A stretch of DNA of 64,000 nucleotides from an uncultured Pelagibacteraceae bacterium (GTDB lineage: Bacteria > Pseudomonadota > Alphaproteobacteria > Pelagibacterales > AG-422-B15): the NCBI GenBank assembly GCA_902518415.1, contig CABYGA010000001.1, positions 19,356-83,355 of the forward strand, given 5' to 3'. How positions within the stretch are numbered: position 1 is the stretch's first letter; the number at the start of each line of letters is the position of its first letter. The position numbers were made by a program, and so were the translations under genes. Below are positions 1 through 64,000 of the stretch, one piece after another. The notes under the pieces were generated by a model. That model was not told the origin of the DNA. It saw only the letters and a list, made by a program, of their open reading frames with translations, and did no database searches.

Positions 1-189
1 GAAAATGCTGGATATGAACTTAATAAATCCATGGGTTCAATTGAGACAGCTAAATCAAGATTGAGAGATGGAAAGGGGAGCTTGGTATCCAGAGTTAAGA
101 AAATGCTCAAATTAGGTGGCTTGAAACCAGATAAGGAAATTCCTGACTTTGAAGAAAATGAAGTTACAAAAATAAAAAAAATTAAGTAA
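1..189 (+). CDS. 3' end of an unidentified CDS entering from the left edge
   Basis: Frame 1 is open from base 1 to TAA at 187-189 (...EENEVTKIKKIK*). No motif recognised. It is absent from the ORF track because it has no in-window start. Confidence 0.3.
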   Translation, partial: ENAGYELNKSMGSIETAKSRLRDGKGSLVSRVKKMLKLGGLKPDKEIPDFEENEVTKIKKIK

Positions 190-227
190 ATTCAATAGTT
201 TAATAACGTTTTTAGCGGTCTTTAACC

Positions 228-256
228 TTGACTTTAGGCCTCTCCGTACTTACATT
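228..256 (+). promoter_or_regulatory. candidate sigma70-type promoter of trxA
   Basis: TTGACT (228-233), a 17-nt spacer, then TACATT (251-256), about 27 nt upstream of the trxA ATG. Pattern match only. Confidence 0.3.
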
Positions 257-282
257 ACAACCAACTTAAGAAAGGAATCACT

Positions 283-606
283 ATGGCTACGAAAAATATT
301 ACAGACGCAACTTTTGAGGATGAAGTTTTAAAATCTGATAAACCTGTTGTACTCGATTTTTGGGCGCCTTGGTGCGGTCCTTGTAAAATGATTGGTCCAT
401 CATTAGAAGAAATCTCAGATGAAATGGCTGATAAGATTACTGTTGCTAAAGTTAACATTGATGAGAATCCAGAAACGCCAACTAAATATGGTGTAAGAGG
501 AATCCCAACAATGCTTGTATTTAAAAATGGTGAAGCTGCAGCAACTAAAGTTGGAGCTGTATCAAAGACAGCTATTGTTGAATGGATTGAAGATTCAATC
601 GCTTAA
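283..606 (+). CDS. trxA: thioredoxin
   Basis: 107 aa with the canonical WCGPC active site (DFWAPWCGPCKMI) and thioredoxin length. Confidence 0.95.
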   Translation: MATKNITDATFEDEVLKSDKPVVLDFWAPWCGPCKMIGPSLEEISDEMADKITVAKVNIDENPETPTKYGVRGIPTMLVFKNGEAAATKVGAVSKTAIVEWIEDSIA

Positions 607-1889
607 TTAACTTCTAAAACTTTTCCGGCAAGATAGAGAGAACCGCAAATTAATATGCGCGCATTCTCATTCGCTTCATTAATACTTTTTACTGCTTCAG
701 AAATTGAACTTGAAGTTGCAACTTTGGCACATTGATCTTCTAGTTTATTTTTGAGTTCATCTGCTGGGATCGCATTTTCCTCACTCGGAATCGTTATTGT
801 TGTAATTGAAAAGCAATTGCTAAATTGTCTGATATAGGCAGCAGGATCTTTTGTATTAATCATTCCAATAATGATGCATAACTTTTTTTCTGGTAAATTC
901 TTGAGTGTCTTATTCAAATTAAATGCAGCATCAACATTATGTGATCCATCTAAGTAAAGTTCATTTGATGGTTTCATTTTTGAACATAAATTACCATTTT
1001 CTATTTTTTGCATTCGGCCTGGGAAATAAATAGATTTATGTCTTTGGTCTTTTAAGAATTCTCTTACTTCTATGTTTGGTAACTGAGATATTGCAGCAAT
1101 TGCAAGCCCAATATTTTTCTTTTGAAATTCATTTTGGTCATCGAAATTAGAAAATTCTATTGTACTTGTACTGTCTTCATAAATGAGGGAGCCATTTTGT
1201 TCTGCTATGTTCCAGTGTATTCCATGTACAAAAACAGGAGCCCCATTATGCTCCGCTTGATTTATCAACATCTCTTTTGCTTCTGTATAGGGTTGATACC
1301 CAATAATTGTTGGAGTCTTAGGTTTAATAATACCAGATTTTTCAAATGCAATTTTCTCAATACTACTTCCAAGAAAATCTTGGTGATCATAGGATATTGA
1401 GGAAATTATTGAGATTAATGGGTCTATTACATTACTGCTATCAAGTCTTCCGCCAAGCCCTACCTCTAGCAGAGTATAGTCAGTGTGCGATCTTGATGCC
1501 GCCTCAAAAAATGCTCCAGAAGTACTTTCAAAAAATGTTATTTCTGAACCTTCATTTATGTTTTTAATTTTGTTTAAAAGATTAAATAAGTCATCATTTG
1601 TTATTTGTTTATCATTTAATTGAAAACGTTCATTAAATCTGACCAGATGAGGAGATATGTAGGCATTGGTAGACTTATTATTGTATCTGAGTATTTCTTG
1701 GATAAATCTTAGTGTAGAATATTTTCCATTAGTACCTGCTATATGCAATATATTGTTAATTTTGTTTTGTGGATTTCCTAACTTATTTAAAAGTATTTTA
1801 ATTCGATCTAAAGAAAGATCGATTTTCTTAGGGTGTAGTTTTAATAATTCTTCTAAAAGATTATCGATTTGAACATTAGAGATACTCAA
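603..1889 (-). CDS. folC: bifunctional folylpolyglutamate synthase / dihydrofolate synthase
   Basis: 428 aa with a Mur-ligase/FolC P-loop (HIAGTNGKYST). It sits in the conserved accD-folC arrangement. Confidence 0.88.
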   Translation of the reverse strand: MSISNVQIDNLLEELLKLHPKKIDLSLDRIKILLNKLGNPQNKINNILHIAGTNGKYSTLRFIQEILRYNNKSTNAYISPHLVRFNERFQLNDKQITNDDLFNLLNKIKNINEGSEITFFESTSGAFFEAASRSHTDYTLLEVGLGGRLDSSNVIDPLISIISSISYDHQDFLGSSIEKIAFEKSGIIKPKTPTIIGYQPYTEAKEMLINQAEHNGAPVFVHGIHWNIAEQNGSLIYEDSTSTIEFSNFDDQNEFQKKNIGLAIAAISQLPNIEVREFLKDQRHKSIYFPGRMQKIENGNLCSKMKPSNELYLDGSHNVDAAFNLNKTLKNLPEKKLCIIIGMINTKDPAAYIRQFSNCFSITTITIPSEENAIPADELKNKLEDQCAKVATSSSISEAVKSINEANENARILICGSLYLAGKVLEVN

Positions 1890-2744
1890 TTAAGCAACTC
1901 GTTTTAATAACAGTGAAATAATTTGAGATAATTTATTTTTTAAATCTTTTCTATGTACTACTTGATCTATAAATCCATGATCAAGCAAATATTCAGATCG
2001 CTGGAAACCATCAGGAAGAGTTTCGCCAACAGTATTAGATATAACTCTAGGTCCAGCAAAACAAATTAGTGCATTCGGTTCAGCTAATGTAACAGATCCA
2101 AGGGATCCAAATGAAGCAGTTACCCCGCCACTTGTTGGGTTAGTATTCACTACGATGTAAGGTAATTTAGCGTCCTTAACCATTTGACAAGCAATGGTTG
2201 TTTTTGGAAGTGACTGAAGTGAGTGCTGATTTTCATCCATTCTTGCTCCGCCTGAGCAGGTAAAAACAATTAATGGTGTATGATTTGTCACTGATTGCTC
2301 TGCAGCTTTTATCATGGCTTCTGCTGCGGAAGCCCCAACGGAGCCCCCCATGAAATGAAAATTCTGAGCAGCAATTGTTACATTCATATTATCTATCTTA
2401 CCAAAACCGATCAAAAAGCAATCGTCCATATCTGTTTTAGAGCGAGCCTCATTGAACCTTTCTTTGTAAGTCTTTAGGGCCTTGAAATTTAATGGGTCAC
2501 TAAAACCTGAGGGATATTTTATTTCTTCAAAAACTCCGCCATCAAAGAGACCTTTAAACCTAGCACGGGGATGGATTTGCAAATGCTCGTCGCAATTGGG
2601 ACATACAAATAATGTTGATTCTAGATCACTTGAATAGAGCATAGTTTGGCACTGAGGACATTTAATCCAGGAATTTTCAGCGATATCTAAACTTTTTTTC
2701 TTACGTGGGAAAACTTTTGATATTGTTCTTGTAAGCCAATTCAT
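1890..2744 (-). CDS. accD: acetyl-CoA carboxylase carboxyltransferase beta subunit
   Basis: N-terminal Zn ribbon (CPQC...CPNC) followed by a carboxyltransferase domain (MGGSVGASAAE, CSGGARMDE). Confidence 0.93.
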   Translation of the reverse strand: MNWLTRTISKVFPRKKKSLDIAENSWIKCPQCQTMLYSSDLESTLFVCPNCDEHLQIHPRARFKGLFDGGVFEEIKYPSGFSDPLNFKALKTYKERFNEARSKTDMDDCFLIGFGKIDNMNVTIAAQNFHFMGGSVGASAAEAMIKAAEQSVTNHTPLIVFTCSGGARMDENQHSLQSLPKTTIACQMVKDAKLPYIVVNTNPTSGGVTASFGSLGSVTLAEPNALICFAGPRVISNTVGETLPDGFQRSEYLLDHGFIDQVVHRKDLKNKLSQIISLLLKRVA

Positions 2745-3535
2745 GATTTTAATTTATTTGTAAGTTTTTTAACCATTGCACCAATATTGGTAGCTGGATT
2801 CTGTCCCTCACTCACTGACTTAGATATTTCCCTGCAAAGAGCGGATCCTACTACACAAGCGTCAGTGTCTTTAAACTCTCCAATTGTTTCTTCAGTGATC
2901 CCAAATCCAATAATACATTTCTTCTCAGGTGCTATTGTCTTAATTAAATTAAACCTGTCCTTGATTTCACGTGGACTCACTTTTAATTTTTGTCCAGTGG
3001 TTGATAACATAGAAATATAATAAACAACATCATGAGCATCGTTCAAAATTAATTTTAACCTCTTCTCATTTGTTGTGGGACAAAGTAGTTGAATGAAATC
3101 TATATTATTGTTTTTACATTTAGCTGCAAAATTAAGGTTAAGAGGCCATGGCCAATCCACACAAATAATTCCTGCCACCTTGCTCTCTACACACTTGCTT
3201 AAAAAACTATCTTCACCGTATGACATTATTTTATTTTGATAGGTCATTATGATTACATTCGTATCAAATTCATTTCTTAATGTTTTAATTATATCAAATA
3301 CATCGTCTGTTTTTATACCGTTAGAAAGTGCTCTGTATGTACCATCTTGAATTGCACCTCCATCACCAATGTTTGCACCATGGCCCAGTCCACATTCAAT
3401 AACATCAGCTCCTGATCGGGCTATTTCCCTGAAAATTTCAAGAGAAGTTTCTTTGTTTGGATCTCCGCCAACTGTATAGGTCAAGAAAGCTACATTATTT
3501 TGATTAAAAGCATTTAATAACGGTGAGCTGGTCAT
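2741..3535 (-). CDS. trpA: tryptophan synthase alpha chain
   Basis: 264 aa TIM-barrel-sized protein. It overlaps trpB by 4 nt in the trpF-trpB-trpA order. Similarity to TrpA is recognisable but divergent. Confidence 0.85.
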   Translation of the reverse strand: MTSSPLLNAFNQNNVAFLTYTVGGDPNKETSLEIFREIARSGADVIECGLGHGANIGDGGAIQDGTYRALSNGIKTDDVFDIIKTLRNEFDTNVIIMTYQNKIMSYGEDSFLSKCVESKVAGIICVDWPWPLNLNFAAKCKNNNIDFIQLLCPTTNEKRLKLILNDAHDVVYYISMLSTTGQKLKVSPREIKDRFNLIKTIAPEKKCIIGFGITEETIGEFKDTDACVVGSALCREISKSVSEGQNPATNIGAMVKKLTNKLKS

Positions 3536-4764
3536 ATCTTATATCCTAAACGTTCAGCTATTATTCTAGAATCTTTTGCGGAGTCTCCGCACGAGTCGAC
3601 TACAATGACTGTGTCCTTATTTAAAGATGGAGCAATTTTTATTGCTTCAGCAAAGGCATGAGAAGGTTCTAGAGAGGGACTTACAAAACCTTCCATTCTA
3701 CTTACCAATTGAAAAGCACTAATCGCTTCCTCATCAGTTGCAGAAGTATATCTTGCTCTACCAGACTCTTTAAGAAAACAGTGCAGCGGTGAAACACCTG
3801 GATAGTCTAATCCTGCGCTAATAGACGCTGTTTCTTCAATCTCTCCTTGATTATCTTGAATTACATATTGTGTTGCTCCGTGAAGAACGCCTAAAGGAGA
3901 ATTATTAGTAAGAGGGGCTGCATGCATTGAGGACCCTTCAGGCCCACCAGCTTCTACTCCAATTAATTCAACATTATCATGATCTATCCATTCATTCCAA
4001 AACCCAGCTGCAGAGGATCCTCCTCCAACACAATTAATCAGTTTCATGTCTTTAGGGATCTCTCCAAACTCATCAATCACCTGTTTTTTCATTTCTCGAG
4101 AGATTTGCGCAGTAGACCATGCACATATTTTTACGAATATTGTTGGTCCAACCGTGCTGCCTACACACATATGCGCTTGCTCGTTTTCACTAGTCCACCA
4201 TCTCATACATTCAGAAACAGCATCCACAAGTGTTTGAGATCCTGAGTCAACAGGAATAACTTCTGCTCCATAACTTCTCATTGAAAATACGTTAATGGAT
4301 TGTCGCTCGATATCTTTAGAGCCCATAAATATTTTACATTTCAAATTAAATTTGGCAGCAGCCATACTCAACATTTTCCCTGCATAACCCGCACCTGTAT
4401 CTCCTCCGATATAAGTTTTTCCTAATCTCTTACAAATAAGACTATGAACTACTGCATTATATGCTTTATGCGCACCACCAGTAGCTTTTGAAACAAGCTT
4501 GCAATAAATTTGTGCACCTCCAAGGTGCTCAGTAAGATTTTCTAGTTTTATAAAAGGAGTTGGAGCTCCTATAAAGTTTTTAAAATAAAAATCTCTCTCT
4601 GCAATGAAGGTTTTATCAGTTCTTAGTTTTTCAAACTCTTTAGTTAATTCTTCAATTGGATGATTTAAACTTTCTGCAATCTGATTTCCTCCAAACTTTC
4701 CTCCCCAATAACCGTTTTCATCATGCTGATCAATAAGTGGAATACCCTTTTGTAATTCGATCAT
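3532..4764 (-). CDS. trpB: tryptophan synthase beta chain
   Basis: PLP-enzyme motifs TGGAHKAYN (Lys-PLP region) and VGGGSSAAG; 410 aa. Confidence 0.93.
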   Translation of the reverse strand: MIELQKGIPLIDQHDENGYWGGKFGGNQIAESLNHPIEELTKEFEKLRTDKTFIAERDFYFKNFIGAPTPFIKLENLTEHLGGAQIYCKLVSKATGGAHKAYNAVVHSLICKRLGKTYIGGDTGAGYAGKMLSMAAAKFNLKCKIFMGSKDIERQSINVFSMRSYGAEVIPVDSGSQTLVDAVSECMRWWTSENEQAHMCVGSTVGPTIFVKICAWSTAQISREMKKQVIDEFGEIPKDMKLINCVGGGSSAAGFWNEWIDHDNVELIGVEAGGPEGSSMHAAPLTNNSPLGVLHGATQYVIQDNQGEIEETASISAGLDYPGVSPLHCFLKESGRARYTSATDEEAISAFQLVSRMEGFVSPSLEPSHAFAEAIKIAPSLNKDTVIVVDSCGDSAKDSRIIAERLGYKI

Positions 4765-5399
4765 ATAATATTTTTTGCTTTATTAATAAACTCAGTAATT
4801 AATTGTTTATCTTTTATACCCTCTGAATCCTCAACACCAGAACTAACATCAAAATAACTAGTCTTTTTAAGGTTTATAGCTGAGATTATATTGTCTTTAT
4901 TAAGCCCTCCTGACAGAAAAAAGTTCTTAGTTGTCGATAAGTTCTCAATTATCTTCCAATCAAATTTATTTCCAGTTCCTCCTTGAATATTCGCTTGAGG
5001 AGGTGAATCAAGTAAGAAATATTCTACAAATGGCTCGTATTTAACTAATTCATTTATGTCTTTTGAGGAAGAAATTCCAAAGGCTTTAATGATCTTAAAA
5101 TTGTACTTTAATTTTATTCTTTCCACCATTTCATAAGTTTCTTGGCCGTGCAACTGAATATATTGAAATCCAATTCTCAATAAATCATCTAATAACTTAT
5201 CATCAGGATTAACTGTGACAGCTACAGGTATGGTTAAATCTTTTATTACAGATAAAATTTTCTCACAATTCTCAATAGCAATGTTTCTATGGGATTTTTG
5301 ATAAAAAATAAATCCTATAAAGCTTGCACCAGAATTAATTGCGTGTTCTGCAATTTCTTGATTTTTTACACCACAAATTTTAATTTGGAGATCACTCAC
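4761..5399 (-). CDS. trpF: phosphoribosylanthranilate isomerase
   Basis: 212 aa with N-terminus IKICGVKNQE typical of PRAI. Coupled to trpB by a 4-nt overlap. Confidence 0.85.
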   Translation of the reverse strand: MSDLQIKICGVKNQEIAEHAINSGASFIGFIFYQKSHRNIAIENCEKILSVIKDLTIPVAVTVNPDDKLLDDLLRIGFQYIQLHGQETYEMVERIKLKYNFKIIKAFGISSSKDINELVKYEPFVEYFLLDSPPQANIQGGTGNKFDWKIIENLSTTKNFFLSGGLNKDNIISAINLKKTSYFDVSSGVEDSEGIKDKQLITEFINKAKNII

Positions 5400-6088
5400 A
5401 TTATTTCTGAATAAATATTTTCAGCTGCTTTAGCAGGATCTTTGGAGCCTGTTATTGGCCTGCCTATAACTAAGACATCGGCCCCAGCATCAATAGCTTC
5501 CTTTGCTGAAAGTATTCTTTTTTGGTCATTTGATGCATTCTCTTTACTTCTAATTCCTGGAGAAATTATCTGTAGTTTGTTTCCATAATTATTTTTTACC
5601 TCAGAAATTTCTAAAGGACTACAAACAATTCCATCCATTTCACAGTTGACTGCAAGTTGAGTTAGCTGCTTAACATTCCCTCTAACTGTTTTTTCAATAC
5701 CAATTTCTGATATGCTTGCATCATTAAAACTCGTCAGCATGGTTACTCCAATCAATTTAGTTCTGCTATTAAGTTCGTTTTTTGTCTCTACACATTCAAT
5801 AAGCATTTCTGAACCTCCTGAAAGATGCAAAGTGGTGTACAGTGGATCAAATGCTAATATATTATGCAGAGCTTGTTTAGCGGTGTTAGGTATATCGTAA
5901 AGCTTTAAGTCAACAAAAAGTGGAAGTTCATACTTTTTTATTTTCTCAAGCCCAAAAAAACCACAAGATGTAAAAAATTCTAAACCTAATTTTATACCAC
6001 CTATATGAGGATAAATTTGGTCAACTAATGCTACCGCTTTATCAATATCACTTGTATCGATAGCACAAAAAATAGGATTATTAGTCAA
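5396..6088 (-). CDS. pyrF: orotidine-5'-phosphate decarboxylase
   Basis: 230 aa with the active-site block DLKLYDIPNT. Confidence 0.9.
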   Translation of the reverse strand: MTNNPIFCAIDTSDIDKAVALVDQIYPHIGGIKLGLEFFTSCGFFGLEKIKKYELPLFVDLKLYDIPNTAKQALHNILAFDPLYTTLHLSGGSEMLIECVETKNELNSRTKLIGVTMLTSFNDASISEIGIEKTVRGNVKQLTQLAVNCEMDGIVCSPLEISEVKNNYGNKLQIISPGIRSKENASNDQKRILSAKEAIDAGADVLVIGRPITGSKDPAKAAENIYSEIM

Positions 6089-6102
6089 AACAAAATTATA
6101 GG

Positions 6103-6420
6103 TTAATCGCCATCTACTTGAACAGAAGTACTGTTTTTTGAATTTAATTTTAGCCTTAATTCTTTTCCTGTCTTAAATCTTGGAATAAACTTTTCCTCAA
6201 CTTGAACTGCTTCACCAGTCCTTGGATTTCTCCCTGTTCTCTCTTTTCTGTGTTGAACTGAGAATGCACCGAATCCTCTCAACTCTACTCTCTTTCCCTC
6301 TGCTAAGGACTGAGTAATTTCATTAAAAATTGTATTAACAATTCTTTCTACATCTCTAATAAAAAGGTGAGGATTAGATTCAGTGATATTTTGAATAAGT
6401 TTTGATTTTATCAAGCTCAT
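6103..6420 (-). CDS. ihfB: integration host factor beta subunit (HU/IHF family)
   Basis: 105 aa with [42 protein letters not shown], matching the IHF-beta arm region. The ihfB-rpsA-cmk neighbourhood is conserved. Confidence 0.82.
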
Positions 6421-6474
6421 ATAATAATTATATGTTATTGAGTATTAATGTAAATGGTTGAATGTAAAGAATAT

Positions 6475-8172
6475 TTAGTCTTCTTTTTTATCTCTGCCTA
6501 AAGCCTTGCCTAAAATGGCACCTAATGAAGCCCCTGAGTCTTTCGAGCCATACTTTTCCATTGCTTCACGTTCAGTAGTTTCTTCCATAGCACGCACCGA
6601 TAAACTTATTTTATAACTTGAGTGATCGATATTTGTAATTGATGCATCGAGCTTATCATTTTTTGCCCACCTGTCAGGTCGGGCATCAGATTTTCTAAGA
6701 GCCAACTCATTTCTTTTTATAACAGTTAATGGGCCATTTTCCCCAACACGAACCTTTAAGCCAAAATCGCCGGTTTCAACAACATTACAAGTTACAATAT
6801 CACCTAGTTTCTTACCTTGTAGTTCATCAAATGGATTGCCATCAACCTCTCTAATAGAGAGAGAAACTTTGTCATTTTCATTTGTAATAATTTTAGCCTT
6901 AATACTGTCGCCCACTTTATACTTTTTTATCTCCTCTTTAGGATCTGAATCCCAAGAAAGATCTTTGCTAAATATTGCTCCATCTATCTCACCCTCAAGG
7001 TTACAGAAGAGAATACCATCCTTAATATTCGTTATATTTGTCTCCATTATGCTTCCAATTGGGTTATCTTCGTTAAATTTTTTCCATGGATTAGTTGTTA
7101 ACTGCTTAATTCCAAGACTTAATCGTCTTTTTTCATGATCTATTTCCAGTATCTGACATTCTACAGCTTGGGATCTAGCATAAAGGTTTCCGGGTTTAGA
7201 ATTCTGTCTTTGACTCCATGTCAGCATATCCTTATGACACAGACCTTCAACTCCATTTTCAATCTCAATGAAAATACCGTAATCAGTTACGTTAGTTACT
7301 ACACCTTTAACTTTATCATCAACATTAAATTTTTCTTTAACTTGAAGCCAAGGATCATCTTCAAGTTGTTTCATGCCAACCGAAACACGATTTTTATCTG
7401 GATCAACTTTTATAATCTTTACTTTTACTTGTTGATCTATTTTAAGAACTTCAGAGGGATGACCGATCCTTTTATATGTTATATCACTACTATGAAGCAA
7501 AGAATCATATCCACCTAAATCAACAAAAGCTCCGTAATCAGTAATGGCCTTTATTTTGCCCTCGACTACATCTTCAAGTTTTAGTTGTAAGAATCTTTCT
7601 TCTCTTACTTCTTTATGCATTTCTTCTAAAACAGCTCTTCGGCTTACAACAATGTTATTTCTTTTTAGATCCATTTTTAAGATTTTGAATTTTTGTGGAA
7701 CATCAATTAAATGACTAATATCTCTTACTGGCCTTGTATCAATTTGACTGCCAGGTAAAAATGCTGTAACGCCAATTTCGCATGACAATCCACCTTTTAC
7801 TTTCCCTGTGATAACACCCTCAACTAGCTCGCCTGCCTCAAAAGACTTTTCAATTTCAGCCCAAATTTCTTTTGATTTAGCTTTAGAACGAGAAAGAATA
7901 CAATCGCCGTTATGATTTTCTATTTTATCTAAATAGACGTCAATTTCATCACCAACTTCAAGATCTTTTTGATCTTTTCGAAATGCAAACTCTCTTTTAG
8001 AAATTCTACCCTCTACTTTTGCGCCGATATCAACTATTACAACCTCATCTTCAATTTCTGCTATTGTACCTTTAATTATAGTACCTTCTTTTAGTTTTGA
8101 ATTATTAATTGATTCAGCAAGTATCGAGTCGAACTCTGTTAATGTATCGTTGTTAATAGACTCTTGATTCAT
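6475..8172 (-). CDS. rpsA: 30S ribosomal protein S1
   Basis: 565 aa made of repeated S1 OB-fold domains (recurrent G.V..I...G.FV.. pattern). Lies in the cmk-rpsA context. Confidence 0.93.
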   Translation of the reverse strand: MNQESINNDTLTEFDSILAESINNSKLKEGTIIKGTIAEIEDEVVIVDIGAKVEGRISKREFAFRKDQKDLEVGDEIDVYLDKIENHNGDCILSRSKAKSKEIWAEIEKSFEAGELVEGVITGKVKGGLSCEIGVTAFLPGSQIDTRPVRDISHLIDVPQKFKILKMDLKRNNIVVSRRAVLEEMHKEVREERFLQLKLEDVVEGKIKAITDYGAFVDLGGYDSLLHSSDITYKRIGHPSEVLKIDQQVKVKIIKVDPDKNRVSVGMKQLEDDPWLQVKEKFNVDDKVKGVVTNVTDYGIFIEIENGVEGLCHKDMLTWSQRQNSKPGNLYARSQAVECQILEIDHEKRRLSLGIKQLTTNPWKKFNEDNPIGSIMETNITNIKDGILFCNLEGEIDGAIFSKDLSWDSDPKEEIKKYKVGDSIKAKIITNENDKVSLSIREVDGNPFDELQGKKLGDIVTCNVVETGDFGLKVRVGENGPLTVIKRNELALRKSDARPDRWAKNDKLDASITNIDHSSYKISLSVRAMEETTEREAMEKYGSKDSGASLGAILGKALGRDKKED

Positions 8173-8177
8173 AAATT

Positions 8178-8813
8178 TTAGACTTCTAAAATAATCTTTT
8201 TTAGTGCATTAAAAGCCTGTTCTATATCAATATAACTGGTATCTAGCAACACTGAATTTGACGCTGGCATTAAGGGGGCTATTTTTCTTGTTAAATCGTT
8301 TTTATCTCGAGCATTAATTTCACTTAAAATCGTTTTATACCTTGCTTTTTTACCATTTTTTACGATTTGTTCGTATCTTCTTTTAGCTCTTATCTTGGCG
8401 TCTGCCCACAAAAATATTTTGTAATCTGCATTAGGAAAAATGACTGTTGCAATATCTCTTCCTTCAATAATAGAAAATTTACTTCGATTACAGTAATTTT
8501 TTGGAAATTCTCTTTGGAACTTGATAAGCTTGTTTCTAAGTTCTTTCTTTGCTGAAATTAGTGAAGATAGTGTATCAACTTCACTTGAATAAAGATTCCC
8601 TGATTCTAAATTGTTCAATTCTAGAGAAGAAACACATTTTAAAATATCTTTAATATTATTTGGATCAACTTTTTTTTTGATTATTTCAAAAGCAATTGCT
8701 CTATATAATCTGCCGCTGAATAAAATTGGTGAATTATACTTTTTTGATAATTTTTTTGCTAGTGTTGACTTTCCTACTGAGGCAGGACCATCTATGGCAA
8801 TAATTTTTACCAT
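8178..8813 (-). CDS. cmk: cytidylate kinase
   Basis: 211 aa with P-loop IAIDGPASVGKST. Confidence 0.9.
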   Translation of the reverse strand: MVKIIAIDGPASVGKSTLAKKLSKKYNSPILFSGRLYRAIAFEIIKKKVDPNNIKDILKCVSSLELNNLESGNLYSSEVDTLSSLISAKKELRNKLIKFQREFPKNYCNRSKFSIIEGRDIATVIFPNADYKIFLWADAKIRAKRRYEQIVKNGKKARYKTILSEINARDKNDLTRKIAPLMPASNSVLLDTSYIDIEQAFNALKKIILEV

Positions 8814-10105
8814 TAATTATACTCAGCTAACTCGTTAAGATGATTTTTGAAATTTGGATAGCTTATTGATATACACGACTCATTATCAATAACTAGTTTA
8901 TTGTCATATAGTAAACTTAAGATTGCAAATGACATTGCTATTCGATGGTCACCGTATGTCTTGATTCTTTTTTCTTTAGTGATTTTTATTTTTTTTGATC
9001 CCTCAATATATATATTATCGCTTTTGCAAGTCACTTTAAATCCAACTTTCGAAAGATTGCTAGTTATACTTTTTATTCTATCACTTTCTTTGTGTCTAAG
9101 CTCTGACAACCCTCTCATAATTGTCAAACCCTTTGCTTGAGATGCTGCAATAGAGAGTATTGGATATTCATCTATCAAATAAGGAGATAAAGATGATTTA
9201 ATTTTAACTCCCTTAAGTATACTATGCGACACCTTAATCTCACCCACATCTTCACCTGCCGTAGTTTTAGTTTTTTTTATTTTAATTTTACCACCCATGT
9301 TCTTAAGAACTTCGATAAAAGCAATTCTAGTTTTATTTAGAGCTATATTCTTAAGAATGATTTCAGATTTTGGAATGATTAGAGCACCTACTATAAAAAA
9401 AGCTGCACTAGAAGGATCACTTGCTATAGAAATATTTTTTGGTTTTATTTCATAAGGACCATTAAGTTCAATTGATGTTGAATTTTTATTTAGAATCTTT
9501 TTCTTATATTTTATTTTTAGATAACTCATTAGCCTTTCTGTATGGTCACGTGTATTTCTTCTTTCAATTACTGTAGTCTTACCCCTTAAATTTAGAGCTG
9601 AAAGTAATAAGGCAGATTTTACTTGTGCCGAAGCTTTTTGCATGACATGTTTCATAGGAACTAAATTTACATCTCCATCAATATGTAGTGGCAAAAAGTC
9701 TTTGTTAGTAAGTACAATTTCTGCACCCATTTTTTCTAAGAATATTGATAGCCTCGACATTGAACGATTACTCAATGAATGATCGCCAATAAAGGTACAT
9801 CTTATTGGATTTGAAGATACTGCTCCCATCATTAAACGAGAAGTTGTCCCACTATTACCGCAGTCAAGAGCATGAGAGGGTTGTATGTAACCTCCAGTTC
9901 CATTACCTTTTACAATCCAATTATTTTGTTTTTTATAAATTTTAATACCTAACTCTCTGAGAATATTAAGTGTTCGCATAACATCATCTGACTCTAGTAA
10001 ATTTGATATTTTTACCTGTCCTGTGCATAGGGACGCAAAAATTAGAGCTCTGTGTGAAATAGACTTATCTCCAGATATTTTGATGGAACCTTTTAATTTA
10101 AGCAC
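8813..10105 (-). CDS. aroA: 3-phosphoshikimate 1-carboxyvinyltransferase (EPSP synthase)
   Basis: 430 aa with N-terminal SGDKSISHRALIFA and the EPSP-synthase two-domain length. Overlaps cmk by 1 nt. Confidence 0.92.
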   Translation of the reverse strand: MLKLKGSIKISGDKSISHRALIFASLCTGQVKISNLLESDDVMRTLNILRELGIKIYKKQNNWIVKGNGTGGYIQPSHALDCGNSGTTSRLMMGAVSSNPIRCTFIGDHSLSNRSMSRLSIFLEKMGAEIVLTNKDFLPLHIDGDVNLVPMKHVMQKASAQVKSALLLSALNLRGKTTVIERRNTRDHTERLMSYLKIKYKKKILNKNSTSIELNGPYEIKPKNISIASDPSSAAFFIVGALIIPKSEIILKNIALNKTRIAFIEVLKNMGGKIKIKKTKTTAGEDVGEIKVSHSILKGVKIKSSLSPYLIDEYPILSIAASQAKGLTIMRGLSELRHKESDRIKSITSNLSKVGFKVTCKSDNIYIEGSKKIKITKEKRIKTYGDHRIAMSFAILSLLYDNKLVIDNESCISISYPNFKNHLNELAEYN

Positions 10106-10206
10106 TTTTTATATTGTCAATTTAATAAGTTAGGGTATTGTTGAATATTACTGTATTTTATTTAAATTGCCAAAATTTTAACCATTAAATTAATTAGAGA
10201 TCAAAT

Positions 10207-10575
10207 ATGCCAAAACCAGAGTTTGGAAAAAAAGTAATTTGTAATAACTGTGAAGCAAAATTTTATGATCTTAATCGAAAGCCCGCTATCTGCCCACATT
10301 GTGGCACCGAATATGTAGAGCCAACTAATGAAGTCCTAACAACATCTGCCAAACAAGTATTTGTAGATCAAGTAGATATAGTTACTGATGATAATCTAGT
10401 TGGAAGTGATGCTACTGAGTCAATCGCTGAAGATGCTGAAATTGAACTTGAAGAGCAAATAGATGACGACACTATTAGTCTTGAAGACTCTGAAGCAGAA
10501 GACGGAGAAATTTCCAGTGATGTTGATATAGAATTAGACGGCAGTGAATCTACAGAAGACATTGATAGGGAATAA
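10207..10575 (+). CDS. FYDLN_acid (TIGR02300-type) zinc-ribbon protein with acidic tail
   Basis: CNNCEAKFYDLNRKPAICPHCG zinc ribbon with the FYDLN motif, followed by a long D/E-rich C-terminus. Confidence 0.7.
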   Translation: MPKPEFGKKVICNNCEAKFYDLNRKPAICPHCGTEYVEPTNEVLTTSAKQVFVDQVDIVTDDNLVGSDATESIAEDAEIELEEQIDDDTISLEDSEAEDGEISSDVDIELDGSESTEDIDRE

Positions 10576-10578
10576 TTG

Positions 10579-10654
10579 GGGGCTGTAGCTCAGCTGGGAG
10601 AGCATCAGCATGGCATGTTGAGGGTCACCGGTTCGATCCCGGTCAGCTCCACCA
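10579..10654 (+). tRNA. tRNA-Ala (anticodon GGC)
   Basis: Hand-folded 76-nt cloverleaf. Acceptor is GGGGCTG/CAGCTCC with the G3:U70 Ala identity pair. Anticodon stem is TCAGC/GTTGA with loop AT-GGC-AT. T-loop is GGTTCGATCC. CCA is encoded. Confidence 0.9.
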
Positions 10655-11407
10655 TTAATATTTGAATGCGTCCCCTAGGTAAAACTTCCTTGCCTCTTTG
10701 TTGCCAAGAATTTTATCACTGGTTCCATGAGCAATAATTTCACCATTAAAAAGAAGGTAACTGTAATCGCTAATATCAAGTACTTCTCTAACTTGGTGAT
10801 CAGTAATTATAACTGATATCCCTTTTTTCTTTAGTCTATTAATTTCAGATTTAATATCATTAATTGAGATTGGATCTAGAGCAGAAAAAGGTTCATCAAA
10901 TAAAACATATGAAGGATTTGTACCAAGTAGTCTGGCACATTCACATTTACGTCTCTCCCCACCAGACAATTGATGAGGCATAGCATTTCTCAAGTGAGTT
11001 AAATTAAATTCTGCCAATAACTCTTCAAGTCTGTTTACTCTTTGATCAAGGTTAAGATTAGTGGTTTCTAAAATAGCCATTATATTGTCTTCAACACTCA
11101 ACCCTCTAAAGATACTTGGTTGTTGAGGCAAATAACCTAACCCTGCCTGCGCTCTTTTCCACATAGGCAGTGTTGTAATATCATTATTGTTTAATTTAAT
11201 CTCACCACTATCACAAACTATAAGTCCCATTATACAATATAATGCAGTACTCTTACCAGCACCATTTGGTCCAAGTAGGCCAATAACTTTTCCCTTTTCA
11301 ACTTTAAGAGAAATGTCCCTTACTATTTGCTTCCCAGAAAGTGATTTTCTTAAGTTATTAACTTCAAGCCCAGTATTTGATGAAATTAATTTTGGTTTTG
11401 TAGTCAT
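10655..11407 (-). CDS. lptB: LPS export ABC transporter ATP-binding protein
   Basis: Walker A GPNGAGKST and signature LSGGERRK. Directly downstream of lptC-lptA. Confidence 0.9.
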   Translation of the reverse strand: MTTKPKLISSNTGLEVNNLRKSLSGKQIVRDISLKVEKGKVIGLLGPNGAGKSTALYCIMGLIVCDSGEIKLNNNDITTLPMWKRAQAGLGYLPQQPSIFRGLSVEDNIMAILETTNLNLDQRVNRLEELLAEFNLTHLRNAMPHQLSGGERRKCECARLLGTNPSYVLFDEPFSALDPISINDIKSEINRLKKKGISVIITDHQVREVLDISDYSYLLFNGEIIAHGTSDKILGNKEARKFYLGDAFKY

Positions 11408-11863
11408 CTAATTTTTATCTTTAGCAATTATTAATGCCTCTACTCTTTTAGTAGATTCACTTTTCATAATACTTGATGAGCTCTCTAAATCTACAACTAT
11501 TTCATCACATAATATAATATTTCCATCTTGTTCCACTTTAACCTCACCAATAACAATTAATGATTTATTATTTGGATTATATTTGGCTCTATTTCCATTA
11601 ATGGATAGTTCATCTCTTAATATTCTTACATTATTAAGCGCATCAATTTCTTCAATTGTTTCTTCATCTTCACTGGAAGTAACAATTAATTTATCTGACC
11701 AGATTTGTAAGTTATTTTCAATTGCATGAACGTTACCTGAAAAAATTGAAATATTATCAGTTCTCATAATTTCTAATTTATCAGAGACTATTTTTATTTG
11801 CTTTGCATTGGCGTTAAAAGAGAAGGGAAAAAATAATAAAATAAGAATTAAACTTTTAATCAT
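11408..11863 (-). CDS. lptA: LPS transport periplasmic protein LptA (OstA-like)
   Basis: 151 aa with a signal peptide and an OstA-like beta-jellyroll-sized body. Position between lptC and lptB is diagnostic. Confidence 0.7.
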   Translation of the reverse strand: MIKSLILILLFFPFSFNANAKQIKIVSDKLEIMRTDNISIFSGNVHAIENNLQIWSDKLIVTSSEDEETIEEIDALNNVRILRDELSINGNRAKYNPNNKSLIVIGEVKVEQDGNIILCDEIVVDLESSSSIMKSESTKRVEALIIAKDKN

Positions 11864-11866
11864 AAA

Positions 11867-12382
11867 TTAGTCAATCACATATAAAGTACTTACGTTTCCC
11901 TGGTAAATAATATGGTTAAAATTATTTTTCATTTTTGATTCATCGGCCGTTATAATGCTGCTTTCTTTAATATGTTTAATATTTTTATTAAATTCAATTA
12001 GATCATCATTAATTAAAAATAATGCATAATCTGATTGAAATTTGTCACTTTCATCAGAGTAAAAATTGATTTCTCCACTTAGCTCTATAAAATCTTCTAA
12101 TTGATTAAAGTTCCCCTTTTTAGCATTTAAGTATATCCAAGTGCCAGAATCAGTTCTTAATTTTCCTTCGACATTGAATAATTCTAAATTGTCTTCTTTC
12201 TGGACTCCTCTAGATGCTTTGATTTCATAAAGCCTATTATCAAGTCCTTTTTCAGAAAATCTAGGATTATCTATTTCAATTTCTAAGCTTTCGTTAGAAA
12301 AAGATTTTGACTGGCATAGAGTCATTAACAAAATAAAAACAACTATAAATTTTGCATAACTATCGATTAACTTAGTTAACAT
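11867..12382 (-). CDS. lptC: LPS export protein LptC (start moved to internal ATG)
   Basis: Single N-terminal TM followed by a beta-rich body, between kdsD and lptA. The track ORF start (12448) would overlap kdsD by 77 nt. The ATG at 12382 (MLTKLIDSYAKFIVVF...) leaves an 11-nt overlap. Confidence 0.6.
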   Translation of the reverse strand: MLTKLIDSYAKFIVVFILLMTLCQSKSFSNESLEIEIDNPRFSEKGLDNRLYEIKASRGVQKEDNLELFNVEGKLRTDSGTWIYLNAKKGNFNQLEDFIELSGEINFYSDESDKFQSDYALFLINDDLIEFNKNIKHIKESSIITADESKMKNNFNHIIYQGNVSTLYVID

Positions 12383-13337
12383 ATCGAATGCAGTCATGAA
12401 TATGGATAATACCAATTGGTTTTTTTTCTTTAAAATTATTAACAACAAATAAACATGTAATTTTATTTGAGTTCATTTTTTGTAGTGTATTAATCACTAA
12501 TTCATCCTTACATATAAGCATTGGATTGGGGGACATAATTTCTTTAACATTTACATCTAGGAGAGCCTTTTTTATATGCCTTCTTAAATCTCCATCGGTA
12601 ATGATTCCAATAAGTGTATTCTTTTTATTCTTTACAGCTACATGACCAAGAGATTTTTTTGTCATTTCAATTATAACAGACTCCATTGATGCGTTTTCTT
12701 TAACAATAGGCATCTTTTTTCCAGTATGCATTATATCTTCAACTTGCAGCATATTCGCACCCAAGGCCCCTCCTGGATGAATTTTTTTGTAATCAGAAAG
12801 CTTAAAATTTTTAACTTTCATCAGAGATACACAGATTGCATCTCCTAAAATCAATGATAGCGTAGTTGAAGTTGTAGGGGCAAGCCCTATTGAACATGCT
12901 TCTTTTGAATTTGGAATTAATAATGGAATATCACATGATTTATATAGAGTACTTTTTGCATTGGATGTGATTCCTATAACAAAAACTTTATTTTTTTTTG
13001 CGAAATCTAATAAAGCTCTAAATTCCTCACTCTTTCCAGAATTAGATATAATTATTATGGCATCATTTTTAGCAATTATCCCTAAATCGCCATGACTCAT
13101 ATCTGTTGGAGAGCAATACTGAGAGAGCGTACCCGTTGAACTCATTGTGCTTGAAATTTTACTGGCGATATGACCAGATTTTCCCACACCTGTAATTATT
13201 ACCTTACCCTTAATTTTTGCTAGTTTGCTGATTGCTTTGGCAAAATCTGAATTGATTGATTTAAACAGTTTTTTAGCCCCAGATATTTCTGTTTCTATAA
13301 CTGATTTTCCGTAACTTTTAATTTTATTTGTGCTCAT
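12372..13337 (-). CDS. kdsD: arabinose-5-phosphate isomerase (SIS + tandem CBS)
   Basis: SIS motif GVGKSGHIASK and a C-terminal CBS pair; 321 aa. Confidence 0.88.
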   Translation of the reverse strand: MSTNKIKSYGKSVIETEISGAKKLFKSINSDFAKAISKLAKIKGKVIITGVGKSGHIASKISSTMSSTGTLSQYCSPTDMSHGDLGIIAKNDAIIIISNSGKSEEFRALLDFAKKNKVFVIGITSNAKSTLYKSCDIPLLIPNSKEACSIGLAPTTSTTLSLILGDAICVSLMKVKNFKLSDYKKIHPGGALGANMLQVEDIMHTGKKMPIVKENASMESVIIEMTKKSLGHVAVKNKKNTLIGIITDGDLRRHIKKALLDVNVKEIMSPNPMLICKDELVINTLQKMNSNKITCLFVVNNFKEKKPIGIIHIHDCIRYVN

Positions 13338-13345
13338 GTCTAATA

Positions 13346-13957
13346 TTAATTAGAGTGAGAAAAAATATCATTTTCCCAACCCCTTAAATCGAGTTCAACT
13401 CTAATTGGCAGAAATCTGATGCATGACTCGACAAGCAGTTCCCTATTTTGTCGTTTGAGAATTTCATCTAGTTTAATCTTTATTGCATGCAAGTGCATTA
13501 CATCAGTTGCGGCATAATTAATTTGTTCTTTAGTTAAATCAGGATTTGACCAATCGCTTGATTGCTGTTTTTTTGAAATATCAATGTTTAGAAGTTCCTT
13601 GCATAAATCTTTATACCCATGACCTTGTGAATATGTTCGCGCAATTTTTGAACTTAGTTTTGTGCAATAAACGTTTTTAATCATTATATCTAAGTCATGC
13701 TTTATTGCAGCTAAATCATGTCTCGCATAATGAAAAATGAATGTCTTGTTGCTACTCAGTAGCTTTTTAAGATTGGGAGCGTCAAATTTTTTATCAATAA
13801 ATTGAACTAAATGACAATCACCCTGTCCATCATATAGTTGTATTAGACATAAAGGATCTCTATCAGGCTGCAAACCCATCATTTCACAATCGGCAGCTAT
13901 AAGATCTGAAAATTCAACACTATCTGCCAAATCGTTTTTATGTAAAATTGTTTGCAT
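13346..13957 (-). CDS. rnd: RNase D-like 3'-5' exonuclease (short form)
   Basis: DEDD exonuclease motifs (ADCEMMGL; HYARHDL; YAATDV); 203 aa. Confidence 0.75.
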   Translation of the reverse strand: MQTILHKNDLADSVEFSDLIAADCEMMGLQPDRDPLCLIQLYDGQGDCHLVQFIDKKFDAPNLKKLLSSNKTFIFHYARHDLAAIKHDLDIMIKNVYCTKLSSKIARTYSQGHGYKDLCKELLNIDISKKQQSSDWSNPDLTKEQINYAATDVMHLHAIKIKLDEILKRQNRELLVESCIRFLPIRVELDLRGWENDIFSHSN

Positions 13958-14009
13958 TGTATGAAAATTAACTTATTTCAGAGAAGTACATAAGGTATAT
14001 TTATCAAAT

Positions 14010-14915
14010 ATGAAGCAAAAAAGAATTACTATAATTGGAGGTTCTGGTTTTTTGGCCAAATATTGCATTTCAGAATTACTAAAACTAGGACATAAATTAA
14101 AGATTATATGCAGAAATACTCATCTTGCTGGACATATAAGAATGATGGGGCCTATTGATCAACTAGATATAATTAAGGGAAATATTAATTTAAAACACAC
14201 TATTGAACCTCATATAATTGGATCTGATATTGTCATTAATTTTGTAGGTATACTTAATGAATCTTCAGGGGATCAGACTTTTAATAATTGCCATGCAGTT
14301 GGACCAAAAAACATTTCAGAAATATGCTCTGAACACAAAATCGAACGTTTAATTCACTTTTCATCTATAGGCGCTGATGTTGATAGCGATGCAAAATACC
14401 AAGTATCTAAAGGAATAGGTGAAAAGAATATTTTAGATAATTTTTCACATGCAACAATAATTAGGCCATCGATTGTTTTTGGGCCTGGCGATGGATTTTT
14501 CACCTTGCAGTCAAAACTGGTAAAGCTTCTTCCAATCATTCCCTTGTTTAGCAATAACAAGTTTCAATGCGTGTATGTAAAGGATATAGCCGAGGGGCTA
14601 ATCAAACTTTTAGACGATAAAGAAGCAGCAGGAAAGATCTATGAATTTGGAGGACCTGAAGTCATGACGCTTAAAGAAATTTATCAATTAATTTTAAACA
14701 CATTAAAAATTAAAAGAATTATCCTTCCTCTGCCCCTTTCTTTTGCAAATGTTACCGCATTATTAATGAAATTATCTCCATCTCCTATGATTACATTTGA
14801 TCAAGTCAAGATGTTAAAGAAAGACAACATAGTATCTGATACTCCATACAATCTCAGTTCGTTAGGAATAACTGCAAAATCATCAAGAGATATCATAAGT
14901 AATTATATTTCCTAA
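14010..14915 (+). CDS. NAD(P)-binding epimerase/dehydratase-family protein (complex I NDUFA9-like)
   Basis: Rossmann N-terminus IIGGSGFLAKY; 301 aa. Confidence 0.72.
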   Translation: MKQKRITIIGGSGFLAKYCISELLKLGHKLKIICRNTHLAGHIRMMGPIDQLDIIKGNINLKHTIEPHIIGSDIVINFVGILNESSGDQTFNNCHAVGPKNISEICSEHKIERLIHFSSIGADVDSDAKYQVSKGIGEKNILDNFSHATIIRPSIVFGPGDGFFTLQSKLVKLLPIIPLFSNNKFQCVYVKDIAEGLIKLLDDKEAAGKIYEFGGPEVMTLKEIYQLILNTLKIKRIILPLPLSFANVTALLMKLSPSPMITFDQVKMLKKDNIVSDTPYNLSSLGITAKSSRDIISNYIS

Positions 14916-14918
14916 TTT

Positions 14919-15713
14919 CTAAAGATAAATTAAGATAAGTGTTCCTATAACAATTCGGTAGACAACAAATGGTTTCATCGTATTTTTTTTCAACCATTTA
15001 AGTAAATAGTCGATTGAAATATAAGCCACAAAAAATGAGATCAAAAATCCAAAAAAGCTAGAAGAAATATTAGTACTTGTTGGTGACTCTATGAGTTTAA
15101 GAATTGGTATGGCAGAAGAAATTATAATTACTGGAATTGATAGTAAAATGGAGAGCTTTGCAGCTTCAGTTCTATTTAAACCAATTATTCTTGAACCTGA
15201 ATACACAACTCCCGCTCTACTTGCCCCAGGTATAATCGCTAATATTTGAAAAAGACCAATGATGAGAGCACTTTTTATTGATAATCTCTCAATGCCTTTA
15301 GTGTTGTCATTAGTGTAACTATCAGAATAATAGAGAAGAAGTCCAAAAATTATTGTTGCTAGTCCAACAATTTTTATATTCCTTAAAATGTCAGCATAAC
15401 CTGTAAGAAAAAGTAAGCCCCCAACAATCACAATAGGCAATGTTCCTACAATGAGACAGAAAGCTAAATTTTTCTCATCCTTACTTAATTTGATGCTGAA
15501 TGGTAAAAGCAGAAAAACTAATACTTTAATATCTTTTCTAAAATAGATGATGACAGCCAAAAGAGAGCCCAAATGCAGACTTACATCCAACATCAGACTT
15601 TCGGGAATACTCATTATTTCAGCAGCAATTAATAAATGTCCGGAACTCGAAATAGGCAAAAACTCTGTAATACCCTGAATAATTCCTAATAGTAGTATTG
15701 GTAAAAAAGCCAT
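14919..15713 (-). CDS. uppP: undecaprenyl-diphosphate phosphatase
   Basis: GITEFLPISSSGHL motif and a polytopic membrane protein of 264 aa. Confidence 0.9.
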   Translation of the reverse strand: MAFLPILLLGIIQGITEFLPISSSGHLLIAAEIMSIPESLMLDVSLHLGSLLAVIIYFRKDIKVLVFLLLPFSIKLSKDEKNLAFCLIVGTLPIVIVGGLLFLTGYADILRNIKIVGLATIIFGLLLYYSDSYTNDNTKGIERLSIKSALIIGLFQILAIIPGASRAGVVYSGSRIIGLNRTEAAKLSILLSIPVIIISSAIPILKLIESPTSTNISSSFFGFLISFFVAYISIDYLLKWLKKNTMKPFVVYRIVIGTLILIYL

Positions 15714-15766
15714 AAGAATTAAAAAAATACTGTTTTACGCCATTTAGGCAAGAAAAACTTAAACTG

Positions 15767-15860
15767 TGTCATACTATATGACTATTATTATATATTTTAA
15801 ATGTTATAAAAAGTTTATCTAAATGAGAAGAATCCAAATATGTCATGCATTGTGACATAT
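15767..15860. promoter_or_regulatory. two TGTCA-N7-TGAC(A/T) palindromes upstream of gltD (candidate operator sites)
   Basis: TGTCA-tactata-TGACT at 15767-15783 and aTATGTCA-tgcattg-TGACATAt at 15838-15860. Centre-to-centre distance is 74 bp. The second ends 10 nt before the gltD ATG. Confidence 0.3.
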
Positions 15861-15870
15861 ATAAAACGTT

Positions 15871-17310
15871 ATGCTTAAATTTACTAATTTAAATCAAGAA
15901 TACCCTGAAAAAAGGTCCTCAGAAAATAGAAAAAAAGATTTTGGGGAGATTTATGAGAACTTTATAAAGAACAGCGCTAAAGAGCAGTCAAGTCGTTGTT
16001 CTCAGTGCGGAGTTCCTTATTGCACTGTCCATTGTCCCTTGCATAATCATATTCCTGATTGGCTTAAGCTTGCGGCGGAGGACCGACTTGAAGAGGCTTA
16101 TCAAATATCTTCTAGCACAAATAATATGCCAGAGATATGCGGAAGAATTTGCCCACAAGATCGATTATGTGAAGGAAACTGTGTTATTGAGCAATCAGGT
16201 CATGGTTCGGTCACTATTGGATCAGTAGAAAAATATCTAACTGACAACGCGTTCGAAAAGGGATGGATTAAACCGATCAAAGTTCCTGAGTACTTAGAAA
16301 AAGAAAATAGCATTGGTATCATTGGTGCGGGTCCCGCAGGTCTTGCTGCCGCTGAGGAATTAAGAAAAAGGGGTTACAAAATTGATGTATATGATCGTTA
16401 TGACCGCGCTGGAGGTTTACTGATTTATGGAATCCCGAATTTTAAACTGGAAAAAGATATTGTTCAAAGAAGAATGAAATACCTTGAGGACTCAAATATT
16501 AAGATTCATCTAAATACTGAAATTGGAAAAGATATTCATTTTTTGGATCTTCAAAAAAAACATGACGCTGTATTAATTGCAACGGGAGTCTATAAAGCAA
16601 GAGAAATTTCCCTAGAAGGCGATGCATCTGAAGTAGTTCCTGCTTTGGATTTTCTAACTGCATCAAACCGAAAAGGCTTGGGAGATAGCGTAGAGGCTTT
16701 TGATAATGGATTGCTCAACGCCAATGGTAAGAATGTAGTTGTAATTGGTGGAGGTGATACAGCTATGGACTGCGTAAGAACAGCTATTAGACAGGAGGCA
16801 AAATCCGTTAAGTGTCTTTACCGAAGAGATAAAGAGAATATGCCTGGCTCGGCTAGAGAGGTTAACAATGCTGAGGAAGAAGGAGTAGAATTTTTATGGC
16901 AATCTCTACCAAAAAAAATTGAAAGCAATAATAATGGTAGCCTCTTAAATTGTATAAAAATGAAGTTAAGTGAACCAGACTCCGATGGCAGAAGAATACC
17001 TCAAGAGATAGCAGGTTCTGATTTTGAATTAGAGACCGATTTAGTAATTGCTGCTCTGGGTTTTTCTCCTGAAAATTTGCCAAAAATGTTTGAAGTCGAA
17101 GAACTTCCAGTCACTAAATGGGGTACGGTTCGTGTAGGATTTAATACCATGATGACCAGTCTTGAGGGTGTATTTGCTGCAGGAGATATCGTCAGAGGAG
17201 CTTCGCTGGTAGTTTGGGGAATCAGGGATGGGCGAGATGTAGCAAATTCTATTCATGATTACATTGAAGAAAAAAATAATGCAAAAAATCTAAATACTAA
17301 AGCATCATGA
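15871..17310 (+). CDS. gltD: glutamate synthase (NADPH) small subunit
   Basis: N-terminal Fe-S cysteine clusters (CSQCGVPYC...HCP; CGRICP...CEGNC) and a dinucleotide fold IIGAGPAGLAAA; 479 aa. Confidence 0.92.
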   Translation: MLKFTNLNQEYPEKRSSENRKKDFGEIYENFIKNSAKEQSSRCSQCGVPYCTVHCPLHNHIPDWLKLAAEDRLEEAYQISSSTNNMPEICGRICPQDRLCEGNCVIEQSGHGSVTIGSVEKYLTDNAFEKGWIKPIKVPEYLEKENSIGIIGAGPAGLAAAEELRKRGYKIDVYDRYDRAGGLLIYGIPNFKLEKDIVQRRMKYLEDSNIKIHLNTEIGKDIHFLDLQKKHDAVLIATGVYKAREISLEGDASEVVPALDFLTASNRKGLGDSVEAFDNGLLNANGKNVVVIGGGDTAMDCVRTAIRQEAKSVKCLYRRDKENMPGSAREVNNAEEEGVEFLWQSLPKKIESNNNGSLLNCIKMKLSEPDSDGRRIPQEIAGSDFELETDLVIAALGFSPENLPKMFEVEELPVTKWGTVRVGFNTMMTSLEGVFAAGDIVRGASLVVWGIRDGRDVANSIHDYIEEKNNAKNLNTKAS

Positions 17311-20300
17311 CAAATGAATTAAAAAGATATTTAAAAAATAAAAAAAATTTAGAGGATGCCTTTCTATATAATCCGGGACATGAACATGACTCTTGCGGCG
17401 TAGGTTTTGTAGCATCTACAGATGGCAAACAAAGACGTGAAGTTGTTCAAGGTGGTATTGACGCCCTCAAGGCTGTATGGCATCGAGGTGCCGTTGATGC
17501 TGATGGAAAGACTGGTGACGGAGCAGGCATACTTACTCAGATACCTTATAATTTTTTTGACGATGAGATAGCTAAGACAGGCCATGAAAAAAGAGATGAA
17601 CCTCTCGGCATTGGTATGATGTTTCTTCCAAGGAATGATTATGCCGCACTTGAAAAATGTAGAACAATTATTGAGTCCGAACTGCTAGATCATGGTTATT
17701 ACATCTATGGTTGGAGACAGGTTCCAATAAATAATAGTGTAATTGGGGAAAAAGCAAACTCTACTCGTCCTGAGATTGAACAGGTCATGTTCGTAAATAA
17801 CATAGAAAGAGATAAAGACTTTGATTTTGCAAAAGAGTTGTATCTTGTAAGAAGAAGACTTGAAAAAAGAATAGCCAAGCAGCAAATTAATGGTTTCTAT
17901 GTTTGCTCATTAGGTTTTGAATCAATTATTTACAAAGGACTTTTCTTAGCCGAACAACTATCAATTTTTTATCCTGACTTAGCAAATGAAGAATTTATTT
18001 CATCTTTTGCTGTATTTCATCAAAGGTACTCAACAAATACTTTTCCGTCTTGGGGTTTAGCTCAGCCTTTTAGACTGTTAGCTCATAACGGTGAAATTAA
18101 TACAATATCAGGAAATACTAATTGGATGAGGAATCATCAAACAAGAATTACCACTGAAATTTTTGGAGATGACAGTGAGCAAGTTAAGCCAATTATTGAA
18201 AAAAACGTTTCAGACTCGTCAGCCTTAGACGCAGCATTTGAGTTGTATGTAAGAGCGGGAAGATCAGTTCCTCTTGTAAAAACTCTTTTAATACCAGAAG
18301 CCTGGTCAAAAAGAAGTGAGCTTATGCCAATTGAGCATAGAAATATGTATGAATTTTCAAACGCTATTGTTGAACCTTGGGATGGTCCTGCTGCAATAGC
18401 AGCAGTTGATGGAAACTGGATCATTGGAGGTATGGACAGAAATGGATTGCGGCCTATGAGATACTCAATTTCCCAAGATAATCTCATATATGTAGGTTCT
18501 GAGACAGGGATGGTGACAATTGATGAATCTAAAATAATAGAAAAAGGTAAACTAGGACCAGGTGAAATTATCGGTATCAATCTTAAAGAAGGTAAAATAT
18601 TTAGAGATCATGAAATGAAGGAACGATTGGCATCTGAAGCACCATATGAAGAGTATGTCAAAAAAATAATACGATTAGATAAACGAGTTAAAATTAATAA
18701 AGAATCAACGGTTACTGATCAAGCCAAGTTAAGAAAGAAAATGATTGCTGCTGGGTATACGATGGAGGAACTTGAACTCATCCTGCACCCAATGGTTTCG
18801 GATGCGAAGGAATCTACTGGCAGTATGGGTGATGATACGCCAATAGCGGTATTGTCGGATAAGTACAGACCATTATCACACTTTTTTAGACAAAAATTTA
18901 GCCAAGTTACAAATCCTCCCATCGACAGTCTAAGAGAGCAAAGTAGAATGAGTTTGAAAACGAGATTTGGAAATCTTCAGGATATTTTGAATCCAAATCC
19001 ATACGAAGAAAATGTTTTTGTAATAGATAGTCCTTTTATTACTAATGGTTTTTTTAAAAAAATTTCATCACGCGGTCAACAGACAACAACAAATATTGAT
19101 TGTACTGTAGAAAAAAAGTCATTTGATTTAAAAAAAGAAATTAAGCGTATTCAGTTAGAAGCTGAAACCGGGGTACTAAGTGGAAAGTCTCACATAGTTT
19201 TATCAGATATTAATGCCGATGAAGAAAAAATTGCATTACCATTAATTCTCATTACCGCTGCAGTTCATACAGATCTTACTCGAAAAGGAATAAGATCATT
19301 TGTTTCGTTACATGTAAGATCTTCAGAATGTATTGATACTCATTACTTCGCTGTATTAATTGGAGTTGGGGCAACAACTGTAAATCCTTATCTGGCGCAA
19401 GATTGTATTTATGAGAGGCATCAAAAGGGGTTATTTGGTGACATGTCCTACGAAGAATGTGTTGATCGATATAAAAAAGCTATTGATCAAGGACTCCTAA
19501 AAGTAATGTCTAAGTTGGGTATATCCGTCATCAGTGCGTATCGAGGGGGTTTTAATTTTGAAGCAGTAGGTCTAAGCCGTTCCACAGTAAATGAATATTT
19601 CCTTGGTGTGCAAAGCCGAATGTCAGGAATAGGTCTTACTGGAATTGAGAAAAAACTTAATGAATTACATGATTACGCTTACTCAGATACTGTTCAAACA
19701 CTGCCTATAGGAGGAATATATCGATATCGAAGTGGAGGAGAAACACATGCTTATGAAGGCAAATTAATACACCTTCTTCAAACGGCAGTAGCTGAGGATT
19801 CTTACGATATGTATAAAAAGTATTCTAGCTCAATGGGGAATTTTGCGCCAATCAACATAAGAGACCTTCTTGAATTTAAGGAAGCAGAGAATGATTTAGA
19901 TCTTTCTGAAGTTGAATCTATTACATCAATTAGAAAAAGGTTTGGAACAGGAAGTATGTCCCATGGTGCTTTATCAAAAGAAGCCCATGAAACACTTGCA
20001 ATTGCAATGAACAGAATTGGAGGAGCGTCCTGCTCGGGTGAAGGTGGTGAGTCGATTGAACGATCATACCCACTTGAGAACGGAGATAGTGCAAATTCAA
20101 AAGTTAAACAAGTAGCCTCTGCAAGATTTGGGGTGACTACAGAATATCTTAACAATTGTGAAGAAATTGAAATTAAGATTGCACAAGGGGCAAAGCCTGG
20201 AGAGGGAGGCCAATTACCAGGTTTTAAAGTCACAGCGGAAATTGCTAAATTAAGACATTCAACTCAAGGAGTAACATTAATTAGTCCTCCTCCACACCAC

Positions 20301-21827
20301 GATATCTACTCAATCGAAGATCTTGCACAGCTTATTTATGACTTGAAACAAGTAAACTCAAATGCAAGGGTATGTGTAAAATTAGTTGCTTCTTCTGGAA
20401 TAGGAACAATTGCTGCGGGGGTTGCTAAGGCAAAAGCTGATGTAATTCTAATTTCTGGTCACAATGGGGGCACTGGAGCGAGCCCACAAACAAGTATTAA
20501 ATATGCAGGTATCCCTTGGGAAATGGGCCTGACCGAAGTAAATCAAGTTCTGACATTAAATGGTTTGCGTCAGAATGTAGTACTCCGTACAGATGGTGGG
20601 ATAAAGACCGGTCGAGACGTAGTCATCGCTGCGATGATGGGAGCCGAAGAGTTTGGAGTTGGCACGACATCTTTAGTGGCAATGGGATGTATTATGGTTA
20701 GGCAATGCCATTCAAATACATGTCCAGTAGGCGTTTGTACGCAAGATGATGATTTGAGAGCGAGATTTTCAGGTAGCCCAGAAAAAGTGGTTAATTTGTT
20801 TAGCTTTATAGCAGAAGAGGTCAGAGAAATTTTAGCTGACTTAGGCGTGAAAAGTTTAAATGATGTTATTGGAAGAACAGATTTATTGTATCAAATATCA
20901 AGGGGATCAACTCATTTAGATGATTTAGATTTGAATTCACTTTTAATTCAAGCTGAGAAGGATCCAGATGTTGAGTACTTCAATCACTCTGTAATCAATG
21001 ATGTAGGCTCTACGCTTGATGAAAAAATTATTCAAGATGCCTCGAAATTTTTACAGACAGGACAGAAAACTGAATTAAATTATCCAATTAAAAATACTGA
21101 TAGAGCGGTAGGTACTAGATTATCGTCAACTATTTACCGGACATTTAAAAATACTGAAGTTAATAAGGAGCACTTGACTATCAATCTCACCGGATCAGCT
21201 GGACAATCACTTGGCGCTTTTGGGATTAAAGGATTAAAGATAAGCCTTTTTGGAGATTCAAATGACTATGTCGGAAAAGGGTTATCAGGTGCTACAATTT
21301 CAATTAGGCCTCACAAAAATAGTTCATTAATTAGTAATGAAAATACAATCATTGGAAATACTGTACTGTATGGTGCAACGTCTGGCGAATTATATGCTGC
21401 TGGTGAGGCGGGTGAAAGGTTTGCTGTTAGAAACTCAGGTGCAACAACTGTAGTGGAAGGATGTGGTTCAAATGGATGCGAATACATGACTGGTGGTACT
21501 GTTGTAATATTAGGAAAAACAGGAGACAATTTTGGGGCTGGAATGACTGGCGGCATGGCATTTATATATGATGAGGATCAAAATTTTAATTTAAGAGTAA
21601 ATCCAGAGACTTTAATCTTTGATACAATTTCTTCGGATTATTGGACAAATGAGCTTTACCAAATTATTCTTAGTCACCATCAAAATACATTAAGTTTGCA
21701 CGCCAAAAATATATTAGATAACTGGGAAACAGAAAAATTAAAATTTATTCACGTATGTCCAAAAGAGATAGCCAATATATTAGTTCAACCTCTGGGTTTC
21801 GAAAAAAAATTGAAGCAGGTCAATTAA
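17307..21827 (+). CDS. gltB: glutamate synthase large subunit
   Basis: 1506 aa. Ntn-amidotransferase start (HDSCGVGFVA), a central FMN/3Fe-4S domain, and a C-terminal GXGXG beta-helix (GNTVLYGATSGELYAAGEAGERFAVRNSG). Overlaps gltD by 4 nt. Confidence 0.96.
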   Translation: MTNELKRYLKNKKNLEDAFLYNPGHEHDSCGVGFVASTDGKQRREVVQGGIDALKAVWHRGAVDADGKTGDGAGILTQIPYNFFDDEIAKTGHEKRDEPLGIGMMFLPRNDYAALEKCRTIIESELLDHGYYIYGWRQVPINNSVIGEKANSTRPEIEQVMFVNNIERDKDFDFAKELYLVRRRLEKRIAKQQINGFYVCSLGFESIIYKGLFLAEQLSIFYPDLANEEFISSFAVFHQRYSTNTFPSWGLAQPFRLLAHNGEINTISGNTNWMRNHQTRITTEIFGDDSEQVKPIIEKNVSDSSALDAAFELYVRAGRSVPLVKTLLIPEAWSKRSELMPIEHRNMYEFSNAIVEPWDGPAAIAAVDGNWIIGGMDRNGLRPMRYSISQDNLIYVGSETGMVTIDESKIIEKGKLGPGEIIGINLKEGKIFRDHEMKERLASEAPYEEYVKKIIRLDKRVKINKESTVTDQAKLRKKMIAAGYTMEELELILHPMVSDAKESTGSMGDDTPIAVLSDKYRPLSHFFRQKFSQVTNPPIDSLREQSRMSLKTRFGNLQDILNPNPYEENVFVIDSPFITNGFFKKISSRGQQTTTNIDCTVEKKSFDLKKEIKRIQLEAETGVLSGKSHIVLSDINADEEKIALPLILITAAVHTDLTRKGIRSFVSLHVRSSECIDTHYFAVLIGVGATTVNPYLAQDCIYERHQKGLFGDMSYEECVDRYKKAIDQGLLKVMSKLGISVISAYRGGFNFEAVGLSRSTVNEYFLGVQSRMSGIGLTGIEKKLNELHDYAYSDTVQTLPIGGIYRYRSGGETHAYEGKLIHLLQTAVAEDSYDMYKKYSSSMGNFAPINIRDLLEFKEAENDLDLSEVESITSIRKRFGTGSMSHGALSKEAHETLAIAMNRIGGASCSGEGGESIERSYPLENGDSANSKVKQVASARFGVTTEYLNNCEEIEIKIAQGAKPGEGGQLPGFKVTAEIAKLRHSTQGVTLISPPPHHDIYSIEDLAQLIYDLKQVNSNARVCVKLVASSGIGTIAAGVAKAKADVILISGHNGGTGASPQTSIKYAGIPWEMGLTEVNQVLTLNGLRQNVVLRTDGGIKTGRDVVIAAMMGAEEFGVGTTSLVAMGCIMVRQCHSNTCPVGVCTQDDDLRARFSGSPEKVVNLFSFIAEEVREILADLGVKSLNDVIGRTDLLYQISRGSTHLDDLDLNSLLIQAEKDPDVEYFNHSVINDVGSTLDEKIIQDASKFLQTGQKTELNYPIKNTDRAVGTRLSSTIYRTFKNTEVNKEHLTINLTGSAGQSLGAFGIKGLKISLFGDSNDYVGKGLSGATISIRPHKNSSLISNENTIIGNTVLYGATSGELYAAGEAGERFAVRNSGATTVVEGCGSNGCEYMTGGTVVILGKTGDNFGAGMTGGMAFIYDEDQNFNLRVNPETLIFDTISSDYWTNELYQIILSHHQNTLSLHAKNILDNWETEKLKFIHVCPKEIANILVQPLGFEKKLKQVN

Positions 21828-22939
21828 TTAAAGGTAGCAATTATCAAAAACTTGATCAATTAATCAAAGAAAATGGTTTTGATGTTTTTGGAGTTGTACC
21901 AGCAAGCTCTAAATTAGATTTTAAAAAACAGCTTAATGAATTTTTAGATAACAATCATCATGGTGAAATGAAATGGATGTATGAAAGATCACATCTGAGA
22001 TCTAATCCAAAATCACTTTGGGACAAAACAAAATCAATAATAGTACTTGGAGTAAATTATAATTTTAATTGTAATTCACTTGAGCTTTTATCAAATAAGG
22101 AAAAAGGAATTGTATCAGTATATTCAAGAAATAACGACTATCATAAAATTATCAAAAAAAACTTAAAACATTTATCAGTACAAATTTCAGATTTCTATGA
22201 TTGTGATTATAAATACTTCATTGATACAGCGCCAGTAATGGAAAAACCTATAGGTATGTCAGGAGGGATTGGTTGGCAAGGAAAGCACACAAATCTAGTT
22301 TCAAAAGACTTTGGATCATGGCTGTTCCTCTCAACAATATTTGTCGATAAAGAAATTGTATTTTCAAAACCCGAGGTAAATCATTGTGGCTCCTGTTCGG
22401 ATTGTATAGACATATGTCCTACTGGGGCAATAATTGAACCTTATAAGCTAGATGCAAGAAAATGCATTTCCTATCTCACCATAGAACATAAAGGTAAAAT
22501 AGATAAAAATTTGAGATCTCTAATAGGAAATAGAATTTATGGATGTGATGACTGTTTAGCTGTGTGCCCATGGAATAAATTTGCCAAATTATCTAATGAA
22601 AAAAATTTTCATCCTAAAGCAGAACTAATAGAACCTGATCTCAAATCCTTTATCAAACTTGATGATGCACAATTTAGAGAGAAATTTAGTGGATCAAGTA
22701 TAAAAAGGATTGGAAGGGATCGATTTATTAGAAATGTATTGATTGCAATGGGAAATAGTAAAAATAAGGTTTTTATTGAGGATGTAAAAGACCTTCTTCA
22801 TGATGAGTCAAGCTTAGTTAGGTCAATGGCCGTGTGGGCTCTTAAACAAATAGCAGATACTTATGATTTCAATAACTACAGAAAAGAGCATATATCTTTA
22901 GAGGTAGATAAAGATGTAAAAGCAGAATGGTTAGATTAG
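21755..22939 (+). CDS. queG: epoxyqueuosine reductase
   Basis: Two ferredoxin-type motifs (CGSCSDCIDICP; CDDCLAVCPWNKF) and a C-terminal HEAT-like tail. The only in-frame ATG (21755) overlaps gltB by 73 nt, so the true start is uncertain. Confidence 0.82.
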   Translation: MSKRDSQYISSTSGFRKKIEAGQLIKGSNYQKLDQLIKENGFDVFGVVPASSKLDFKKQLNEFLDNNHHGEMKWMYERSHLRSNPKSLWDKTKSIIVLGVNYNFNCNSLELLSNKEKGIVSVYSRNNDYHKIIKKNLKHLSVQISDFYDCDYKYFIDTAPVMEKPIGMSGGIGWQGKHTNLVSKDFGSWLFLSTIFVDKEIVFSKPEVNHCGSCSDCIDICPTGAIIEPYKLDARKCISYLTIEHKGKIDKNLRSLIGNRIYGCDDCLAVCPWNKFAKLSNEKNFHPKAELIEPDLKSFIKLDDAQFREKFSGSSIKRIGRDRFIRNVLIAMGNSKNKVFIEDVKDLLHDESSLVRSMAVWALKQIADTYDFNNYRKEHISLEVDKDVKAEWLD

Positions 22940-22943
22940 CATC

Positions 22944-23786
22944 ATGATTTTTATTTATGGATATGGTTATACTTCTCAACATTTGTGTAAGCTATTAATT
23001 AGTAATAAGATAATTGCAACTTCTCGGAATTGTGAAAAGAAAAAATCAATCAATGATAATATTGAACTCATTGCACCGGATGAATCAAATTTAATAATAA
23101 AGGAATACAGTGATAAAATAACCCATCTATTGATTTCAGTTCCACCAAGTGATGATGGGGATCAATTTTTAAATAATTTCAATAAAGATTTACAAACTCT
23201 TAAAAATTTAAAGTGGGTTGGATATTTATCAGCTACAAGTGTGTATGGAGATCATAAGGGTGAATTTGTAAATGAGAACTCTGAACTTCTTACAAAGTTC
23301 ACTAGAGGTATCAATAGAAAACTTGCAGAAGATCAATGGATTGATATTTCAAATAAATATAATCTTCCTCTTCATATATTCAGGATTGCAGGCATATATG
23401 GACCGCAAAGAAGCATTATAGATAGAATGAGTTCAGGAAATTTTATAAATATAATTAAAGATAATCATTTTTTTTCGAGAATTTACATTGATGACCTGGT
23501 AAATATAATTAATGCTTCAATGAATAAACCAAATCCCATAAGTATTTACAATGTTGCTGATGATCTACCATCATCTTTAAATGATGTTGTTAGATATATA
23601 TCTGAGAAAACAGGAATAATAATTGATCGAGAAGTGCAATACTCAGAATTAAGTGAAGATGAAAAAAGAGAAAGTTTCTTCACTGAAAATAAAAAGGTTA
23701 ATAATAAACTAATAAAAGAGGAATTAGGCGTAATATTAAAGTACCCATCATATATTGAGGGCTATAATAAAATTATTAATTGTTAA
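22944..23786 (+). CDS. NAD(P)-binding SDR/epimerase-family protein
   Basis: 280 aa with a Rossmann-like N-terminus (IYGYGYTS) and the YGDHKG/YGPQR pattern of atypical SDRs. Weak assignment. Confidence 0.5.
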   Translation: MIFIYGYGYTSQHLCKLLISNKIIATSRNCEKKKSINDNIELIAPDESNLIIKEYSDKITHLLISVPPSDDGDQFLNNFNKDLQTLKNLKWVGYLSATSVYGDHKGEFVNENSELLTKFTRGINRKLAEDQWIDISNKYNLPLHIFRIAGIYGPQRSIIDRMSSGNFINIIKDNHFFSRIYIDDLVNIINASMNKPNPISIYNVADDLPSSLNDVVRYISEKTGIIIDREVQYSELSEDEKRESFFTENKKVNNKLIKEELGVILKYPSYIEGYNKIINC

Positions 23787-23790
23787 TTTC

Positions 23791-24681
23791 TTAAATTCCA
23801 GAATTTGTTTCAACTTGTAAACGGCTTATTGCGATACCAATCACGACTAAAATAACCCCAATTAATAGTGAAAATTTCAAAGGTTCATTCATCAACGCCC
23901 ACCCGTAAAATATCCCAAAAACAGGTATTAAATAAGCAACTTGCATCATGAAAGTGGTACCTGCAGAGCGAATTAAAACTTGCCTTAAGCTAAAAGCTAA
24001 ACCAGTAGGAATAATTCCTAAATAAATCACTGCAATTATTGCTGCAGTGTTTACTTCATAACTCATTGGCTGTGCATAAATGAACATAAACGGAATAAGC
24101 CATATGCTTCCCCACGCTAGCGTATTCATTGTTACCATGTCGGAGGGCAAGTCCGAGACTTTTCTGATAATTAAATTTGATACCACATATGAACAACCTG
24201 CAAGATATATAGCAAGGGCACCAATAAAACTTGACATATCTGTAACAAAAACCTGCACACCTACAGCAAATACGACTCCTGAAAAGCCTATAATCGTTCC
24301 AATTGTTTTTCTCAAATTGAGTTTTTCATCTTCAGTAAAGTAGTGAGCGAGTACAAGAGCTAAGAAAGGATTAGCAGACATGATTATCACTCCAATATTA
24401 CTTGGCAGCGACATAAGCCCATATGGAATTAACGTAAATGGTATTGCTGCATTAAATAATCCTATGATTGCATAAGTAAATGAATTTTTTTGAAAGAGTT
24501 CTAAATTTCCTGAACGAAAAACAACAGCCAATAATAATATTAAAGCACCAATAAACGTTCTAAAAAAACCAACTTCAATTGGGTTAAACATTAAATTACA
24601 AAATTTTATTGCAACAAATGATGCGCCCCATACAGCACCAAGAAAGATTAGAAGAAAATAATTATTTAATGTGGAATTCAC
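23791..24681 (-). CDS. EamA/DMT-family transporter
   Basis: 296 aa with about 10 TM helices in the duplicated EamA arrangement. Confidence 0.8.
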   Translation of the reverse strand: MNSTLNNYFLLIFLGAVWGASFVAIKFCNLMFNPIEVGFFRTFIGALILLLAVVFRSGNLELFQKNSFTYAIIGLFNAAIPFTLIPYGLMSLPSNIGVIIMSANPFLALVLAHYFTEDEKLNLRKTIGTIIGFSGVVFAVGVQVFVTDMSSFIGALAIYLAGCSYVVSNLIIRKVSDLPSDMVTMNTLAWGSIWLIPFMFIYAQPMSYEVNTAAIIAVIYLGIIPTGLAFSLRQVLIRSAGTTFMMQVAYLIPVFGIFYGWALMNEPLKFSLLIGVILVVIGIAISRLQVETNSGI

Positions 24682-25427
24682 AGAGCTAACTCTGTGATTG
24701 TTTGGAATAATATTTTTAGATCCTGATCTCTAGACAAACTATGATCACCATCTTCAATTATTTTCAGTTGTTTATTTTCACTTTCGATCTTATTAATAAT
24801 TTTTTCAGAAGTCTCAAAACTTACAACATGGTCTAGTCGCCCATGAAGCAATCTTATAGGACACTTTATTTTAATTGGCTCGTCTAGTATCATATTCTTC
24901 TTGCCGTCTTCTAAGAATTTATAAGTTATCGTATAATCTTCTGAATATTTGTCCCAATTGATAATGATTTTTCCATCTTTTTTAATTTGAGTTTTTTGTT
25001 CTTTACTCAACCTATCCCACTCTCCAACTACAAAGTCAGGAGCCGATGCGATGCCTATTAATCCATTGATCGTTAAGGGATTTCTCTTAGCTACTATTAA
25101 AGAAATCCAACCCCCCATACTTGACCCAATAATTATATTAATCTTTGATTTACATAAATTGAAAATTTCATGAGCTTCCTCTGACCACTTGCTAATACCC
25201 CCATCTTCAAACTCACCTGCTGACGATCCATGACCTGAATAATCGAATCTTATGAAATTTAAATTATTCGTTTTACACCATGCACTTAAAGCAGTTGCTT
25301 TTGTTCCAGTCATACTGGAGCTATAGCCTCCAAAAAAAAATATTGAGATCTCTGAATTCTGATTCTCATGCAAATATGCAATTTGATCGTTTAGAGATGA
25401 TTTATGATATTTTATATTATTGAGCAT
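24678..25427 (-). CDS. alpha/beta-fold hydrolase
   Basis: Nucleophile elbow GSSMGG, late Asp/His (DGDHSL); 249 aa. Confidence 0.75.
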   Translation of the reverse strand: MLNNIKYHKSSLNDQIAYLHENQNSEISIFFFGGYSSSMTGTKATALSAWCKTNNLNFIRFDYSGHGSSAGEFEDGGISKWSEEAHEIFNLCKSKINIIIGSSMGGWISLIVAKRNPLTINGLIGIASAPDFVVGEWDRLSKEQKTQIKKDGKIIINWDKYSEDYTITYKFLEDGKKNMILDEPIKIKCPIRLLHGRLDHVVSFETSEKIINKIESENKQLKIIEDGDHSLSRDQDLKILFQTITELAL

Positions 25428-25467
25428 AATGATTTACTATTAAGCATTTAACTATTAGAAATACTAT

Positions 25468-26607
25468 ATGCAATCAAAAATTTGTGTATTGCAAGTTATA
25501 CCTAATCTTGACGTTAGTGGGGCTTCACAAGGTTGTGTAGATGTTGCAAATTATTTGACAGAAAAAAATTATAATTCCTATATTGCAACAAATTCAGGAC
25601 AAAATATAACGAAAGTTAGTGAACATGAAACTAAAGTCATAAAAGTTCCCGTACATTCAAAGAACCCTTTAATCATAATTTTGAATATCTTTAGGCTTGC
25701 AAGGATTATTAAATTATTTGGTATAAATATTCTTCATGTACGTAGTAGGGCGCCTGCTTGGAGTTCGTATTTTGCTTGTTTAATGACGCGCACTAAATAT
25801 GTTTCTACTTTTCATGGAACCTATAATTTTAATAATGTTTTGAAAAAATATTATAATTCAGTCATGCTAATGACTGATGGCACAATCGCGATTTCCAAAT
25901 TTATATATAACGAGATCAAGACCAAATATCAAAAGATGCCAAAAGTAATTAAAATAATTCCAAGAGGCATTGACTTAGAATTTTTCAATGTAGCATCTAT
26001 AGATCAACAAATCAAAAATGACATCTTAACAGAGTTTAAAATAAATAAAGATGCTATCAAAATAATGTTGCCTGGGAGAATGACAGAATGGAAAGGTCAT
26101 TTACTATTACTAAAAGCGTTTGAGCAATTAAGCCAACAAACTGAGAAAAAACTTGAATTATTAATGGTAGGGCCTGACGACAATACTTCGCTTAAAAAGA
26201 AATTAACGACTTTTGTTCATGAAAAAGATATTGAAGGTAATGTACATTTTATCAGTGCAAGAAATGATATTAATAACTTTTACAGCATTGCAGATATAGT
26301 TGTCTCACCATCTACAGATCCCGAGGCTTTTGGTAGAATTTCTGTTGAAGCGCAAGCAATGGGCAAATTTGTTATAGCCTCTAATCATGGGGGTTCAACT
26401 GAAACTATTATTAATAATGAAACAGGTTACTTATTTAATAACGCCGATGAGAATGATTTATCTGCTAAAATATTAAAAGCAATTAATGAAGATAAACATT
26501 GCTCAGAAACAGTTAGACAGGCATGCATAACGAATGTTCAAAAAAATTATTCTGATAAAAAAATGTGTGTCTCAACTTTAAATTTTTATAATGAAATAAT
26601 CGGATAA
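25468..26607 (+). CDS. glycosyltransferase family 4 (GT-B, group 1)
   Basis: C-terminal EAFGRISVEAQAMGKFVIASNHGGSTE (EX7E-type region); 379 aa. Confidence 0.8.
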   Translation: MQSKICVLQVIPNLDVSGASQGCVDVANYLTEKNYNSYIATNSGQNITKVSEHETKVIKVPVHSKNPLIIILNIFRLARIIKLFGINILHVRSRAPAWSSYFACLMTRTKYVSTFHGTYNFNNVLKKYYNSVMLMTDGTIAISKFIYNEIKTKYQKMPKVIKIIPRGIDLEFFNVASIDQQIKNDILTEFKINKDAIKIMLPGRMTEWKGHLLLLKAFEQLSQQTEKKLELLMVGPDDNTSLKKKLTTFVHEKDIEGNVHFISARNDINNFYSIADIVVSPSTDPEAFGRISVEAQAMGKFVIASNHGGSTETIINNETGYLFNNADENDLSAKILKAINEDKHCSETVRQACITNVQKNYSDKKMCVSTLNFYNEIIG

Positions 26608-27534
26608 ATGACAAGCAAAATTTTAGTGATAAAACACGGATCATTTGGTGATATTATACAAATTAATGGCTGCCTGAGAGATATACGAGAAAATTACATT
26701 GATAATGAAATTTATATTCTTACTACACCTGCGTTCAGATCTTATTTTGAAAGATGTCCCTACATTGATAAAGTTATAGTTGATGAAAGAAAATCTAGGT
26801 GGAATATTTTTTATTTACTAAAGATTAAATATATAATTATAAACTTAAAATTTCAAAAAATATTCGATTTACAAAATTCACGTAGAACAGAGTTCTATAG
26901 AAAATATTTATCGAATTCGATTGAATGGATTTCTTCAAGAACAATATTAAATCCAAATGAAAGAAAAGAAGAGTTTGATAAAAAAAGTATACTTGAGAGA
27001 TTTAACATTCAATTATCTAGGGCTAATGTGAATGTACAATTTACACATAAACCTCAAGTTAGATGGATGATTGATCAAGAATTTGCTATACCCTCATCAA
27101 TAAAGAAAAATTATATTACACTTTTTCCATTTTGTTCCATTAAGCATCGTCAGAAACTATGGCCTCATTACCAGGATTTAATTACAAAATTAAAAATAAA
27201 ATATCCAGACATCGATATCATTATTGTTCCAGGGCCAGGAGAATATGAAAAAGCAAGAAATTATGACGTCAAAATATTAATGAATAATAAAGATCACACA
27301 AATTTCTTTCAATTATCGAAGATATTGGCTGGCTCAAAATATGTAATCTCAAACGATACTGGACCTGCACACCTTGCGGCCCATTTGGGCTGTAAAGGCT
27401 TAGCTATATTTGGAAGCCATACATCTCCTGAGAAAGTAAGCATTCAGACAGATAATTTTCATAGTATTTCCAGTAAAAATTTACATGAACTCACTTCTGA
27501 CATGGTCATTGAGAAAATAGATTCTCATTTGTAG
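26608..27534 (+). CDS. glycosyltransferase family 9 (LPS heptosyltransferase-like)
   Basis: ILVIKHGSFGDIIQ N-terminus and SNDTGPAHLAA motif. Abuts the GT4 gene with no intergenic gap. Confidence 0.75.
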   Translation: MTSKILVIKHGSFGDIIQINGCLRDIRENYIDNEIYILTTPAFRSYFERCPYIDKVIVDERKSRWNIFYLLKIKYIIINLKFQKIFDLQNSRRTEFYRKYLSNSIEWISSRTILNPNERKEEFDKKSILERFNIQLSRANVNVQFTHKPQVRWMIDQEFAIPSSIKKNYITLFPFCSIKHRQKLWPHYQDLITKLKIKYPDIDIIIVPGPGEYEKARNYDVKILMNNKDHTNFFQLSKILAGSKYVISNDTGPAHLAAHLGCKGLAIFGSHTSPEKVSIQTDNFHSISSKNLHELTSDMVIEKIDSHL

Positions 27535-27552
27535 ATAGATGATATAGTAGTT

Positions 27553-29301
27553 ATGTCCTTTATGGAAAATGAAGAAAAATTTATAGACACATTACGTCAC
27601 GATACGGCCCATGTTCTTGCCATGGCTGTTCAAGAGTTATTCCCTGAAACACAAGTCACTATTGGACCTGTTATTGAGAATGGGTTCTACTATGACTTTG
27701 ATCGCAAAGACCCTTTTACTGATAAAGACCTTAGTGTCATCGAAAAGAAAATGAAGGAAATTGTGAATAGAGATGTGAAGACGTCGTTTAAAGTAATGAA
27801 AAGAGCAGATGCAATTAAATTATTTTTAGATAAGGGTGAAAAATATAAAGTTGAAATTATTAAAGATTTGCCTGAAAGTGAAGAGTTAAAAGTATACTAC
27901 CATGGTGATTGGTTTGATTTATGTAAAGGTCCACACTTAGAATCAACTGGAAAGATTGGTAAGGCTTTTAAACTAACAAAAGTCGCAGGAGCATATTGGA
28001 GGGGTGACTCTAATAATCCAATGCTGCAAAGAATATATGGCACGGCATGGGAAACTGAAGAAGAATTAAAAAACTACTTAATGCTTTTAGAGGAAGCTGA
28101 AAAAAGAGATCATAGAAAACTTGGTAAGCAACTTGATTTGTTTCATTTTCAAGAAGAAGCTCCAGGGTCTGTTTTCTGGCATGCAAAAGGATGGACCTTA
28201 TTCAGAACATTAATCGATTACATGAGGCATCGCCAAGAGGAAGCAGGCTATGAAGAGATTAATACTCCTGATATTATGGACAAATCTCTATGGGAACTCT
28301 CAGGACATTTAGAAAAATTTGGTGACAACATGTTCACCACTGAAGCAAGGGAAGATAGAGTTTATGCATTAAAGCCAATGAATTGTCCAGGATGTGTTCA
28401 AGTGTATAAGCAGGGATTGAAAAGTTATCGAGATTTGCCATTAAGAGTAGCAGAATTTGGTAAAGTGCACAGATATGAACCATCTGGAGCCCTGCATGGT
28501 TTGATGCGAGTTAGAGCGTTTACCCAGGATGATGCTCATATATTTTGTACTGAGGACCAAATTACTGAAGAAAGCAAAAAAGTTTGCGACCTTGTTCTCA
28601 GTATTTATAAAGATTTTGGATTTGATAAAGTTTCAATTAAATTTTCTGATAGACCTGAGAAAAGAGTTGGCAGTGATGCAATATGGGATAAGTCCGAAGA
28701 AGCTCTTCGACAAGCCATGGAAGCTACAGGATTAGAATATTCATTGAATCCAGGTGAAGGGGCATTTTACGGTCCAAAGCTTGAATTCATTCTTAAAGAT
28801 GCAATAGGTCGAGAATGGCAATGTGGTACTTTGCAAGTTGATTTGAATATGCCTGAAAGATTAGGTGGGCATTTTATTGCTGAGGATGGACAAAAATATA
28901 ATCCAGTAATGCTGCACAGAGCACTCTTTGGATCATTAGAGCGTTTTACAGGAATATTAATAGAACATTATGCTGGTGCTCTCCCACTATGGCTTTCACC
29001 AGTACAAGCGGTAGTTACACCAATAACTACTGAAATAAATGAATACGGTGAAGAAGTTTATGAAAGTTTAAAAAACGCGGGAATAAGGGTTGAAAAAGAT
29101 CTACGTAACGAAAAAATTAGTTATAAAATTAGAGAGAATTCACTTAAAAAAATTCCATTTCAATTAATTCTTGGAAAGAAGGAAATTGAAGAACGTTCTA
29201 TAACAATGAGAGCATTTGGAAGCGACAAACAAGAAAAAATAAAGTTTGAAAATTTAAATGATTTTTTTATAAAAAAATGTATGATGCCATCACAACAATA
29301 G
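27553..29301 (+). CDS. thrS: threonine--tRNA ligase (lacks N-terminal TGS domain)
   Basis: 582 aa. The editing-domain motif [12 protein letters not shown] is already at residue ~15. Class II core (FRNE-like [26 protein letters not shown]) and an anticodon-binding C-terminus are present. Confidence 0.93.
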
Positions 29302-29316
29302 ATATAGGAGATTAAA

Positions 29317-29865
29317 ATAGCACTTCAAAAGAAAAATAATAGATACAATCAATCTACTAAAGGCCCAAAATTCCGAATTAACGAATTCATAACCACTTCC
29401 ACAGTTAGACTAATTGATGAAAAAGGTAACAACCTTGGAGTTGTTGATACCGATGAAGCTGTTAAAAAAGCTTTAGAGGTAGGATTAGATCTTGTTGAAG
29501 TATCCCCTCAAGTTGACCCGCCGGTATGTAAAATTCTAGACTTTGGAAAATTTAAATATGAGGCTCAAAAAAAAGCCAGTACTTCAAAGAAAAAACAAAA
29601 GGAAGTTACAATAAAAGAAATAAAAATGCGGCCAGGGATAGATGTACACGATTATGATTTTAAAGTAAGAGCGGCACAAAAGTTTATTACTGCTGGAGAC
29701 AAAGTAAAATTTACCATTAGGTTTAAAGGGCGTGAGTTTGAGCATCATGATATTGCCGAGAATTTAATGGAAAGAATAAGAGAGACTATGGGATCAACTA
29801 GTAAAATTGAGCAAGAGCCCAAACTAGAAGGCAGGCAATTTACAATGATTTTTACTCCTAACTAG
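29317..29865 (+). CDS. infC: translation initiation factor IF-3 (non-AUG start)
   Basis: The reading frame is open from 29308. IF3 N-domain sequence (KGPKFRINEFITTSTVRLIDEKGNNLGVV) lies upstream of the first ATG (29626). AGGAG at 29306-29310 is followed by ATT (29311) and ATA (29317). The exact start is uncertain between these. Confidence 0.85.
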   Translation: MALQKKNNRYNQSTKGPKFRINEFITTSTVRLIDEKGNNLGVVDTDEAVKKALEVGLDLVEVSPQVDPPVCKILDFGKFKYEAQKKASTSKKKQKEVTIKEIKMRPGIDVHDYDFKVRAAQKFITAGDKVKFTIRFKGREFEHHDIAENLMERIRETMGSTSKIEQEPKLEGRQFTMIFTPN

Positions 29866-29944
29866 GCATTTTTTTCATATTCTTTTCAATTATAAAAACC
29901 TTTGATTTTTTCCTATCCAGGGGATATAACCCTGCTCATTCATT

Positions 29945-30142
29945 ATGACAAAACTCAAAACAAAAAAGGGCGCTAACAAGAGGTTCAGAGTTACTGCATC
30001 TGGTAAAGTTAAATCTTATCAAAGTGGGAAAAAGCACGGTATGATTAAAAGGACTAATAAGCAGATAAGGAATCAGAGAGGGTCAACTATTCTGTCTGAT
30101 CAAGATGCCCGCATTGTTAAAAAGTTTTTACCGTACGCATAG
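29945..30142 (+). CDS. rpmI: 50S ribosomal protein L35
   Basis: 65 aa, [21 protein letters not shown]. Confidence 0.93.
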
Positions 30143-30155
30143 ATAGGTTATTATT

Positions 30156-30512
30156 ATGGCAAGAGTTAAAAGAGGAGTTACTGCACACGCAAGACACAAG
30201 AAGGTGATCAAGCAAGCTAAAGGTTACAGAGGTCGACGAAAAAATACCTTTAAAGTAGCAAAGCAGGCAGTCGAAAAATCTCTACAATATGCATATCGTG
30301 ATCGCCGAGTCAAAAAGAGAGACTTCAGGTCTCTATGGACTCAAAGAATAAATGCTGGGGCAAGAGAGTACGGTATATCATACTCAGTTTTTATAAGCGG
30401 ATTGAAAAAATTGAATATCTCACTCGATAGAAAGATCCTAGCTGATTTAGCAATGAATGAACCATCGTCGTTTAAGCATTTAGCCGAACAAGTTCAATCT
30501 GCCGCTAAATAA
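30156..30512 (+). CDS. rplT: 50S ribosomal protein L20
   Basis: 118 aa, [17 protein letters not shown]. Confidence 0.95.
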
Positions 30513-30583
30513 CTAGCTTATTATCTTTTACACAAATATATTCTTATTACAGAAAAAACTAAATCTGATATTGTTGTATTGTT

Positions 30584-31654
30584 ATGGTTGATTTTACAAA
30601 ACTAGAGCAAGAAATTACAAATTCTTTATCTAAAGTTACTGATTTAGAAAGTTTGAATGAATGCCGTATAAAATATCTTGGTAAAAAAGGAGAGATCTCT
30701 CTTTTAATGAAGGAGCTTGCTAATCTCTCAGGTGAGGATAGAAAAAAACAAGCTGAAATACTAAATACTCTTAAAAATAAAACATTGAGTCTTATAGAAG
30801 ACAAGACAGAAGAACTAAACGATAGGAATTTAAATGAAAAACTATCCTCTGAGACACTCGATGTAACATTACCAGTATCAAGTTCTTTGGGATCAATTCA
30901 CCCTATAACTCAAGTCATTGAGGAAGTAGTCACAATATTTGGCGACTTAGATTTTTATGTTGCAGAGGGGCCAGAAGTCGAAACGGACTATAATAATTTC
31001 ACTGCGCTAAATACATCAGAACATCATCCGGCAAGGCAAATGCACGATACATTTTATGTAGAAACGCAAACAGACAATATGCAGAATGTATTAAGAACGC
31101 ATACATCACCTGTACAAATCAGGAGCATGCTTGAGCATAAACCTCCTATTAGACTGATTGCTCCTGGGAAAACATTTAGATGCGATAATGACCAAACACA
31201 TTCTCCAATGTTTCATCAAGTTGAGGGATTAGTAATCGATCAAGAAAGCAATATGAGTCATCTCAAGGGGTGTCTTGAAATATTTCTTAAAACTTTTTTT
31301 GAAACAGATAAACTTAAAATGAGATTTCGACCAAGTCATTTTCCGTTCACAGAGCCGTCAGCAGAGGTTGATATAGGTTATACTAAAAAAGGCAATCAAT
31401 TAGTTATTGGTGAAGGTGATGACTGGCTAGAAATATTAGGCTGCGGGATGGTGCACCCAAAAGTTCTACAAAATGTAAATATTGATCCGAATAGTTTTCA
31501 AGGGTATGCCTTTGGCATGGGCATAGAACGCCTTGCAATGCTTAAGTACGGTATAAGTGATTTAAGAACTTTTTTTGAGTGCGATTTAAGATGGAATAAG
31601 CATTATGGTTTTTCTCCACTGAACTTTCCTTCTCTCATCAGGGACTTAAGCTAA
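30584..31654 (+). CDS. pheS: phenylalanine--tRNA ligase alpha subunit
   Basis: Class II motifs (FRPSHFPFTEPSAEVD; GMGIERLAM); 356 aa. Confidence 0.93.
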   Translation: MVDFTKLEQEITNSLSKVTDLESLNECRIKYLGKKGEISLLMKELANLSGEDRKKQAEILNTLKNKTLSLIEDKTEELNDRNLNEKLSSETLDVTLPVSSSLGSIHPITQVIEEVVTIFGDLDFYVAEGPEVETDYNNFTALNTSEHHPARQMHDTFYVETQTDNMQNVLRTHTSPVQIRSMLEHKPPIRLIAPGKTFRCDNDQTHSPMFHQVEGLVIDQESNMSHLKGCLEIFLKTFFETDKLKMRFRPSHFPFTEPSAEVDIGYTKKGNQLVIGEGDDWLEILGCGMVHPKVLQNVNIDPNSFQGYAFGMGIERLAMLKYGISDLRTFFECDLRWNKHYGFSPLNFPSLIRDLS

Positions 31655-34041
31655 TGAAGTTCACTTACTCATGGCTAAAAGAGCATCTAGAAACAGAGCA
31701 TCAATATAGTGAAGTAGTTGATAAATTGACAGCAATTGGATTGGAGGTAGAGAGTGTTCAAGATACAGGCCTAGCCTATAAAGACTTTATTGTTGGACAG
31801 GTTTTGGAAGAAGAAAAACACCCTAATGCAGATAAACTAAAATTATGCAAAGTAGATATCGGTAGAGAAAAAGTTGATGTAGTTTGTGGAGCTCCCAATG
31901 TTACAAAAGGGATGAAAGTTGTTTATGCACCTGTTGGATCTGTCATTCCTGTAAATCAAATGAAAATAAAAGCAGCTAAGATTCGTGGCGTTGAGTCTTA
32001 CGGAATGATGTGTTCTGAGTATGAACTCGGAATTTCAAATGAGCACGACGGCATTATTAGTTTAGAACAAGATACAGAGGTTGGCAGGTCATACGTAGAA
32101 TCGTCCGGAATGAATGATATTTTAATTGAAATAGGTATTACTCCCAACCGTCAAGACTGTTTGGGGGTTTTGGGAGTTGCACGAGATTTGGCCGCAGCAG
32201 GTGTTGGGAAGTTAAAGAACCGAGAGTTCAAGACAGAAAAAGGTTCGTTTGAGTCCCCAATTAAAATTGAAATACAAGATAATGATATATGCCCAGCATT
32301 CGCTGGAAGCTATATTAAAAATGTAAAAAATGTAGCAAGTCCAGACTGGCTACAGAAAAAATTAAAGTCAATTGGCTTAAGGCCCATTTCCGCTTTAGTT
32401 GATATTACAAATTATGTAATGTTTGACCAAAATAGACCATTGCATGTCTACGATGCTGATAAAGTTAAAGGAAAAATCATAGTTCGATCAGCTCAAGACG
32501 GTGAAAGCTTTAAGGCTTTAGATGAAAAGACCTATGATTTAAAAAAGGGCATGTGCACAATTTCAGATGAAGAAAAGGTTTTAGGTCTGGGAGGCATTAT
32601 GGGCGGTGAAAGCACAGGATGTAATTTAGATACCATTAATGTCCTTTTAGAATCTGCACTTTTTGACGATGTAAACACAGCAAGAACAGGGAGAGATTTA
32701 TCAATATTGAGCGATGCAAGATACAGATTTGAAAGAGGAATTGATCCAAGGTCAACTTTAGAGGGAATTCATTATGCAACTCAACTAATACTTGAAATAT
32801 GCGGAGGCGAATGTAGTGAAATTGTATTAGCCGGACAAATTTCTGAAACTCTAAATACAATTGATATTTCAGGTAAAAATATAGTTAAAAGATTGGGATT
32901 AGAGATCACCGATGATGAAATTATTTTAATTTTGAATTCCTTAGGTTTTGGAGCAAAAAAAAGTGGTGAAAGTATTCACTGTACAATTCCATCATGGCGG
33001 CAGGACATCTGCGGAGAAGCAGATATAAGTGAGGAAATTATTCGTATTAAAGGGTATGAAAATATTCCCACGTCAAACATTAGAGCTATCAGTAAGGTCA
33101 ACAAAGATATACTAAACAGTAATCAAAAAATTATTTCAAAGGCAAAGCATTTCATAGCGTCAGAGGGATATAATGAATTTATTACATTCTCTTTTTCAGA
33201 TTCTAAGAAAAGTAGTTTTTTTGGCGAAGTTGAAAAATTAAAAATAATCAATCCGATTTCAGAGGATTTAGATATATTAAGACCTAGCCTTATTCCTAAC
33301 TTATTAACATCAATAAAAAAAAATACAGCACGTGGAATTGATTCTTTGTCTATTTTTGAAGCTGGCAGTCAGTACAGTTCAACCACTCCTGAAGATCAAA
33401 TAAATTTAATATGTGGTATGAAATATGGCTTAAGCCATAATAAGACTTGGAGAAGCGAAAAAAAAGAATTTGATATTTTTGATGCTAAAAATGATCTATT
33501 AAATGTTATAAATTATTTAGTACCTGGAAATAAGAAAATTTCAATTTCTGATGAAGCTCCTTCTTGGTATCATCCAGGGCGTTCAGGCAAAATTATTCTA
33601 AACAAGAAAATAGAGATTGGTTATTTTGGCGAATTACATCCAAGAATTGCAAATAAATTTAAAATAAAATCAAGGGTTAACCTATTCGAGTTACTAATTG
33701 ATAATATTCCCTTGAATGAAAAGAAGACTACTAATAAGCCACAACTAATTCTGAGTGATTTTCAGAGTGTAACTAGAGATTTTGCGTTTATACTTGATAA
33801 GAATATTAAAAGTAGCGATTTAATCAAAGCAGCATTAAATGTTGATACAAAAATTATAAAGAGCGCAGAAATATTTGACTTATTTGAGGATAAAAGTTTG
33901 GGAGATGATAAAAAATCAATGGCAATCAAAGTTGTTTTGCAGTCTGAAGAAAAGACATTAGATGAAAATGATATTAATAGCTTGAGTTCAAAAATAGTTG
34001 AGGCTATTGAAAAATCTACTTCTGGAACTGTTCGATCCTAA
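31654..34041 (+). CDS. pheT: phenylalanine--tRNA ligase beta subunit
   Basis: 795 aa, MKFTYSWLKEHL start, with tRNA-binding, B3/4, B5 and FDX-ACB architecture. Overlaps pheS by 1 nt. Confidence 0.93.
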   Translation: MKFTYSWLKEHLETEHQYSEVVDKLTAIGLEVESVQDTGLAYKDFIVGQVLEEEKHPNADKLKLCKVDIGREKVDVVCGAPNVTKGMKVVYAPVGSVIPVNQMKIKAAKIRGVESYGMMCSEYELGISNEHDGIISLEQDTEVGRSYVESSGMNDILIEIGITPNRQDCLGVLGVARDLAAAGVGKLKNREFKTEKGSFESPIKIEIQDNDICPAFAGSYIKNVKNVASPDWLQKKLKSIGLRPISALVDITNYVMFDQNRPLHVYDADKVKGKIIVRSAQDGESFKALDEKTYDLKKGMCTISDEEKVLGLGGIMGGESTGCNLDTINVLLESALFDDVNTARTGRDLSILSDARYRFERGIDPRSTLEGIHYATQLILEICGGECSEIVLAGQISETLNTIDISGKNIVKRLGLEITDDEIILILNSLGFGAKKSGESIHCTIPSWRQDICGEADISEEIIRIKGYENIPTSNIRAISKVNKDILNSNQKIISKAKHFIASEGYNEFITFSFSDSKKSSFFGEVEKLKIINPISEDLDILRPSLIPNLLTSIKKNTARGIDSLSIFEAGSQYSSTTPEDQINLICGMKYGLSHNKTWRSEKKEFDIFDAKNDLLNVINYLVPGNKKISISDEAPSWYHPGRSGKIILNKKIEIGYFGELHPRIANKFKIKSRVNLFELLIDNIPLNEKKTTNKPQLILSDFQSVTRDFAFILDKNIKSSDLIKAALNVDTKIIKSAEIFDLFEDKSLGDDKKSMAIKVVLQSEEKTLDENDINSLSSKIVEAIEKSTSGTVRS

Positions 34042-34053
34042 AACTTATATTCT

Positions 34054-35853
34054 ATGACTGGAACCAAAAATATCAGAAACTTCTCAATTATTGCGCATAT
34101 TGATCATGGTAAATCTACGCTCGCAGATAGATTAATACAATTTTGCGGTGGTCTATCAGAACGTGAGATGAAGTCTCAAGTACTTGACTCAATGGATATC
34201 GAGCGGGAAAGAGGGATTACTATTAAAGCACAGACAGTCCAATTAAAGTACAATGCCAAGGACGATGAAATCTATACATTAAATATCATAGACACTCCAG
34301 GTCATGTTGATTTTAGCTATGAAGTTAACCGCTCTCTTTCAGCTTGTGAAGGTTCACTTCTTGTTGTTGATGCAAGTCAAGGCGTAGAAGCTCAAACACT
34401 AGCAAATTTATACCAAGCAGTAGAAAATGATCATGTAATCATTCCCGTATTAAATAAGATTGATTTACCAGCAGCGGATCCTGAGAGAGTAAAAGGACAA
34501 ATTGAGGATATTCTTGGAATTGATACAAGTAATGTATTAGAAATTTCTGCAAAGTCTGGAATAGGTATTGAAGATGTGCTTGAAACTATTGTAAATGATC
34601 TCCCAGCTCCCATAGGCAGTGTAACTGAACCTCTGAAAGCATTGCTTGTTGATAGTTGGTATGACGCTTACTTAGGAGTTGTTGTTTTGGTAAGAGTTAT
34701 TAATGGCACATTAAAAAAAGGTATGGAAGTAAGATTTCATCAAACTGACACCAAGCATTTAATTGAGAGAATTGGATGCTTTACCCCCAAGATGATTATC
34801 AATGAAGAGATTAAGACAGGTGAACTTGGATTTATTACTGCTGCAATTAAAGAGGTTTCTCAAACAAAAGTAGGAGATACTATTATATTATCTAATGATA
34901 AAAAAACACAGCCATTACCCGGATTTAAACCCAGTCAACCAGTAGTATTTTGTGGTCTTTTTCCAACTAATGCAGCAGATTTTAAATTCTTAAAAGATGC
35001 TCTTGCAAAATTAAAGCTTAATGATTCAAGCTTTCATTATGAGCAAGAAACCTCAGCTGCATTAGGCATGGGATTTAGGTGCGGTTTCTTAGGGCTACTT
35101 CACCTTGAGATTATTGTTGAAAGATTGGATAGAGAATTTGATTTAGATTTAATCACGACAGCCCCGAGTGTAATTTACGACATAGTACTTACTGATGAAA
35201 GCAAAATTGAGCTGCATAATCCTGCTGATATGCCTGAGATAATGAAAATCAAAACAATTTCTGAGCCCTGGATTAAAGCAACGATAATATGCCCAGATGA
35301 ATATTTAGGTAGTATCATTTCACTTTGTGAGGACAAACGAGGTATCCAGAATGAACTTACATATTCAGGGTCAAGAGTAATACTTGCTTATAAGCTACCC
35401 CTCAATGAAATTGTTTTTGATTTTTATGACAAACTAAAATCAATATCAAGTGGGTATGCAAGTTTTGATTATGAAATTGATCAGTATATGGAAAGTGATC
35501 TTGTTCGTTTAAGTATACTAGTTAATGATGAGCCTGTTGATGCCTTATCAATTATTGTTCATAGGAACTTTTCTGAAAAAAAGGGTAGAGCCGTATGTGA
35601 AAAACTCAAGGAACTGATTCCTAGACATCAGTTTCATATACCTATTCAAGCAGCAATAGGTGGCAAAATAATTGCTCGAGAAACTGTTCGTGGGTACAGA
35701 AAAAATGTCATTGATCGGATTCATGGTGGTGGTGCTACGGATAGAAAAAGAAAACTACTTGATAAGCAAAAGAAGGGTAAGCAAAGACTTAGAACTTACG
35801 GAAAAGTTGATATTCCTCAAGAAGCATTTATTGCTGCTTTGAAGGTTGAATAA
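34054..35853 (+). CDS. lepA: elongation factor 4
   Basis: GTPase motifs [22 protein letters not shown] and the LepA C-terminal domain; 599 aa. Confidence 0.95.
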
Positions 35854-35943
35854 GGAAAGGTGGCCGAGTGGTTGAAGGCGCACGCTTGGAAAGCGTGTAT
35901 GCGGGTGACCGTATCGTGGGTTCGAATCCCATCCTTTCCGCCA
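35854..35943 (+). tRNA. tRNA-Ser (anticodon GGA), class II with long variable arm
   Basis: Hand-folded. Acceptor is GGAAAGG/CCTTTCC. Anticodon stem is CACGC/GCGTG with loop TT-GGA-AA. It has a long variable arm, T-loop GGTTCGAATCC, and an encoded CCA. It starts at the base after the lepA stop. Confidence 0.92.
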
Positions 35944-35990
35944 TTTTACTCTAAATACTGTTAAAAATATTTCTGCTAAGTTTCTTTTTG

Positions 35991-36009
35991 ACCGCACTTT
36001 GACCGCGGT
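35991..36009 (+). repeat. 8-mer pair with 11-bp period (ACCGCACT-ttg-ACCGCGGT), candidate recombinase arm site
   Basis: Read directly. Lies 48 nt after the tRNA-Ser 3' end. Related to the pairs at 36609 and 39763. Confidence 0.4.
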
Positions 36010-36022
36010 ATAAAGTTCATTT

Positions 36023-36592
36023 ATGGGAAATTCACTTAAAGAGAAGATCATACCACTAACAAAAAATACTCTGGTTTTTTTTGCTATATTCATTTTTCTA
36101 ACTTGGTTACCAGATATTGATAGCATTATTCCACTTCTATATCATCGTGATATGCTAACACATAGCGCCATAATACCTTTTCTAGCACTTTTATACTTAA
36201 CAAGATTTAAATATATATCACCGATTATGATTGCGGCGTTATTTCTGTGCTTTGCTATTCATTTGAGTGCAGATATGTTCCCAAAAGGTTGGAGGGGTTT
36301 TGCTTTATTGCATTTCCCTGTGTTTGGTTTTGCTTTGCCTGGAATGTTAAGCTTTTTGTGGCTATTAGCCAATGTAGTAATCTGTATATTTTTTGCGCAC
36401 AAAATTCTTTTTAAGGGAGACTCAATATTAGTCTCAAAAAGATTCTTCTTTATAATTTCTATTGTACTATCAATTTTATACTTTTTATTTAATGAGCTGC
36501 CTAGTGGAAATGGTCAAACTATCTATTTGATTTTAATTATTGGCCTTACACTTTTTGGTATCAATCGATACGGAGAGAATTATATGAAGTGA
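36023..36592 (+). CDS. membrane-bound metal-dependent hydrolase-like protein (YdjM/DUF457-like)
   Basis: 189 aa, polytopic. LPDIDSIIPLLYHRDMLTHS and AIHLSAD resemble the DUF457 LPDxD...HRxxTHS / HLxxD motifs. Confidence 0.5.
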   Translation: MGNSLKEKIIPLTKNTLVFFAIFIFLTWLPDIDSIIPLLYHRDMLTHSAIIPFLALLYLTRFKYISPIMIAALFLCFAIHLSADMFPKGWRGFALLHFPVFGFALPGMLSFLWLLANVVICIFFAHKILFKGDSILVSKRFFFIISIVLSILYFLFNELPSGNGQTIYLILIIGLTLFGINRYGENYMK

Positions 36593-36608
36593 GCCCTTAA
36601 TCGTGGCT

Positions 36609-36627
36609 ACCGCACTTTTACCGCACT
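36609..36627 (+). repeat. 8-mer pair with 11-bp period (ACCGCACT-ttt-ACCGCACT), candidate recombinase arm site
   Basis: Read directly. Begins 100 nt upstream of tRNA-fragment copy 2. Homologous to the 39763 pair, which begins 98 nt upstream of copy 3. Confidence 0.4.
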
Positions 36628-36675
36628 CACCTGAAGCAATCCAAAAAAACAAGTATTAAAATCCAAGATTTACTT

Positions 36676-36766
36676 AGAAAAATTATCCTCTAATCTTGGA
36701 CTCATGAATTGGAAAGCGTGTATGCGGGTGACCGTATCGTGGGTTCGAATCCCATCCTTTCCGCCA
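36676..36766 (+). repeat. att-like repeat copy 2: 33-nt flank plus 58-nt tRNA-Ser 3' fragment
   Basis: 36709-36766 is 58/58 identical to 35886-35943. The flank 36676-36708 matches 39828-39860 at 30/33. Confidence 0.9.
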
Positions 36767-36793
36767 AACTGCTTAATGAACTTCTAATTCCAA

Positions 36794-37162
36794 TTAATTT
36801 TCAAATTTTATCTCTATCTTATCAAAGTAACCATAAATTACTCCATTTTCTGTAGAGTGACAGCTGTCAATTCTAAAATTTATTTCTTTAGATCCTCCAT
36901 TATTAAGAAGTGCTGAAAGTATCATCTCTCTACCCTTAGCGGTAGGCTCATAGAAAATTAAATCACTTCCCTCGCCCAAACAATTATGATTTTTGTCAAG
37001 GTAGACATATATTCTCTCATCCCATCCAAGCTGGATTCTGTCAACTTTACTTTCATGCCAAAATCCCAATTGACCAGTTTGATTTGACCCATCATACGAA
37101 TATGAATAGCTAAACATATTTAAAGAAATTAGTATTATAATCAATTTTTTTTTAAGAGACAT
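36794..37162 (-). CDS. small secreted protein, unknown function
   Basis: 122 aa with an N-terminal signal-like segment (KKKLIIILISLNMFSYS) and two Cys. Lies 50 nt downstream of the 820-aa gene on the same strand. Confidence 0.5.
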   Translation of the reverse strand: MSLKKKLIIILISLNMFSYSYSYDGSNQTGQLGFWHESKVDRIQLGWDERIYVYLDKNHNCLGEGSDLIFYEPTAKGREMILSALLNNGGSKEINFRIDSCHSTENGVIYGYFDKIEIKFEN

Positions 37163-37212
37163 ATTGGAAAATTTAATCCTTTCCTGTTATCAGATCAATT
37201 TGGAAGAAAAAA

Positions 37213-39675
37213 TTAATTTGATTTTCCTGTCAACCAATCCATTGGAGTAATATATTTTATTAATTCTTTTAAGTCTTCAGCAGTACATTCGTTGCAACCT
37301 CCTTTAGGCATCATCGCCCCATTTCCTGAAAATGCAAGAGATAGAAGAATTACACGATCTTGTGGAAATTTTGCCCATGACTCAAGATCTCCCCTTGTTG
37401 GTGCGCCAAATGATCCATTTTCATGGCACCCAGCACAATTTTGTGTATACAATCTTTCTGTTCTCATCATTACTGTTTCATCAAGAGTTGCTTCACTTAT
37501 TATTTTATTTTTTTCCATTGCTTTTTTCTGCGCTTCAACTATTTCCTGTCCTGGTTTTTTTTGTGAGGCTTCCTTTGTACTTAAAAGTAGAACATAAGCG
37601 ACTTCTCCATCGTTGAAGCCAAGTGCTAGTGATCCATCATAATCAACTGAAACTGTCTTCATATAACCAAAATTAGGAGAAAATTGTATAACCTCATAAT
37701 CATTAGAATCAGGACTGTCATAAACTACTAATCTATAATTTTTAGAGTCGGCGATATATATTTTACCATCTGGACCAATGTCTATCTCATGAGGATAATT
37801 CAATACTCCATTTCCAAATGTATACTGCTTTTCACCTTCGAAGTTTAGAACGCCAATCCAATTTCTTACTCTAGCTACGACATATATAAGTTCTCTTTCA
37901 TGATCAACCTTTAAATAGTATGGTTCTAACCAATCAAATTCATCTCCCTCAGAATTTACTGATAACCATTTTGTTTTTCCCGAAACAGTATCTAACGCCT
38001 GTATTCTTGAATTGATATGTTCCGAAACTATCATCATGTCATCTACAAAATCTAATCCAAATGGAGAATTAAATTTTCCAAGTTGACTCGTAGGTTTTTC
38101 TATCGCATCACCGTAGGTTCCCCAACTTTTTTCAAAATCTCCGGCAAGACTAAATTGTTCGATTCGATGATTACTTCCTTCAGCAATATATACACTCCCT
38201 TCATGTACTTGGACATCTGCTGGGGTCGTATAAATTTGCCCACTGTGAGTACCTCTTTCACCAAAACTATATAAAAATCTTCCAGATTTATCGAATACTT
38301 GAATTTTTGCATTGACACAATCAGTTATAAAAAGTGCATCTTTATAGAAAGCCGAACCGTATGGAAGTTGAAATTCCTCAGAATCATTTCCAATTTTCCC
38401 AAGAATAGAAATGGACTCAAACTTATCAAAATAGTCAATTCTTTCTTTATTCCATACCTGAATTTTTGAGTCCAAAAAAGTTAATCTAATGTTTGCAATA
38501 CATTGTTCCCCATCTTTTTGTTCAAACCTACCAATTAATTCAACTGCTTTTACTGTCCCAAACTTTTTTCTAAGCCTTATGCTGTATCCTCGACTGTCTG
38601 AGTCTAGTCTTGCAATCCCTGCATGTTTTAGTTCTTTAAATTTTAAGTTTAATAGTGACAAATTATTTTTGGCATTATTGATTCCGACTCCTAAATAAAT
38701 AGATTCTCCTTTGAATAAATCTTCATAATAAAAATCTTCATTTCTTAAGTGAAAATTTTCTTCAAAGCACAGTTGCGTATTTATATTGTCAAGCAGCATC
38801 GACTTTGCGTAATTAATTGACCGAGAAAGAGCCATTATTTCTGCGGAATTATATTTAATCTCGTCAGAAACTTTACTTAATTTTTTGGATAGGGTTATTA
38901 ATTCAGTTGATAAGCGAGGTATTGAGTTAATCGCTTCGATAGCAGTTGTTTCATACTTCGACTCTATTTTTTGCATTTCTTTAAACTCAGACTCAGATAT
39001 TATGATTTCTTTTTTTATATTATTTGGCGTCTGTAATTTTTGGACTTCATCATTATTTATTGATTTGTAAGGTGCTAATAAAATTAGTATATTCGCTTCA
39101 CACATGCCACTCTTACTTTGAAACTCGCCAATTAAATTAATATTCAAAAAAGAATCGTTTACGCGATTATATAATTTTAATTGAATAATTGAGTCTGATT
39201 TAGAGATTTCGAAGAGTCCATATGATTTTATCCCTTTGTGCCTTATATCCTTTAAAATTAAATCATTGATACCTACTCGACTATTAATTTTAAAATCAAT
39301 TAAATCGGAGTCATGTCTTTTCGCTAGATTAAAATCTTTATTTTGAAGTACTAATTTATTCTCATCACACTCAATAATTGCAGAATCTTTACCCAATTCT
39401 TTTTCAGCATATTTTATTTGATCAGTATAATTTGTGATCATTTCATAACTTCTCCTAAGCCTGTCTGATTCTTTTGAAAACTCTTCTTTTTTCTTGCTGA
39501 GTATTTTTTCTAAATTTTTTCTTTCATCATCAAATAATGACCAATTCGCAGTAGCATTTTTTTCATTCACATTAGAATATACATAGCCGACAGCTATTAT
39601 TATTGAAATGACCGTAGTGATTAACAGCAGATAAAATAAAAATTTATATTTTTTATAAAAATTTATCATGTACAT
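37213..39675 (-). CDS. membrane-anchored fusion protein: duplicated unknown module + NHL-repeat beta-propeller + cytochrome c5-type domain
   Basis: 820 aa. N-terminal TM (FLFYLLLITTVISIIIAVG). Coiled-coil-like segments. Two ~115-aa homologous modules (~aa 85-200 and 286-401). NHL blades (e.g. LNYPHEIDIGPDGKIYIADSKNYRLVVYD; FITDCVNAKIQVFDKSGRFLYSFG). C-terminal CAGCH heme motif followed by MMPKGGCNECTAEDLKELIKYI (c5-type Met ligand and Cys pair). Confidence 0.8.
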   Translation of the reverse strand: MYMINFYKKYKFLFYLLLITTVISIIIAVGYVYSNVNEKNATANWSLFDDERKNLEKILSKKKEEFSKESDRLRRSYEMITNYTDQIKYAEKELGKDSAIIECDENKLVLQNKDFNLAKRHDSDLIDFKINSRVGINDLILKDIRHKGIKSYGLFEISKSDSIIQLKLYNRVNDSFLNINLIGEFQSKSGMCEANILILLAPYKSINNDEVQKLQTPNNIKKEIIISESEFKEMQKIESKYETTAIEAINSIPRLSTELITLSKKLSKVSDEIKYNSAEIMALSRSINYAKSMLLDNINTQLCFEENFHLRNEDFYYEDLFKGESIYLGVGINNAKNNLSLLNLKFKELKHAGIARLDSDSRGYSIRLRKKFGTVKAVELIGRFEQKDGEQCIANIRLTFLDSKIQVWNKERIDYFDKFESISILGKIGNDSEEFQLPYGSAFYKDALFITDCVNAKIQVFDKSGRFLYSFGERGTHSGQIYTTPADVQVHEGSVYIAEGSNHRIEQFSLAGDFEKSWGTYGDAIEKPTSQLGKFNSPFGLDFVDDMMIVSEHINSRIQALDTVSGKTKWLSVNSEGDEFDWLEPYYLKVDHERELIYVVARVRNWIGVLNFEGEKQYTFGNGVLNYPHEIDIGPDGKIYIADSKNYRLVVYDSPDSNDYEVIQFSPNFGYMKTVSVDYDGSLALGFNDGEVAYVLLLSTKEASQKKPGQEIVEAQKKAMEKNKIISEATLDETVMMRTERLYTQNCAGCHENGSFGAPTRGDLESWAKFPQDRVILLSLAFSGNGAMMPKGGCNECTAEDLKELIKYITPMDWLTGKSN

Positions 39676-39762
39676 AAGAATATTATTTTAGATCCAAAAA
39701 GTCTATTATTTCTAAGTACTAAAAACATACAATTAGACCACTTCACTAATTCAATAATGCAA

Positions 39763-39781
39763 CTGCACTCTCACCATACTC
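39763..39781 (+). repeat. 8-mer pair with 11-bp period (ACTGCACT-ctc-ACCATACT), degenerate copy of the arm-site pair
   Basis: Aligns with 36609-36627 at 13 of 19 positions (20 of 26 over the wider 36610-36635 vs 39764-39789 stretch, including the shared downstream CACCT). It sits at the same distance from its tRNA fragment. Confidence 0.35.
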
Positions 39782-39827
39782 ACCTAAAATAATTTCTAAC
39801 TTCCCCAAATGTAATACCCCGTTTACC

Positions 39828-39918
39828 AGAAAAATTATCCTCTAATTTTAGGCTCATGAATTGGAAAGCGTGTATGCGGATGACCGTATCGTGGGTTCGA
39901 ATCCCATCCTTTCCGCCA
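39828..39918 (+). repeat. att-like repeat copy 3: 33-nt flank plus 58-nt tRNA-Ser 3' fragment
   Basis: 39861-39918 matches 35886-35943 at 57/58 (A instead of G at 39880). Confidence 0.9.
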
Positions 39919-40038
39919 AAATAAATTGATTTCAATTTTTTTAAAGCAAGAAATATTTCAATTGATAGGTTAAGTGTCATATATTTGTAGTAAAATTTGA
40001 TATTGAAAGAGCTAATATTTCTTGATAAAGAAAAAAGT

Positions 40039-40386
40039 ATGAAAAACATATTGCCAATAATACTCTTCGTCTTTTTTATTCCTCTCGCAGCATCATCAGC
40101 TACTTGGGAAAATTGGAAAAAAGAGACTACTGAAATTTCTGAGGGTATTAAACAAACCATAAAAACTTTTTCATCTGGTCGCACTGAAACCACATACGAG
40201 ATAAAAGTCAAAGTTAGGGGAAGAGATGTTTGGGTTGATGCCATTGAAATAAATGGCACCTATGAAATCTCTGAGAAAGGCGAGCAGCAAATCGAAAGAC
40301 AAGAGTCGGGCAATGTTACTGGTCAAAGTTCTGGTAGTGGAGGTAGTAGTGGCGGTAGTAGTGGCGGCAGTGGCGGCGGCTGTTAA
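40039..40386 (+). CDS. small secreted protein with C-terminal Gly/Ser repeat ending in Cys
   Basis: Start moved to the ATG at 40039 (MKNILPIILFVFFIPLAASSA signal peptide). The C-terminus is QSSGSGGSSGGSSGGSGGGC, encoded by a 12-nt-periodic repeat at 40327-40380. Confidence 0.55.
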   Translation: MKNILPIILFVFFIPLAASSATWENWKKETTEISEGIKQTIKTFSSGRTETTYEIKVKVRGRDVWVDAIEINGTYEISEKGEQQIERQESGNVTGQSSGSGGSSGGSSGGSGGGC

Positions 40387-41340
40387 TCAACTCTTACAAA
40401 CTTCAACCTCATTAATACTTTCATAATTTAAGCTTGATGTTTTAAAATGCCTTTTGTCACTAGATAAACGAAGCGAATCTTTCAATTCTCCAACAAGAAT
40501 TTTATCAAATATATTTAACAATCGCTGATCACAAGCAAATAAAAAAAATGGTTTTGCAACATTTTCATGTAATTTTTCATTATTCTCTTCATAACCCCAA
40601 TAAGGAGGATAAATAATTAACGTTTTTTTTGAATCAAAATTACTTAATACGTCTCTTATTTGATCAATTATTTTTGACATAGATAATTGAAGTTCCTCAT
40701 CATCTATGCTTAAGAATTGTTTAAGATTCGATTGTCTAACATCATTTGTGATTGTAAAAAATTTACCCTCAACCATTCCTTTAAGGATAATTAAATCATA
40801 GATAAATGGAGATTTTAAAACATCATAAATATTTTTTTCATTAAGAGGTACAAAATCTTCAACTTTCCATCCAGGTTGTATTCTAAAAATATCTGTTCCA
40901 TAATTAAAGCCTAATACTATATCACTTTTATAATTAATTTTGGTTTCATTCATATCTCTGAGTTTTTCAGTAACTTGAAAAGGACCATTATTCGGTGCAG
41001 CATATAGAACAAGATTTTTATTTGGAAAAATTTCAGCAATATCATGAATTGTATCAGAATCTTTACTTGACCAATCAATCCCTAGAATTTGACTATCACC
41101 AAAAACGTGAACTTTACTTGAGTCATGTTCAGAGTTGACATTTATTAACCTTGCACCGTTTTCATCAGTTTCTATATGTATTTCTCCATCTCCTTTACTA
41201 AAGCAAAACTTTAAAGTTTCAGGTAGATAAACAATTTTTCCATTAGAAGCGTAAGGAATAAAGCTGAAACACTCAGCATATGAATTACATGCTAAGATAA
41301 AAAATAGTATTAAAATTTTGTATAAATAACTTAATATCAT
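40387..41340 (-). CDS. secreted SGNH/GDSL-family hydrolase-like protein
   Basis: Signal peptide, block I VHVFGDSQILG, block III-like AAPNNG, and a C-terminal DKRH (DxxH); 317 aa. Confidence 0.6.
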   Translation of the reverse strand: MILSYLYKILILFFILACNSYAECFSFIPYASNGKIVYLPETLKFCFSKGDGEIHIETDENGARLINVNSEHDSSKVHVFGDSQILGIDWSSKDSDTIHDIAEIFPNKNLVLYAAPNNGPFQVTEKLRDMNETKINYKSDIVLGFNYGTDIFRIQPGWKVEDFVPLNEKNIYDVLKSPFIYDLIILKGMVEGKFFTITNDVRQSNLKQFLSIDDEELQLSMSKIIDQIRDVLSNFDSKKTLIIYPPYWGYEENNEKLHENVAKPFFLFACDQRLLNIFDKILVGELKDSLRLSSDKRHFKTSSLNYESINEVEVCKS

Positions 41341-41345
41341 AAGTA

Positions 41346-42119
41346 ATGTTCAAAATCGTAAATTTTAAAAAAAGAAATGTCAAAGGATTACCTTTACAAA
41401 AAGTTTGTTTAGACTTCGCATTAGCAGAATTTTCATCAGCTATCGAAATGCTATATGCAAGTAAAAAAGTTGATAATCCAAATTTAGCAATTGGATTTTT
41501 GAAGCATAGTTTAGACGAATATCGTCATACAAATTTTTTTAAAAAGCTAATTGTAGAAAGTGACAAATCTAATTCAAAAGAGGTGTTAAAATTTGTACCC
41601 CGTCTTGTTTATAGTAAAGGATTTATAAACGAAAATAGATTCTTGTTTGATAAAATGAAAATTAATGAGTTTTCTGTATTTATTGGAGTAAATGAGATGC
41701 AAGCTCTAAAAATATTTGAGAAGTTTAGAGACCAAAACTTACGATTAGAAGATAGTATCAAAAGAGAACTAGACAACATTATTAAAGAAGAAAGTGATCA
41801 TTCTTTAAATACTAGCAGCATTTTTATTAACAATTTATCCAACCTGATTATTGATGAAGAAAAGCATTCTAGACTTGCTTTACAATTTTCTAAAAAAAAC
41901 ATAAAAAAAATGAAATATAAATTATTGTACTTTAAATATTTGATATCTAATAAACTGAGACATTTTGTTGCGAATTCTGAATTCACAAAAAAAATTTTAT
42001 CATATATTATTGTATTTTTTTTGATACTGCTTACTTTTCCACTTAAATTTGCATTAAATACGAAGACCATATCAAATGGTTTCCATTTAGATAAAAACGA
42101 TGCAAATTTAATTTTATGA
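41346..42119 (+). CDS. ferritin-like di-iron carboxylate protein with C-terminal TM helix
   Basis: ExxH motifs (LDEYRH; EESDH; DEEKH) spaced as in di-iron four-helix bundles. TM segment ILSYIIVFFLILLTFPL; 257 aa. Confidence 0.5.
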   Translation: MFKIVNFKKRNVKGLPLQKVCLDFALAEFSSAIEMLYASKKVDNPNLAIGFLKHSLDEYRHTNFFKKLIVESDKSNSKEVLKFVPRLVYSKGFINENRFLFDKMKINEFSVFIGVNEMQALKIFEKFRDQNLRLEDSIKRELDNIIKEESDHSLNTSSIFINNLSNLIIDEEKHSRLALQFSKKNIKKMKYKLLYFKYLISNKLRHFVANSEFTKKILSYIIVFFLILLTFPLKFALNTKTISNGFHLDKNDANLIL

Positions 42120-43834
42120 AAAAATATATAATTGGTATCTCAGCTTACTACCACGAAAGCTCTATAACTTTACTATCAGAAAATAAATTACTGGATTACA
42201 TTAAAGAAGAAGAAGTAACTCGAGTTAAAGGTGACTATAAATTTCCATTTCAAACACTTAAACTTATAATTAATAAATATAAAATCAAAAATTCTCAAAT
42301 TGAAGCAATTGTTTTTTATGAGAAACCTTTTCTTGGCTGGTCTGCAATAACTTATAATGCCTTATCTAGTCCAATTAAAAAATGGAAAATGGTACTTAAT
42401 CAATTTCAAAAGTTTTGGACAGGGTCCCTAAGCTTTTCTAGTGATCTATTAAAAATAATAAAAATTCCTAAAAAAAAAATATTCTATTGTCCCCATCACA
42501 TAAGCCATGCTTTAAATGGTATATATTTCACTAGTAATCAAAAAAAGAATTTTTTAATATTTGTTATTGATGGGATTGGCGATGGTGAAACGATGTCCAT
42601 TTTTAAAAAAATTAATAACGAGATTATTACAGAAAAGAAATGTGTTTATCCGCATTCTATAGGATTGTTTTATAGCACATTTACTCAATTCTTAGGCTTC
42701 AATGTTAATGAAGGAGAAAGTAAAGTTATGGGATTAGCATCATATGGAACACCTATTTTTAAAGATTTCATCCTAAACAAAATCATAAGTATAAAAAATG
42801 ATGAAATACTTATTGATGAGACTTGGTTTTCTTTTACTTCAGAACCTGAGAGATCTTACTCAGAAAAATTTGAAAATAAGTTTGGTAAACCTGGAAAATT
42901 AATAGATTATTCTGATTTTAAAAGTGACGAATTTGCAAGACTTGCAAATATAGCTGCGTCTGTTCAATCCGCAACAGAGGAACTAATTAAAATATTAATA
43001 GCTATTTTTGTAAAAAAAACATCTATCAAAAATATTATTTTCTCTGGTGGTGTGGGTTTAAATTCAAGAGTTATGCAAATAGTCAGTGAAATGAATGAAA
43101 TAGAAGAATTAACCGTACCAGCATCACCTGGAGATGCTGGCTCATCTTTGGGTGCAGCTATTTATGGAAATATGGTTTTATCTAATTTTAAATTTCCTGA
43201 ATTTGAATTGTATCCAGGTAAATTTTATAATGAAAATATACAATCTAATATATTTAAGAGATTATTTAAAAAAATTGAGTTAAATAATGGAATAGAGGAC
43301 GCTGTAGCTGACTTAATTCAAAAAGGGAATATAATTGCAACATTTATTAATCAACGTGAATTTGGTCCTAGAGCTTTAGGCTCAAGATCACTTATTTGCG
43401 CAGGTAATCAAAATAAAGTAGTCGAAAAATTAAATATAGAGATAAAAAAAAGGGAAAAGTTTAGACCTTTAGCGCCAATGATAAGAGATGAAAACTTCGA
43501 TAAATATTTTTCATGTGCAAATAATTCTAAACACAATTTACTCTGGATGGGAATGACAGTTGATGTAAAAGAGGAAATGATTAATAAATACCCTAAAGCT
43601 GTTCATATAGATCATACGTCAAGAGTACAAATTATTAATAAGTATAATGATTTATTTTATTCGTTACTTTTAAAGTTAGAGCAAAAAGATGTTGATATAT
43701 TGATTAATACGTCATTTAACATTGCAGGTGACCCCATGGTTTTTGATTTCGTTGACTGTTATACAAATATGAAAAGAATGGATATACAATATTTACTTGC
43801 TGATAATGGGCTTTATAAAATTAATAGTATATGA
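42116..43834 (+). CDS. NodU/CmcH-family carbamoyltransferase
   Basis: 572 aa. N-terminus IIGISAYYHESSITLL, CPHHISHALNG, GGVGLNS, FGPRALGSRSLI, all hallmarks of the family. Its ATG overlaps the upstream stop (ATGA). Confidence 0.88.
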   Translation: MKKYIIGISAYYHESSITLLSENKLLDYIKEEEVTRVKGDYKFPFQTLKLIINKYKIKNSQIEAIVFYEKPFLGWSAITYNALSSPIKKWKMVLNQFQKFWTGSLSFSSDLLKIIKIPKKKIFYCPHHISHALNGIYFTSNQKKNFLIFVIDGIGDGETMSIFKKINNEIITEKKCVYPHSIGLFYSTFTQFLGFNVNEGESKVMGLASYGTPIFKDFILNKIISIKNDEILIDETWFSFTSEPERSYSEKFENKFGKPGKLIDYSDFKSDEFARLANIAASVQSATEELIKILIAIFVKKTSIKNIIFSGGVGLNSRVMQIVSEMNEIEELTVPASPGDAGSSLGAAIYGNMVLSNFKFPEFELYPGKFYNENIQSNIFKRLFKKIELNNGIEDAVADLIQKGNIIATFINQREFGPRALGSRSLICAGNQNKVVEKLNIEIKKREKFRPLAPMIRDENFDKYFSCANNSKHNLLWMGMTVDVKEEMINKYPKAVHIDHTSRVQIINKYNDLFYSLLLKLEQKDVDILINTSFNIAGDPMVFDFVDCYTNMKRMDIQYLLADNGLYKINSI

Positions 43835-43983
43835 TTAGGATTATTGAAATATTCTTGCATGTCAAAAAAAGACTTTCTCTGTTTCAGAGTATAATTATTC
43901 TAATTATTTCAATAATTGCAATTTTGGCCTTATTAATCAAAGCTCTCACATTTTTCTTGCCATTCACTTATGTAGCTTTTTAA
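43831..43983 (+). CDS. 50-aa hydrophobic micro-ORF translationally coupled to the carbamoyltransferase
   Basis: ATG at 43831 overlaps the carbamoyltransferase TGA (ATGA). Encodes MIRIIEIFLHVKKRLSLFQSIIILIISIIAILALLIKALTFFLPFTYVAF, with one clear TM. Below the ORF-track size cut-off. Confidence 0.3.
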   Translation: MIRIIEIFLHVKKRLSLFQSIIILIISIIAILALLIKALTFFLPFTYVAF

Positions 43984-44002
43984 TTAATTTTAACTGTGTA
44001 TG

Positions 44003-44185
44003 TTACAATCCACCAGTGACAAGACCTACAAAGCCGAGTATCAGCCATAAAACGAGCATAGCCTTTTCATCAAACTTTTTTGTACTTTCAATTCCTTTAA
44101 TTTGCTTTCTAGCGAATAAGGTTAGAAGCAATATAAGGACTATCAGATATACAATAGTAAATGCCATAAGTGATAAGTGTAGCAA
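44003..44185 (-). CDS. 60-aa two-TM membrane protein, unknown
   Basis: ORF with two hydrophobic helices separated by a basic loop. No family recognised. Confidence 0.35.
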   Translation of the reverse strand: MLHLSLMAFTIVYLIVLILLLTLFARKQIKGIESTKKFDEKAMLVLWLILGFVGLVTGGL

Positions 44186-44216
44186 GTAAGAAATAATTGT
44201 ATATAAAATATATATA

Positions 44217-45419
44217 ATGAAATTTTTTAGACATTCTTCCTCGCTTTTAGTGATAGTAGGTGGATGTGTTCTTTTATTAGTATCATTTGGAATAAGACAC
44301 TCATCTGGATTGTATTTAATTCCTATTTCAGACCATATACAAACTGGAAGAGAAGTGTTTGGTTTCGCTATTGCTATTCAATTCCTTATGATTGGGATTG
44401 GATCCCCAATCTTTGGAGCAATTGCTGACAAATATGGTTCATCTATTGCAGGTCTGTACGGAGCAATATTTTTTTTAATTGGTCTATACATGATGTCTCT
44501 TGTTGAAGGGTCGTGTCTATTGATAGTTTCGCAAGTGGTCTTTGGATTTGGTTGCGCTGGGTGTGGAACGGCAGTAATTCTTGGAGCTGTAGGTAAAGCA
44601 GTTACAGGAAAATACCAAACGTTGTCATTGGGTATTGTAATGGCTGCAGGTTCTTTGGGGCAATTTATAATTGTACCACTATCAGGATTTATGATCGAAG
44701 CAACTGATTGGCAAAAATCAATTGTCTACCTTTGTTTTATATCCTTAATAATGATTTTATTTGCTTTAACTCTAACAAAATCTTCCTTTAATTCAGGAAA
44801 GGATGATCAAGTTGCTCAATCATTATCATCTGTACTCAATGAAGCTTTTGTAAATAAAAGCTATGTGTTGTTAACAGTTGGTTTTTTTGTATGTGGTTTT
44901 CATGTTTCATTTGTAGCAACCCATTTACCAGCTTATTTGACCGACCTCTCATTACCTTTGTGGATTGGTTCTTGGTCGCTCGCTTTGATTGGTTTATTCA
45001 ATGTTTTTGGGACATTATATTTTGGTCATTTAGGTGATCAAAATTCTAAAAAAAATCTTCTAGTTATTTTATACACACTTCGTGCACTTTTATTCTTAGT
45101 ATTTATTTTTCTTCCTAAAACTGAGATCACAGTACTAATTTTTGCTGCATTACTGGGTATTCTTTGGCTGTCAACTGTTCCTCTTACCAGTGGTATTATT
45201 TCTGTAATTTTTGGGACCAAATATATGTCTATGCTGTATGGCTTTACATTCCTTTCACATCAAGTTGGTTCATTTATGGGCTCTTGGTTTGGAGGTCGTT
45301 TTTATGATTTTTATGGTTCATATGATATCATGTGGTGGGTATGTGTATTTCTTGGTTTTGTATCTGCATTGATGCATTTTCCAATTACTGAAAAACCAAT
45401 CAAAAGAAAAATTGCTTAA
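44217..45419 (+). CDS. MFS transporter
   Basis: 400 aa with ~12 TM and an MFS loop motif (GAIADKYGS). Confidence 0.8.
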   Translation: MKFFRHSSSLLVIVGGCVLLLVSFGIRHSSGLYLIPISDHIQTGREVFGFAIAIQFLMIGIGSPIFGAIADKYGSSIAGLYGAIFFLIGLYMMSLVEGSCLLIVSQVVFGFGCAGCGTAVILGAVGKAVTGKYQTLSLGIVMAAGSLGQFIIVPLSGFMIEATDWQKSIVYLCFISLIMILFALTLTKSSFNSGKDDQVAQSLSSVLNEAFVNKSYVLLTVGFFVCGFHVSFVATHLPAYLTDLSLPLWIGSWSLALIGLFNVFGTLYFGHLGDQNSKKNLLVILYTLRALLFLVFIFLPKTEITVLIFAALLGILWLSTVPLTSGIISVIFGTKYMSMLYGFTFLSHQVGSFMGSWFGGRFYDFYGSYDIMWWVCVFLGFVSALMHFPITEKPIKRKIA

Positions 45420-45559
45420 GCAAATATTAAATTTATTAATTATTTTATTGATTCTATTACTAAATAAGTTTTCCACTTATCCACAAGTTAAGAAATACAA
45501 ATAATTTTTTTTTTATTTAATAATTCTTTTTAATAAATTAATATTTTTTTATCGGAACA

Positions 45560-45660
45560 ACAAAGATCGAAAGCCTTTCGGGGAGTTTGTTCAGAGTTAG
45601 TCCGGAATTTCGGGGCGATATGGAGACCTTTCGGGGTATTTGTAGCGCCCCGTTTTTTTT
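45560..45660 (+). promoter_or_regulatory. G+C-rich structured leader (unclassified riboswitch/attenuator candidate) upstream of LysE-family gene
   Basis: 44 of 82 nt are G+C in 45571-45652 (my count), against AT-rich flanks. TTTCGGGG occurs three times (45576, 45608, 45629). It ends in a terminator hairpin plus T8. Confidence 0.45.
45611..45660 (+). terminator. intrinsic terminator-like hairpin within the leader
   Basis: CGGGGCG (45611-45617) pairs with CGCCCCG (45646-45652) and is followed directly by TTTTTTTT (45653-45660). It lies 35 nt before the LysE-family ATG at 45696. Confidence 0.5.
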
Positions 45661-45695
45661 GTGCTTTGCGTCTAAAAATCGGATACAAATTTCAT

Positions 45696-46322
45696 ATGTT
45701 TTTAGACTTTACCCTTCTTTATTTTTTTATTCCTTTGTTTTTTGTTATTTCTATAACTCCAGGTCTTTGCATGACTCTTGCTTTAACTATGGGTATTACC
45801 ATTGGCCTTAAAAATACGATGAAGATGATGGTTGGGGAACTCATAGGCGTACTAATTGTTGCTGGAAGTGCAGTTATTGGTGGTGGGGCTATCATTTCGT
45901 CATATCCAATGACATTTCTCTTTTTTAAATATGGAGGAGGAATTTATTTGATGTTTGTAGGCTATCAAATGTTCAATTCAAGAGGATCATTAGCATTAAA
46001 CTTAGACGGAACACATTCTTTTGAGATTAATTTTTTAAAGTTAGCAAGTAAGGGATTTATTACCGCTGTTGCCAACCCTAAGGGATGGGCTTTTTTTATT
46101 GCTATGGTACCCGCATTTATCAATTATGACTTAGCGCTCATGCCTCAGATGTCAGCATTGGTTGTCATAATTTTAATAATAGAATTCATATCTTTGATGA
46201 TTTACGCAACTGGCGGACAGATGCTTGGTATTATCTTGAAGAAACAAAAAAATATTCAATCAATAAATCGTTTAGCTGGTTTACTAATGGTAGGCGTTGG
46301 GATTTGGTTAGCTCTTAGTTAG
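45696..46322 (+). CDS. LysE/RhtB-family amino-acid exporter
   Basis: Start moved to ATG 45696 (MFLDFTLLYFFIPLFFVISITPGLCMTL, matching the family N-terminus with its PG motif). 208 aa, ~6 TM. Confidence 0.8.
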   Translation: MFLDFTLLYFFIPLFFVISITPGLCMTLALTMGITIGLKNTMKMMVGELIGVLIVAGSAVIGGGAIISSYPMTFLFFKYGGGIYLMFVGYQMFNSRGSLALNLDGTHSFEINFLKLASKGFITAVANPKGWAFFIAMVPAFINYDLALMPQMSALVVIILIIEFISLMIYATGGQMLGIILKKQKNIQSINRLAGLLMVGVGIWLALS

Positions 46323-47054
46323 ACTCTGTTTAAAAAGCATCCCAGGTCCTTTTGTTGATTCATTTCCAGAACCACGAAACATATGCCATATCATCGCCTG
46401 GTTTGAAGATACAACAGGTTTATTCAGTACGCGTTCTGCTTCATCTATTATTTTAAACGTTTTCAAATTTGTGCATGAAATAAATACTGCATCACAATCA
46501 TTTTTTCCAATTTCTAATATTGCTTTCAAACTATCTCTTTCAGATATTCTTGCCACTACTGTGTCATCAGACTCATTAAATGATTTCTCGATTGATATAT
46601 TAAAATCACCACTCTGAAGATTTTGTTTGAGTTTTTGAGTTACAGATTGCTCATAAGGTGAAACAAATGCAATATTCTTGCATCCAAAGCTATTAAGCGC
46701 TTCCTTAACCGCTCTTATTGGATCTGTTATAAAAGCATTTTTATGTTGCTCTTTAATTAATTTATTTATTTTTTCAGAGCCAATTACCGTTGCACCTGAG
46801 GTACATGCATATCCAATACTGTTAAAGTCAATTTTTGGGAGTAGGTCCACTGCAATTGGTAAATCATTTTCCATTCTTGCAAGATTCTCATTATTGACAG
46901 ATTGGTCACAGGGAATCCTTGAGTGATAAATGGCAACACTCTCATCAAGTGTGCTTCTTATCTCTTGCTCAACTGTCTCATCACTTTGCAGTACGATTAA
47001 TCCAAATCTCATACTGTAATAATCTGGATCATCTAGCTTAAAATTCTTCTCCAT
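46308..47054 (-). CDS. Asp/Glu/hydantoin-racemase-superfamily protein (maleate isomerase / arylmalonate decarboxylase-like)
   Basis: 248 aa with the two catalytic-Cys contexts GYACTSGA and FISCTNL typical of this family. Confidence 0.72.
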   Translation of the reverse strand: MEKNFKLDDPDYYSMRFGLIVLQSDETVEQEIRSTLDESVAIYHSRIPCDQSVNNENLARMENDLPIAVDLLPKIDFNSIGYACTSGATVIGSEKINKLIKEQHKNAFITDPIRAVKEALNSFGCKNIAFVSPYEQSVTQKLKQNLQSGDFNISIEKSFNESDDTVVARISERDSLKAILEIGKNDCDAVFISCTNLKTFKIIDEAERVLNKPVVSSNQAMIWHMFRGSGNESTKGPGMLFKQSLTKS

Positions 47055-47059
47055 AAAAT

Positions 47060-48568
47060 TTATCTCGCTGCTTTTAATATTACACTTCTAGTTTCTGCAG
47101 GATCAATTACTGCATCAATTTCAAGGTGAGCTGCAGCTTCAATTGCTTTCCCTTTTTCATACAATTGATCGACTAACTTATTAAAAAGTTCTTCTCTTTT
47201 AATTTCATCTTTTATTTCATCAAGTTCTTTTTTGAACCCAAGCTTGATGGCACCTTCTAATCCCATTGCTCCAAATTCTCCAGTAGGCCATGCAGCCGAG
47301 TATACTGGTTGATGAAAACTTCCTCCAGCTAATGCTTGTGCACCCAGTCCATAGCCTTTTCTTAAAAAAATTGTGATCAAAGGTATTTTTATTTGCGAAC
47401 CTACTTTAAAAAGAGCAGACATTCTTCTAACTGCCCCTTCTTCTTCACTATCGGGTCCAACCATAAAACCAGGTGTATCGACTAGAGAAATAATTGGAAT
47501 ATTTTGAAGATTGCAAAGCTCAATAAAATTTGCAGCTTTATCAGCTGATTCTGAATCGATTGCTCCACCAAGGTGTTGACTGTCACTCGCCATCAATCCA
47601 AATGATTTTCCTTCAATGCGTATAAATCCTGTTACGATACTCTTCCCATACATCTGTTTGAGTTCTATAAAGGTATCTTTATCAGAAATGATATTAATAA
47701 TATTTCTGATTGGATAAGACCATTTTCTATTTTTTGGCATGATATTTTTTAATTGAGCCTGATCTTCAACTTTCCAATCAACTAAATCACCTTGAAAGTA
47801 AGAAAGTATTTTCTTTGCAAAATCTGTTGCTTCGGCTTCATCTTTAGCTACTAAATCAATAACACCATTTTTTTCATTTGCTTCTGATGGACCTATTTCT
47901 TTTGGGCTATAGGATCCAAGACCACCTCCCTCAATCATTGCAGGACCTGCCATACCAATCCATGAATTTTTGGTAGCTATTCTAATATCTGCACACCCAA
48001 ATAGAGCGGCGTTGCCTGCAAAACAGAAACCATTATTTATGGCAATTCTCAAGCACCTTCCAGTGAGACCTCCCCATAAAGCAAAAGTAGGGACATGTAA
48101 TCCTGCTATGCTTGTAGTGATGTCTGTATCGCCTGGTCTACCACCTCCACCTTCAGTAAATATAACAATTGGTAGTTTATATTTTTTTGCTTTCTCGCAA
48201 ATCCGATCAAGCTTCATATGATGAAAATAACCTTGTGTTCCCGCTAAGACAGAATAATCATAGACAATAGCAACGGCATCAGTTGACTCATTATCTATTA
48301 TATTACTATTAATTTTACAGAACCCGGTGATAACGCCATCACCAGAAGTTTCCATTAAAAGTTCTTCTTGGCTTTTGCGACTTTTTTGAGCCGCTACAGC
48401 AAATGCTCCATACTCAAGAAAGCTGTCTTTATCAACAAGATCATAAAGATTTTCTCTTGCAGTTCTTAGATTTAGTTTATGCCGTTTATTTTTTGCATTT
48501 TCTCGAAAATCATCAGTTGTCTTGTGTAGCCGTTCAATAAATTCATCAAAGTTTTTTTTATCTTCCAT
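47060..48568 (-). CDS. acyl-CoA carboxylase carboxyltransferase (beta) subunit-like protein
   Basis: 502 aa with duplicated crotonase-like carboxyltransferase domains (FTEGGGGRPGD; VDTPGFMVG). Confidence 0.85.
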   Translation of the reverse strand: MEDKKNFDEFIERLHKTTDDFRENAKNKRHKLNLRTARENLYDLVDKDSFLEYGAFAVAAQKSRKSQEELLMETSGDGVITGFCKINSNIIDNESTDAVAIVYDYSVLAGTQGYFHHMKLDRICEKAKKYKLPIVIFTEGGGGRPGDTDITTSIAGLHVPTFALWGGLTGRCLRIAINNGFCFAGNAALFGCADIRIATKNSWIGMAGPAMIEGGGLGSYSPKEIGPSEANEKNGVIDLVAKDEAEATDFAKKILSYFQGDLVDWKVEDQAQLKNIMPKNRKWSYPIRNIINIISDKDTFIELKQMYGKSIVTGFIRIEGKSFGLMASDSQHLGGAIDSESADKAANFIELCNLQNIPIISLVDTPGFMVGPDSEEEGAVRRMSALFKVGSQIKIPLITIFLRKGYGLGAQALAGGSFHQPVYSAAWPTGEFGAMGLEGAIKLGFKKELDEIKDEIKREELFNKLVDQLYEKGKAIEAAAHLEIDAVIDPAETRSVILKAAR

Positions 48569-48576
48569 GTGTAACT

Positions 48577-49107
48577 CTATAGCATTTTTCTCAATATCTT
48601 ATCCTTTTGAAAAGCATGATGATATATGACGGCACTCAAATGGACAGAGAAAAGAATTAAAAGAAAATAAGCTGACAACGCGTGAATTGCATAAAATTTA
48701 TCAGCAAGATCAAAGTTGTAGTAATCAACTGATGCTTTCATAATGATAAAATTTACTTCCTCGCCGGATAATAAAAGTTTACTTATGCCACTTATAGTTA
48801 TGACCAATAAAGTCATATAGAAAAGACCATGCACAACTTGAGAGGCAATAATCTGGATTTTGCTCATTGATATATTATCAATGGGCTTTGTATTAATTGA
48901 TTTCCATATCAATCTTAATAGTGTTATGTAAAAAATAGTCATACCAATGATTATATGAACATTCTCAATAGAGAGTTTAAATTCAGAAAACTCAAGATTG
49001 TCTAAATAAATTCCTAGAGGTAGTTGGAACAGTAATATTACAAAAGTAATCCAGTGGAAAAGACGTGCAAGAAATCCATAAGAATTAGTGTCATTTGTAA
49101 TTTTCAT
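48577..49107 (-). CDS. cytochrome b561 (CybB-like)
   Basis: 176 aa with 4 TM and conserved His positions (RLFHWITF; VHIIIG; AIHALS...HLSAVIYHH). Confidence 0.8.
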   Translation of the reverse strand: MKITNDTNSYGFLARLFHWITFVILLFQLPLGIYLDNLEFSEFKLSIENVHIIIGMTIFYITLLRLIWKSINTKPIDNISMSKIQIIASQVVHGLFYMTLLVITISGISKLLLSGEEVNFIIMKASVDYYNFDLADKFYAIHALSAYFLLILFSVHLSAVIYHHAFQKDKILRKML

Positions 49108-49124
49108 ATTATATAATTAAATAC

Positions 49125-49577
49125 ATGATTAATTTTTTTCAATTTCTAATCTCCTCAATTCTATCGATATTACTATTAATTGTAATTGCTTTTGCGGACG
49201 ATCACGGAAATATTATTAAGGAGAGAAAGTCACTATTTAAGCAGAATTATAGTCATGCTAAGAGAATGAGTGCTGAAATTACTAAAGGGAATAATGAGAA
49301 AGTGATTGAGCTATCACAAAAGATGAGCACAAATTATGACAAGCTTTTAGATTTATTCCCGGATAACACCAAAACAGGCTACGATACAGAGGCTTTGCCA
49401 ACGATATGGCTACAAAAAGAAGAGTTTAATACCCTAATGATAGAGACTTCAAATAAAGTTAGAGAGTTTACAGTCATTGCATACGAACTAACTGGAGATG
49501 AGTTAAAAGATGCCCAAAAGAAACTAATCTGGTCAAGTTGTAAGACTTGTCACGATAAGTTTAGAATGCCTCATTAA
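49125..49577 (+). CDS. class II c-type cytochrome (cytochrome c'/c-556-like)
   Basis: Signal peptide, helical body, and a single C-terminal heme motif CKTCHDKF; 150 aa. Confidence 0.7.
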   Translation: MINFFQFLISSILSILLLIVIAFADDHGNIIKERKSLFKQNYSHAKRMSAEITKGNNEKVIELSQKMSTNYDKLLDLFPDNTKTGYDTEALPTIWLQKEEFNTLMIETSNKVREFTVIAYELTGDELKDAQKKLIWSSCKTCHDKFRMPH

Positions 49578-49579
49578 AC

Positions 49580-50014
49580 TTAAGCTACAATTGTCATACT
49601 AATTATTCTTCTTATGCCAGGATCATTGTTTTTATAACGATGTTCAAAAATAAAAACCCCTTGCCATGTTCCCAAATCAAGCTTTTTCTCTTTAATGGGT
49701 ATATTAATACTTGTATTTGTTAAAGCTGACTTAATATGGGCTGGCATATCGTCAGGTCCTTCTTCCCTGTGTGCATAATTTTCTGACTCAGGGACTACAC
49801 GATCAAAAAAATCTAATATGTCTTTTAGAACATTTGAATCAGCATTTTCTTGAATGACAAGTGATGCTGAAGTGTGCTTAATAAATAATGTACACAAACC
49901 CTTTGCTATTCTGTGCTTTGCAATAGCCTGGTTTATTATTTCAGTGATATTGTAAAGCCCTTTGCCATCAATAGTAATTTCGAGTTCTTTTTGGATTAAC
50001 ATTTTAGATATCAA
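49580..50014 (-). CDS. yjbQ: YjbQ/UPF0047-family protein (secondary thiamine-phosphate synthase)
   Basis: 144 aa; FIKHTSASLVIQENADSNV and PAHIKSAL blocks. Confidence 0.82.
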   Translation of the reverse strand: MISKMLIQKELEITIDGKGLYNITEIINQAIAKHRIAKGLCTLFIKHTSASLVIQENADSNVLKDILDFFDRVVPESENYAHREEGPDDMPAHIKSALTNTSINIPIKEKKLDLGTWQGVFIFEHRYKNNDPGIRRIISMTIVA

Positions 50015-50044
50015 TAATTAGGAATTTAAATTAAATTTAAAATA

Positions 50045-51508
50045 ATGATAAATCATAATGAGTCATTTTCAAATATTGGATTGAATCTTAAGGCAACTTA
50101 TACCCAATTGCCTGAGATACTTTTCTCTAAATTAATGCCCATAAGTGTTAAAGACCCCAAAACTGTGGTCCTCAATAACGAATTATCCTCTGAGCTAGGG
50201 ATAGATTTTTCAGACTTATCCAGTAAAGACCTCTCTAATTTTTTATCTGGTAACACAATACCCAGTGGGATTGGTCCTTTCGCGCAAGCATATGCTGGTC
50301 ATCAATTTGGAAATTTTACAATTCTTGGCGATGGAAGAGCTCTAACCATAGGGGAGCAAAGCACTCCTAAAGGCGAAATTTATGACATTCAGTTTAAAGG
50401 ATCTGGGAAAACACCATACTCAAGGGGAGGTGATGGAAGAGCGGCTCTTGGCCCTATGCTTCGTGAATATTTAATTAGTGAAGCCATGTTCTATTTAAAT
50501 ATTCCTACCACAAGAAGTCTTGCTGTGGTTGAAACAGGAGAAAAAGTTTTTAGAGAGACACCTTTAAAAGGAGCTATCCTAACAAGAGTTGCAGCTAGTC
50601 ATGTTAGATTTGGTACATTTCAATTTTTGGCAGCTCACAAAGACATTGATGCGATGTCAAAATTACTTGACTACTGCATCAAAAGACACTTCCCAGAAAT
50701 TTTAGATAGTCCAAATAAAGTAATTAAATTTATAGAGTTAGTGATGGCAAAACAAATTGATCTAATAGTAAACTGGATGCGGGTTGGATTTATACATGGC
50801 GTTATGAATACAGACAATTCAACCATTTGTGGAGAAACTATTGACTATGGTCCATGCGCCTTCATGGATCAGTATGATCACAAAGCGGTATTCAGTTCTA
50901 TCGATTTTCAAGGAAGGTATGCCTATGGGAATCAACCAGCAACTATTCATTGGAATTTAGTGAGACTTACCGAAAGCTTACTGCCTTTAATTGATAAGGA
51001 TGAGTCAAAATCTTTAGAAGTTGCTCAGTCAACTATTGATTCTTTTAGTAATATTTTTAACAAAGAATGGCAAAATATGATGCGATTAAAACTTGGACTA
51101 ACTGATCAAAGTGAAGAAGACGAAGAATTAATTAAGGATTTGCTATCATGGATGCAATCTAAGAAACCAGACTTTACAAATACTTTTGCTAACTTGATGG
51201 ATAGTAATCATGCAAATGATGAAGAGTTTGAAGAGAATGATTTTCTGAAATGGAAAAAGAATTGGAAAGAAAGAGTTAATAATAAAGATTATTTAAATAT
51301 TATGAAAAAAACTAATCCAATTTTGATTCCTAGAAATTCTTTAGTTGAAGAAGCTCTTCATGAAGCAGAAACAATTGGAAAGCTTGATAAATTTAATGAA
51401 CTCAATAAAGTAATTGCTTCACCTTACAATATTGAAAAAGCACCTAAAAAATATTTAGATACACCTAAAAAATCTAATATACCTTACAAAACCTTTTGTG
51501 GAACTTAA
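50045..51508 (+). CDS. selO: protein adenylyltransferase SelO (YdiU)
   Basis: 487 aa; AYAGHQFGNFTILGDGRA and HGVMNTDN pseudokinase motifs. Confidence 0.9.
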   Translation: MINHNESFSNIGLNLKATYTQLPEILFSKLMPISVKDPKTVVLNNELSSELGIDFSDLSSKDLSNFLSGNTIPSGIGPFAQAYAGHQFGNFTILGDGRALTIGEQSTPKGEIYDIQFKGSGKTPYSRGGDGRAALGPMLREYLISEAMFYLNIPTTRSLAVVETGEKVFRETPLKGAILTRVAASHVRFGTFQFLAAHKDIDAMSKLLDYCIKRHFPEILDSPNKVIKFIELVMAKQIDLIVNWMRVGFIHGVMNTDNSTICGETIDYGPCAFMDQYDHKAVFSSIDFQGRYAYGNQPATIHWNLVRLTESLLPLIDKDESKSLEVAQSTIDSFSNIFNKEWQNMMRLKLGLTDQSEEDEELIKDLLSWMQSKKPDFTNTFANLMDSNHANDEEFEENDFLKWKKNWKERVNNKDYLNIMKKTNPILIPRNSLVEEALHEAETIGKLDKFNELNKVIASPYNIEKAPKKYLDTPKKSNIPYKTFCGT

Positions 51509-52263
51509 TAAACTCTAAGTTTCTTTTCTAAGCGTCTTACTAAATACGAAACAATCAGAATCAAAACTAAATATTCTATAACTAAAAAAGTATAAATTTC
51601 TAAGGGTCGATATTGACTGACTACAAGTTCATTAGCTTTTCTCGTCAACTCGTTTAAACCAATGATAGATACTAGGGATGACATTTTTAACATATATACG
51701 AATTGGTTTCCTAATGCAGGTAAGATAATTCTTACAGCTTGAGGCAGTGTGATGTGATAAAAAATCTGAAAAAAATTCATACCCATAGACAATCCAGCCT
51801 CTTTTTGACCTTTTGGTACAGCCTGAATTCCAGATCTAAAAATCTCAGCAATAAAAGGACTTTCACATATACTGAGAGCAATTATGCCAGCAGTAAATGC
51901 AGTAAAATTTAAGTTTAGTAAAACTGGTAGACCATAATAAACCCATAAAATCATTACTAAGACAGGTATTGCTCGAATAATTTCTGTATAGCCAATATTT
52001 AATGCATAGAGAGCTTTATTTTTTGAAATGCTAGCAACAGAAACAATTAAACCTAAAAGTATTGCGAATGATATCGAAATCACAGATAGGATTATTGTAT
52101 ACCCTAAGCCGCCAACCAAAAATTCAATATTTGAGAGTCCTACCTTGTTATTTGGTAAAATTACATACCAGCCCCACTGATAATTTGAAGAACATCCCAT
52201 AAATACTAAAAAAGTCAGAAGCATCATAAGAGTAGGAATTTTTTTGGTGATATTGAAATTCAT
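51505..52263 (-). CDS. amino-acid ABC transporter permease (start moved to internal ATG)
   Basis: Polar amino-acid permease family with an EAA-like loop (EAGLSMGMNFFQIFYHITLPQA). The ATG at 52263 (MNFNITKK...) avoids overlap with the divergent binding-protein gene. Confidence 0.8.
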   Translation of the reverse strand: MNFNITKKIPTLMMLLTFLVFMGCSSNYQWGWYVILPNNKVGLSNIEFLVGGLGYTIILSVISISFAILLGLIVSVASISKNKALYALNIGYTEIIRAIPVLVMILWVYYGLPVLLNLNFTAFTAGIIALSICESPFIAEIFRSGIQAVPKGQKEAGLSMGMNFFQIFYHITLPQAVRIILPALGNQFVYMLKMSSLVSIIGLNELTRKANELVVSQYRPLEIYTFLVIEYLVLILIVSYLVRRLEKKLRVY

Positions 52264-52335
52264 GATAAAAAATATAATTGTATAACTTAAATAACACGTA
52301 TAATTCTTAAAAAATATTAAAAAAAGGAAAGCCAC

Positions 52336-53100
52336 ATGAAGTTCATTCAAACCCTATTAATCTCTTTTATCCTATTTGCCTCAACGCTATCTAATGCATC
52401 AACCCTTGATGAGATTATGAAAACCGGATTGCTAAAAGTCGGAACAACGGGCGATTTTCCTGGTTGGAGCTTTAAAAACCCTGAAACAAATGAATATGAA
52501 GGATATGATATTGATGTAGCAAAAAAATTGGCTGAAGATATGGGTGTTGATATTGAATTTGTTGCTACTGATTGGAAGAATCTTGTTACAGGTGTAGTAT
52601 CTTCTAAATATCATATGACTTCAAGTGCTTCAATTACCACTAAGAGAGCACTAACTGCTGGTTATTCAAATTCATATTATGGCACAGGGACAGTCGCAAT
52701 GACGCTCTCAGAAAATTTAGAAAAAATAGGTAACTGGGATAATATTAACAATAGTGATACGACAGTTGCTGTTACTTTAGGAACAGTTTTTGAGAATGAG
52801 GCTAAAAAATCTTTCCCAGATTCAAAATTATCAATGGTAGAGGCTCCTGCGCGTGAATATCAAGAGGTTTTATCTGGTAGGGCAGATGTATCTCTAACAA
52901 GTAAAGTTGATGCAATGAAACTCATTAATTTATACCCGGAACTATCAATAATAAACATTGATGAGCCAAAGAATGCCAAGTTGTTCGCAATCTTGCTACC
53001 CCGAGACGATCAAGAGTGGATTAATTTTATTAATCATTGGATTGATGATCAAAAAAATAAAGGTTTTTTCAATCAAACAGCGTCAAAGTTTGGCTTATAA
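52336..53100 (+). CDS. ABC transporter substrate-binding protein, family 3 (polar amino acids)
   Basis: 254 aa with a signal peptide and the LKVGTTGDFPGWSF...GYDIDVAKKLAE pattern. Confidence 0.8.
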   Translation: MKFIQTLLISFILFASTLSNASTLDEIMKTGLLKVGTTGDFPGWSFKNPETNEYEGYDIDVAKKLAEDMGVDIEFVATDWKNLVTGVVSSKYHMTSSASITTKRALTAGYSNSYYGTGTVAMTLSENLEKIGNWDNINNSDTTVAVTLGTVFENEAKKSFPDSKLSMVEAPAREYQEVLSGRADVSLTSKVDAMKLINLYPELSIINIDEPKNAKLFAILLPRDDQEWINFINHWIDDQKNKGFFNQTASKFGL

Positions 53101-54434
53101 TTCCTCTGCATCAAGCTAATTTGATATATAGAAAACTTATAGACGGATGCTGCAAAAATATAGTTGATGGTCAGTATAACTAAAAACATCGTGGCAAACT
53201 CAACATTTAAATAAACTACTGCTATTGATAGTGCGCCGATAGGCAATACGATCATTCTCATCAAATTAATTATCATTTGATAATTTGGCTTTTTAAGACC
53301 TTGAAGTAATGCTGATGATATGAAGAAAATTGGATAGCATGGACCTGCGAATGCAGCAATTTTTAAATATGTTGATCCATAAAATATTATTTCTTTATCA
53401 TCACTAAAAAAATACATTATGTAGTCTGCTGAAAAGAAAATAAATATTCCGCATGTTGCCATGAAGATTGTCCCATAAAGAATCGACTTTTTATATGTTT
53501 CAAGGATTCTATTAAAATTTGCAGCCCCAAAATTTTGACCAACCAGTGCAAGAGTTGAAGCATTCAAGCCTAAGACTGGTAATAAAAATAATTGTTCGAA
53601 ACGAATAGCCGCTCCGTATCCTCCCGCAGAATAATCACCGTACATTGAAACATAGTACAGCAGAACAAAAACACCCAAACCAATAAACATCATTGAGCCA
53701 ATTGCGGGTATGGCTTGAGTAAAGATTTCTTTTTGCAAACTTAGTTTTGGCATGAAGCATTCCAGATCAAGATATTTTTTTAAGTTAGTACTATTTACCT
53801 TTACAATAATATAAATTAAGCCAACGAATTGAGAGCAAAGTGTGGCTAAAGCTATACCTTTGATTCCCATAGCAGGAATAAAAAGTGCTCCATAAATGAA
53901 TACTGGATTTAAAAATAGATTAAGAAAAAAAGTAAAAATTAAAACATTCCTTAATGATTTCGTATCTCCTTTTGAGACTAAAAACGAATTTATAGTTAAT
54001 TGTAAAAAAAATAGAGATGCGCCTAAAAAAATAATATTCATATAATCTTTTGCGTAGAAAATAATTTCAGGACTTGTTTTCAAAAAAATTAGGATAGGTT
54101 CTGTTCCATAAATGCCCACAAATGTTACTAGTGTTGATATTATTAAACTGGTGAGAATGGCTTGGGCGAGTAGAAGAGATGCTTTTTTTTCATCTCCTTT
54201 TCCAAGAGCATTAGAAATTAATGCTGTAATGCCAATTGATAATCCCGCTGTAAAGCCAATGATAATGAAGTAAATTGGAAATGATTTAGCAATGGCCGTG
54301 ATTGCGCTAGGAGATATTAAGCCAGCGAATTTGACGTCAACGATGTTATAAAGTGTTTGAAATAGGGTTCCAACACTTGAGGGTATGGCAATTTGCCTTA
54401 TTAAAGTGGAAATATTATCTTTTGTTAGGTCCAT
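53073..54434 (-). CDS. MATE-family efflux transporter
   Basis: 453 aa, 12 TM, with an N-terminus (IAIPSSVGTLFQTLYNIVD) typical of NorM-like MATE proteins. Confidence 0.85.
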   Translation of the reverse strand: MDLTKDNISTLIRQIAIPSSVGTLFQTLYNIVDVKFAGLISPSAITAIAKSFPIYFIIIGFTAGLSIGITALISNALGKGDEKKASLLLAQAILTSLIISTLVTFVGIYGTEPILIFLKTSPEIIFYAKDYMNIIFLGASLFFLQLTINSFLVSKGDTKSLRNVLIFTFFLNLFLNPVFIYGALFIPAMGIKGIALATLCSQFVGLIYIIVKVNSTNLKKYLDLECFMPKLSLQKEIFTQAIPAIGSMMFIGLGVFVLLYYVSMYGDYSAGGYGAAIRFEQLFLLPVLGLNASTLALVGQNFGAANFNRILETYKKSILYGTIFMATCGIFIFFSADYIMYFFSDDKEIIFYGSTYLKIAAFAGPCYPIFFISSALLQGLKKPNYQMIINLMRMIVLPIGALSIAVVYLNVEFATMFLVILTINYIFAASVYKFSIYQISLMQRNYKPNFDAV

Positions 54435-54520
54435 AAAATTAAGTTATATCTTCTTTTTTTGTGTATCAAATTTTTGTAAATCTTAAGTAATAGTTAATTA
54501 AATTATTATTATTAAAACAA

Positions 54521-54549
54521 TTTACATTTAGCTTATTAATCTATAAAAA
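54521..54549 (+). promoter_or_regulatory. candidate promoter of cspA with ~80-nt leader
   Basis: TTTACA (54521-54526) followed 15-17 nt later by TATAAAAA. Pattern match only, and AT-rich background makes this weak. Confidence 0.25.
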
Positions 54550-54627
54550 ACGATTAAAGATTACGTTTTTGTTCCTTTTTCTGGAGTAATACGAAGTCTA
54601 AATTAAACAAAAAGGAATAAGAATAAT

Positions 54628-54834
54628 ATGGCTACTGGTACTGTTAAATGGTTTAATCCAAAAAAAGGTTATGGTTTTGTTGCACCTGATGAAGGTGACA
54701 AAGACATTTTTGTTCATATCACTGCTGTTCAAGCAGCTGGTATAAACAGATTGGATGAAGGCCAAAAAATAAGCTACGAAGCTGAAGAAAAAAATGGAAA
54801 AGTATCTGCAGTTAATTTGCAGATTTCAGAATAA
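54628..54834 (+). CDS. cspA: cold-shock protein (CspA family)
   Basis: 68 aa with RNP1 KGYGFV and RNP2 IFVHI motifs. Confidence 0.93.
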
Positions 54835-54836
54835 TT

Positions 54837-55214
54837 CTAAGCAGCTTTATAAATCATATCTAGCCACATGGTGAATTCGTCTATTAATTCACTTGAAGGC
54901 TGGATGATTTTAACTCTTTTATCCTTTGTACTGACTTGAGTTGTAAGTGACCCCTTACTTATTTCGTCATTAATGAAGTTTATTATGGTGGCTCTTGATG
55001 CTAAATCAGCCATGTTTTTTGTTAAATATTCTTTAGTGCATTCAATTTTATTTATATCTTCATCGAAATGAAATTTCATAATCTCAAAACAAATCCTGAT
55101 CCCATAAACAGAGCGTCTAAAATGGCTCAATCTTCCAAAGATTTTTTTATCTCCAGCAGAGTCAAAAACCTTAATCTGCTGATTAACGCCTTTAAAGATG
55201 TTTTCTGATTTCAT
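54837..55214 (-). CDS. small hypothetical protein, possible winged-helix DNA-binding protein
   Basis: 125 aa. The segment LTKNMADLASRATIINFINDEISKGSLTTQVSTKDKRVKII looks like an HTH plus wing. Judged by eye only. Confidence 0.35.
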   Translation of the reverse strand: MKSENIFKGVNQQIKVFDSAGDKKIFGRLSHFRRSVYGIRICFEIMKFHFDEDINKIECTKEYLTKNMADLASRATIINFINDEISKGSLTTQVSTKDKRVKIIQPSSELIDEFTMWLDMIYKAA

Positions 55215-55350
55215 TTTCTTTTTCCTTTATTAAACTTAATAATCATATTATTTTTTATAGATAATAATTAACTATAATTGGTTGCCATATTGGCGCTTTT
55301 ATTCGATCGAGACTAATTGACTGAAAACACCCTAATTATTTGTTTCATAT

Positions 55351-55578
55351 ATGAATAAAGATAACTCATCTGTAATTTGGCAGCTTATTCAAGAAACTGG
55401 TGATAATCTAAAAGGTAAACTACCAGCACACCCTAACCATCCGAAAGGACGAAATCCATACGCTCACGTGGCTCTGATGGTCAAAAATCATTTTGGAATG
55501 TCATATAAAGATGTTTCTGATGATAAAATAGAGGAAGTAAAAGACTACCTAAACTATCTGAGAGAGAATCCTGAATGA
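55351..55578 (+). CDS. 75-aa hypothetical protein
   Basis: ORF only, with no signal peptide or TM. Divergent from the putative wHTH gene. Confidence 0.35.
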   Translation: MNKDNSSVIWQLIQETGDNLKGKLPAHPNHPKGRNPYAHVALMVKNHFGMSYKDVSDDKIEEVKDYLNYLRENPE

Positions 55579-55582
55579 GTAT

Positions 55583-56440
55583 CTAACTGTTTGGTTTCCA
55601 CTCTGGCTTACCAAAAAAAGACAAAAGTTTACTTTTAATTCCCTTGGATTTTTTGAAGTCCTTATACATTGAATGCCAGAACATAAAGGTAATTTTTAGA
55701 GGATTGAAGGTATTAACATTTTCTCGTATTCCATACCTAACTTCTTCTTGTTCCGCTGCATAGGTTCCAAATAATTTGTCCCATATAATTAAAAGGTTTC
55801 CATAATTTTTATCAATATAAACTTCATTACTGCCATGGTGCACTCGGTGATGCGAGGGCGTGATGAATATATATTCAAGAATACCAAGTTTATTAACCCA
55901 TTTAGTATGAGTTAGTAATCCGTAAAGGGTAGATACTGCGCCTGCTATAGCAGTTATAATTGGATCAAAACCTATAAGAGGCATTACTGCAAAAAAGGGA
56001 ACTTTTGTTAAAGGACCAAACCATGCTTGTCTTAGAGCGACTGTGAAATTCATTTCTTCACTTGAGTGGTGGTTCATATGTACAGCCCATAAAAACCTAA
56101 TTCTATGCGAACATCTATGATACCAATAATATATTAGATCGATGACTATAAATGTCATCAACCATACTAACCAAGTGGGCAAGAGTTCGTTAATTGTAAT
56201 AAATTTGTATTGATAGAGAAAAAGGGAGAAAAAGAAAATTGAACTCTTGGTCAAAAGTGACACTAAAACATTGCCAAATAATAGCCCAAATCCAGCAAGA
56301 GAGTCCTTTAGCTTATAATATCCAAGATTATTTATGGTTGAATATGTCACCTCAGCCGCAATAAGCGTTAGAACTATAGGCACACCGTAAAAATATATAT
56401 CTAATTCATTCATATTCATTTCTATTGAAATATATAACAC
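55583..56440 (-). CDS. sterol desaturase / fatty-acid hydroxylase-family membrane protein
   Basis: Three His boxes (HRCSH; HMNHHS; HHRVHH). The start could instead be the internal MNMNELD. Confidence 0.8.
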   Translation of the reverse strand: MLYISIEMNMNELDIYFYGVPIVLTLIAAEVTYSTINNLGYYKLKDSLAGFGLLFGNVLVSLLTKSSIFFFSLFLYQYKFITINELLPTWLVWLMTFIVIDLIYYWYHRCSHRIRFLWAVHMNHHSSEEMNFTVALRQAWFGPLTKVPFFAVMPLIGFDPIITAIAGAVSTLYGLLTHTKWVNKLGILEYIFITPSHHRVHHGSNEVYIDKNYGNLLIIWDKLFGTYAAEQEEVRYGIRENVNTFNPLKITFMFWHSMYKDFKKSKGIKSKLLSFFGKPEWKPNS

Positions 56441-56460
56441 TAGATTTAAATGATTAAAGT

Positions 56461-57048
56461 ATGAAAAATATATTTATCCTAGTATTTGTGACTTTATGCC
56501 TTGATTTTGCAGCATTTGCAAAACAGGATGGTGGTGGTAACTCCGGTGGTCAAGGAAGTTCAGGAGGCAGCTCAGGAGGCAGCTCAGGAGGCAGCTCAGG
56601 AGGCAGCTCCGGTGGCAGCTCCGGTGGCAGTTCAGGCGGTGAGTCTGATGGAACAGGTTATCGAGGATCAACAGGCTATGATGGTGAGCTAAAAAGGATA
56701 CTATTCGAAATTGAAAAAAATGAAAACTATGAAGGAGCTCTTAAAGATTTAGAAGTTTATGTTTACGAAAACCCTCAAAATGCTAATGGGTGGAGCTTAA
56801 TAGGTTTCGCAAGCAGAAAGCTTGGTAAGTATGAAGATTCAGAACTTTATTATAGCACTGGATTAGAAATTGATCCAAATCACGATGATATTTTAGCATA
56901 TCAAGGAGAACTGTTTCTTGAAACAGGTAGATATGAAAAAGCAGTTCTTAATCTTGAAAAATTGACTGAGATATGCGTTTTTAATTGTGATGAGAAAAAA
57001 GAATTAAGTGAAGCAATTTCAAAGTATGAAAGTGAAAATAATTTCTAA
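56461..57048 (+). CDS. secreted protein: (SSGG)n low-complexity linker + TPR repeats
   Basis: Signal peptide MKNIFILVFVTLCLDFAAFA, then GGGNSGGQGSSGG(SSGG)n, then TPR-like helices (ANGWSLIGFASRKLGKYEDSELYYSTGLEIDPNH...). Confidence 0.65.
   Translation: MKNIFILVFVTLCLDFAAFAKQDGGGNSGGQGSSGGSSGGSSGGSSGGSSGGSSGGSSGGESDGTGYRGSTGYDGELKRILFEIEKNENYEGALKDLEVYVYENPQNANGWSLIGFASRKLGKYEDSELYYSTGLEIDPNHDDILAYQGELFLETGRYEKAVLNLEKLTEICVFNCDEKKELSEAISKYESENNF
56557..56640 (+). repeat. in-frame 12-nt tandem repeat (7 units; AGCTCAGGAGGC and variants)
   Basis: Units read directly: agttcaggaggc, agctcaggaggc x3, agctccggtggc x2, agttcaggcggt. Together they encode (SSGG)7. Confidence 0.9.
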
Positions 57049-57100
57049 TAAGTTGATTTCTTCAAAAACCTAATTAAGCTCAAATATTAGGTAAATTATA

Positions 57101-57319
57101 ATGATTAAGTTTTTAGTATTTTTTGTAATGGGCGCAGCTACTCTGTATTTCATAATACGTGCATTCGTAAACAGTGAACCAGGTAAAGTAGGAAGATTTT
57201 TAAAGGTAATTTTTGCAGCAGCAATTCTTTTTGGAATCATTTATTTTTTATTTAGAGGTAATTTAGGTTTCCTTGCTCCATTAATAGGTCTCGCCAGAAG
57301 ACTGCTGGTTGGGTTTTAA
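57101..57319 (+). CDS. 72-aa membrane protein, unknown
   Basis: Hydrophobic helices. Its stop lies 3 nt before the next gene start. Confidence 0.4.
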   Translation: MIKFLVFFVMGAATLYFIIRAFVNSEPGKVGRFLKVIFAAAILFGIIYFLFRGNLGFLAPLIGLARRLLVGF

Positions 57320-57322
57320 TAG

Positions 57323-58984
57323 ATGGAACAATTGTTTAGGAAAATTTCAATTATCATCTTCTTCTTTATTTCATCGATTATTTTCTTTACTTCGTGTGAT
57401 AATGGTTCTGATCAGTCAGCTGCTTTTACAGGTGTTAGGGTTATAGATAATTCTTATTCTCCACCCGTTGTTCGAATAAATCCTGGTGGTAAAGTTCGGT
57501 TTAATAATTGGGGCAACAATCCTCACAATGTTATTGCTGTTGATGAAAGTTGGGGCTCCCTAGCAGAAATTCCCAAGGGGGATTATCTAGATATAAATTA
57601 TGAAAATGAGGGGTTATATAAATATTTATGCTCATTCCATGCTTCACCAGATGGAAAATGGGGCATGGTTGGTTCTGTTGTTGTAGGTGATATAAATTAT
57701 GAAGATTATACTAACTTTTCAAAAAAAGATGTGGTTTCTAGATTTACAGGGAATGTCAGGCATGTACCTGATAATTACGAAACTATTCAAGATGCTGTAA
57801 ACGCTTCAAACCCAGGTGATCTTGTTTTAATCAAACCGGGTATTTACTACGAGGAAGTTGTTGTAAATGTCCCTTCAATCACGATAAGGGGTTGGGATAG
57901 AAATACAACAATCATCGATGGGGAGTTTGAAAGAGGTAATGGCATTTTAGTGGCTGGTGTCGATGGAGTAGTTATAGAAAATCTAACTGCAAGAAATGCA
58001 TTACTGAATGGTTTTTATTGGGCGACAGTGAAAGGTTATAGGGGCTCTTATTTAACAGCGTATAATAATGGTGATTATGGTGTATACGCATTTGACGCTG
58101 TCGACGGGGTTTTAGATCATTCTTATGCATCTGGCTCACCAGATGCAGGTTTTTATATTGGTCAATGTTATCCATGTGATGCAATCGTTCATGATGTTAT
58201 TTCTGAAAATAATGGACTCGGCTATTCAGGAACAAACTCGGGTGGATCTTTATATATTATAAGTTCAGTATTTAAAAATAATAAAGGTGGATTAGCGCCC
58301 AATACTCTAGACTCGGAACTTTTACCACCTGAAAGAGAAACTTTTATTATTGGCAATCTTATTGAAAACAATAACAACACAGATGCCCCTGCAACCCAAG
58401 CAACCAATTTATCTCTGGGAAATGGAGTAGTTATTGCAGGAGGTAATAACAATATTATTAAAAATAATGTTATAGCCAATCACGATCTTTATGGTGTTAT
58501 TATAACAGCCACTGCAGATGTGAATTACTGGCCTGCGCATGGCAATCGGGTTGAAAGTAATTTGATTATAAATTCTAAAAGGGCTGATATCGCATCTAGT
58601 GGCATCTCTAATTTAGGTAACTGTTTTGAAAATAATTATTTCAACACTTCAATTCCACCCGGCTTACAAACCCTCAACAAATGTGACTCTTCTTTCTATC
58701 CCTTAAGTGCAGATTTATCAGGTATGTGGTCATCTTTAGCGCGTGTAATTCAGACAAGTGATGGAAACTATGATCAAGGTGATTGGCGTACATTTGAAGC
58801 GCCCATTAACCAACCCAATATGCCCATTATGGATAAATTAATAAGTCTCGGTTATGATAAAACTTCATTGCCTGTTACAAAAATTTGGAGCTCAGTTAAG
58901 CCTGCAGTTGAGGTTTTTAGTCAATATGAGTATGTTTTAGAAGAAATAGAGCTACCACAAGAAGCTAGAAACTATTTGAACTAA
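57323..58984 (+). CDS. lipoprotein with N-terminal cupredoxin-like domain and NosD-like right-handed beta-helix
   Basis: Lipobox-like IFFTSC. Type-1-copper-like ligand pattern (NPHNV ... YLCSFHASPDGKWGM). Beta-helix entry motif TIQDAVNASNPGDLVLIKPGIYYEEVVV and repeated N/G-rich turns; 553 aa. Confidence 0.65.
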   Translation: MEQLFRKISIIIFFFISSIIFFTSCDNGSDQSAAFTGVRVIDNSYSPPVVRINPGGKVRFNNWGNNPHNVIAVDESWGSLAEIPKGDYLDINYENEGLYKYLCSFHASPDGKWGMVGSVVVGDINYEDYTNFSKKDVVSRFTGNVRHVPDNYETIQDAVNASNPGDLVLIKPGIYYEEVVVNVPSITIRGWDRNTTIIDGEFERGNGILVAGVDGVVIENLTARNALLNGFYWATVKGYRGSYLTAYNNGDYGVYAFDAVDGVLDHSYASGSPDAGFYIGQCYPCDAIVHDVISENNGLGYSGTNSGGSLYIISSVFKNNKGGLAPNTLDSELLPPERETFIIGNLIENNNNTDAPATQATNLSLGNGVVIAGGNNNIIKNNVIANHDLYGVIITATADVNYWPAHGNRVESNLIINSKRADIASSGISNLGNCFENNYFNTSIPPGLQTLNKCDSSFYPLSADLSGMWSSLARVIQTSDGNYDQGDWRTFEAPINQPNMPIMDKLISLGYDKTSLPVTKIWSSVKPAVEVFSQYEYVLEEIELPQEARNYLN

Positions 58985-59024
58985 TCCTCTAATTGTTTAA
59001 CCTATAATTAGGAGATAATAATAA

Positions 59025-59345
59025 ATGCCTGGAGTTACTTTTTTTCCATTAGAGGATGTCCCTTTTTTATCGCTCTTCTTTAATTTTTATGGATATTACC
59101 TTCCAATCTTCTTGTATGCCACCTGGACGGCAACAGCCTTATTTGACTTACACATTGGAAAATATAGAAGTATTCCATCTAAAATAACTTGGACACTTAT
59201 TTTAATGTTCATTCCTTTAGTTGGTCCACTTGTTTATCATATGTTTGCAGCTAGGGAATTAGATGTTGTTATTAGAGCTACGATGATTTTTGGAGGTATT
59301 GCTGTTATGACAATCGTTTTTCTTTACCTTGGTTTTGCACTTTAA
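59025..59345 (+). CDS. small membrane protein with PLD-nuclease N-terminal (PLDc_N)-like motif
   Basis: 106 aa with 3 TM. WTLILMFIPLVGPLVYHMF resembles the PLDc_N signature. Confidence 0.5.
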   Translation: MPGVTFFPLEDVPFLSLFFNFYGYYLPIFLYATWTATALFDLHIGKYRSIPSKITWTLILMFIPLVGPLVYHMFAARELDVVIRATMIFGGIAVMTIVFLYLGFAL

Positions 59346-59351
59346 ATAAAA

Positions 59352-60182
59352 GTGAAGTTCGACTCTCGTATAACGCCCATCAAAAGTAATTTAGCTGCTT
59401 CTTCATATAAATATATTGTTAAAAGAGCAAAATATTCTAAAGGCACAAAATATACAGTGGTCTGCTCATTTGCACCCTTATATTCAGACAAAAAATCTAA
59501 ATTAAGTACCCAACTTTTATTTGGAGAAGAGTGTATTGCTTATGAAGTATCCAAGGATTGGTCTTGGGTCCAATCATTAAGGGATCAATATGTCGGATAT
59601 ACACCAACAGCTAATCTATCTAGAAAATTATTTAAGCCCACTCACAAAGTAACCTCTCTTCGAACTAACATTTACAAGGAGCCTGATATCAAAAGTAAAG
59701 ATCTATTTCACTTAAGCTTTAATTCAGTCTTGGAAGTAAAAAAAACTAAAGGAAAATTTTCACTCGTTAATGGAGTAGGCTGGTGTCCGACAAGTGATCT
59801 ATCTTTAATTAATAAAGTGGGGCTAGATAGAATTAAATATGCAAAGCAATATTTGGATACTCCTTATTTATGGGGCGGTAGAGACTCTATGGGGATTGAC
59901 TGCTCAGGACTTGTTCAAAATCTAGTACAGATTAATAATAAAATTTTTCCAAGAGACACGGATATGCAAGAAATTTTTATAACTAAAGAGATTATGAGTG
60001 AAAAGATACTCAAAGCAGGTGATTTGATCTTTTGGAAAGGTCATGTAGCTATGATGATTGATAATAAGAATATCATCCATGCTAATGCTTATCACATGAA
60101 AACAGCAACAGAGTTATTAAGCGCTGCTAAAAAAAGAATATTCAAAACAAATGGAAAAATAAAGAAAATGGGAAGACTTTAG
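59352..60182 (+). CDS. NlpC/P60-family peptidoglycan peptidase with N-terminal SH3-like region (GTG start)
   Basis: Catalytic block GRDSMGIDCSGLVQ, plus His in GHVAMMI and a later His. The start codon at 59352 is GTG. Confidence 0.85.
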   Translation: MKFDSRITPIKSNLAASSYKYIVKRAKYSKGTKYTVVCSFAPLYSDKKSKLSTQLLFGEECIAYEVSKDWSWVQSLRDQYVGYTPTANLSRKLFKPTHKVTSLRTNIYKEPDIKSKDLFHLSFNSVLEVKKTKGKFSLVNGVGWCPTSDLSLINKVGLDRIKYAKQYLDTPYLWGGRDSMGIDCSGLVQNLVQINNKIFPRDTDMQEIFITKEIMSEKILKAGDLIFWKGHVAMMIDNKNIIHANAYHMKTATELLSAAKKRIFKTNGKIKKMGRL

Positions 60183-60183
60183 A

Positions 60184-61515
60184 CTAACTAAAGTTAAATT
60201 TATTTCTTATAAACCAGAGAAGTATTAGTGAAGGTATTACCATTAAGGCAGTAATTATAAAGAATGTCCCCCAATCACCCTGCAGCCAATCTACAAGTGA
60301 ACCTGATGAGGATGCCATAAGAGTTCTGCCGGCAGTCCCAAGAGAGGCAAGAAGGGCATACTGTGTCGCAGTATAAGTGCGGTCAACAAGTAAAGAAATA
60401 AACGTAACAAAAGCAACGGTTGCAAACGCAGCAGCAAGGTCGTCAAGAAGTACAGCAGCAGCAAATAATAATTCAGACTTATCTGACCATGCCATAAAGC
60501 TGAACATTATATTTGTGATAGCCATTGCTATGCCTGATATAAATAAGGCTTTTACAACTCCAGATTTAATGGCAAACCATCCTCCCAAAAGAGTAAATGT
60601 GATAGTTGTAATCCATCCGAGACCTTTTGAATAAATTGCAATATCGGATTTTGAAAATCCCATCTCGTCATAAAATATAATGGACATTCTTCCAAGAAAA
60701 GCCTCACCAATTTTAAAAAGGAAAATGAATCCAATAATTAAGAAGCTAATGGTCACACCATTTTTTTTAAAGAAGCTAGTTAGTGGACTGATAATTGTGC
60801 TTAAGAACCAAGCTGATAATCCAGCTGCTTTAAATTTATCTTGATCTTGCTTTTGGGCATTTTGTCTATCATTAGATGTGTCTTCGGGAATAAAAAGTAA
60901 TCCAATATTAAATAAAAGAATTAATAGGCAAAGAAATATAAAAGTGAGCTGCCAGTAATTTGTAAATCCAACCACTTCTAAATAATCGGCAACAAATAAA
61001 GTTAACATTCCTCCAATTTTATAACCTGTCCACCATCCAACTACAGCAATCGATGCGCCTGCAGCCATTGATGCTTTTTCATTTGCAGATATTTGTTCAA
61101 TTCTAAGAGCGTCAATTGTTATATCTTGTGATGCTGACGAAATTGCAATTAATAACCCTAAGAAAATAATAACTTCAAGATTATTTATTGGACTGAGAAA
61201 ACTCCAACAAATAAGACTGCATAAGATTATTAGTTGAAGAGATATTATCCATGATTTTCTATGACCTATTTTAGTTGTTAGAAATGGAATTTTTATTCTA
61301 TCAATTAAAGGAGCCCACAAAAAGTTAATTGCATAAACTCCAAAAATTAAACCTGCCCATCCAATAGTACTTCTTGAAAGTTCAAAGTCTTTTAACCAAA
61401 GTGACAACGCACTGCCAATTATTACCCATGGAAAACCACTAATAGCACCCAAAAGTAAAATGCGAAGCATTCTGTTATCAATATAAATTGATAAGCTAAC
61501 ATTTTCTTTTGTCAT
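60184..61515 (-). CDS. ampG: AmpG-family muropeptide/MFS permease
   Basis: 443 aa with 12+ TM and N-terminus LLLGAISGFPWVIIGSALSLWL typical of AmpG. Confidence 0.8.
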   Translation of the reverse strand: MTKENVSLSIYIDNRMLRILLLGAISGFPWVIIGSALSLWLKDFELSRSTIGWAGLIFGVYAINFLWAPLIDRIKIPFLTTKIGHRKSWIISLQLIILCSLICWSFLSPINNLEVIIFLGLLIAISSASQDITIDALRIEQISANEKASMAAGASIAVVGWWTGYKIGGMLTLFVADYLEVVGFTNYWQLTFIFLCLLILLFNIGLLFIPEDTSNDRQNAQKQDQDKFKAAGLSAWFLSTIISPLTSFFKKNGVTISFLIIGFIFLFKIGEAFLGRMSIIFYDEMGFSKSDIAIYSKGLGWITTITFTLLGGWFAIKSGVVKALFISGIAMAITNIMFSFMAWSDKSELLFAAAVLLDDLAAAFATVAFVTFISLLVDRTYTATQYALLASLGTAGRTLMASSSGSLVDWLQGDWGTFFIITALMVIPSLILLWFIRNKFNFS

Positions 61516-61577
61516 ATTAAATGAGAATAAGGTTTAGAGCCTGCAGCAGTCAATTAATATATTAAGTAATTATTAAT

Positions 61578-62132
61578 TTATTCAATCGGAGCAGGATTAT
61601 CGCTGAAACTTCTTAAATAAAGAATAACATTTGCTCGGTCTTTAGCCTTCTTCAGTCCAACAAATGACATTTTAGTCCCTTGGATATATTTTTTCGGATT
61701 GATCAAATAACTATTTAATTGTTCGAATGTCCAATCACCCTCAAAAGCTGCCATCGCGTTGGAATATTTATAATCATCTTTTGAACCAATATCCTTATTA
61801 ACAATATTCCATAGTCCTGGACCAATTTTATTAGCGCCACCTTTTTCCATAACATGACACTGTGAACATTTTTTAAAAACTTTTTTACCCTTATCTAGGT
61901 CAGCACTAGCAAGAAGAACTTGAATAGGGTCTTCTGTGGGAGCTTGGACAACTGCCTCAGTTGATGTTGCAGCTGCATCAATAAATAATTCATCACCCCC
62001 CTCCACTTGATAAGCGGCTACCTTCGGCTTCTCTACGTGATAAAGTATTTCACTAAAATTAGCTAAGCCAATAAACACAAGCGCTACTACTAAAATGCAG
62101 GCAACTATTTTATTAATTTCAAATGAATCCAT
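61578..62132 (-). CDS. cycM: membrane-anchored mitochondrial-type cytochrome c (CycM-like)
   Basis: N-terminal TM anchor, CSQCH heme motif with GANKIGPGLWNIV, and a downstream Met ligand region (GTKMSFVGLKK). Confidence 0.85.
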   Translation of the reverse strand: MDSFEINKIVACILVVALVFIGLANFSEILYHVEKPKVAAYQVEGGDELFIDAAATSTEAVVQAPTEDPIQVLLASADLDKGKKVFKKCSQCHVMEKGGANKIGPGLWNIVNKDIGSKDDYKYSNAMAAFEGDWTFEQLNSYLINPKKYIQGTKMSFVGLKKAKDRANVILYLRSFSDNPAPIE

Positions 62133-62221
62133 AATGTTTTTTTGCAGAATATATGATATTAATTAAACATTATTCTAATTTATTCAAGTTATTATGCGTC
62201 TTCTAGTCGCATAAAATCATT

Positions 62222-62962
62222 ATGATTACTCAAGAAAATACAGCAATCATCATACCTGCAAGACTTCAAGCAAGCAGACTTCCAAATAAACCTTTACTTG
62301 AGATTCATGGCAAGCCAATGATCCAACATGTTTGGGAAAGAGCTGCTTTATCTCAACTTGGTGAGGTTCTTGTTGCTACAGATAGTGAGGACATTAAAAA
62401 TTTAATTGAAGGCTTGGGAGGCAGTGCATGCATGACATCAGCAAAACATACCTCTGGTACTGATCGAATATATGAGGCCTTGAATAAATTTGATCTTGAT
62501 CAGAGGATAGAATTTGTAATTAATTTACAAGGTGACCTTCCAACAATTAATTCAGAAGCCCTAAGCACTGTGCTTAGTTTAATTGAAGAAGAGGGGTCTG
62601 AAATGGGCACATTGGCATCCGTGTTTAGGGATAAGTCAGAGATTAAAAAAAACCAAGTTGTTAAAGCATTTTGTGACTATAAAGAAAATGATAATTCTAC
62701 ACTGGCTTTAGATTTCATCAGGGAAAATCATAACTACGATGAAAATAAATTATACCACCATATCGGGATTTATTCTTTTAGAAGAGAGACTCTTAAAAAG
62801 TTTGTCACATTATCTCAGACTGAAAGAGAGCATAATGAAAAGCTCGAACAATTAAGAGCTTTGGATAATAATATAAAGATAAAAGTTGGTTTAATTGATT
62901 TTTTGCCTTTGGGAGTTGACACTCCTGATGATTTAGAGGAAATTAAAAAGATAATAAAGTAA
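62222..62962 (+). CDS. kdsB: 3-deoxy-manno-octulosonate cytidylyltransferase
   Basis: IIIPARLQASRLPNKPL N-terminus; 246 aa. Confidence 0.92.
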   Translation: MITQENTAIIIPARLQASRLPNKPLLEIHGKPMIQHVWERAALSQLGEVLVATDSEDIKNLIEGLGGSACMTSAKHTSGTDRIYEALNKFDLDQRIEFVINLQGDLPTINSEALSTVLSLIEEEGSEMGTLASVFRDKSEIKKNQVVKAFCDYKENDNSTLALDFIRENHNYDENKLYHHIGIYSFRRETLKKFVTLSQTEREHNEKLEQLRALDNNIKIKVGLIDFLPLGVDTPDDLEEIKKIIK

Positions 62963-63792
62963 TGAAAAAAATATCTTACCAAGGTGAATTAGGCGCTTAC
63001 TCGCATTTAGCATGTAATGAAGCTATGGCAGACTATGAGTCAGTGCCCTGTCGAACTTTTGAGGCAGCATTAAATTGTGTTAGAGAAGAGGAAGCAGATT
63101 TAGCAATGATACCAGTTGAGAACTCAGTTGCTGGTCGTGTAGCTGATATTCATTACTTACTAGGAGATTATGATCTCAAAATTTATGCTGAACATTTCCA
63201 GGAAGTAAAGCATCAGCTGCTTGCTAAAAAAGGAACTTCAATCGATCAAATAAAATTTGTAAGAAGTCATTCAATGGCAATTGGCCAATGTCAGACAGCA
63301 ATACAAAGATTAGACCTCAAGCCTATCGTTATGGCCGATACCGCTGGGTCTGCCAAACATATTAGTGAGACGGGCACGAATGAGGACTCTGCAATTGCCT
63401 CCCACTTAGCTGCAGAAATTTATGGATTAGAGATTTTAGAGTCAGATATTCAAGACATGAAGCACAACACAACACGATTTCTCATTATGTCAAAAGGCGC
63501 ACAACAGAAAAGAGATACAGAAAAATCATATTTAACCAGCTGTATTTTTGAAGTTCGAAGTGTTCCTTCAGCGTTATATAAAGCACTTGGAGGCTTTGCG
63601 ACTAATGGAGTAAACTTAACAAAGCTCGAGAGCTTTATTGTTGATGGTGATTTCAACAAAGCGCAGTTTTATATTGATCTTGATGGTCACGTTGATGATA
63701 GTTCTGTTAAAGGAGCTCTTGATGAGTTGTCATTCTATACAGAAAAACTTCAGGTTCTTGGTGTTTACCCAAAACATTCTTATAGGAATTAA
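62962..63792 (+). CDS. pheA: prephenate dehydratase
   Basis: ISYQGELGAYSHLA start, TRF motif (NTTRFLIM), and a C-terminal ACT domain (SALYKALGGFATNGVNLTKLES). Confidence 0.9.
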   Translation: MKKISYQGELGAYSHLACNEAMADYESVPCRTFEAALNCVREEEADLAMIPVENSVAGRVADIHYLLGDYDLKIYAEHFQEVKHQLLAKKGTSIDQIKFVRSHSMAIGQCQTAIQRLDLKPIVMADTAGSAKHISETGTNEDSAIASHLAAEIYGLEILESDIQDMKHNTTRFLIMSKGAQQKRDTEKSYLTSCIFEVRSVPSALYKALGGFATNGVNLTKLESFIVDGDFNKAQFYIDLDGHVDDSSVKGALDELSFYTEKLQVLGVYPKHSYRN

Positions 63793-63796
63793 TAAT

Positions 63797-64000
63797 TTAT
63801 TTACTGTGCAGCCATTCAACAATAAGTTGATGTGCTACAGCCATAGCGGGAGGAATCCAGATTCTGTCAGGACTTTTGCCAACAAAAATTCGATTTATAT
63901 CTTCGCGGGATAACCAAACTGCATGTTCAATCTCATCTTCATCTAAATTAGTTTTGTCATCATCTACATTTGAAAAACATCCAATCATTAATTGTGAAGA
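63797..64000 (-). CDS. C-terminal part of a Nudix hydrolase (NudC-like), truncated by window edge
   Basis: The frame is open to the right edge. The tail ...EIEHAVWLSREDI...IWIPPAMAVAHQLIVEW resembles the NADH pyrophosphatase C-terminus. Confidence 0.45.
   Translation of the reverse strand, partial: SSQLMIGCFSNVDDDKTNLDEDEIEHAVWLSREDINRIFVGKSPDRIWIPPAMAVAHQLIVEWLHSK

Follow-up and report, generated by a model that had tools for sequence, protein, structure and literature searches.

How do gene cassettes that encode no recombinase come to stand at a tRNA gene of SAR11, which is among the most abundant bacteria of the ocean? The available text of two sources describes the variable cassettes of SAR11 as having almost no canonical mobility functions and their insertion mechanism as unresolved (10.64898/2026.10.07.757358; PMC11796062). 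The question arises in a stretch of 64,000 nucleotides from an uncultured Pelagibacteraceae bacterium (the window), in which two islets, A and B, follow a tRNA-Ser(GGA) gene (Table 1). An earlier sequence-only reading had noticed three pairs of related 8-mers, each spaced by one helical turn, and proposed that a recombinase encoded elsewhere uses them as its arm-type binding sites.

Table 1. Features of the tRNA-Ser(GGA) locus, in window coordinates.
Feature	Position	Strand	Basis
tRNA-Ser(GGA)	35854-35943	+	ARAGORN; Rfam tRNA, 60.7 bits
att identity block: last 58 nt of tRNA-Ser(GGA), anticodon loop to CCA; core side of attL	35886-35943	+	
Islet A left-arm pair, ACCGCACT-ttg-ACCGCGGT, with period 11; arm-type site candidates that correspond to the int-proximal arm	35991-36009	+	
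Sole ORF of islet A, 189 aa, hydrophobic	36023-36592	+	
Islet A right-arm pair, ACCGCACT-ttt-ACCGCACT, period 11, 0 mismatches between words	36609-36627	+	
Islet A right arm, 100 nt: pair and non-coding stretch kept among islets, up to the tRNA fragment	36609-36708	+	Alignment of 15 right arms; genome searches
First displaced tRNA-Ser 3' fragment, 58/58 identical; attR core of islet A	36709-36766	+	
Islet B, 3094 nt	36767-39860		
Islet B ORF, 122 aa	36794-37162	-	
Islet B ORF, 820 aa, NHL/beta-propeller and cytochrome c domains	37213-39675	-	
Islet B right-arm pair, ACTGCACT-ctc-ACCATACT, degenerate version of the islet A word	39762-39780	+	
Islet B right arm	39762-39860	+	77% identity to the arm of genome G004 over 84 nt
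Second displaced tRNA-Ser 3' fragment, 57/58 identical	39861-39918	+	

Both displaced fragments open with TTGGAAA, which is the tRNA-Ser(GGA) anticodon loop, and close with CCA. Because the block spans the anticodon loop to the 3' end, each insertion would have displaced a 58-nt fragment of the tRNA. Such a block is that of an anticodon-loop-type integration site, a type that Williams reportedly included in a classification of tRNA integration sites in 2002. Rfam searches of the arms returned nothing, the only matches being the tRNA itself and weak, sub-threshold ones on the fragments. The ORF of islet A matched no Pfam or NCBIfam family.

All three pairs were present in the sequence, the first of them 48 nt past the tRNA 3' end (35991 versus 35943), as had been proposed. 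The third pair had been placed at 39763-39781, one base too far to the right. With the tRNA fragments beginning at 36709 and 39861, the distance from the start of the upstream pair to its fragment is 100 nt for the second pair and 99 nt for the third; the first of these distances had been given correctly and the second as 98 nt. On recounting, the second and third pairs agreed at 14/19 positions, in place of the 13/19 reported, and the first and second at 16/19. The earlier alignment of the islet termini was reproduced, both over the wider stretch (20/26) and in the proximal flank (30/33). Allowing up to three mismatches, we found three matches in the window against 0.06 expected, a number reached in 0/100 shuffles. 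Both strands of the whole 929-kb assembly contained four matches, namely these three and an unrelated one with three mismatches at C1:12752, while the single 8-mer ACCGCACT occurred 13 times genome-wide, three of them at the locus. The pair is thus specific to this locus and is not a generic repeat of the genome.

Islet A carries a left and a right pair around its single ORF, in agreement with the sequence-only reading. It looks like an intact attL-cargo-attR substrate, possibly one for excision. No convincing left-arm pair was detected in islet B, the best candidate having two mismatches at period 12. Judged by its sequence, islet B looks decayed, a fossil in which the left pair has been lost and the right pair is degenerate. 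Inspection by eye suggested a further left pair in islet B (TTATCTCT-atc-TTATCAAA, about 36798-36816), which was rejected as too weak; it also does not resemble that islet's right pair.

Islets of the same design were observed at tRNA-Ser(GGA) in 10 of 60 SAR11 genomes of the same family and on 12 metagenome contigs. They mostly hold one to three genes, some measure 0.6-1.9 kb without any replication gene, and tandem stacks exist at the tRNA 3' end. The insertions are precise: in eight genomes of the genus, the tRNA is followed directly by the flank that lies past the displaced fragment in genomes G003, G004, and G073. Another five genomes of the genus without a tRNA-Ser match were uninformative, as the lepA-tRNA junction is unassembled there.

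An unbiased best-pair finder was applied to the 17 islets having both ends. It returned a left pair at period 11 with at most one mismatch in 15/17 islets; the start of this pair lies 43-47 nt past the tRNA end in 12/17, 57 nt past it in two, and 75 nt in one. A right pair at period 11 was detected in 16/17 islets, starting 94-111 nt before the fragment and often imperfect (2-3 mismatches in 6/17). The ends of the islets are conserved in other copies. As a control of the period, we counted 8-mer pairs in the left arms and found them in 13/15 at period 11 and in 0-1/15 at any one of the other periods between 8 and 20; the right arms gave 9/15 at period 11 and 0-3/15 at other periods. The words vary among islets, yet they agree between the left and right arms of one islet. 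Their mean similarity was 15.07/19 within islets versus 12.93/19 between islets, and 0/20000 permutations reached the observed sum (two decayed islets included, two duplicates dropped). Part of this covariation could stem from descent within the word classes, about five in number, so that few changes are independent. Hybrid pairs were observed in one right arm (G033, islet 1) and in the tandem of G044. In the alignment of 15 right arms, the conserved stretch starts at the pair and extends to the fragment; upstream of the pair, nothing is conserved.

Integrase-bearing elements at other tRNAs of Pelagibacterales have the same two-arm design. The element of genome G067, at tRNA-Lys, has the pair TGACGTCCA-ta-TGACGTCCA immediately ahead of int and the pair TGACGTCCC-tc-TGACGTACT at its far end, and matching left and right pairs were also found in G087, G044 (two elements), G088, G051, and G379. 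A matching far-end pair was present in 7/7 elements. Within 100 nt upstream of int, a pair occurs at period 11 in 17/28 loci, at period 12 in 5/28, and at other periods in 0-2/28. The structural model of the relatives' integrase (mean pLDDT 89.7) is lambda-Int-like and has a predicted N-terminal sheet-plus-helix domain, with residues 1-41 forming three strands and a helix. Residues 1-333 of this model aligned with full-length lambda integrase (1z1b_B) over 311 residues (Z 20.2, rmsd 7.3). The G379 relative also contains a large ORF of 597 aa.

The proposal that the pairs are arm-type recombinase sites is supported by their comparative position, their phasing, the left-right word match, and the integrase-bearing relatives, which share the two-arm design and have a lambda-Int-like integrase. 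As in arm-type sites, the words lie in both arms outside the crossover region, at kept positions and phasing, and covary between the arms. We consider it likely that the pairs serve as arm-type sites in an attachment site and that islets A and B are integrase-less cassettes using a trans-acting integrase of the lambda type. From these comparisons we infer that protein binds the pairs, what kind of protein the binder would be, that the cassettes are mobilised in trans, and that the system may be active at present.

Islets A and B would thus represent small integrative cassettes that lack an integrase and entered tRNA-Ser(GGA) by site-specific recombination. Once such an islet is free and circular, its right arm would be joined through the 58-nt core to its left arm, giving an attP of about 225 bp that carries two tandem sites on each side of the anticodon-loop boundary, at a distance of about 100 nt. 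The words would be bound by the N-terminal domain of a heterobivalent (lambda-type) tyrosine integrase from a Pelagibacterales clade, whose other domains would act at the core, thereby bridging arm and core. This enzyme would have to be supplied in trans by a transient or co-resident element. At least five word classes are mounted on one conserved arm scaffold, and the differing words among islets suggest several cognate integrase specificities.

The arm sites of lambda-type attP are exemplified by P1, P2, and P'1-P'3 of lambda and by the paired arm sites of mycobacteriophage L5. Like these, the islet pairs are short, helically phased direct repeats, present on both arms at some tens of bases from the core, with words that differ from the core and tandem sites on the int-proximal arm; the models of the relatives' integrases also resemble lambda Int over its full length, N-terminal domain included. 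Unlike lambda and L5, the SAR11 islets have one tandem pair per arm, the two pairs lying almost symmetrically around the anticodon-loop boundary at about 100 nt from it, and several word classes on one conserved arm scaffold. They also differ in that no cognate integrase accompanies the sites.

We found no recombinase in the islets, including no PF00589 match, and tblastn of 23 integrases against 90,692 bases of islets gave nothing below E 0.03. The recombinases of the genome itself (77% complete) were one XerD-like and one XerC-like protein only, with no serine recombinase, and 10/10 islet-bearing genomes (one 100% and one 99% complete) likewise yielded only XerC/XerD-like matches. Viral contigs were scanned three times, for the 3' end of the tRNA, for the leading half of the core, and for the arm-junction pattern, with 0 matches each time. 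Against phage records, blastn with the right arm and fragment gave only tRNA-like matches to unrelated phages, and tblastn with the G067 integrase gave only distant (≤36%) integrases from phages of unrelated hosts. A recombinase encoded elsewhere, as the sequence-only reading had supposed, fits these data, in that no islet encodes one and the genome's own assembly holds only XerC- and XerD-like ones.

No helper integrase for the tRNA-Ser site was found in this genome or in the 60 family genomes, which also fits a reading in which the sites are arm-type by descent only, being inert, and the islets are the decayed remains (CIME-type scars) of elements that once bore an integrase. PMC5704250, in its available text, defines CIMEs as what remains of decayed ICEs or IMEs in which attL and attR persist but integration and transfer genes are missing. 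The islets resemble CIMEs so described in keeping attL and attR without integration genes and in stacking in tandem at a tRNA 3' end (PMC5704250). The difference is that CIMEs, by the same text, decay from ICEs and IMEs moved by conjugation, whereas the SAR11 islets show no decayed integrase remnant in their 90,692 bases, hold mostly one to three genes, and presented no conjugation gene. Loss of function would also suit islet B and the islet of G081, both of which are without a left pair and have substitutions in their displaced fragments. Against this stand the 13 of 15 non-redundant islets that keep both pairs with few mismatches and with matched left and right words, and the conservation of the arm where the flanking cargo is not conserved. 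In addition, islet A recurs (833/840 identical) on the metagenome contig L108 beside a different neighbour. We therefore regard descent without function as rather unlikely.

Excisionase sites, too, are typically tandem direct repeats in helical phase, and they are usually confined to one arm. The pairs might accordingly bind an accessory factor (an excisionase/RDF-like or other bending protein) in place of the N-terminal domain of an integrase, and the further conserved blocks that the right arms hold besides the pair could be such sites. We consider this improbable, as the pairs occupy both arms, no common small protein is encoded across the integrase-less islets, and, between integrase-bearing elements, the word class shifts alongside diverged integrases.

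A regulatory role was suggested by the left pair of islet A, which overlaps a promoter-like TTGACC-17-TAAAGT (35988-36016) shortly before the ORF that begins at 36023, and by the full elements, where the int ribosome-binding site follows immediately after the pair. The pairs would then be operators or promoter elements of the adjacent gene, int in full elements and cargo in islets. However, a promoter and terminator scan of the region gave nothing above shuffles (20 promoter-like matches versus 19.5), and the right pairs, with the same words, sit at the 3' end of the islets, away from any start. Operators as such are thus very improbable; a dual role, as arm site and in autoregulation, is possible. 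Hardly credible is a reading as iterons of a replication origin or as a chance repeat, since, although some integrase-bearing relatives carry large ORFs that may be replication genes (597 aa in G379), each cluster has two copies only, the clusters are divided between the two ends, around the att core, and occur in islets of 0.6-1.9 kb without a replication gene, and chance is excluded by the shuffles, the left-right permutation, and the period control.

Integron gene cassettes are small, mostly promoter-poor units without a recombinase, which form stacks at a single site and depend for movement on a recombinase whose gene lies elsewhere. The SAR11 islets, as candidate cassettes for an integrase acting in trans, are comparable in being small, mostly promoter-poor cargo units that have no recombinase and are stacked at one site, with a recombinase that would be encoded elsewhere. 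They differ in having no attC hairpin and no IntI beside the array, their site consisting of a tRNA core and duplex arm sites. More tentatively, the genus might maintain a pool of integrase-less cassettes of one or a few genes on one conserved attP scaffold, with each of at least five mutually distinct word classes being read by its own transient integrase variant, which a rare element, phage, or vesicle, for example, could deliver. This would amount to integron-type cassette exchange at a tRNA gene. If true, it would explain the swapping of pilin, defence, and envelope genes without resident mobile-element genes.

Tycheposons, as the preprint's main text presents them, offer another comparison, being tRNA-anchored islands of a streamlined marine bacterium (Prochlorococcus) with tandem elements parted by partial tRNA copies and with adaptation or defence cargo (bioRxiv 10.1101/2020.12.28.424599). 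They carry their own tyrosine recombinase and mobility genes, unlike the SAR11 islets, which have neither; the word 'arm' is absent from that main text. SAR11 genomic islands with partial tRNA repeats provide a comparable setting, although the available text of that source reports no arm sites, integrase-clade link, or cassette family (PMC11796062). A full-text search, covering the main texts of papers outside paywalls, returned no literature linking arm-type sites with Pelagibacter.

The locus offers a concrete and testable mechanism, in which cassettes come with a complete attL and attR including candidate arm-type sites, and it points to a candidate route by which streamlined SAR11 cells may gain genes. 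The word classes provide a handle for pairing cassettes with integrases. Joints of the short contigs from sequencing runs were considered as signs of excision or circles and rejected, as they fall in the repeated core or arm; stretches lacking cover in two runs were likewise given no weight. Islet A itself was observed in contigs of two sequencing runs at about 99% identity.

All three pairs of related 8-mers, spaced one helical turn apart, that the sequence-only reading took for recombinase arm-type sites are present in the window, and the observation of the pairs is confirmed. The third lies one base to the left of the claimed 39763-39781, and the alignment figures hold except for the second pair versus the third, which match at 14 rather than 13 of 19 positions. 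With a tolerance of up to three mismatches, the window contains three matches to the pair pattern versus 0.06 expected; the whole assembly contains four, of which the additional one is unrelated and has three mismatches. The pair is therefore not a generic repeat.

Features of the tRNA-Ser(GGA) locus, in window coordinates
Feature	Position	Description
lepA	34054-35853	
tRNA-Ser(GGA)	35854-35943	
Islet A	35944-36708	one ORF, 189 aa
Promoter-like TTGACC-17-TAAAGT	35988-36016	overlaps left pair, just upstream of islet A ORF
Left pair, islet A	35991-36009	
Islet A cargo ORF	36023-36592	very hydrophobic, HRD..THS stretch
Right pair, islet A	36609-36627	
Right arm between pair and fragment	36628-36708	conserved in alignment
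First tRNA 3' copy, 58 nt	36709-36766	58/58 identical
Islet B	36767-39860	two minus-strand ORFs: 122 aa; 820 aa with NHL/beta-propeller and cytochrome c domains
Right pair, islet B	39762-39780	
Second tRNA 3' copy	39861-39918	57/58 identical
Last tRNA fragment to conserved 400-aa gene	39919-44200	ORFs of 129, 317, 257 and 572 aa; content varies among relatives

Both tRNA copies span precisely from the anticodon loop (TTGGAAA) to CCA. The assembly (929 kb in 42 contigs, 77% complete, ~33% G+C) contains 19 recognised tRNA and tmRNA genes, of which only tRNA-Ser(GGA) is accompanied by displaced fragments. No further tRNA fragments bound the stretch at 39919-44200. The protein of islet A has no match among Pfam or NCBIfam families.

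The islet ends are kept in other copies. The right arm of the window, from pair to fragment, was matched in 10 of 60 family genomes including its own (E <= 4e-9). With a more typical arm as the query, matches were obtained in 10 of the 401 genomes of the order, all in the genus of the window (its own genome plus nine of the other 46), and in none of the 341 genomes of the sister family. The exact junction pattern was found on 12 short metagenome contigs and, over one genome per species (185,579 species), at 10 loci on nine contigs, all of them Pelagibacteraceae records. In eight genomes of the genus, the tRNA directly adjoins the flank found beyond the displaced fragment in three islet-bearing genomes (G003, G004, G073), and on this basis the insertions are precise.

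We compared 17 islets with both ends (0.6-3.1 kb), or 15 after removing the duplicates L108_42 and L119_47, using an unbiased pair finder that takes the best 8-mer direct repeat with a period of 10-12 and at least three G/C. A left pair with a period of 11 and at most one mismatch was found in 15 of 17 islets; the distance from the tRNA end to its start is 43-47 nt in 12, 57 nt in two and 75 nt in one. The two exceptions are islet B and the islet of genome G081, in both of which an ORF reaches the tRNA copy; the fragment of the latter has several substitutions and that of islet B one. The right pair has a period of 11 in 16 of 17 islets and starts 94-111 nt before the fragment. In an internal control over periods of 8-20, a pair was present at period 11 in 13 of 15 left arms and 9 of 15 right arms, and at any other period in 0-1 and 0-3, respectively. 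With an identity block of 58 nt, the anticodon-loop boundary lies ~101-105 nt before the start of the left pair and ~100 nt after the start of the right pair. This geometry suggests that a circular form would have one pair on either side of the crossover region, at almost equal distances. Alignment of the right arms revealed a conserved non-coding stretch from pair to fragment, with fixed and variable columns in the pair itself and no conservation in the cargo upstream.

The pair words vary among islets, while the left and right words of one islet belong to the same class: ACCGCACT in the window, with similar words in G081 and locus L113; AGCCCA(A/C)T in G013, G003, G073 and L111; GGCACACT, GTCACACT or GATCACA(A/C)T in G004, G033, G079, G023 and L114; CTTCCACA in G068 and L119; and TATCCAAA in L115. 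Scored as the best 19-nt ungapped match between left and right windows, two decayed islets included, the mean was 15.07 within islets versus 12.93 between islets, and none of 20000 permuted pairings reached the observed sum. Members of a class probably share descent, which leaves about five class changes as independent events, each involving four half-sites in concert. At L069 of G068, a TATCCAAA-type pair directly behind the first tRNA fragment is followed shortly by a right-arm match and a degenerate fragment; judged by the coordinates, this may be an arm that has hardly any cargo.

Islet ORFs encode type IV pilin-like proteins (G033, G079), a PLD-like protein (G004), a T5orf172 protein (G033) and small membrane or secreted proteins, a cargo that looks like surface and defence functions. 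The pilin-like genes of G033 (L068) and G079 (L070) form runs with an N-terminal methylation motif. No recombinase was found among the islet ORFs, and tblastn of 23 integrases against 90,692 bases of islets and downstream regions returned nothing below E 0.03. The own genome, 77% complete, encodes two tyrosine recombinases best matching XerD (309 bits) and XerC (317 bits), both scores falling just short of the equivalog cut-offs, and no serine recombinase was found in it. PF00589 matches occur in 58 of 60 family genomes, usually two, and extra integrases only in G035, G063, G065, G067 and G009. These five do not include any of the 10 islet-bearing genomes, of which one is 100% and another 99% complete.

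The extra integrase of G067 adjoins tRNA-Lys; the element that holds it is 6.6 kb long and has a 45-nt tRNA-Lys repeat at its boundaries. The element carries TGACGTCCA-ta-TGACGTCCA immediately upstream of int, 57 nt past the tRNA, and TGACGTCCC-tc-TGACGTACT ~138 nt before the repeat. Homologues of this integrase, present in 32 of 401 genomes of the order, adjoin tRNA-Met, Arg, Val, Lys or tmRNA. Within 100 nt upstream of int (28 loci), the 8-mer pair has a period of 11 in 17 and 12 in five, with 0-2 at any other, and the left and right words match in all seven elements with both ends found (G067, G087, two tandem in G044, G088, G051, G379). In an AlphaFold model built on a 23-sequence alignment (mean pLDDT 89.7), the G067 integrase starts with three strands and a helix. 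As a full-length model it aligns over its whole length (residues 1-333) with full-length lambda integrase (1z1b_B, 16-356; Z 20.2, 311 residues), the high rmsd of 7.3 being due to domain placement.

The 5.4-kb integrase-bearing element of G379 (L121, L158) lies in the tRNA-Ser(GGA) anticodon loop with GGACGTC-type pairs on both arms; it was rejected as a helper for the window islets because the tRNA half that it duplicates is the 5' one, not the 3' one. At tRNA-Met of G044 (L152, oriented ~119-16093), two tandem elements, the first with an integrase, have GCGTC-type and GCTCCAAT-type left pairs, and both right pairs are hybrids of the two word types (GCTCCA.. and GCGTCAAT), as if arms had been exchanged between neighbours.

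Position, phasing, left-right word match and the integrase-bearing relatives thus support the arm-type-site reading. The simplest account of these sequence comparisons is that the pairs are putative arm-type sites of attP-derived attL and attR, which the N-terminal domain of a G067-clade integrase, supplied in trans, would recognise. Islet A has both arms and a perfect core. Its copy on metagenome contig L108 (833/840 identical) precedes a different neighbour, and no islet B sequence occurs in the remaining 4 kb, which marks islet A as a discrete module. Such an arrangement could have arisen either by independent insertion or by exchange through homologous recombination at the repeats. Islet B, which lacks a left pair and has a degenerate right pair and a substitution in its core, resembles an older insertion that is immobile.

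In published work, partial tRNA repeats mark cassette insertion in SAR11 islands (PMC11796062), tandem tRNA-bounded elements are described in Prochlorococcus (tycheposon preprint, bioRxiv 10.1101/2020.12.28.424599), pelagiphages integrate at tRNAs (10.1101/410191) and CIMEs are already in print (PMC5704250). A 2026 preprint (10.64898/2026.10.07.757358) calls the SAR11 cassette mechanism unresolved, with only XerC and XerD common, and another 2026 preprint places insertion at tRNA-anchored boundaries. A full-text search of openly accessible main texts returned no paper linking arm-type sites with Pelagibacter.

Promoter-like matches, such as the one overlapping the left pair, are not enriched over shuffles in the islet region. 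Between the right pair and the tRNA fragment, the conserved arm contains three A-tract plus AATTC/TTATC-like blocks, which may be further protein-binding or bending sites; visual inspection of the G004 arm put their spacing at ~22 nt.

Follow-up and report, generated by a model that had tools for sequence, protein, structure and literature searches.

We describe a rare, horizontally mobile pair of genes in SAR11 (Pelagibacteraceae), located in a 64,000-nucleotide stretch of DNA that is referred to below, at its full length, as the window. The larger gene (37213 to 39675, minus strand) encodes an 820-aa protein composed of a transmembrane anchor, two units each made of a coiled coil and a beta module, an NHL beta-propeller, a linker, and a cytochrome c5 domain. 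The smaller gene (36794 to 37162, minus strand) lies 50 nt downstream in the same orientation and encodes a secreted protein of 122 aa. Our preferred explanation, held tentatively and with somewhat less than even confidence, is that the two form a periplasmic cassette in which the large protein would act as a stalked docking platform for its small partner and would be wired to respiratory c-type cytochromes. The anatomy of the large protein is real and previously undescribed, while its function is something we only infer. SAR11 genomes are very small and streamlined, and both the functional differences between strains and the acquisition of genes are poorly understood in this group; a respiratory-type heme domain on so unusual a scaffold could amount to a strain-level difference in periplasmic redox capability.

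A preliminary description of this DNA had already outlined a membrane-anchored protein with two modules, a propeller, a K/E linker, and a heme domain, and each of these structural details held up. The protein has a single hydrophobic segment, an N-terminal signal-anchor helix at aa ~9-36 (39568 to 39651, minus strand), which is helical in the AF2 model and is the only region where Kyte-Doolittle windows exceed 1.6. Ahead of this helix are three lysines and no acidic residue, implying an N-in topology with the remainder of the chain in the periplasm, and the sequence thus supports a periplasmic protein anchored to the inner membrane through a single N-terminal helix. This topology bears on the suggestion, made in the same description, that the protein is a sensor. 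Heme domains are common sensor inputs, and PknD, which is among the propeller matches, uses an NHL-type propeller as its extracytoplasmic sensor domain, so a periplasmic redox sensor signalling to the cytoplasm is conceivable; only ~11 residues precede the membrane helix, however, no kinase, cyclase, or DNA-binding output is present, and the cassette carries no regulator gene. The lack of a cytoplasmic output domain makes a sensor role extremely improbable.

Two heptad-periodic helices follow the anchor. The first spans aa ~37-93 (39397 to 39567, minus strand; AF2 helix 2-93), with a/d hydrophobic 0.62 versus 0.16 across aa 35-93, a value reached by 6 of 2000 shuffles. The second spans aa ~228-293 (38797 to 38994, minus strand; AF2 helix 245-293), where the corresponding values are 0.89 versus 0.21 and none of 2000 shuffles reaches the one observed. 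Each helix leads into a beta unit of ~125 aa, present here in two copies: copy 1 at aa 76-204 (39064 to 39450, minus strand), which comprises the end of the helix and a beta domain with Cys103 and Cys192, and copy 2 at aa 277-404 (38464 to 38847, minus strand), which carries Cys303 and Cys392 and is modelled by AF2 as one helix plus an all-beta domain (pLDDT 83.6). The remaining cysteines of the protein are at positions 453, 747, 750, 794, and 797. As first proposed, the two modules are homologous duplicates: BLASTP of aa 41-230 against aa 231-430 aligns 139 aa at 27% identity (E 9e-10), and family profiles of module 1 and module 2 align over 123 columns with an hhalign probability of 98.4% (E 6.8e-15). 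The cysteine pairs described at the outset, C103/C192 and C303/C392, are likewise present, and both positions are invariant in all 14 complete copies, drawn from nine proteins.

The module itself has no clear match among Pfam families, PDB sequences, or solved folds; it had been reported as unrecognised, and profile and fold comparisons, which covered the Ig-like, filamin, cadherin, and PKD beta-sandwich families, place it clearly in no known family. When 1.84 billion proteins were searched exhaustively with its profile, seven credible relatives emerged, every one of them adjoining the same type of propeller. A 1528-aa repetitive, eukaryote-like protein (P0057) also came up and was rejected as spurious, having matched only profile positions 101-124. 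A filamin-like match to the filamin-NHL chain of Lin41 was discarded as well, because its TM-score of 0.60 is about what the propeller alone is expected to give. The Cys-pair module appears to be a new protein domain family, almost confined to marine AT-rich bacterioplankton. The full-length protein is rare, with no relative in 185,579 GTDB species-representative genomes, and its exact sequence is absent from a 15-billion-protein collection and contig index in which the neighbouring proteins are present.

The propeller occupies aa 421-699 (37579 to 38415, minus strand). The NHL repeats noted in the preliminary description are recognised by Pfam NHL (PF01436) at 41.4 bits against a cut-off of 20, and DUF5128, a six-bladed propeller family, scores 23.5 against 22.9. 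AF2 builds six four-stranded blades, with residues 421-425 supplying the closing strand and pLDDT by block mostly 66-91, dipping near aa 475 and 525. The best matches in both sequence and fold are the TRIM-NHL proteins (Thin/TRIM32, TRIM71/LIN-41, TRIM2/3, Brat), with E-values from 4e-27 to 1e-16 overall (Thin 4e-27, TRIM71 5e-25) and TM-scores of 0.75-0.83 to the crystal structures, normalised to the target. PAL (peptidyl-alpha-hydroxyglycine alpha-amidating lyase), an enzyme with an NHL fold whose propeller centre has a Zn-binding His triad and catalytic Tyr and Arg residues, is matched far more weakly and in overall similarity only (E 8e-7, TM 0.53). Judged by its closest relatives in sequence and modelled fold, the propeller is of the binding type, TRIM-NHL-like rather than enzyme-like. 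The order of coiled coil, filamin, and NHL in LIN-41 loosely parallels that of coiled coil, beta-sandwich, and NHL here, although a filamin match is not established. TRIM-NHL proteins are cytosolic, bind RNA or protein, and carry RING/B-box domains, whereas the SAR11 protein is bacterial and periplasmic, and matches neither RING nor B-box, its N-terminus being a membrane helix followed by the novel modules.

A flexible linker rich in K, E, Q, and A (aa 700-735; 37471 to 37578, minus strand) tethers the cytochrome domain at aa 736-815 (37231 to 37470, minus strand). That this would be a c5-type mono-heme domain was part of the preliminary description, and the sequence supports the assignment, all of the hallmarks being present. 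Pfam Cytochrome_CBB3 (PF13442) scores 43.1 bits at aa 738-809 against a cut-off of 27, and the PDB sequence matches include cytochrome cA (5b6q, 2.6e-10) and cytochrome c5 (8smr, 7e-10; 1cc5, 8e-7). The heme-attachment motif CAGCH lies at aa 747-751 (nt 37423-37437). In alignments to 5b6q and 8smr, NGAMMPKGG, which includes the predicted ligand Met788, stands opposite GAMPPGG/PPKG, and C794-N-E-C797 aligns with CTDC and CADC, so that CxxCH, the Met-ligand motif, and CxxC all match; these residues are invariant in five aligned homologs. The domain falls below pLDDT 50 in the full-length AF2 model. Its relatives are electron shuttles, namely cytochrome c5, ScyA, and a c551 deposited in the PDB as part of a nitrite-reductase complex. 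The likeness to class I mono-heme cytochromes of the c5 type (Azotobacter c5 1cc5, c5 8smr, Shewanella cA 5b6q, ScyA 1kx2) covers the C-terminal 80 aa, including CxxCH, GAMxPKGG, and CxxC. Instead of being a free shuttle of ~80 aa or a simple membrane-anchored form, the domain makes up the C-terminus of an anchored, 820-aa multidomain protein in the present case.

Selection on the individual parts is uneven. The dN/dS values are 0.08-0.10 for the propeller and 0.05-0.16 for the heme domain, compared with 0.22-0.36 for the modules and 0.4-0.8 for the linkers, and the propeller and the heme domain are thus the most conserved parts, under strong purifying selection. These low values indicate that both ends are functional and that evolution has been freer in the stalk. 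One relative, P0056, is a paralog with a transmembrane anchor, one module, and the propeller, has no cytochrome, and is nevertheless paired with a homolog of the small protein (E 1e-46). Because this heme-less paralog retains the small partner, the heme domain is an add-on outside the conserved core, and the existence of such paralogs suggests that redox chemistry may be peripheral.

These observations also weigh on the proposal, raised in the preliminary description, that the protein is an enzyme. Class I cytochrome domains tethered at a C-terminus usually work for a catalytic domain, and in quinohemoprotein dehydrogenases and cytochrome-fused nitrite reductases a tethered cytochrome is the exit or entry for electrons. 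By analogy, the propeller, perhaps with the small protein as a subunit, would oxidise or reduce a small molecule in the periplasm, with the c5 domain connecting it to the respiratory chain as electron exit or entry. The strong constraint on the heme domain fits such a catalytic redox enzyme, as do the detectable relationship to PAL and the invariance of Cys453, in blade 1, across all homologs, including those without heme. A weak match to the model for ScyF, a scytonemin NHL/PEP-CTERM protein (NF035926, 89.5 bits), points in the same direction, since ScyF functions in the periplasm within an oxidative pathway for a pigment; this score is, however, far below the cut-off of 350, and the C-terminus is a cytochrome rather than a PEP-CTERM tail, so the protein is not a member of that family. 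No cofactor site or known motif for a redox cofactor was identified, the nearest relatives of the propeller are non-enzymatic binding propellers, and the heme-less paralogs keep the propeller together with the partner. We therefore consider catalysis by the propeller unlikely.

Other proteins join an NHL propeller to redox function in different ways. SOQ1 and NHLRC2, both detectable relatives, likewise fuse a redox-active domain to an NHL propeller, and SOQ1 shares the membrane anchor as well, its domains lying in the lumen, which corresponds to the periplasm. In both, the redox domain is a dithiol thioredoxin fold N-terminal to the propeller, whereas in SAR11 it is a one-electron c-type heme domain at the C-terminus, and the N-terminal modules are unrelated. 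UetH/UetI of Ca. Tenderia, DFE_0451/DFE_0463 of Desulfovibrio ferrophilus, and Gmet_0556 are stand-alone NHL proteins in cytochrome clusters for extracellular electron transfer, where they have been proposed to be scaffolds or stabilisers. As in SAR11, these propellers are genetically coupled to envelope c-type cytochromes, but they are encoded by separate genes beside multiheme cytochromes in metal- or electrode-respiring hosts, whereas the SAR11 protein combines the two in one polypeptide, has a single predicted c5 heme, and belongs to an aerobic oligotroph. Together with SOQ1 and NHLRC2, the NHL proteins of multiheme clusters offer precedents for NHL propellers that work with redox partners.

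The small partner is a new secreted family, almost confined, as the module is, to marine AT-rich bacterioplankton. It has a signal peptide and no Pfam or PDB relative, and in an alignment of eight sequences Cys61, Cys101, F34-W35-H36, and G46-W47-D48 are invariant. The co-occurrence of the two genes, put forward at the outset as a point to check, was borne out: the small gene adjoins a homolog of the large gene at every locus with an identifiable neighbour, whichever of the two genes comes first and whether or not the heme domain is present. Promoter and terminator scans did no better than shuffles, so the case for an operon is one of spacing and co-orientation. A distant relative of the small protein is encoded directly upstream not of an NHL protein but of an 1845-aa RHS/YD-shell protein with RHS/YD repeats, which suggests that the partner may have a broader accessory role. 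The same neighbour, together with the mobility of the two-gene cassette, would also suit a polymorphic-toxin-like effector, with the small protein as its chaperone or immunity factor. In polymorphic toxins, however, the C-terminal domain is variable, the opposite of the conserved cytochrome that is the least variable part here, and no secretion-system genes lie nearby; an effector of this kind is very improbable.

Returning to the docking platform that we tentatively favour, the stalk consists of two units, each a heptad-periodic helix plus a Cys-pair beta module, reaching into the periplasm. The helices may oligomerise the protein and, with the modules presumably stapled by disulfides, would keep the propeller off the membrane. 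The propeller would offer the docking surface, most likely to the small partner or to a ligand presented by it, a binding suggested by the linkage of the two genes. The flexibly tethered c5 domain could then carry electrons one at a time between whatever docks on the propeller and the c-type cytochromes of respiration (bc1, soluble cytochrome c, and oxidase). This electron role would apply only to the branch that carries the heme domain; the core function, that of the module-propeller protein and its partner, would be independent of heme, and the heme domain would couple it to respiration in this lineage.

The pair occupies a 3,152-bp islet near tRNA-Ser(gga), which is found at 35854 to 35943 (plus strand) immediately after lepA and is the integration target. 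The 3' part of this tRNA occurs three times: in the tRNA itself (35853-35945); in an att-type repeat at 36676 to 36768 (plus strand), which forms the right end of a neighbouring islet A and the left boundary of the cassette islet; and in a second repeat at 39828 to 39920 (plus strand), which closes the cassette islet on the right. The two repeats are 96% identical over 93 nt, each consisting of a conserved cassette end of ~36-45 nt and 57 nt of the tRNA-Ser 3' half, and the 25-mer core occurs three times in the window against zero expected. Two reading frames that overlap these sequences (35755 to 36126 and 39780 to 40259, both minus strand) were rejected as genes, their apparent conservation across loci being tRNA or att sequence in another frame. 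The closest SAR11 genomes, L001 and L003, have ~210 bp in place of an 8-kb insertion (35948 to 44002). This insertion is made up of islet A, which encodes a 189-aa membrane protein; the cassette islet; and a low-GC segment that carries a carbamoyltransferase gene and genes for proteins of 317 and 257 aa. The description of the protein as att-bounded mobile cargo is thus upheld by the repeats and the empty site, with the amendment that the islet is only one unit within a longer insertion, specific to this strain, at a site that is a hotspot for integration in SAR11.

The gene pair recurs in marine metagenomes in a repeat-flanked form, often beside surface-glycan genes, with neighbours across loci that include NeuB, methyltransferases, GT2, DegT, and carbamoyltransferase. 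The literature interprets such Pelagibacter islands as phage-driven surface diversification, and this setting would accommodate an envelope or structural factor tied to the hypervariable islands, either a periplasm-spanning tether or a phage-exclusion factor, in which the stalk and propeller do the work and the heme is accessory, for example as a redox-state input. The repeated location of the cassette beside surface-polysaccharide genes agrees with this, as do the versions that have no heme and the long coiled-coil/beta-sandwich stalk that evolves faster than the distal domains; were the function purely structural, the protein would add only modestly to the known set of domains with no assigned function. 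On the other hand, PADLOC defence models recognise none of the six island proteins (E up to 0.1), no relative of the large protein occurs in IMG/VR viral contigs, and the strong purifying selection argues that the heme domain matters. The position may also merely reflect common integration hotspots, and on balance we regard a purely envelope-related role as doubtful. Viral links to the repeats are similarly absent from the collections searched: IMG/VR contigs have no copy of the att 37-mer, and in the GenBank phage collection the matches were confined to generic tRNA-Ser-like ones in phages of Ralstonia, Rhizobium, Bacillus, and Salmonella, none of them in a pelagiphage.

Under the docking-platform explanation, the pair would move as a small integrase-less cassette, here into tRNA-Ser and elsewhere into repeat-flanked sites at the edges of surface-glycan islands. 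Two features of tRNA-targeting elements were found, namely tRNA-derived flanking direct repeats and an empty site in relatives, but an element-encoded integrase was not: no reading frame of the 8-kb insertion contains an integrase domain, and a serine-recombinase fragment appears solely in the flanking repeats of another context (L084). We give a low probability to a broader proposal, in which the module-NHL protein and the small secreted protein make up an unrecognised periplasmic system, the form with heme being an accessory respiratory branch in some SAR11 strains that feeds or drains the electrons of a partner or substrate via a stalked oligomeric platform that keeps it clear of the inner membrane, and in which the cassette, lacking an integrase, spreads with an att-type end of ~100 nt in common with other SAR11 cassettes, in an integron-like or tycheposon-like manner. 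If true, it would place a gene-shuffling system of this kind in the ocean's most abundant bacterium.

With its exact boundaries and empty-site comparison, the cassette gives a clear illustration of flexible-genome cargo. It resembles the tycheposon-type islands of Prochlorococcus and the tRNA-anchored insertion model of Pelagibacter in that cargo units are stacked next to an intact tRNA and bounded by direct repeats of a tRNA 3' half, and in that the site is empty in close relatives and serves as a hotspot in different genomes. The SAR11 units differ in that they have no integrase or mobility gene in or adjoining them, in that they are very small (0.8 and 3.2 kb), and in that both share a ~45-nt end that is not part of the tRNA. 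Occurring on cassettes with unrelated cargo, this end and the tRNA half offer a handle for finding the SAR11 recombinase.

The 820-aa ORF (minus strand, 37213..39675 of the window) encodes a protein of undescribed architecture, which joins two known domains to a new one and is paired with a small protein whose family is likewise new. Every structural element named in the preliminary description is present. A short Lys-rich N-terminus precedes one strongly hydrophobic stretch, the TM anchor (aa ~9-36), an arrangement that in sequence terms indicates a signal anchor with most of the protein in the periplasm. Long helices are modeled by AF2 at aa 2-93 and 245-293, each leading into one ~125-aa module; both show significant heptad periodicity, the observed a/d hydrophobic contrast being reached by 6/2000 composition-preserving shuffles for helix 1 and 0/2000 for helix 2. 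In the full-length model, which is moderate overall (pLDDT 67), aa 421-699 form a propeller of six four-stranded blades closed by strand 421-425, and Pfam matches here are NHL (41.4 bits) and DUF5128, a six-bladed propeller family. A ScyF-like NCBIfam match reaches 89.5 bits, far under its 350-bit cut-off. The propeller is nearest, by sequence and fold, to binding-type TRIM-NHL domains (TM 0.75-0.83; E 4e-27 for Thin and 5e-25 for TRIM71, with TRIM2/3 and Brat also similar), whereas the enzyme PAL is far more distant (E 8e-7, TM 0.53); a comparable distance separates it from SOQ1 and PknD.

The C-terminal heme domain matches Pfam Cytochrome_CBB3 at aa 738-809 (43.1 bits), and its closest solved sequence relatives are cytochrome cA 5b6q (2.6e-10) and cytochromes c5 8smr (7e-10) and 1cc5 (8e-7). 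The expected c5 signature (CxxCH, Met-ligand motif and c5 CxxC pair) is matched throughout in the 5b6q and 8smr alignments; the domain has no placement in the full-length model (pLDDT <50). A cytochrome b561-family membrane protein (PF01292; 48577-49107, minus strand) lies in the conserved core ~9 kb from the cassette, with no evident link to it. The 820-aa sequence (37213-39675) has no exact copy in a 15-billion-protein collection or a gene-position index, in which all tested neighbors on the same 100,813-bp NCBI contig are present; in the public record the gene may have been missed or given another start.

The duplicated module is the novel component. Homology between its two copies is established by BLASTP (E 9e-10, with 27% identity across 139 aa) and by hhalign on profiles made from the module copies of five family members (probability 98.4%, E 6.8e-15, 123 columns). 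All 14 complete copies collected retain the Cys pair (103/192 and 303/392 here). Pfam finds no match in aa 1-410, and no family recurs among 15 module copies at E up to 10. A reasonably confident AF2 model of module 2 from the 15-copy alignment (pLDDT 83.6, pTM 0.76) consists of a single helix at the N-terminus and, after it, an all-beta domain, for which Foldseek returns nothing at E <1e-3 in PDB or BFVD; the best PDB match has E 3.5e-3 (TM <=0.42), and every weak match is to an Ig-like sandwich (dystroglycan juxtamembrane domain, cadherin, PKD, BIG2). The module profile has zero matches among PDB sequences and, searched exhaustively against 1.84 billion representative proteins, picked up eight; one of these, a repetitive eukaryote-like protein matched at only 24 profile positions, we regard as spurious. 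In every member whose sequence reaches past the module, the same NHL propeller follows it immediately. Profile and fold searches, proposed beforehand as a check, thus place the module in no known family, and we regard it, judged by sequence and model, as an undescribed domain.

The large gene is followed by a 122-aa ORF (36794..37162, minus strand) with a signal peptide and invariant Cys61 and Cys101. A small homolog adjoins the large-gene homolog wherever the neighbor is identifiable: the pair is present in L081, L082, L084, L086, L087, L089-L093 and L096, and the upstream gene is cut in L094, L095 and L097-L099 and also in L083, L085 and L088, individual checks among L083-L088 covering L084, L086 and L087. 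In L111, the cut gene upstream of the small partner has a propeller and c5 domain at its C-terminal end; in L112 a frameshifted large-gene homolog lies beside the small partner. The L112 homolog (3590-5518; GC 38%) is divergent (37-42% identity), spans the module end, propeller and cytochrome c domain, and is split by a frameshift at the equivalent of residues 561-566, either because it is a pseudogene or, possibly, through a sequencing error. Next come the small partner and part of a carbamoyltransferase gene. The paralog P0056 (546 aa) consists of a TM anchor, a single module and the propeller, with no cytochrome, and a 134-aa small-protein homolog lies directly upstream of it, in reversed gene order (E 1e-46). 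Since this heme-less protein is paired as well, the conserved core consists of the module-propeller protein and its small partner, the heme domain being a lineage-specific add-on.

The small-protein family comprises 19 clusters in 5.8 billion proteins, with no relative in Pfam or PDB. Its most distant relative (L108, 4975-5319; 28% identity, both Cys retained) lies within a polysaccharide gene cluster just upstream of a 1845-aa RHS/YD-shell/transglutaminase-core protein (5567-11104), so the family is not confined to NHL partners. The 3297-bp contig L082 (Logan SRR1587600) carries an identical 29-nt sequence at both ends, implying a circular path or flanking repeats. Its large protein, P0003 (887-aa call), has a ~60-aa N-terminal extension that reads like an in-frame fused fragment of another gene, followed by a MFKAIYIIL...SC stretch resembling a lipoprotein signal.

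Nei-Gojobori dN/dS estimates against three homologs, meaningful as a ranking and not as absolute values because dS nears saturation in distant pairs, are 0.08-0.10 for the propeller, 0.05-0.16 for the heme domain, 0.22-0.36 for the modules and 0.4-0.8 for the linkers. Constraint is concentrated at the distal end of the protein, with a faster-evolving stalk. We propose that the protein is a stalked docking platform, probably oligomeric, whose propeller would bind the small partner or its ligand and whose tethered c5 domain would, in this lineage, link the platform to the respiratory cytochrome pool. Precedents exist in the Trx-NHL fusions SOQ1 and NHLRC2 and in NHL proteins whose genes neighbor cytochrome genes within electron-transfer clusters. 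The observations of the preliminary description held, with anatomy, periplasmic location, module novelty, gene pair and mobility all established, and its interpretation is supported in part: a redox enzyme is a less likely reading with no positive sign in its favor, and a sensor fails because an output domain is lacking. Location is all that points to a role in the envelope or against phage, and the cassette was not found in the viral contigs searched. Our literature search turned up no publication describing NHL proteins in SAR11 or fusions of NHL and cytochrome domains.

The cassette lies downstream of lepA and of the tRNA-Ser(gga) gene that comes after it. The lepA product is 97-98% identical to that of three Pelagibacteraceae single-cell genomes, which identifies the host as SAR11. 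The tRNA-Ser 3' half recurs twice downstream (36676-36768 and 39828-39920), copies 2 and 3 being 96% identical over 93 nt, ~36 nt of them non-tRNA, and an exact 25-mer of this half occurs 3 times vs 0 expected. The islet was correctly recognized as att-bounded and mobile. The site holds 8,055 bp (35948-44002) vs ~210 bp in the closest genomes (flanks 93-94% nt identity), and 18 SAR11 species representatives have no island protein there. The insertion holds islet A (0.8 kb; a 189-aa membrane protein), the cassette islet (3,152 bp; large and small genes) and a low-GC segment (39921-44002; 317-aa protein, 257-aa protein, carbamoyltransferase), with no integrase among its proteins.

That segment (GC 25-29%) is strain-specific and has no att copy at its right end. 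The 317-aa secreted protein contains 'VHVFGDSQILG', resembling SGNH/GDSL block I, without a Pfam match; the 257-aa protein is weakly rubrerythrin-like and the carbamoyltransferase is NodU/CmcH-type. In Tara contig L089, too, the cassette is flanked by these three genes. A 129-aa ORF (39997-40386, plus strand) just outside the cassette att repeat has a Gly/Ser-rich tail (…SSGSGGSSGGSSGGSGGGC) and a below-threshold Aca2/YdiL-like match (E 0.0014). ORFs 35755-36126 and 39780-40259 (both minus strand) overlap the tRNA-Ser gene or att repeat and are not genes, their conservation across SAR11 loci being tRNA read in a protein frame.

Elsewhere, the pair is rare in JGI metagenomes (4 true relatives). 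It lies directly beside lepA and tRNA-Ser in L094-L099. In L081 and L089-L092 it has a tRNA-Ser-derived repeat on either side, and L093 shows one copy at its end. In L084, a tRNA-free context, it is flanked by 300-nt direct repeats (1012-1311 and 4718-5017; 84% identical) that are degraded ORF fragments of a serine-recombinase 'Recombinase' domain (PF07508, 27.8 bits vs cut-off 21.1), and L083 and L085-L088 share the repeat-flanked, tRNA-free arrangement. The pair adjoins methyltransferase and NeuB genes in L084 and a DegT/NeuB/glycosyltransferase island in L111. A 2026 preprint proposes tRNA-anchored cargo insertion for the Pelagibacter hypervariable region and, in addition, independent islands at other places.

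A second att copy, 0.7-2.6 kb away from the tRNA, is also present in four other genomes, with different cargo in each. Five islets share a ~45-nt non-tRNA end (GTTTACTTAGAAAAATTATCCTCTAATCTTGGACTCATGAATTG) abutting the 57-nt tRNA-Ser 3' half: two in the window (ends 36608-36768 and 39760-39920) and those of L006 (~12420-12579), L008 (~12995-13154) and L009 (~12757-12916). In all five, tRNA identity starts at the anticodon loop, integrase is absent and the cargo is unrelated (the 189-aa membrane protein; the 820+122 pair; a 139-aa protein; a lipoprotein-like 198-aa protein with small TM proteins; a 214-aa protein). They resemble a family of cassettes without integrases that stack at a single SAR11 hotspot, and their shared end is possibly the more useful lead.

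Follow-up and report, generated by a model that had tools for sequence, protein, structure and literature searches.

What does a G+C-rich block in front of a LysE-family exporter gene do in SAR11, and does it serve that gene at all? The block lies in a 64-kb window (the whole stretch of DNA analysed, 64,000 nucleotides) between an MFS transporter gene (44217–45419, + strand) and the LysE gene (45696–46322, + strand). The identities given earlier to both flanking genes were borne out by Pfam, with MFS_1 (PF07690) upstream and LysE (PF01810, E = 4e-21) downstream. An earlier note on this DNA had read the block as a ligand- or protein-sensing riboswitch or attenuator of LysE that switches through repeated CGGGG segments. 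What stood of that reading is a real and conserved element with the make-up of a structured RNA and an intrinsic terminator, while its dedication to LysE did not stand. Comparison of the block across SAR11 leads us to conclude that it is probably an independent, SAR11-restricted small non-coding RNA gene with a putative promoter of its own, control through an upstream box, a terminator and probable action in trans.

The sequence features reported for the block could be reproduced in the window. The octamer TTTCGGGG occurs at 45576, 45608 and 45629 and the 64 kb hold no fourth copy; roughly 0.81 copies are expected by chance in 64 kb, and three copies were obtained in 3 out of 100 shuffles. The count of 44 G+C in 82 nt (45571–45652) is correct, and the 131 nt preceding the element (45420–45550) contain 12% G+C. 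The terminator arms were found as described, CGGGGCG (45611–45617) pairing with CGCCCCG (45646–45652) and followed by T8 (45653–45660), as was the LysE ATG at 45696 with 35 nt between it and the T tract.

Distribution of the element

A comparison of LysE orthologues, using one genome per species, placed the window in the Pelagibacteraceae with 99% identity to the single-cell genome AG-333-C14. The element was found upstream of LysE in two SAR11 lineages, termed lineage A (L001–L004) and lineage B (L006–L013 and L015), with the ATG following 35–40 nt on. Conservation in front of LysE orthologues, the check proposed earlier, held for these two lineages but not beyond them, the element being absent before LysE at six further SAR11-like loci and at 61 out of 61 orthologous loci of other genera.

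Metagenomes were scanned with the invariant core GAAAGCCNTTCGGGGAGTTTG, which returned 21 loci. Two of these were unrelated G+C-rich chance matches; the remaining 19 included two further lineages, C and D, in which the stems have diverged. More copies, among them four complete genomes of ~1.38 Mb, were added by tracing two neighbouring proteins, MFS and one of 77 aa, through a protein database and the contigs that encode them. For two common variants of the 77-aa protein the element was present at 20 out of 20 loci. Altogether 59 copies were collected from SAR11 genomes and metagenomes, all sharing one module, and as the loci were fetched via LysE, MFS and the 77-aa protein the copy counts are biased by retrieval route. 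The qualitative point on gene context made below stands irrespective of this bias. A covariance model of the element scored every copy at 95–122 bits, found exactly one copy per locus and gave no match at the LysE loci lacking the element. Neither a pattern scan of viral contigs nor a search of a phage collection returned the element, which was found only in some lineages of SAR11 (Pelagibacteraceae).

Rfam 15 covariance models matched the element in none of the four lineages, either at gathering thresholds or at permissive E-values, in agreement with the earlier remark that the block could not be assigned by eye to a familiar riboswitch class. The best score for the window element (E up to 10) was obtained with RF00519 (suhB/mmgR), at 17.5 bits compared with a gathering threshold of 41 and with E = 0.3. 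The alignment covers the apical hairpin of the terminator and the U tract, but besides being below threshold it brings together just generic terminator features. The core strings and the tandem box described below were absent from the searchable literature, outside which earlier metatranscriptome-derived small RNA groups may fall.

Gene context

At least five gene contexts were observed among the 59 copies. In lineages A and B (25 copies) the order is MFS, element and LysE, all co-oriented, and adjacency to LysE is confined to these lineages. In lineage C (5 copies) a convergent gene of 99 aa comes after the MFS gene and the element, its stop codon lying 3–4 nt from the terminator. In lineage D (29 copies) a variable gene precedes the element, which faces the convergent end of an ABC(MacB/FtsX)-DUF3299-77-aa operon with its stop codon ~6–12 nt away. 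The promoter-side gene of lineage D encodes an S9 peptidase, a porin, an aldehyde dehydrogenase, a cytochrome c, an MMPL/RND protein or a tRNA, and it is divergent at several loci (S9 peptidase, MMPL, a tRNA). Lineages A, B and C have the MFS gene as upstream neighbour, its orthologues being located upstream of the element in L007, L088, L092, L095 and L102, and no element was found after MFS orthologues at 73–77% identity. In AH-287-F15 a lineage-C copy lies behind the MFS gene, and the LysE gene of this genome is found ~5 kb off on the same contig, where it directly follows another gene and is leaderless.

The element is independent of its flanking genes and does not travel with LysE. Since the downstream gene is convergent in 34 of the 59 copies, there is nothing there to regulate in cis, and since the promoter-side gene is divergent at several loci the element cannot depend on transcription of the upstream gene. 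Each copy moreover carries its own promoter-like module, described below. An attenuator dedicated to LysE is not supported by these arrangements. A role as 3' element or terminator of the MFS gene was ruled out as well, the upstream genes being variable and some of them divergent.

A dual role in lineages A and B, with the small RNA produced by termination and the LysE mRNA by read-through, was also considered. The terminator would here act as a constitutive or factor-modulated attenuator of LysE in the window, and the ancestral function of the RNA would be independent of LysE. The LysE ATG follows the U tract at 35–40 nt in both lineages with no convincing promoter between, and in the window no obvious LysE promoter was seen in the 35 nt, so that read-through is possible; LysE in the window may perhaps be transcribed in this way. 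Two lineages with 85% identity between their LysE proteins have both retained this gene order, and as LysE follows without a visible promoter of its own, a role in cis is possible in the lineages that make up 25 of the 59 copies. Lineages A and B however show no conservation in the stretch from terminator to ATG, the folds revealed no conserved antiterminator pairing, U8 together with a stem of 7 G-C pairs predicts efficient termination, and LysE could own a short promoter that was missed by the scan. We consider a dual role unlikely on balance. In terms of an independent small RNA gene, LysE, lying 35 nt behind the terminator, would probably be served by read-through polymerases in the lineage of the window, and its link to the element would have arisen there as an accident of gene order, the purpose of the element lying elsewhere.

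Predicted structure of the RNA

Conservation sets in sharply at ATCGGA (45551) in all lineages. The small RNA predicted from this boundary, 5'-AUCGGAAC...CGCCCCG-U8-3', would span 45551–45660 on the + strand, which amounts to 102 nt as far as the terminator base, with the U tail in addition; that it is a discrete RNA with this start and this termination point is read from the sequence. Stem-loop 1 (45553–45604, + strand) has an apex (45568–45589) of the form CGAA / AG / CCY - UUCG - GGG / AG / UUUG, and almost all copies agree in every one of these 22 nt. The basal helices predicted by RNAfold are weak and vary between lineages. The basal pair 9:48 alternates between A:U and G:C, and lineage B is predicted to lack the basal helix and to form a local hairpin instead, while the same stem-loop 1 architecture was obtained for lineages A, C and D. 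In the variant found in L102 a G to U change creates a U:A pair and the UUCG loop is replaced by CUUG, which is another stable tetraloop. These changes fit the hairpin model of stem-loop 1.

Stem-loop 1 is followed by a single-stranded linker (45605–45610, + strand) that reads GAAUUU in the window and GUGUUU or GAGUUU elsewhere, the UUU immediately 5' of the terminator stem being invariant. Stem-loop 2 (45611–45660, + strand) is the intrinsic terminator, with the stem 45611–45617 × 45646–45652, an inner extension carrying an apical UUCG-type hairpin, and U8 at 45653–45660. RNAfold folds this region as a long bulged terminator stem, and a simple terminator scanner gave no call at the hairpin solely on account of its loop limit of 3–8 nt. 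Lineages C and D have an interrupted U tract, which reads UUUCUGU in the commonest lineage, so that termination is possibly inefficient there.

The two-hairpin fold recurred among lineage representatives with RNAfold z-scores of −1.9 to −3.6 relative to shuffled sequences. For the four scored helices, with pair counts drawn from 24 distinct sequences, 91.8% of cells were paired as opposed to 33–55% when the partners were slid by 1–3 columns, and the covariation score was 0.25 as opposed to at most 0.085 in the slid controls. The search for covariation that had been proposed for the element was thereby answered for the terminator stem, where 5 out of 10 pairs changed on both sides (GCG/CGC, GCC/GGC and GUU/AAC). 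The apex of stem-loop 1 is invariant in the 24-sequence alignment and gives no evidence either way on structure. Several invariant G-U pairs and the U tract restrict the fold to the + strand.

The pattern of three octamers is present in the window but is not conserved. Copies 1 and 2 alone are invariant, the former being the 3' strand of the UUCG hairpin and the latter the 5' arm of the terminator, and copy 3 reads TTTAGGGG in lineage B and TTTTCGGAG in lineage D. The proposed switch was built on three CGGGG segments vying for a single CCCCG arm, and this rivalry is not conserved: copy 3 is lost in the commonest lineage and copy 1 is locked in the invariant hairpin. The sole alternative pairing found, CCG:CGG, comprises 3–4 bp and is absent in lineages C and D. 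As this is too short to compete with the G+C-rich terminator stem of 7–10 bp, no conserved terminator/antiterminator switch was seen.

These results bear directly on the reading of the block as a LysE riboswitch. The 25 copies in front of LysE, the strong terminator and a conserved G+C-rich 5' domain that has no match in Rfam would all suit a sensing element of this kind. The 5' domain is however a single irregular hairpin with no junction or pseudoknot, conservation does not extend to the third CGGGG, the first CGGGG is held in the invariant hairpin, LysE orthologues outside lineages A and B are without the element, 34 out of 59 copies have no co-oriented downstream gene, and in AH-287-F15 the element and a leaderless LysE are found apart. 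The gene contexts come close to refuting a riboswitch dedicated to LysE, to which we assign only a minimal probability.

Coding potential was evaluated across the lineages and no conserved ORF was found. Indels of 1–2 nt separate the lineages, candidate start codons are not conserved (ATG 45620 reads ATA in L001 and L002), and lineage A has a UAG stop in a frame that stays open in lineage C. A leader-peptide attenuator was rejected on the grounds that the only leader ATG is not conserved and that the frames differ between lineages. A G-quadruplex was likewise rejected, lineage D retaining just two GGGG runs.

Another explanation is that the element acts on convergent transcription, by interference with the 77-aa or 99-aa gene or the operon or by pairing with a read-through 3' UTR. 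In 34 copies the stop codon of a convergent gene lies 3–12 nt from the terminator. The hairpin on the opposite strand is not followed by a U tract, and convergent mRNA may consequently run into the RNA gene. Lineages A and B however have no adjoining convergent gene, and the invariance of the apical hairpin would be left unexplained. Close apposition is in any case expected from the short intergenic spacers of SAR11, which have a median of ~4 bp and are short everywhere (bioRxiv 10.64898/2026.04.03.716430). A role of this kind appears very improbable to us.

Upstream box and putative promoter

A tandem direct repeat, TTTTCCAC-T-TATCCACA (45469–45485, + strand), is found upstream of the RNA in 59 out of 59 copies, with the consensus T(T/A)ATCCAC(A/T)TATCCACA. 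The second unit is a perfect DnaA-box 9-mer, TTATCCACA (45477–45485). With respect to the DnaA-box consensus TTATNCACA, the perfect TTATCCACA is present in every copy and the other unit matches at 7–8 of 9 positions. The perfect box occurs once in the 64-kb window, and 33 out of 33 perfect boxes in 292 kb of SAR11 DNA were located at the element. The distance from the end of the box to ATCGGA is 63–66 nt (mode 65) in all 59 copies. In the window it is filled by an A/T-rich spacer of 65 nt (45486–45550, + strand) in a region of ~12% G+C, and across copies the length of this spacer is conserved while its sequence is not. In lineage D sequence conservation ends a few nt upstream of the box. The module, taken as box, spacer and RNA, would accordingly measure about 190 bp.

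A −10-like hexamer, TAATAT, is found at 45539–45544. Such a hexamer, with A as its second and T as its sixth base, is carried by all of the 49 distinct upstream sequences at 4–7 nt upstream of ATCGG. The −10 is extended in lineage B (TGnTAnnAT), and in lineage C TTGAAA is separated by 17 nt from TAGTAT. Hexamers of this kind are prone to occur by chance in DNA of ~12% G+C and are taken here as weak, supportive evidence for a promoter.

A spacer of fixed length and free sequence points to a DNA spacing constraint, that is, to a protein site at ~−82 to −66 of the promoter, and we read the box as a putative operator or activator site at that position. A promoter at the box itself was rejected, as the −10 match there is poor and the spacer fits DNA spacing better than an RNA leader. 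Because the box matches the DnaA-box consensus, the foremost candidate for its binder is DnaA. The two units share 1 nt, which results in an 8-bp period, and another protein that binds tandem repeats is possible instead; to our knowledge this layout has no precedent among DnaA arrays. Direct control of small RNA synthesis by DnaA through a tandem DnaA box at fixed position is put forward tentatively, as a possibility that we hold to be unlikely in this specific form.

The same features could in principle describe a DNA-level DnaA-binding module, either a datA- or DARS-like site for titration or reactivation of DnaA or a minor origin, in which two strong DnaA boxes would adjoin an A/T-rich stretch for unwinding and the G+C-rich part would act as DNA. 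A tandem site with the perfect DnaA-box consensus next to 65 bp at ~12% G+C, both at conserved positions, would be in keeping with such a module. Against this, the G-U pairs and the U tract are present on one strand only and the stems covary like RNA stems. The module moreover has two boxes only, its chromosomal place differs between lineages, and neither GC skew nor gene orientation changes sign as it would at an origin. A replication origin was rejected since skew and gene orientation are not origin-like and the chromosomal context varies, and a DNA-level module in general is regarded as improbable.

Comparison with known RNAs

The element resembles Hfq-type trans-acting small RNAs in general. 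In common with these it has its own promoter (here predicted), a length of ~100 nt and no ORF, an invariant 5' end, a UUU linker before a G+C-rich terminator with a U tail, and conservation that is independent of the flanking genes. It differs in where conservation is strongest, which is in a closed hairpin capped by UUCG instead of an open seed.

CcnA of Caulobacter crescentus is a 182-nt RNA encoded inside the replication origin and transcribed from a CtrA-box promoter, and its CCCC loop pairs with GGGG in targets (PMC8959179). Both are alphaproteobacterial small RNA genes, predicted as such for the element, that are physically associated with DnaA boxes, and runs of four G or C matter to CcnA. 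The element RNA is however ~105 nt and G-rich, its boxes lie upstream at ~−75, it is not located at an origin and there is no sequence similarity. The authors of the CcnA study found no homologue in Rickettsiales (PMC8959179). As length, loop, promoter and location all differ from the published description (PMC8959179), homology was rejected and CcnA is treated as an analogy and not as a relative.

Two candidates from SAR11 itself were compared. The 'rhtB motif' of Meyer et al. 2009 is a bulged hairpin, GAUAGUCCUU-CUUAGCCAUC-UUUAGCUCCC-GGUUUU-AAGGACUAUC (PMC2704228). It shares with the element a SAR11-specific conserved bulged hairpin, often with poly-U, near a LysE/RhtB-type gene, but differs in sequence and fold (GAUAGUCCUU...AGGACUAUC), consists of a single hairpin with no 5' domain, and has not been described with a tandem box (PMC2704228). 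Its published alignment bears no resemblance to the element and the motif was rejected as a relative (PMC2704228). The survey of HIMB5 by Stav et al. 2019 reported one small RNA candidate, sRNA-1, and in addition sORF-2 with a PPDT peptide (PMC6429828). Similar to the element, sRNA-1 is a SAR11-restricted two-hairpin candidate with convergent flanking genes of varied function; it is defined by GAAUCA between the hairpins and GAGGGAG in the P2 loop (PMC6429828). Neither of these sequences is conserved in the 59 copies and the gene neighbourhoods differ, which led to its rejection, and sORF-2 was rejected given that no frame of the element encodes a conserved PPDT peptide (PMC6429828).

Proposed mode of action

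Taken as an independent small RNA gene, the element would work as follows. RNA polymerase would start at ~45551 from a sigma-70-type promoter with its −10 at ~45539–45544, and the output of this promoter would be set by a protein bound to the tandem box at ~−82 to −66, with DnaA as the leading candidate. The transcript would fold into two hairpins, stem-loop 1 with its UUCG-capped invariant apical stem and stem-loop 2 that would end the RNA at ~45660. The product of ~105–110 nt would most likely act in trans, with either the invariant 5' end or the G-rich segments engaged in base-pairing or the invariant hairpin bound by a protein. The AUCGGA 5' end, the invariant apical hairpin and the order of UUU, terminator and U tail are as expected of a regulatory small RNA that pairs with mRNA or binds protein. 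The lack of covariation in the apical stem, whose two strands are both invariant, leans towards a protein that recognises it or towards other pairings made by these strands. A target scan within the 64-kb window, employing duplex folding against 61 start regions and a search for exact complements, gave only matches at chance level or on the wrong strand; two 10-nt complement matches were antisense to coding strands and at chance level.

Implications for SAR11

On present sequence evidence the element is best classed as a new small RNA family restricted to SAR11. Its putative promoter has an unusual architecture, in which a DnaA-box-like site is held at strictly fixed spacing. The ~190 bp module has been retained while its neighbours changed, which points to selection on the RNA and on its control site. 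With regard to annotation, the label of LysE riboswitch is inappropriate for the element, and spurious ORFs called over it should be dropped. One such call is the 85-aa gene placed across the element in L102, which is spurious.

SAR11 bacteria have extremely compact genomes with very few transcription factors and known regulators, and their cell-cycle control is poorly understood. Earlier surveys of SAR11 intergenic regions proposed a single small RNA candidate (Stav et al. 2019, PMC6429828). If the tandem box is truly a DnaA site, the element would provide an experimentally accessible link from replication initiation to post-transcriptional control in SAR11, and an RNA controlled by DnaA would report replication or initiator status to gene expression.

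Upstream box and variable junction

A DnaA-box-like tandem repeat, T(T/A)ATCCAC(A/T)TATCCACA, is located upstream of the putative small RNA gene at window positions 45469-45485 and occupies the equivalent site in each of the 59 related loci, with 63–66 nt between its end and the start of the RNA. Its two units overlap by 1 nt, so that the period is 8 bp. Outside the tandem box of the element, no perfect TTATCCACA was found in 292 kb of SAR11 DNA. In the loci L122-L141, the DNA immediately past the box on the promoter side of the element is a variable junction. Depending on the contig, the box is followed by a gene for an S9 peptidase, a porin, an aldehyde dehydrogenase, a cytochrome c, an MMPL protein or a tRNA (L130, 845-915; L141, 751-821). 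By analogy, this arrangement resembles that at a genomic-island insertion point.

Genes adjoining the RNA gene

On the terminator side, the same loci (L122-L141), together with L097 (39-272) and L110 (2001-2234), carry a conserved gene for a Lys/Glu-rich protein of 77 aa with a C-terminal CSCC, for which no Pfam match was found. This is the final gene of an ABC(MacB/FtsX)-DUF3299 operon, and the RNA terminator lies roughly 6–12 nt from its stop codon. Variants of the protein at 58–68% identity are encoded in L114-L121 with no adjoining RNA gene. In lineage B (L007, 2504-2737), the MFS gene is separated from the box by an extra 77-aa ORF, which is unrelated to the CSCC protein and absent from the lineage of the window.

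Directly ahead of the LysE ATG in the window, ATCGGATACAA (45679-45690) is a partial copy of the RNA 5' end, ATCGGAACAACAA at 45551. As the equivalent sequence is variable in close relatives (ATCGAATACAA, ATCAGATACAA), this partial repeat may be due to chance or be the remnant of a rearrangement. The LysE gene overlaps the 3' end of a convergent Amdase-family gene (46308-47054, minus strand) by 15 nt (46308-46322); a carboxyltransferase gene comes next, and the same trio is present in lineage B.

Gene calls and Rfam matches

The stored gene calls of the public contig L102 include an 85-aa ORF (3675-3932, minus strand) antisense across the RNA gene. Matching ORFs at this site were obtained in our own ORF scan of L095 (3287-3544, minus strand, 85 aa), L093 (78 aa) and the window (45530-45688, minus strand, 52 aa). 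As the lineages do not share these reading frames, the ORFs are taken to be miscalls. At gathering thresholds, Rfam returned only two matches in the whole window, both of them tRNA genes (10579-10651 and 35854-35940), and the length of the latter, 87 nt, suggests a long variable arm.

Diversity of the RNA family

The apical hairpin, the UUCG-capped top of stem-loop 1, is otherwise invariant and has a natural variant in L102 (3802-3908), CGAAAUCCCCUUGGGGAGUUUG, in which a G-to-U change creates a new U:A pair and the loop UUCG becomes CUUG. In L110 the hairpin reads GGGGAAUUUG (G to A). The 21-nt core pattern was also observed in two unrelated G+C-rich metagenome contigs, L086 (3579-3654) and L100 (124-143). 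As the covariance model scored these at only 19–20 bits, they are regarded as stable GCC-UUCG-GGG hairpins that arose by chance. Neither the L102 nor the L110 variant was caught by the exact-pattern metagenome scan, and the diversity of the RNA family is therefore greater than the 21 hits of that scan suggest.
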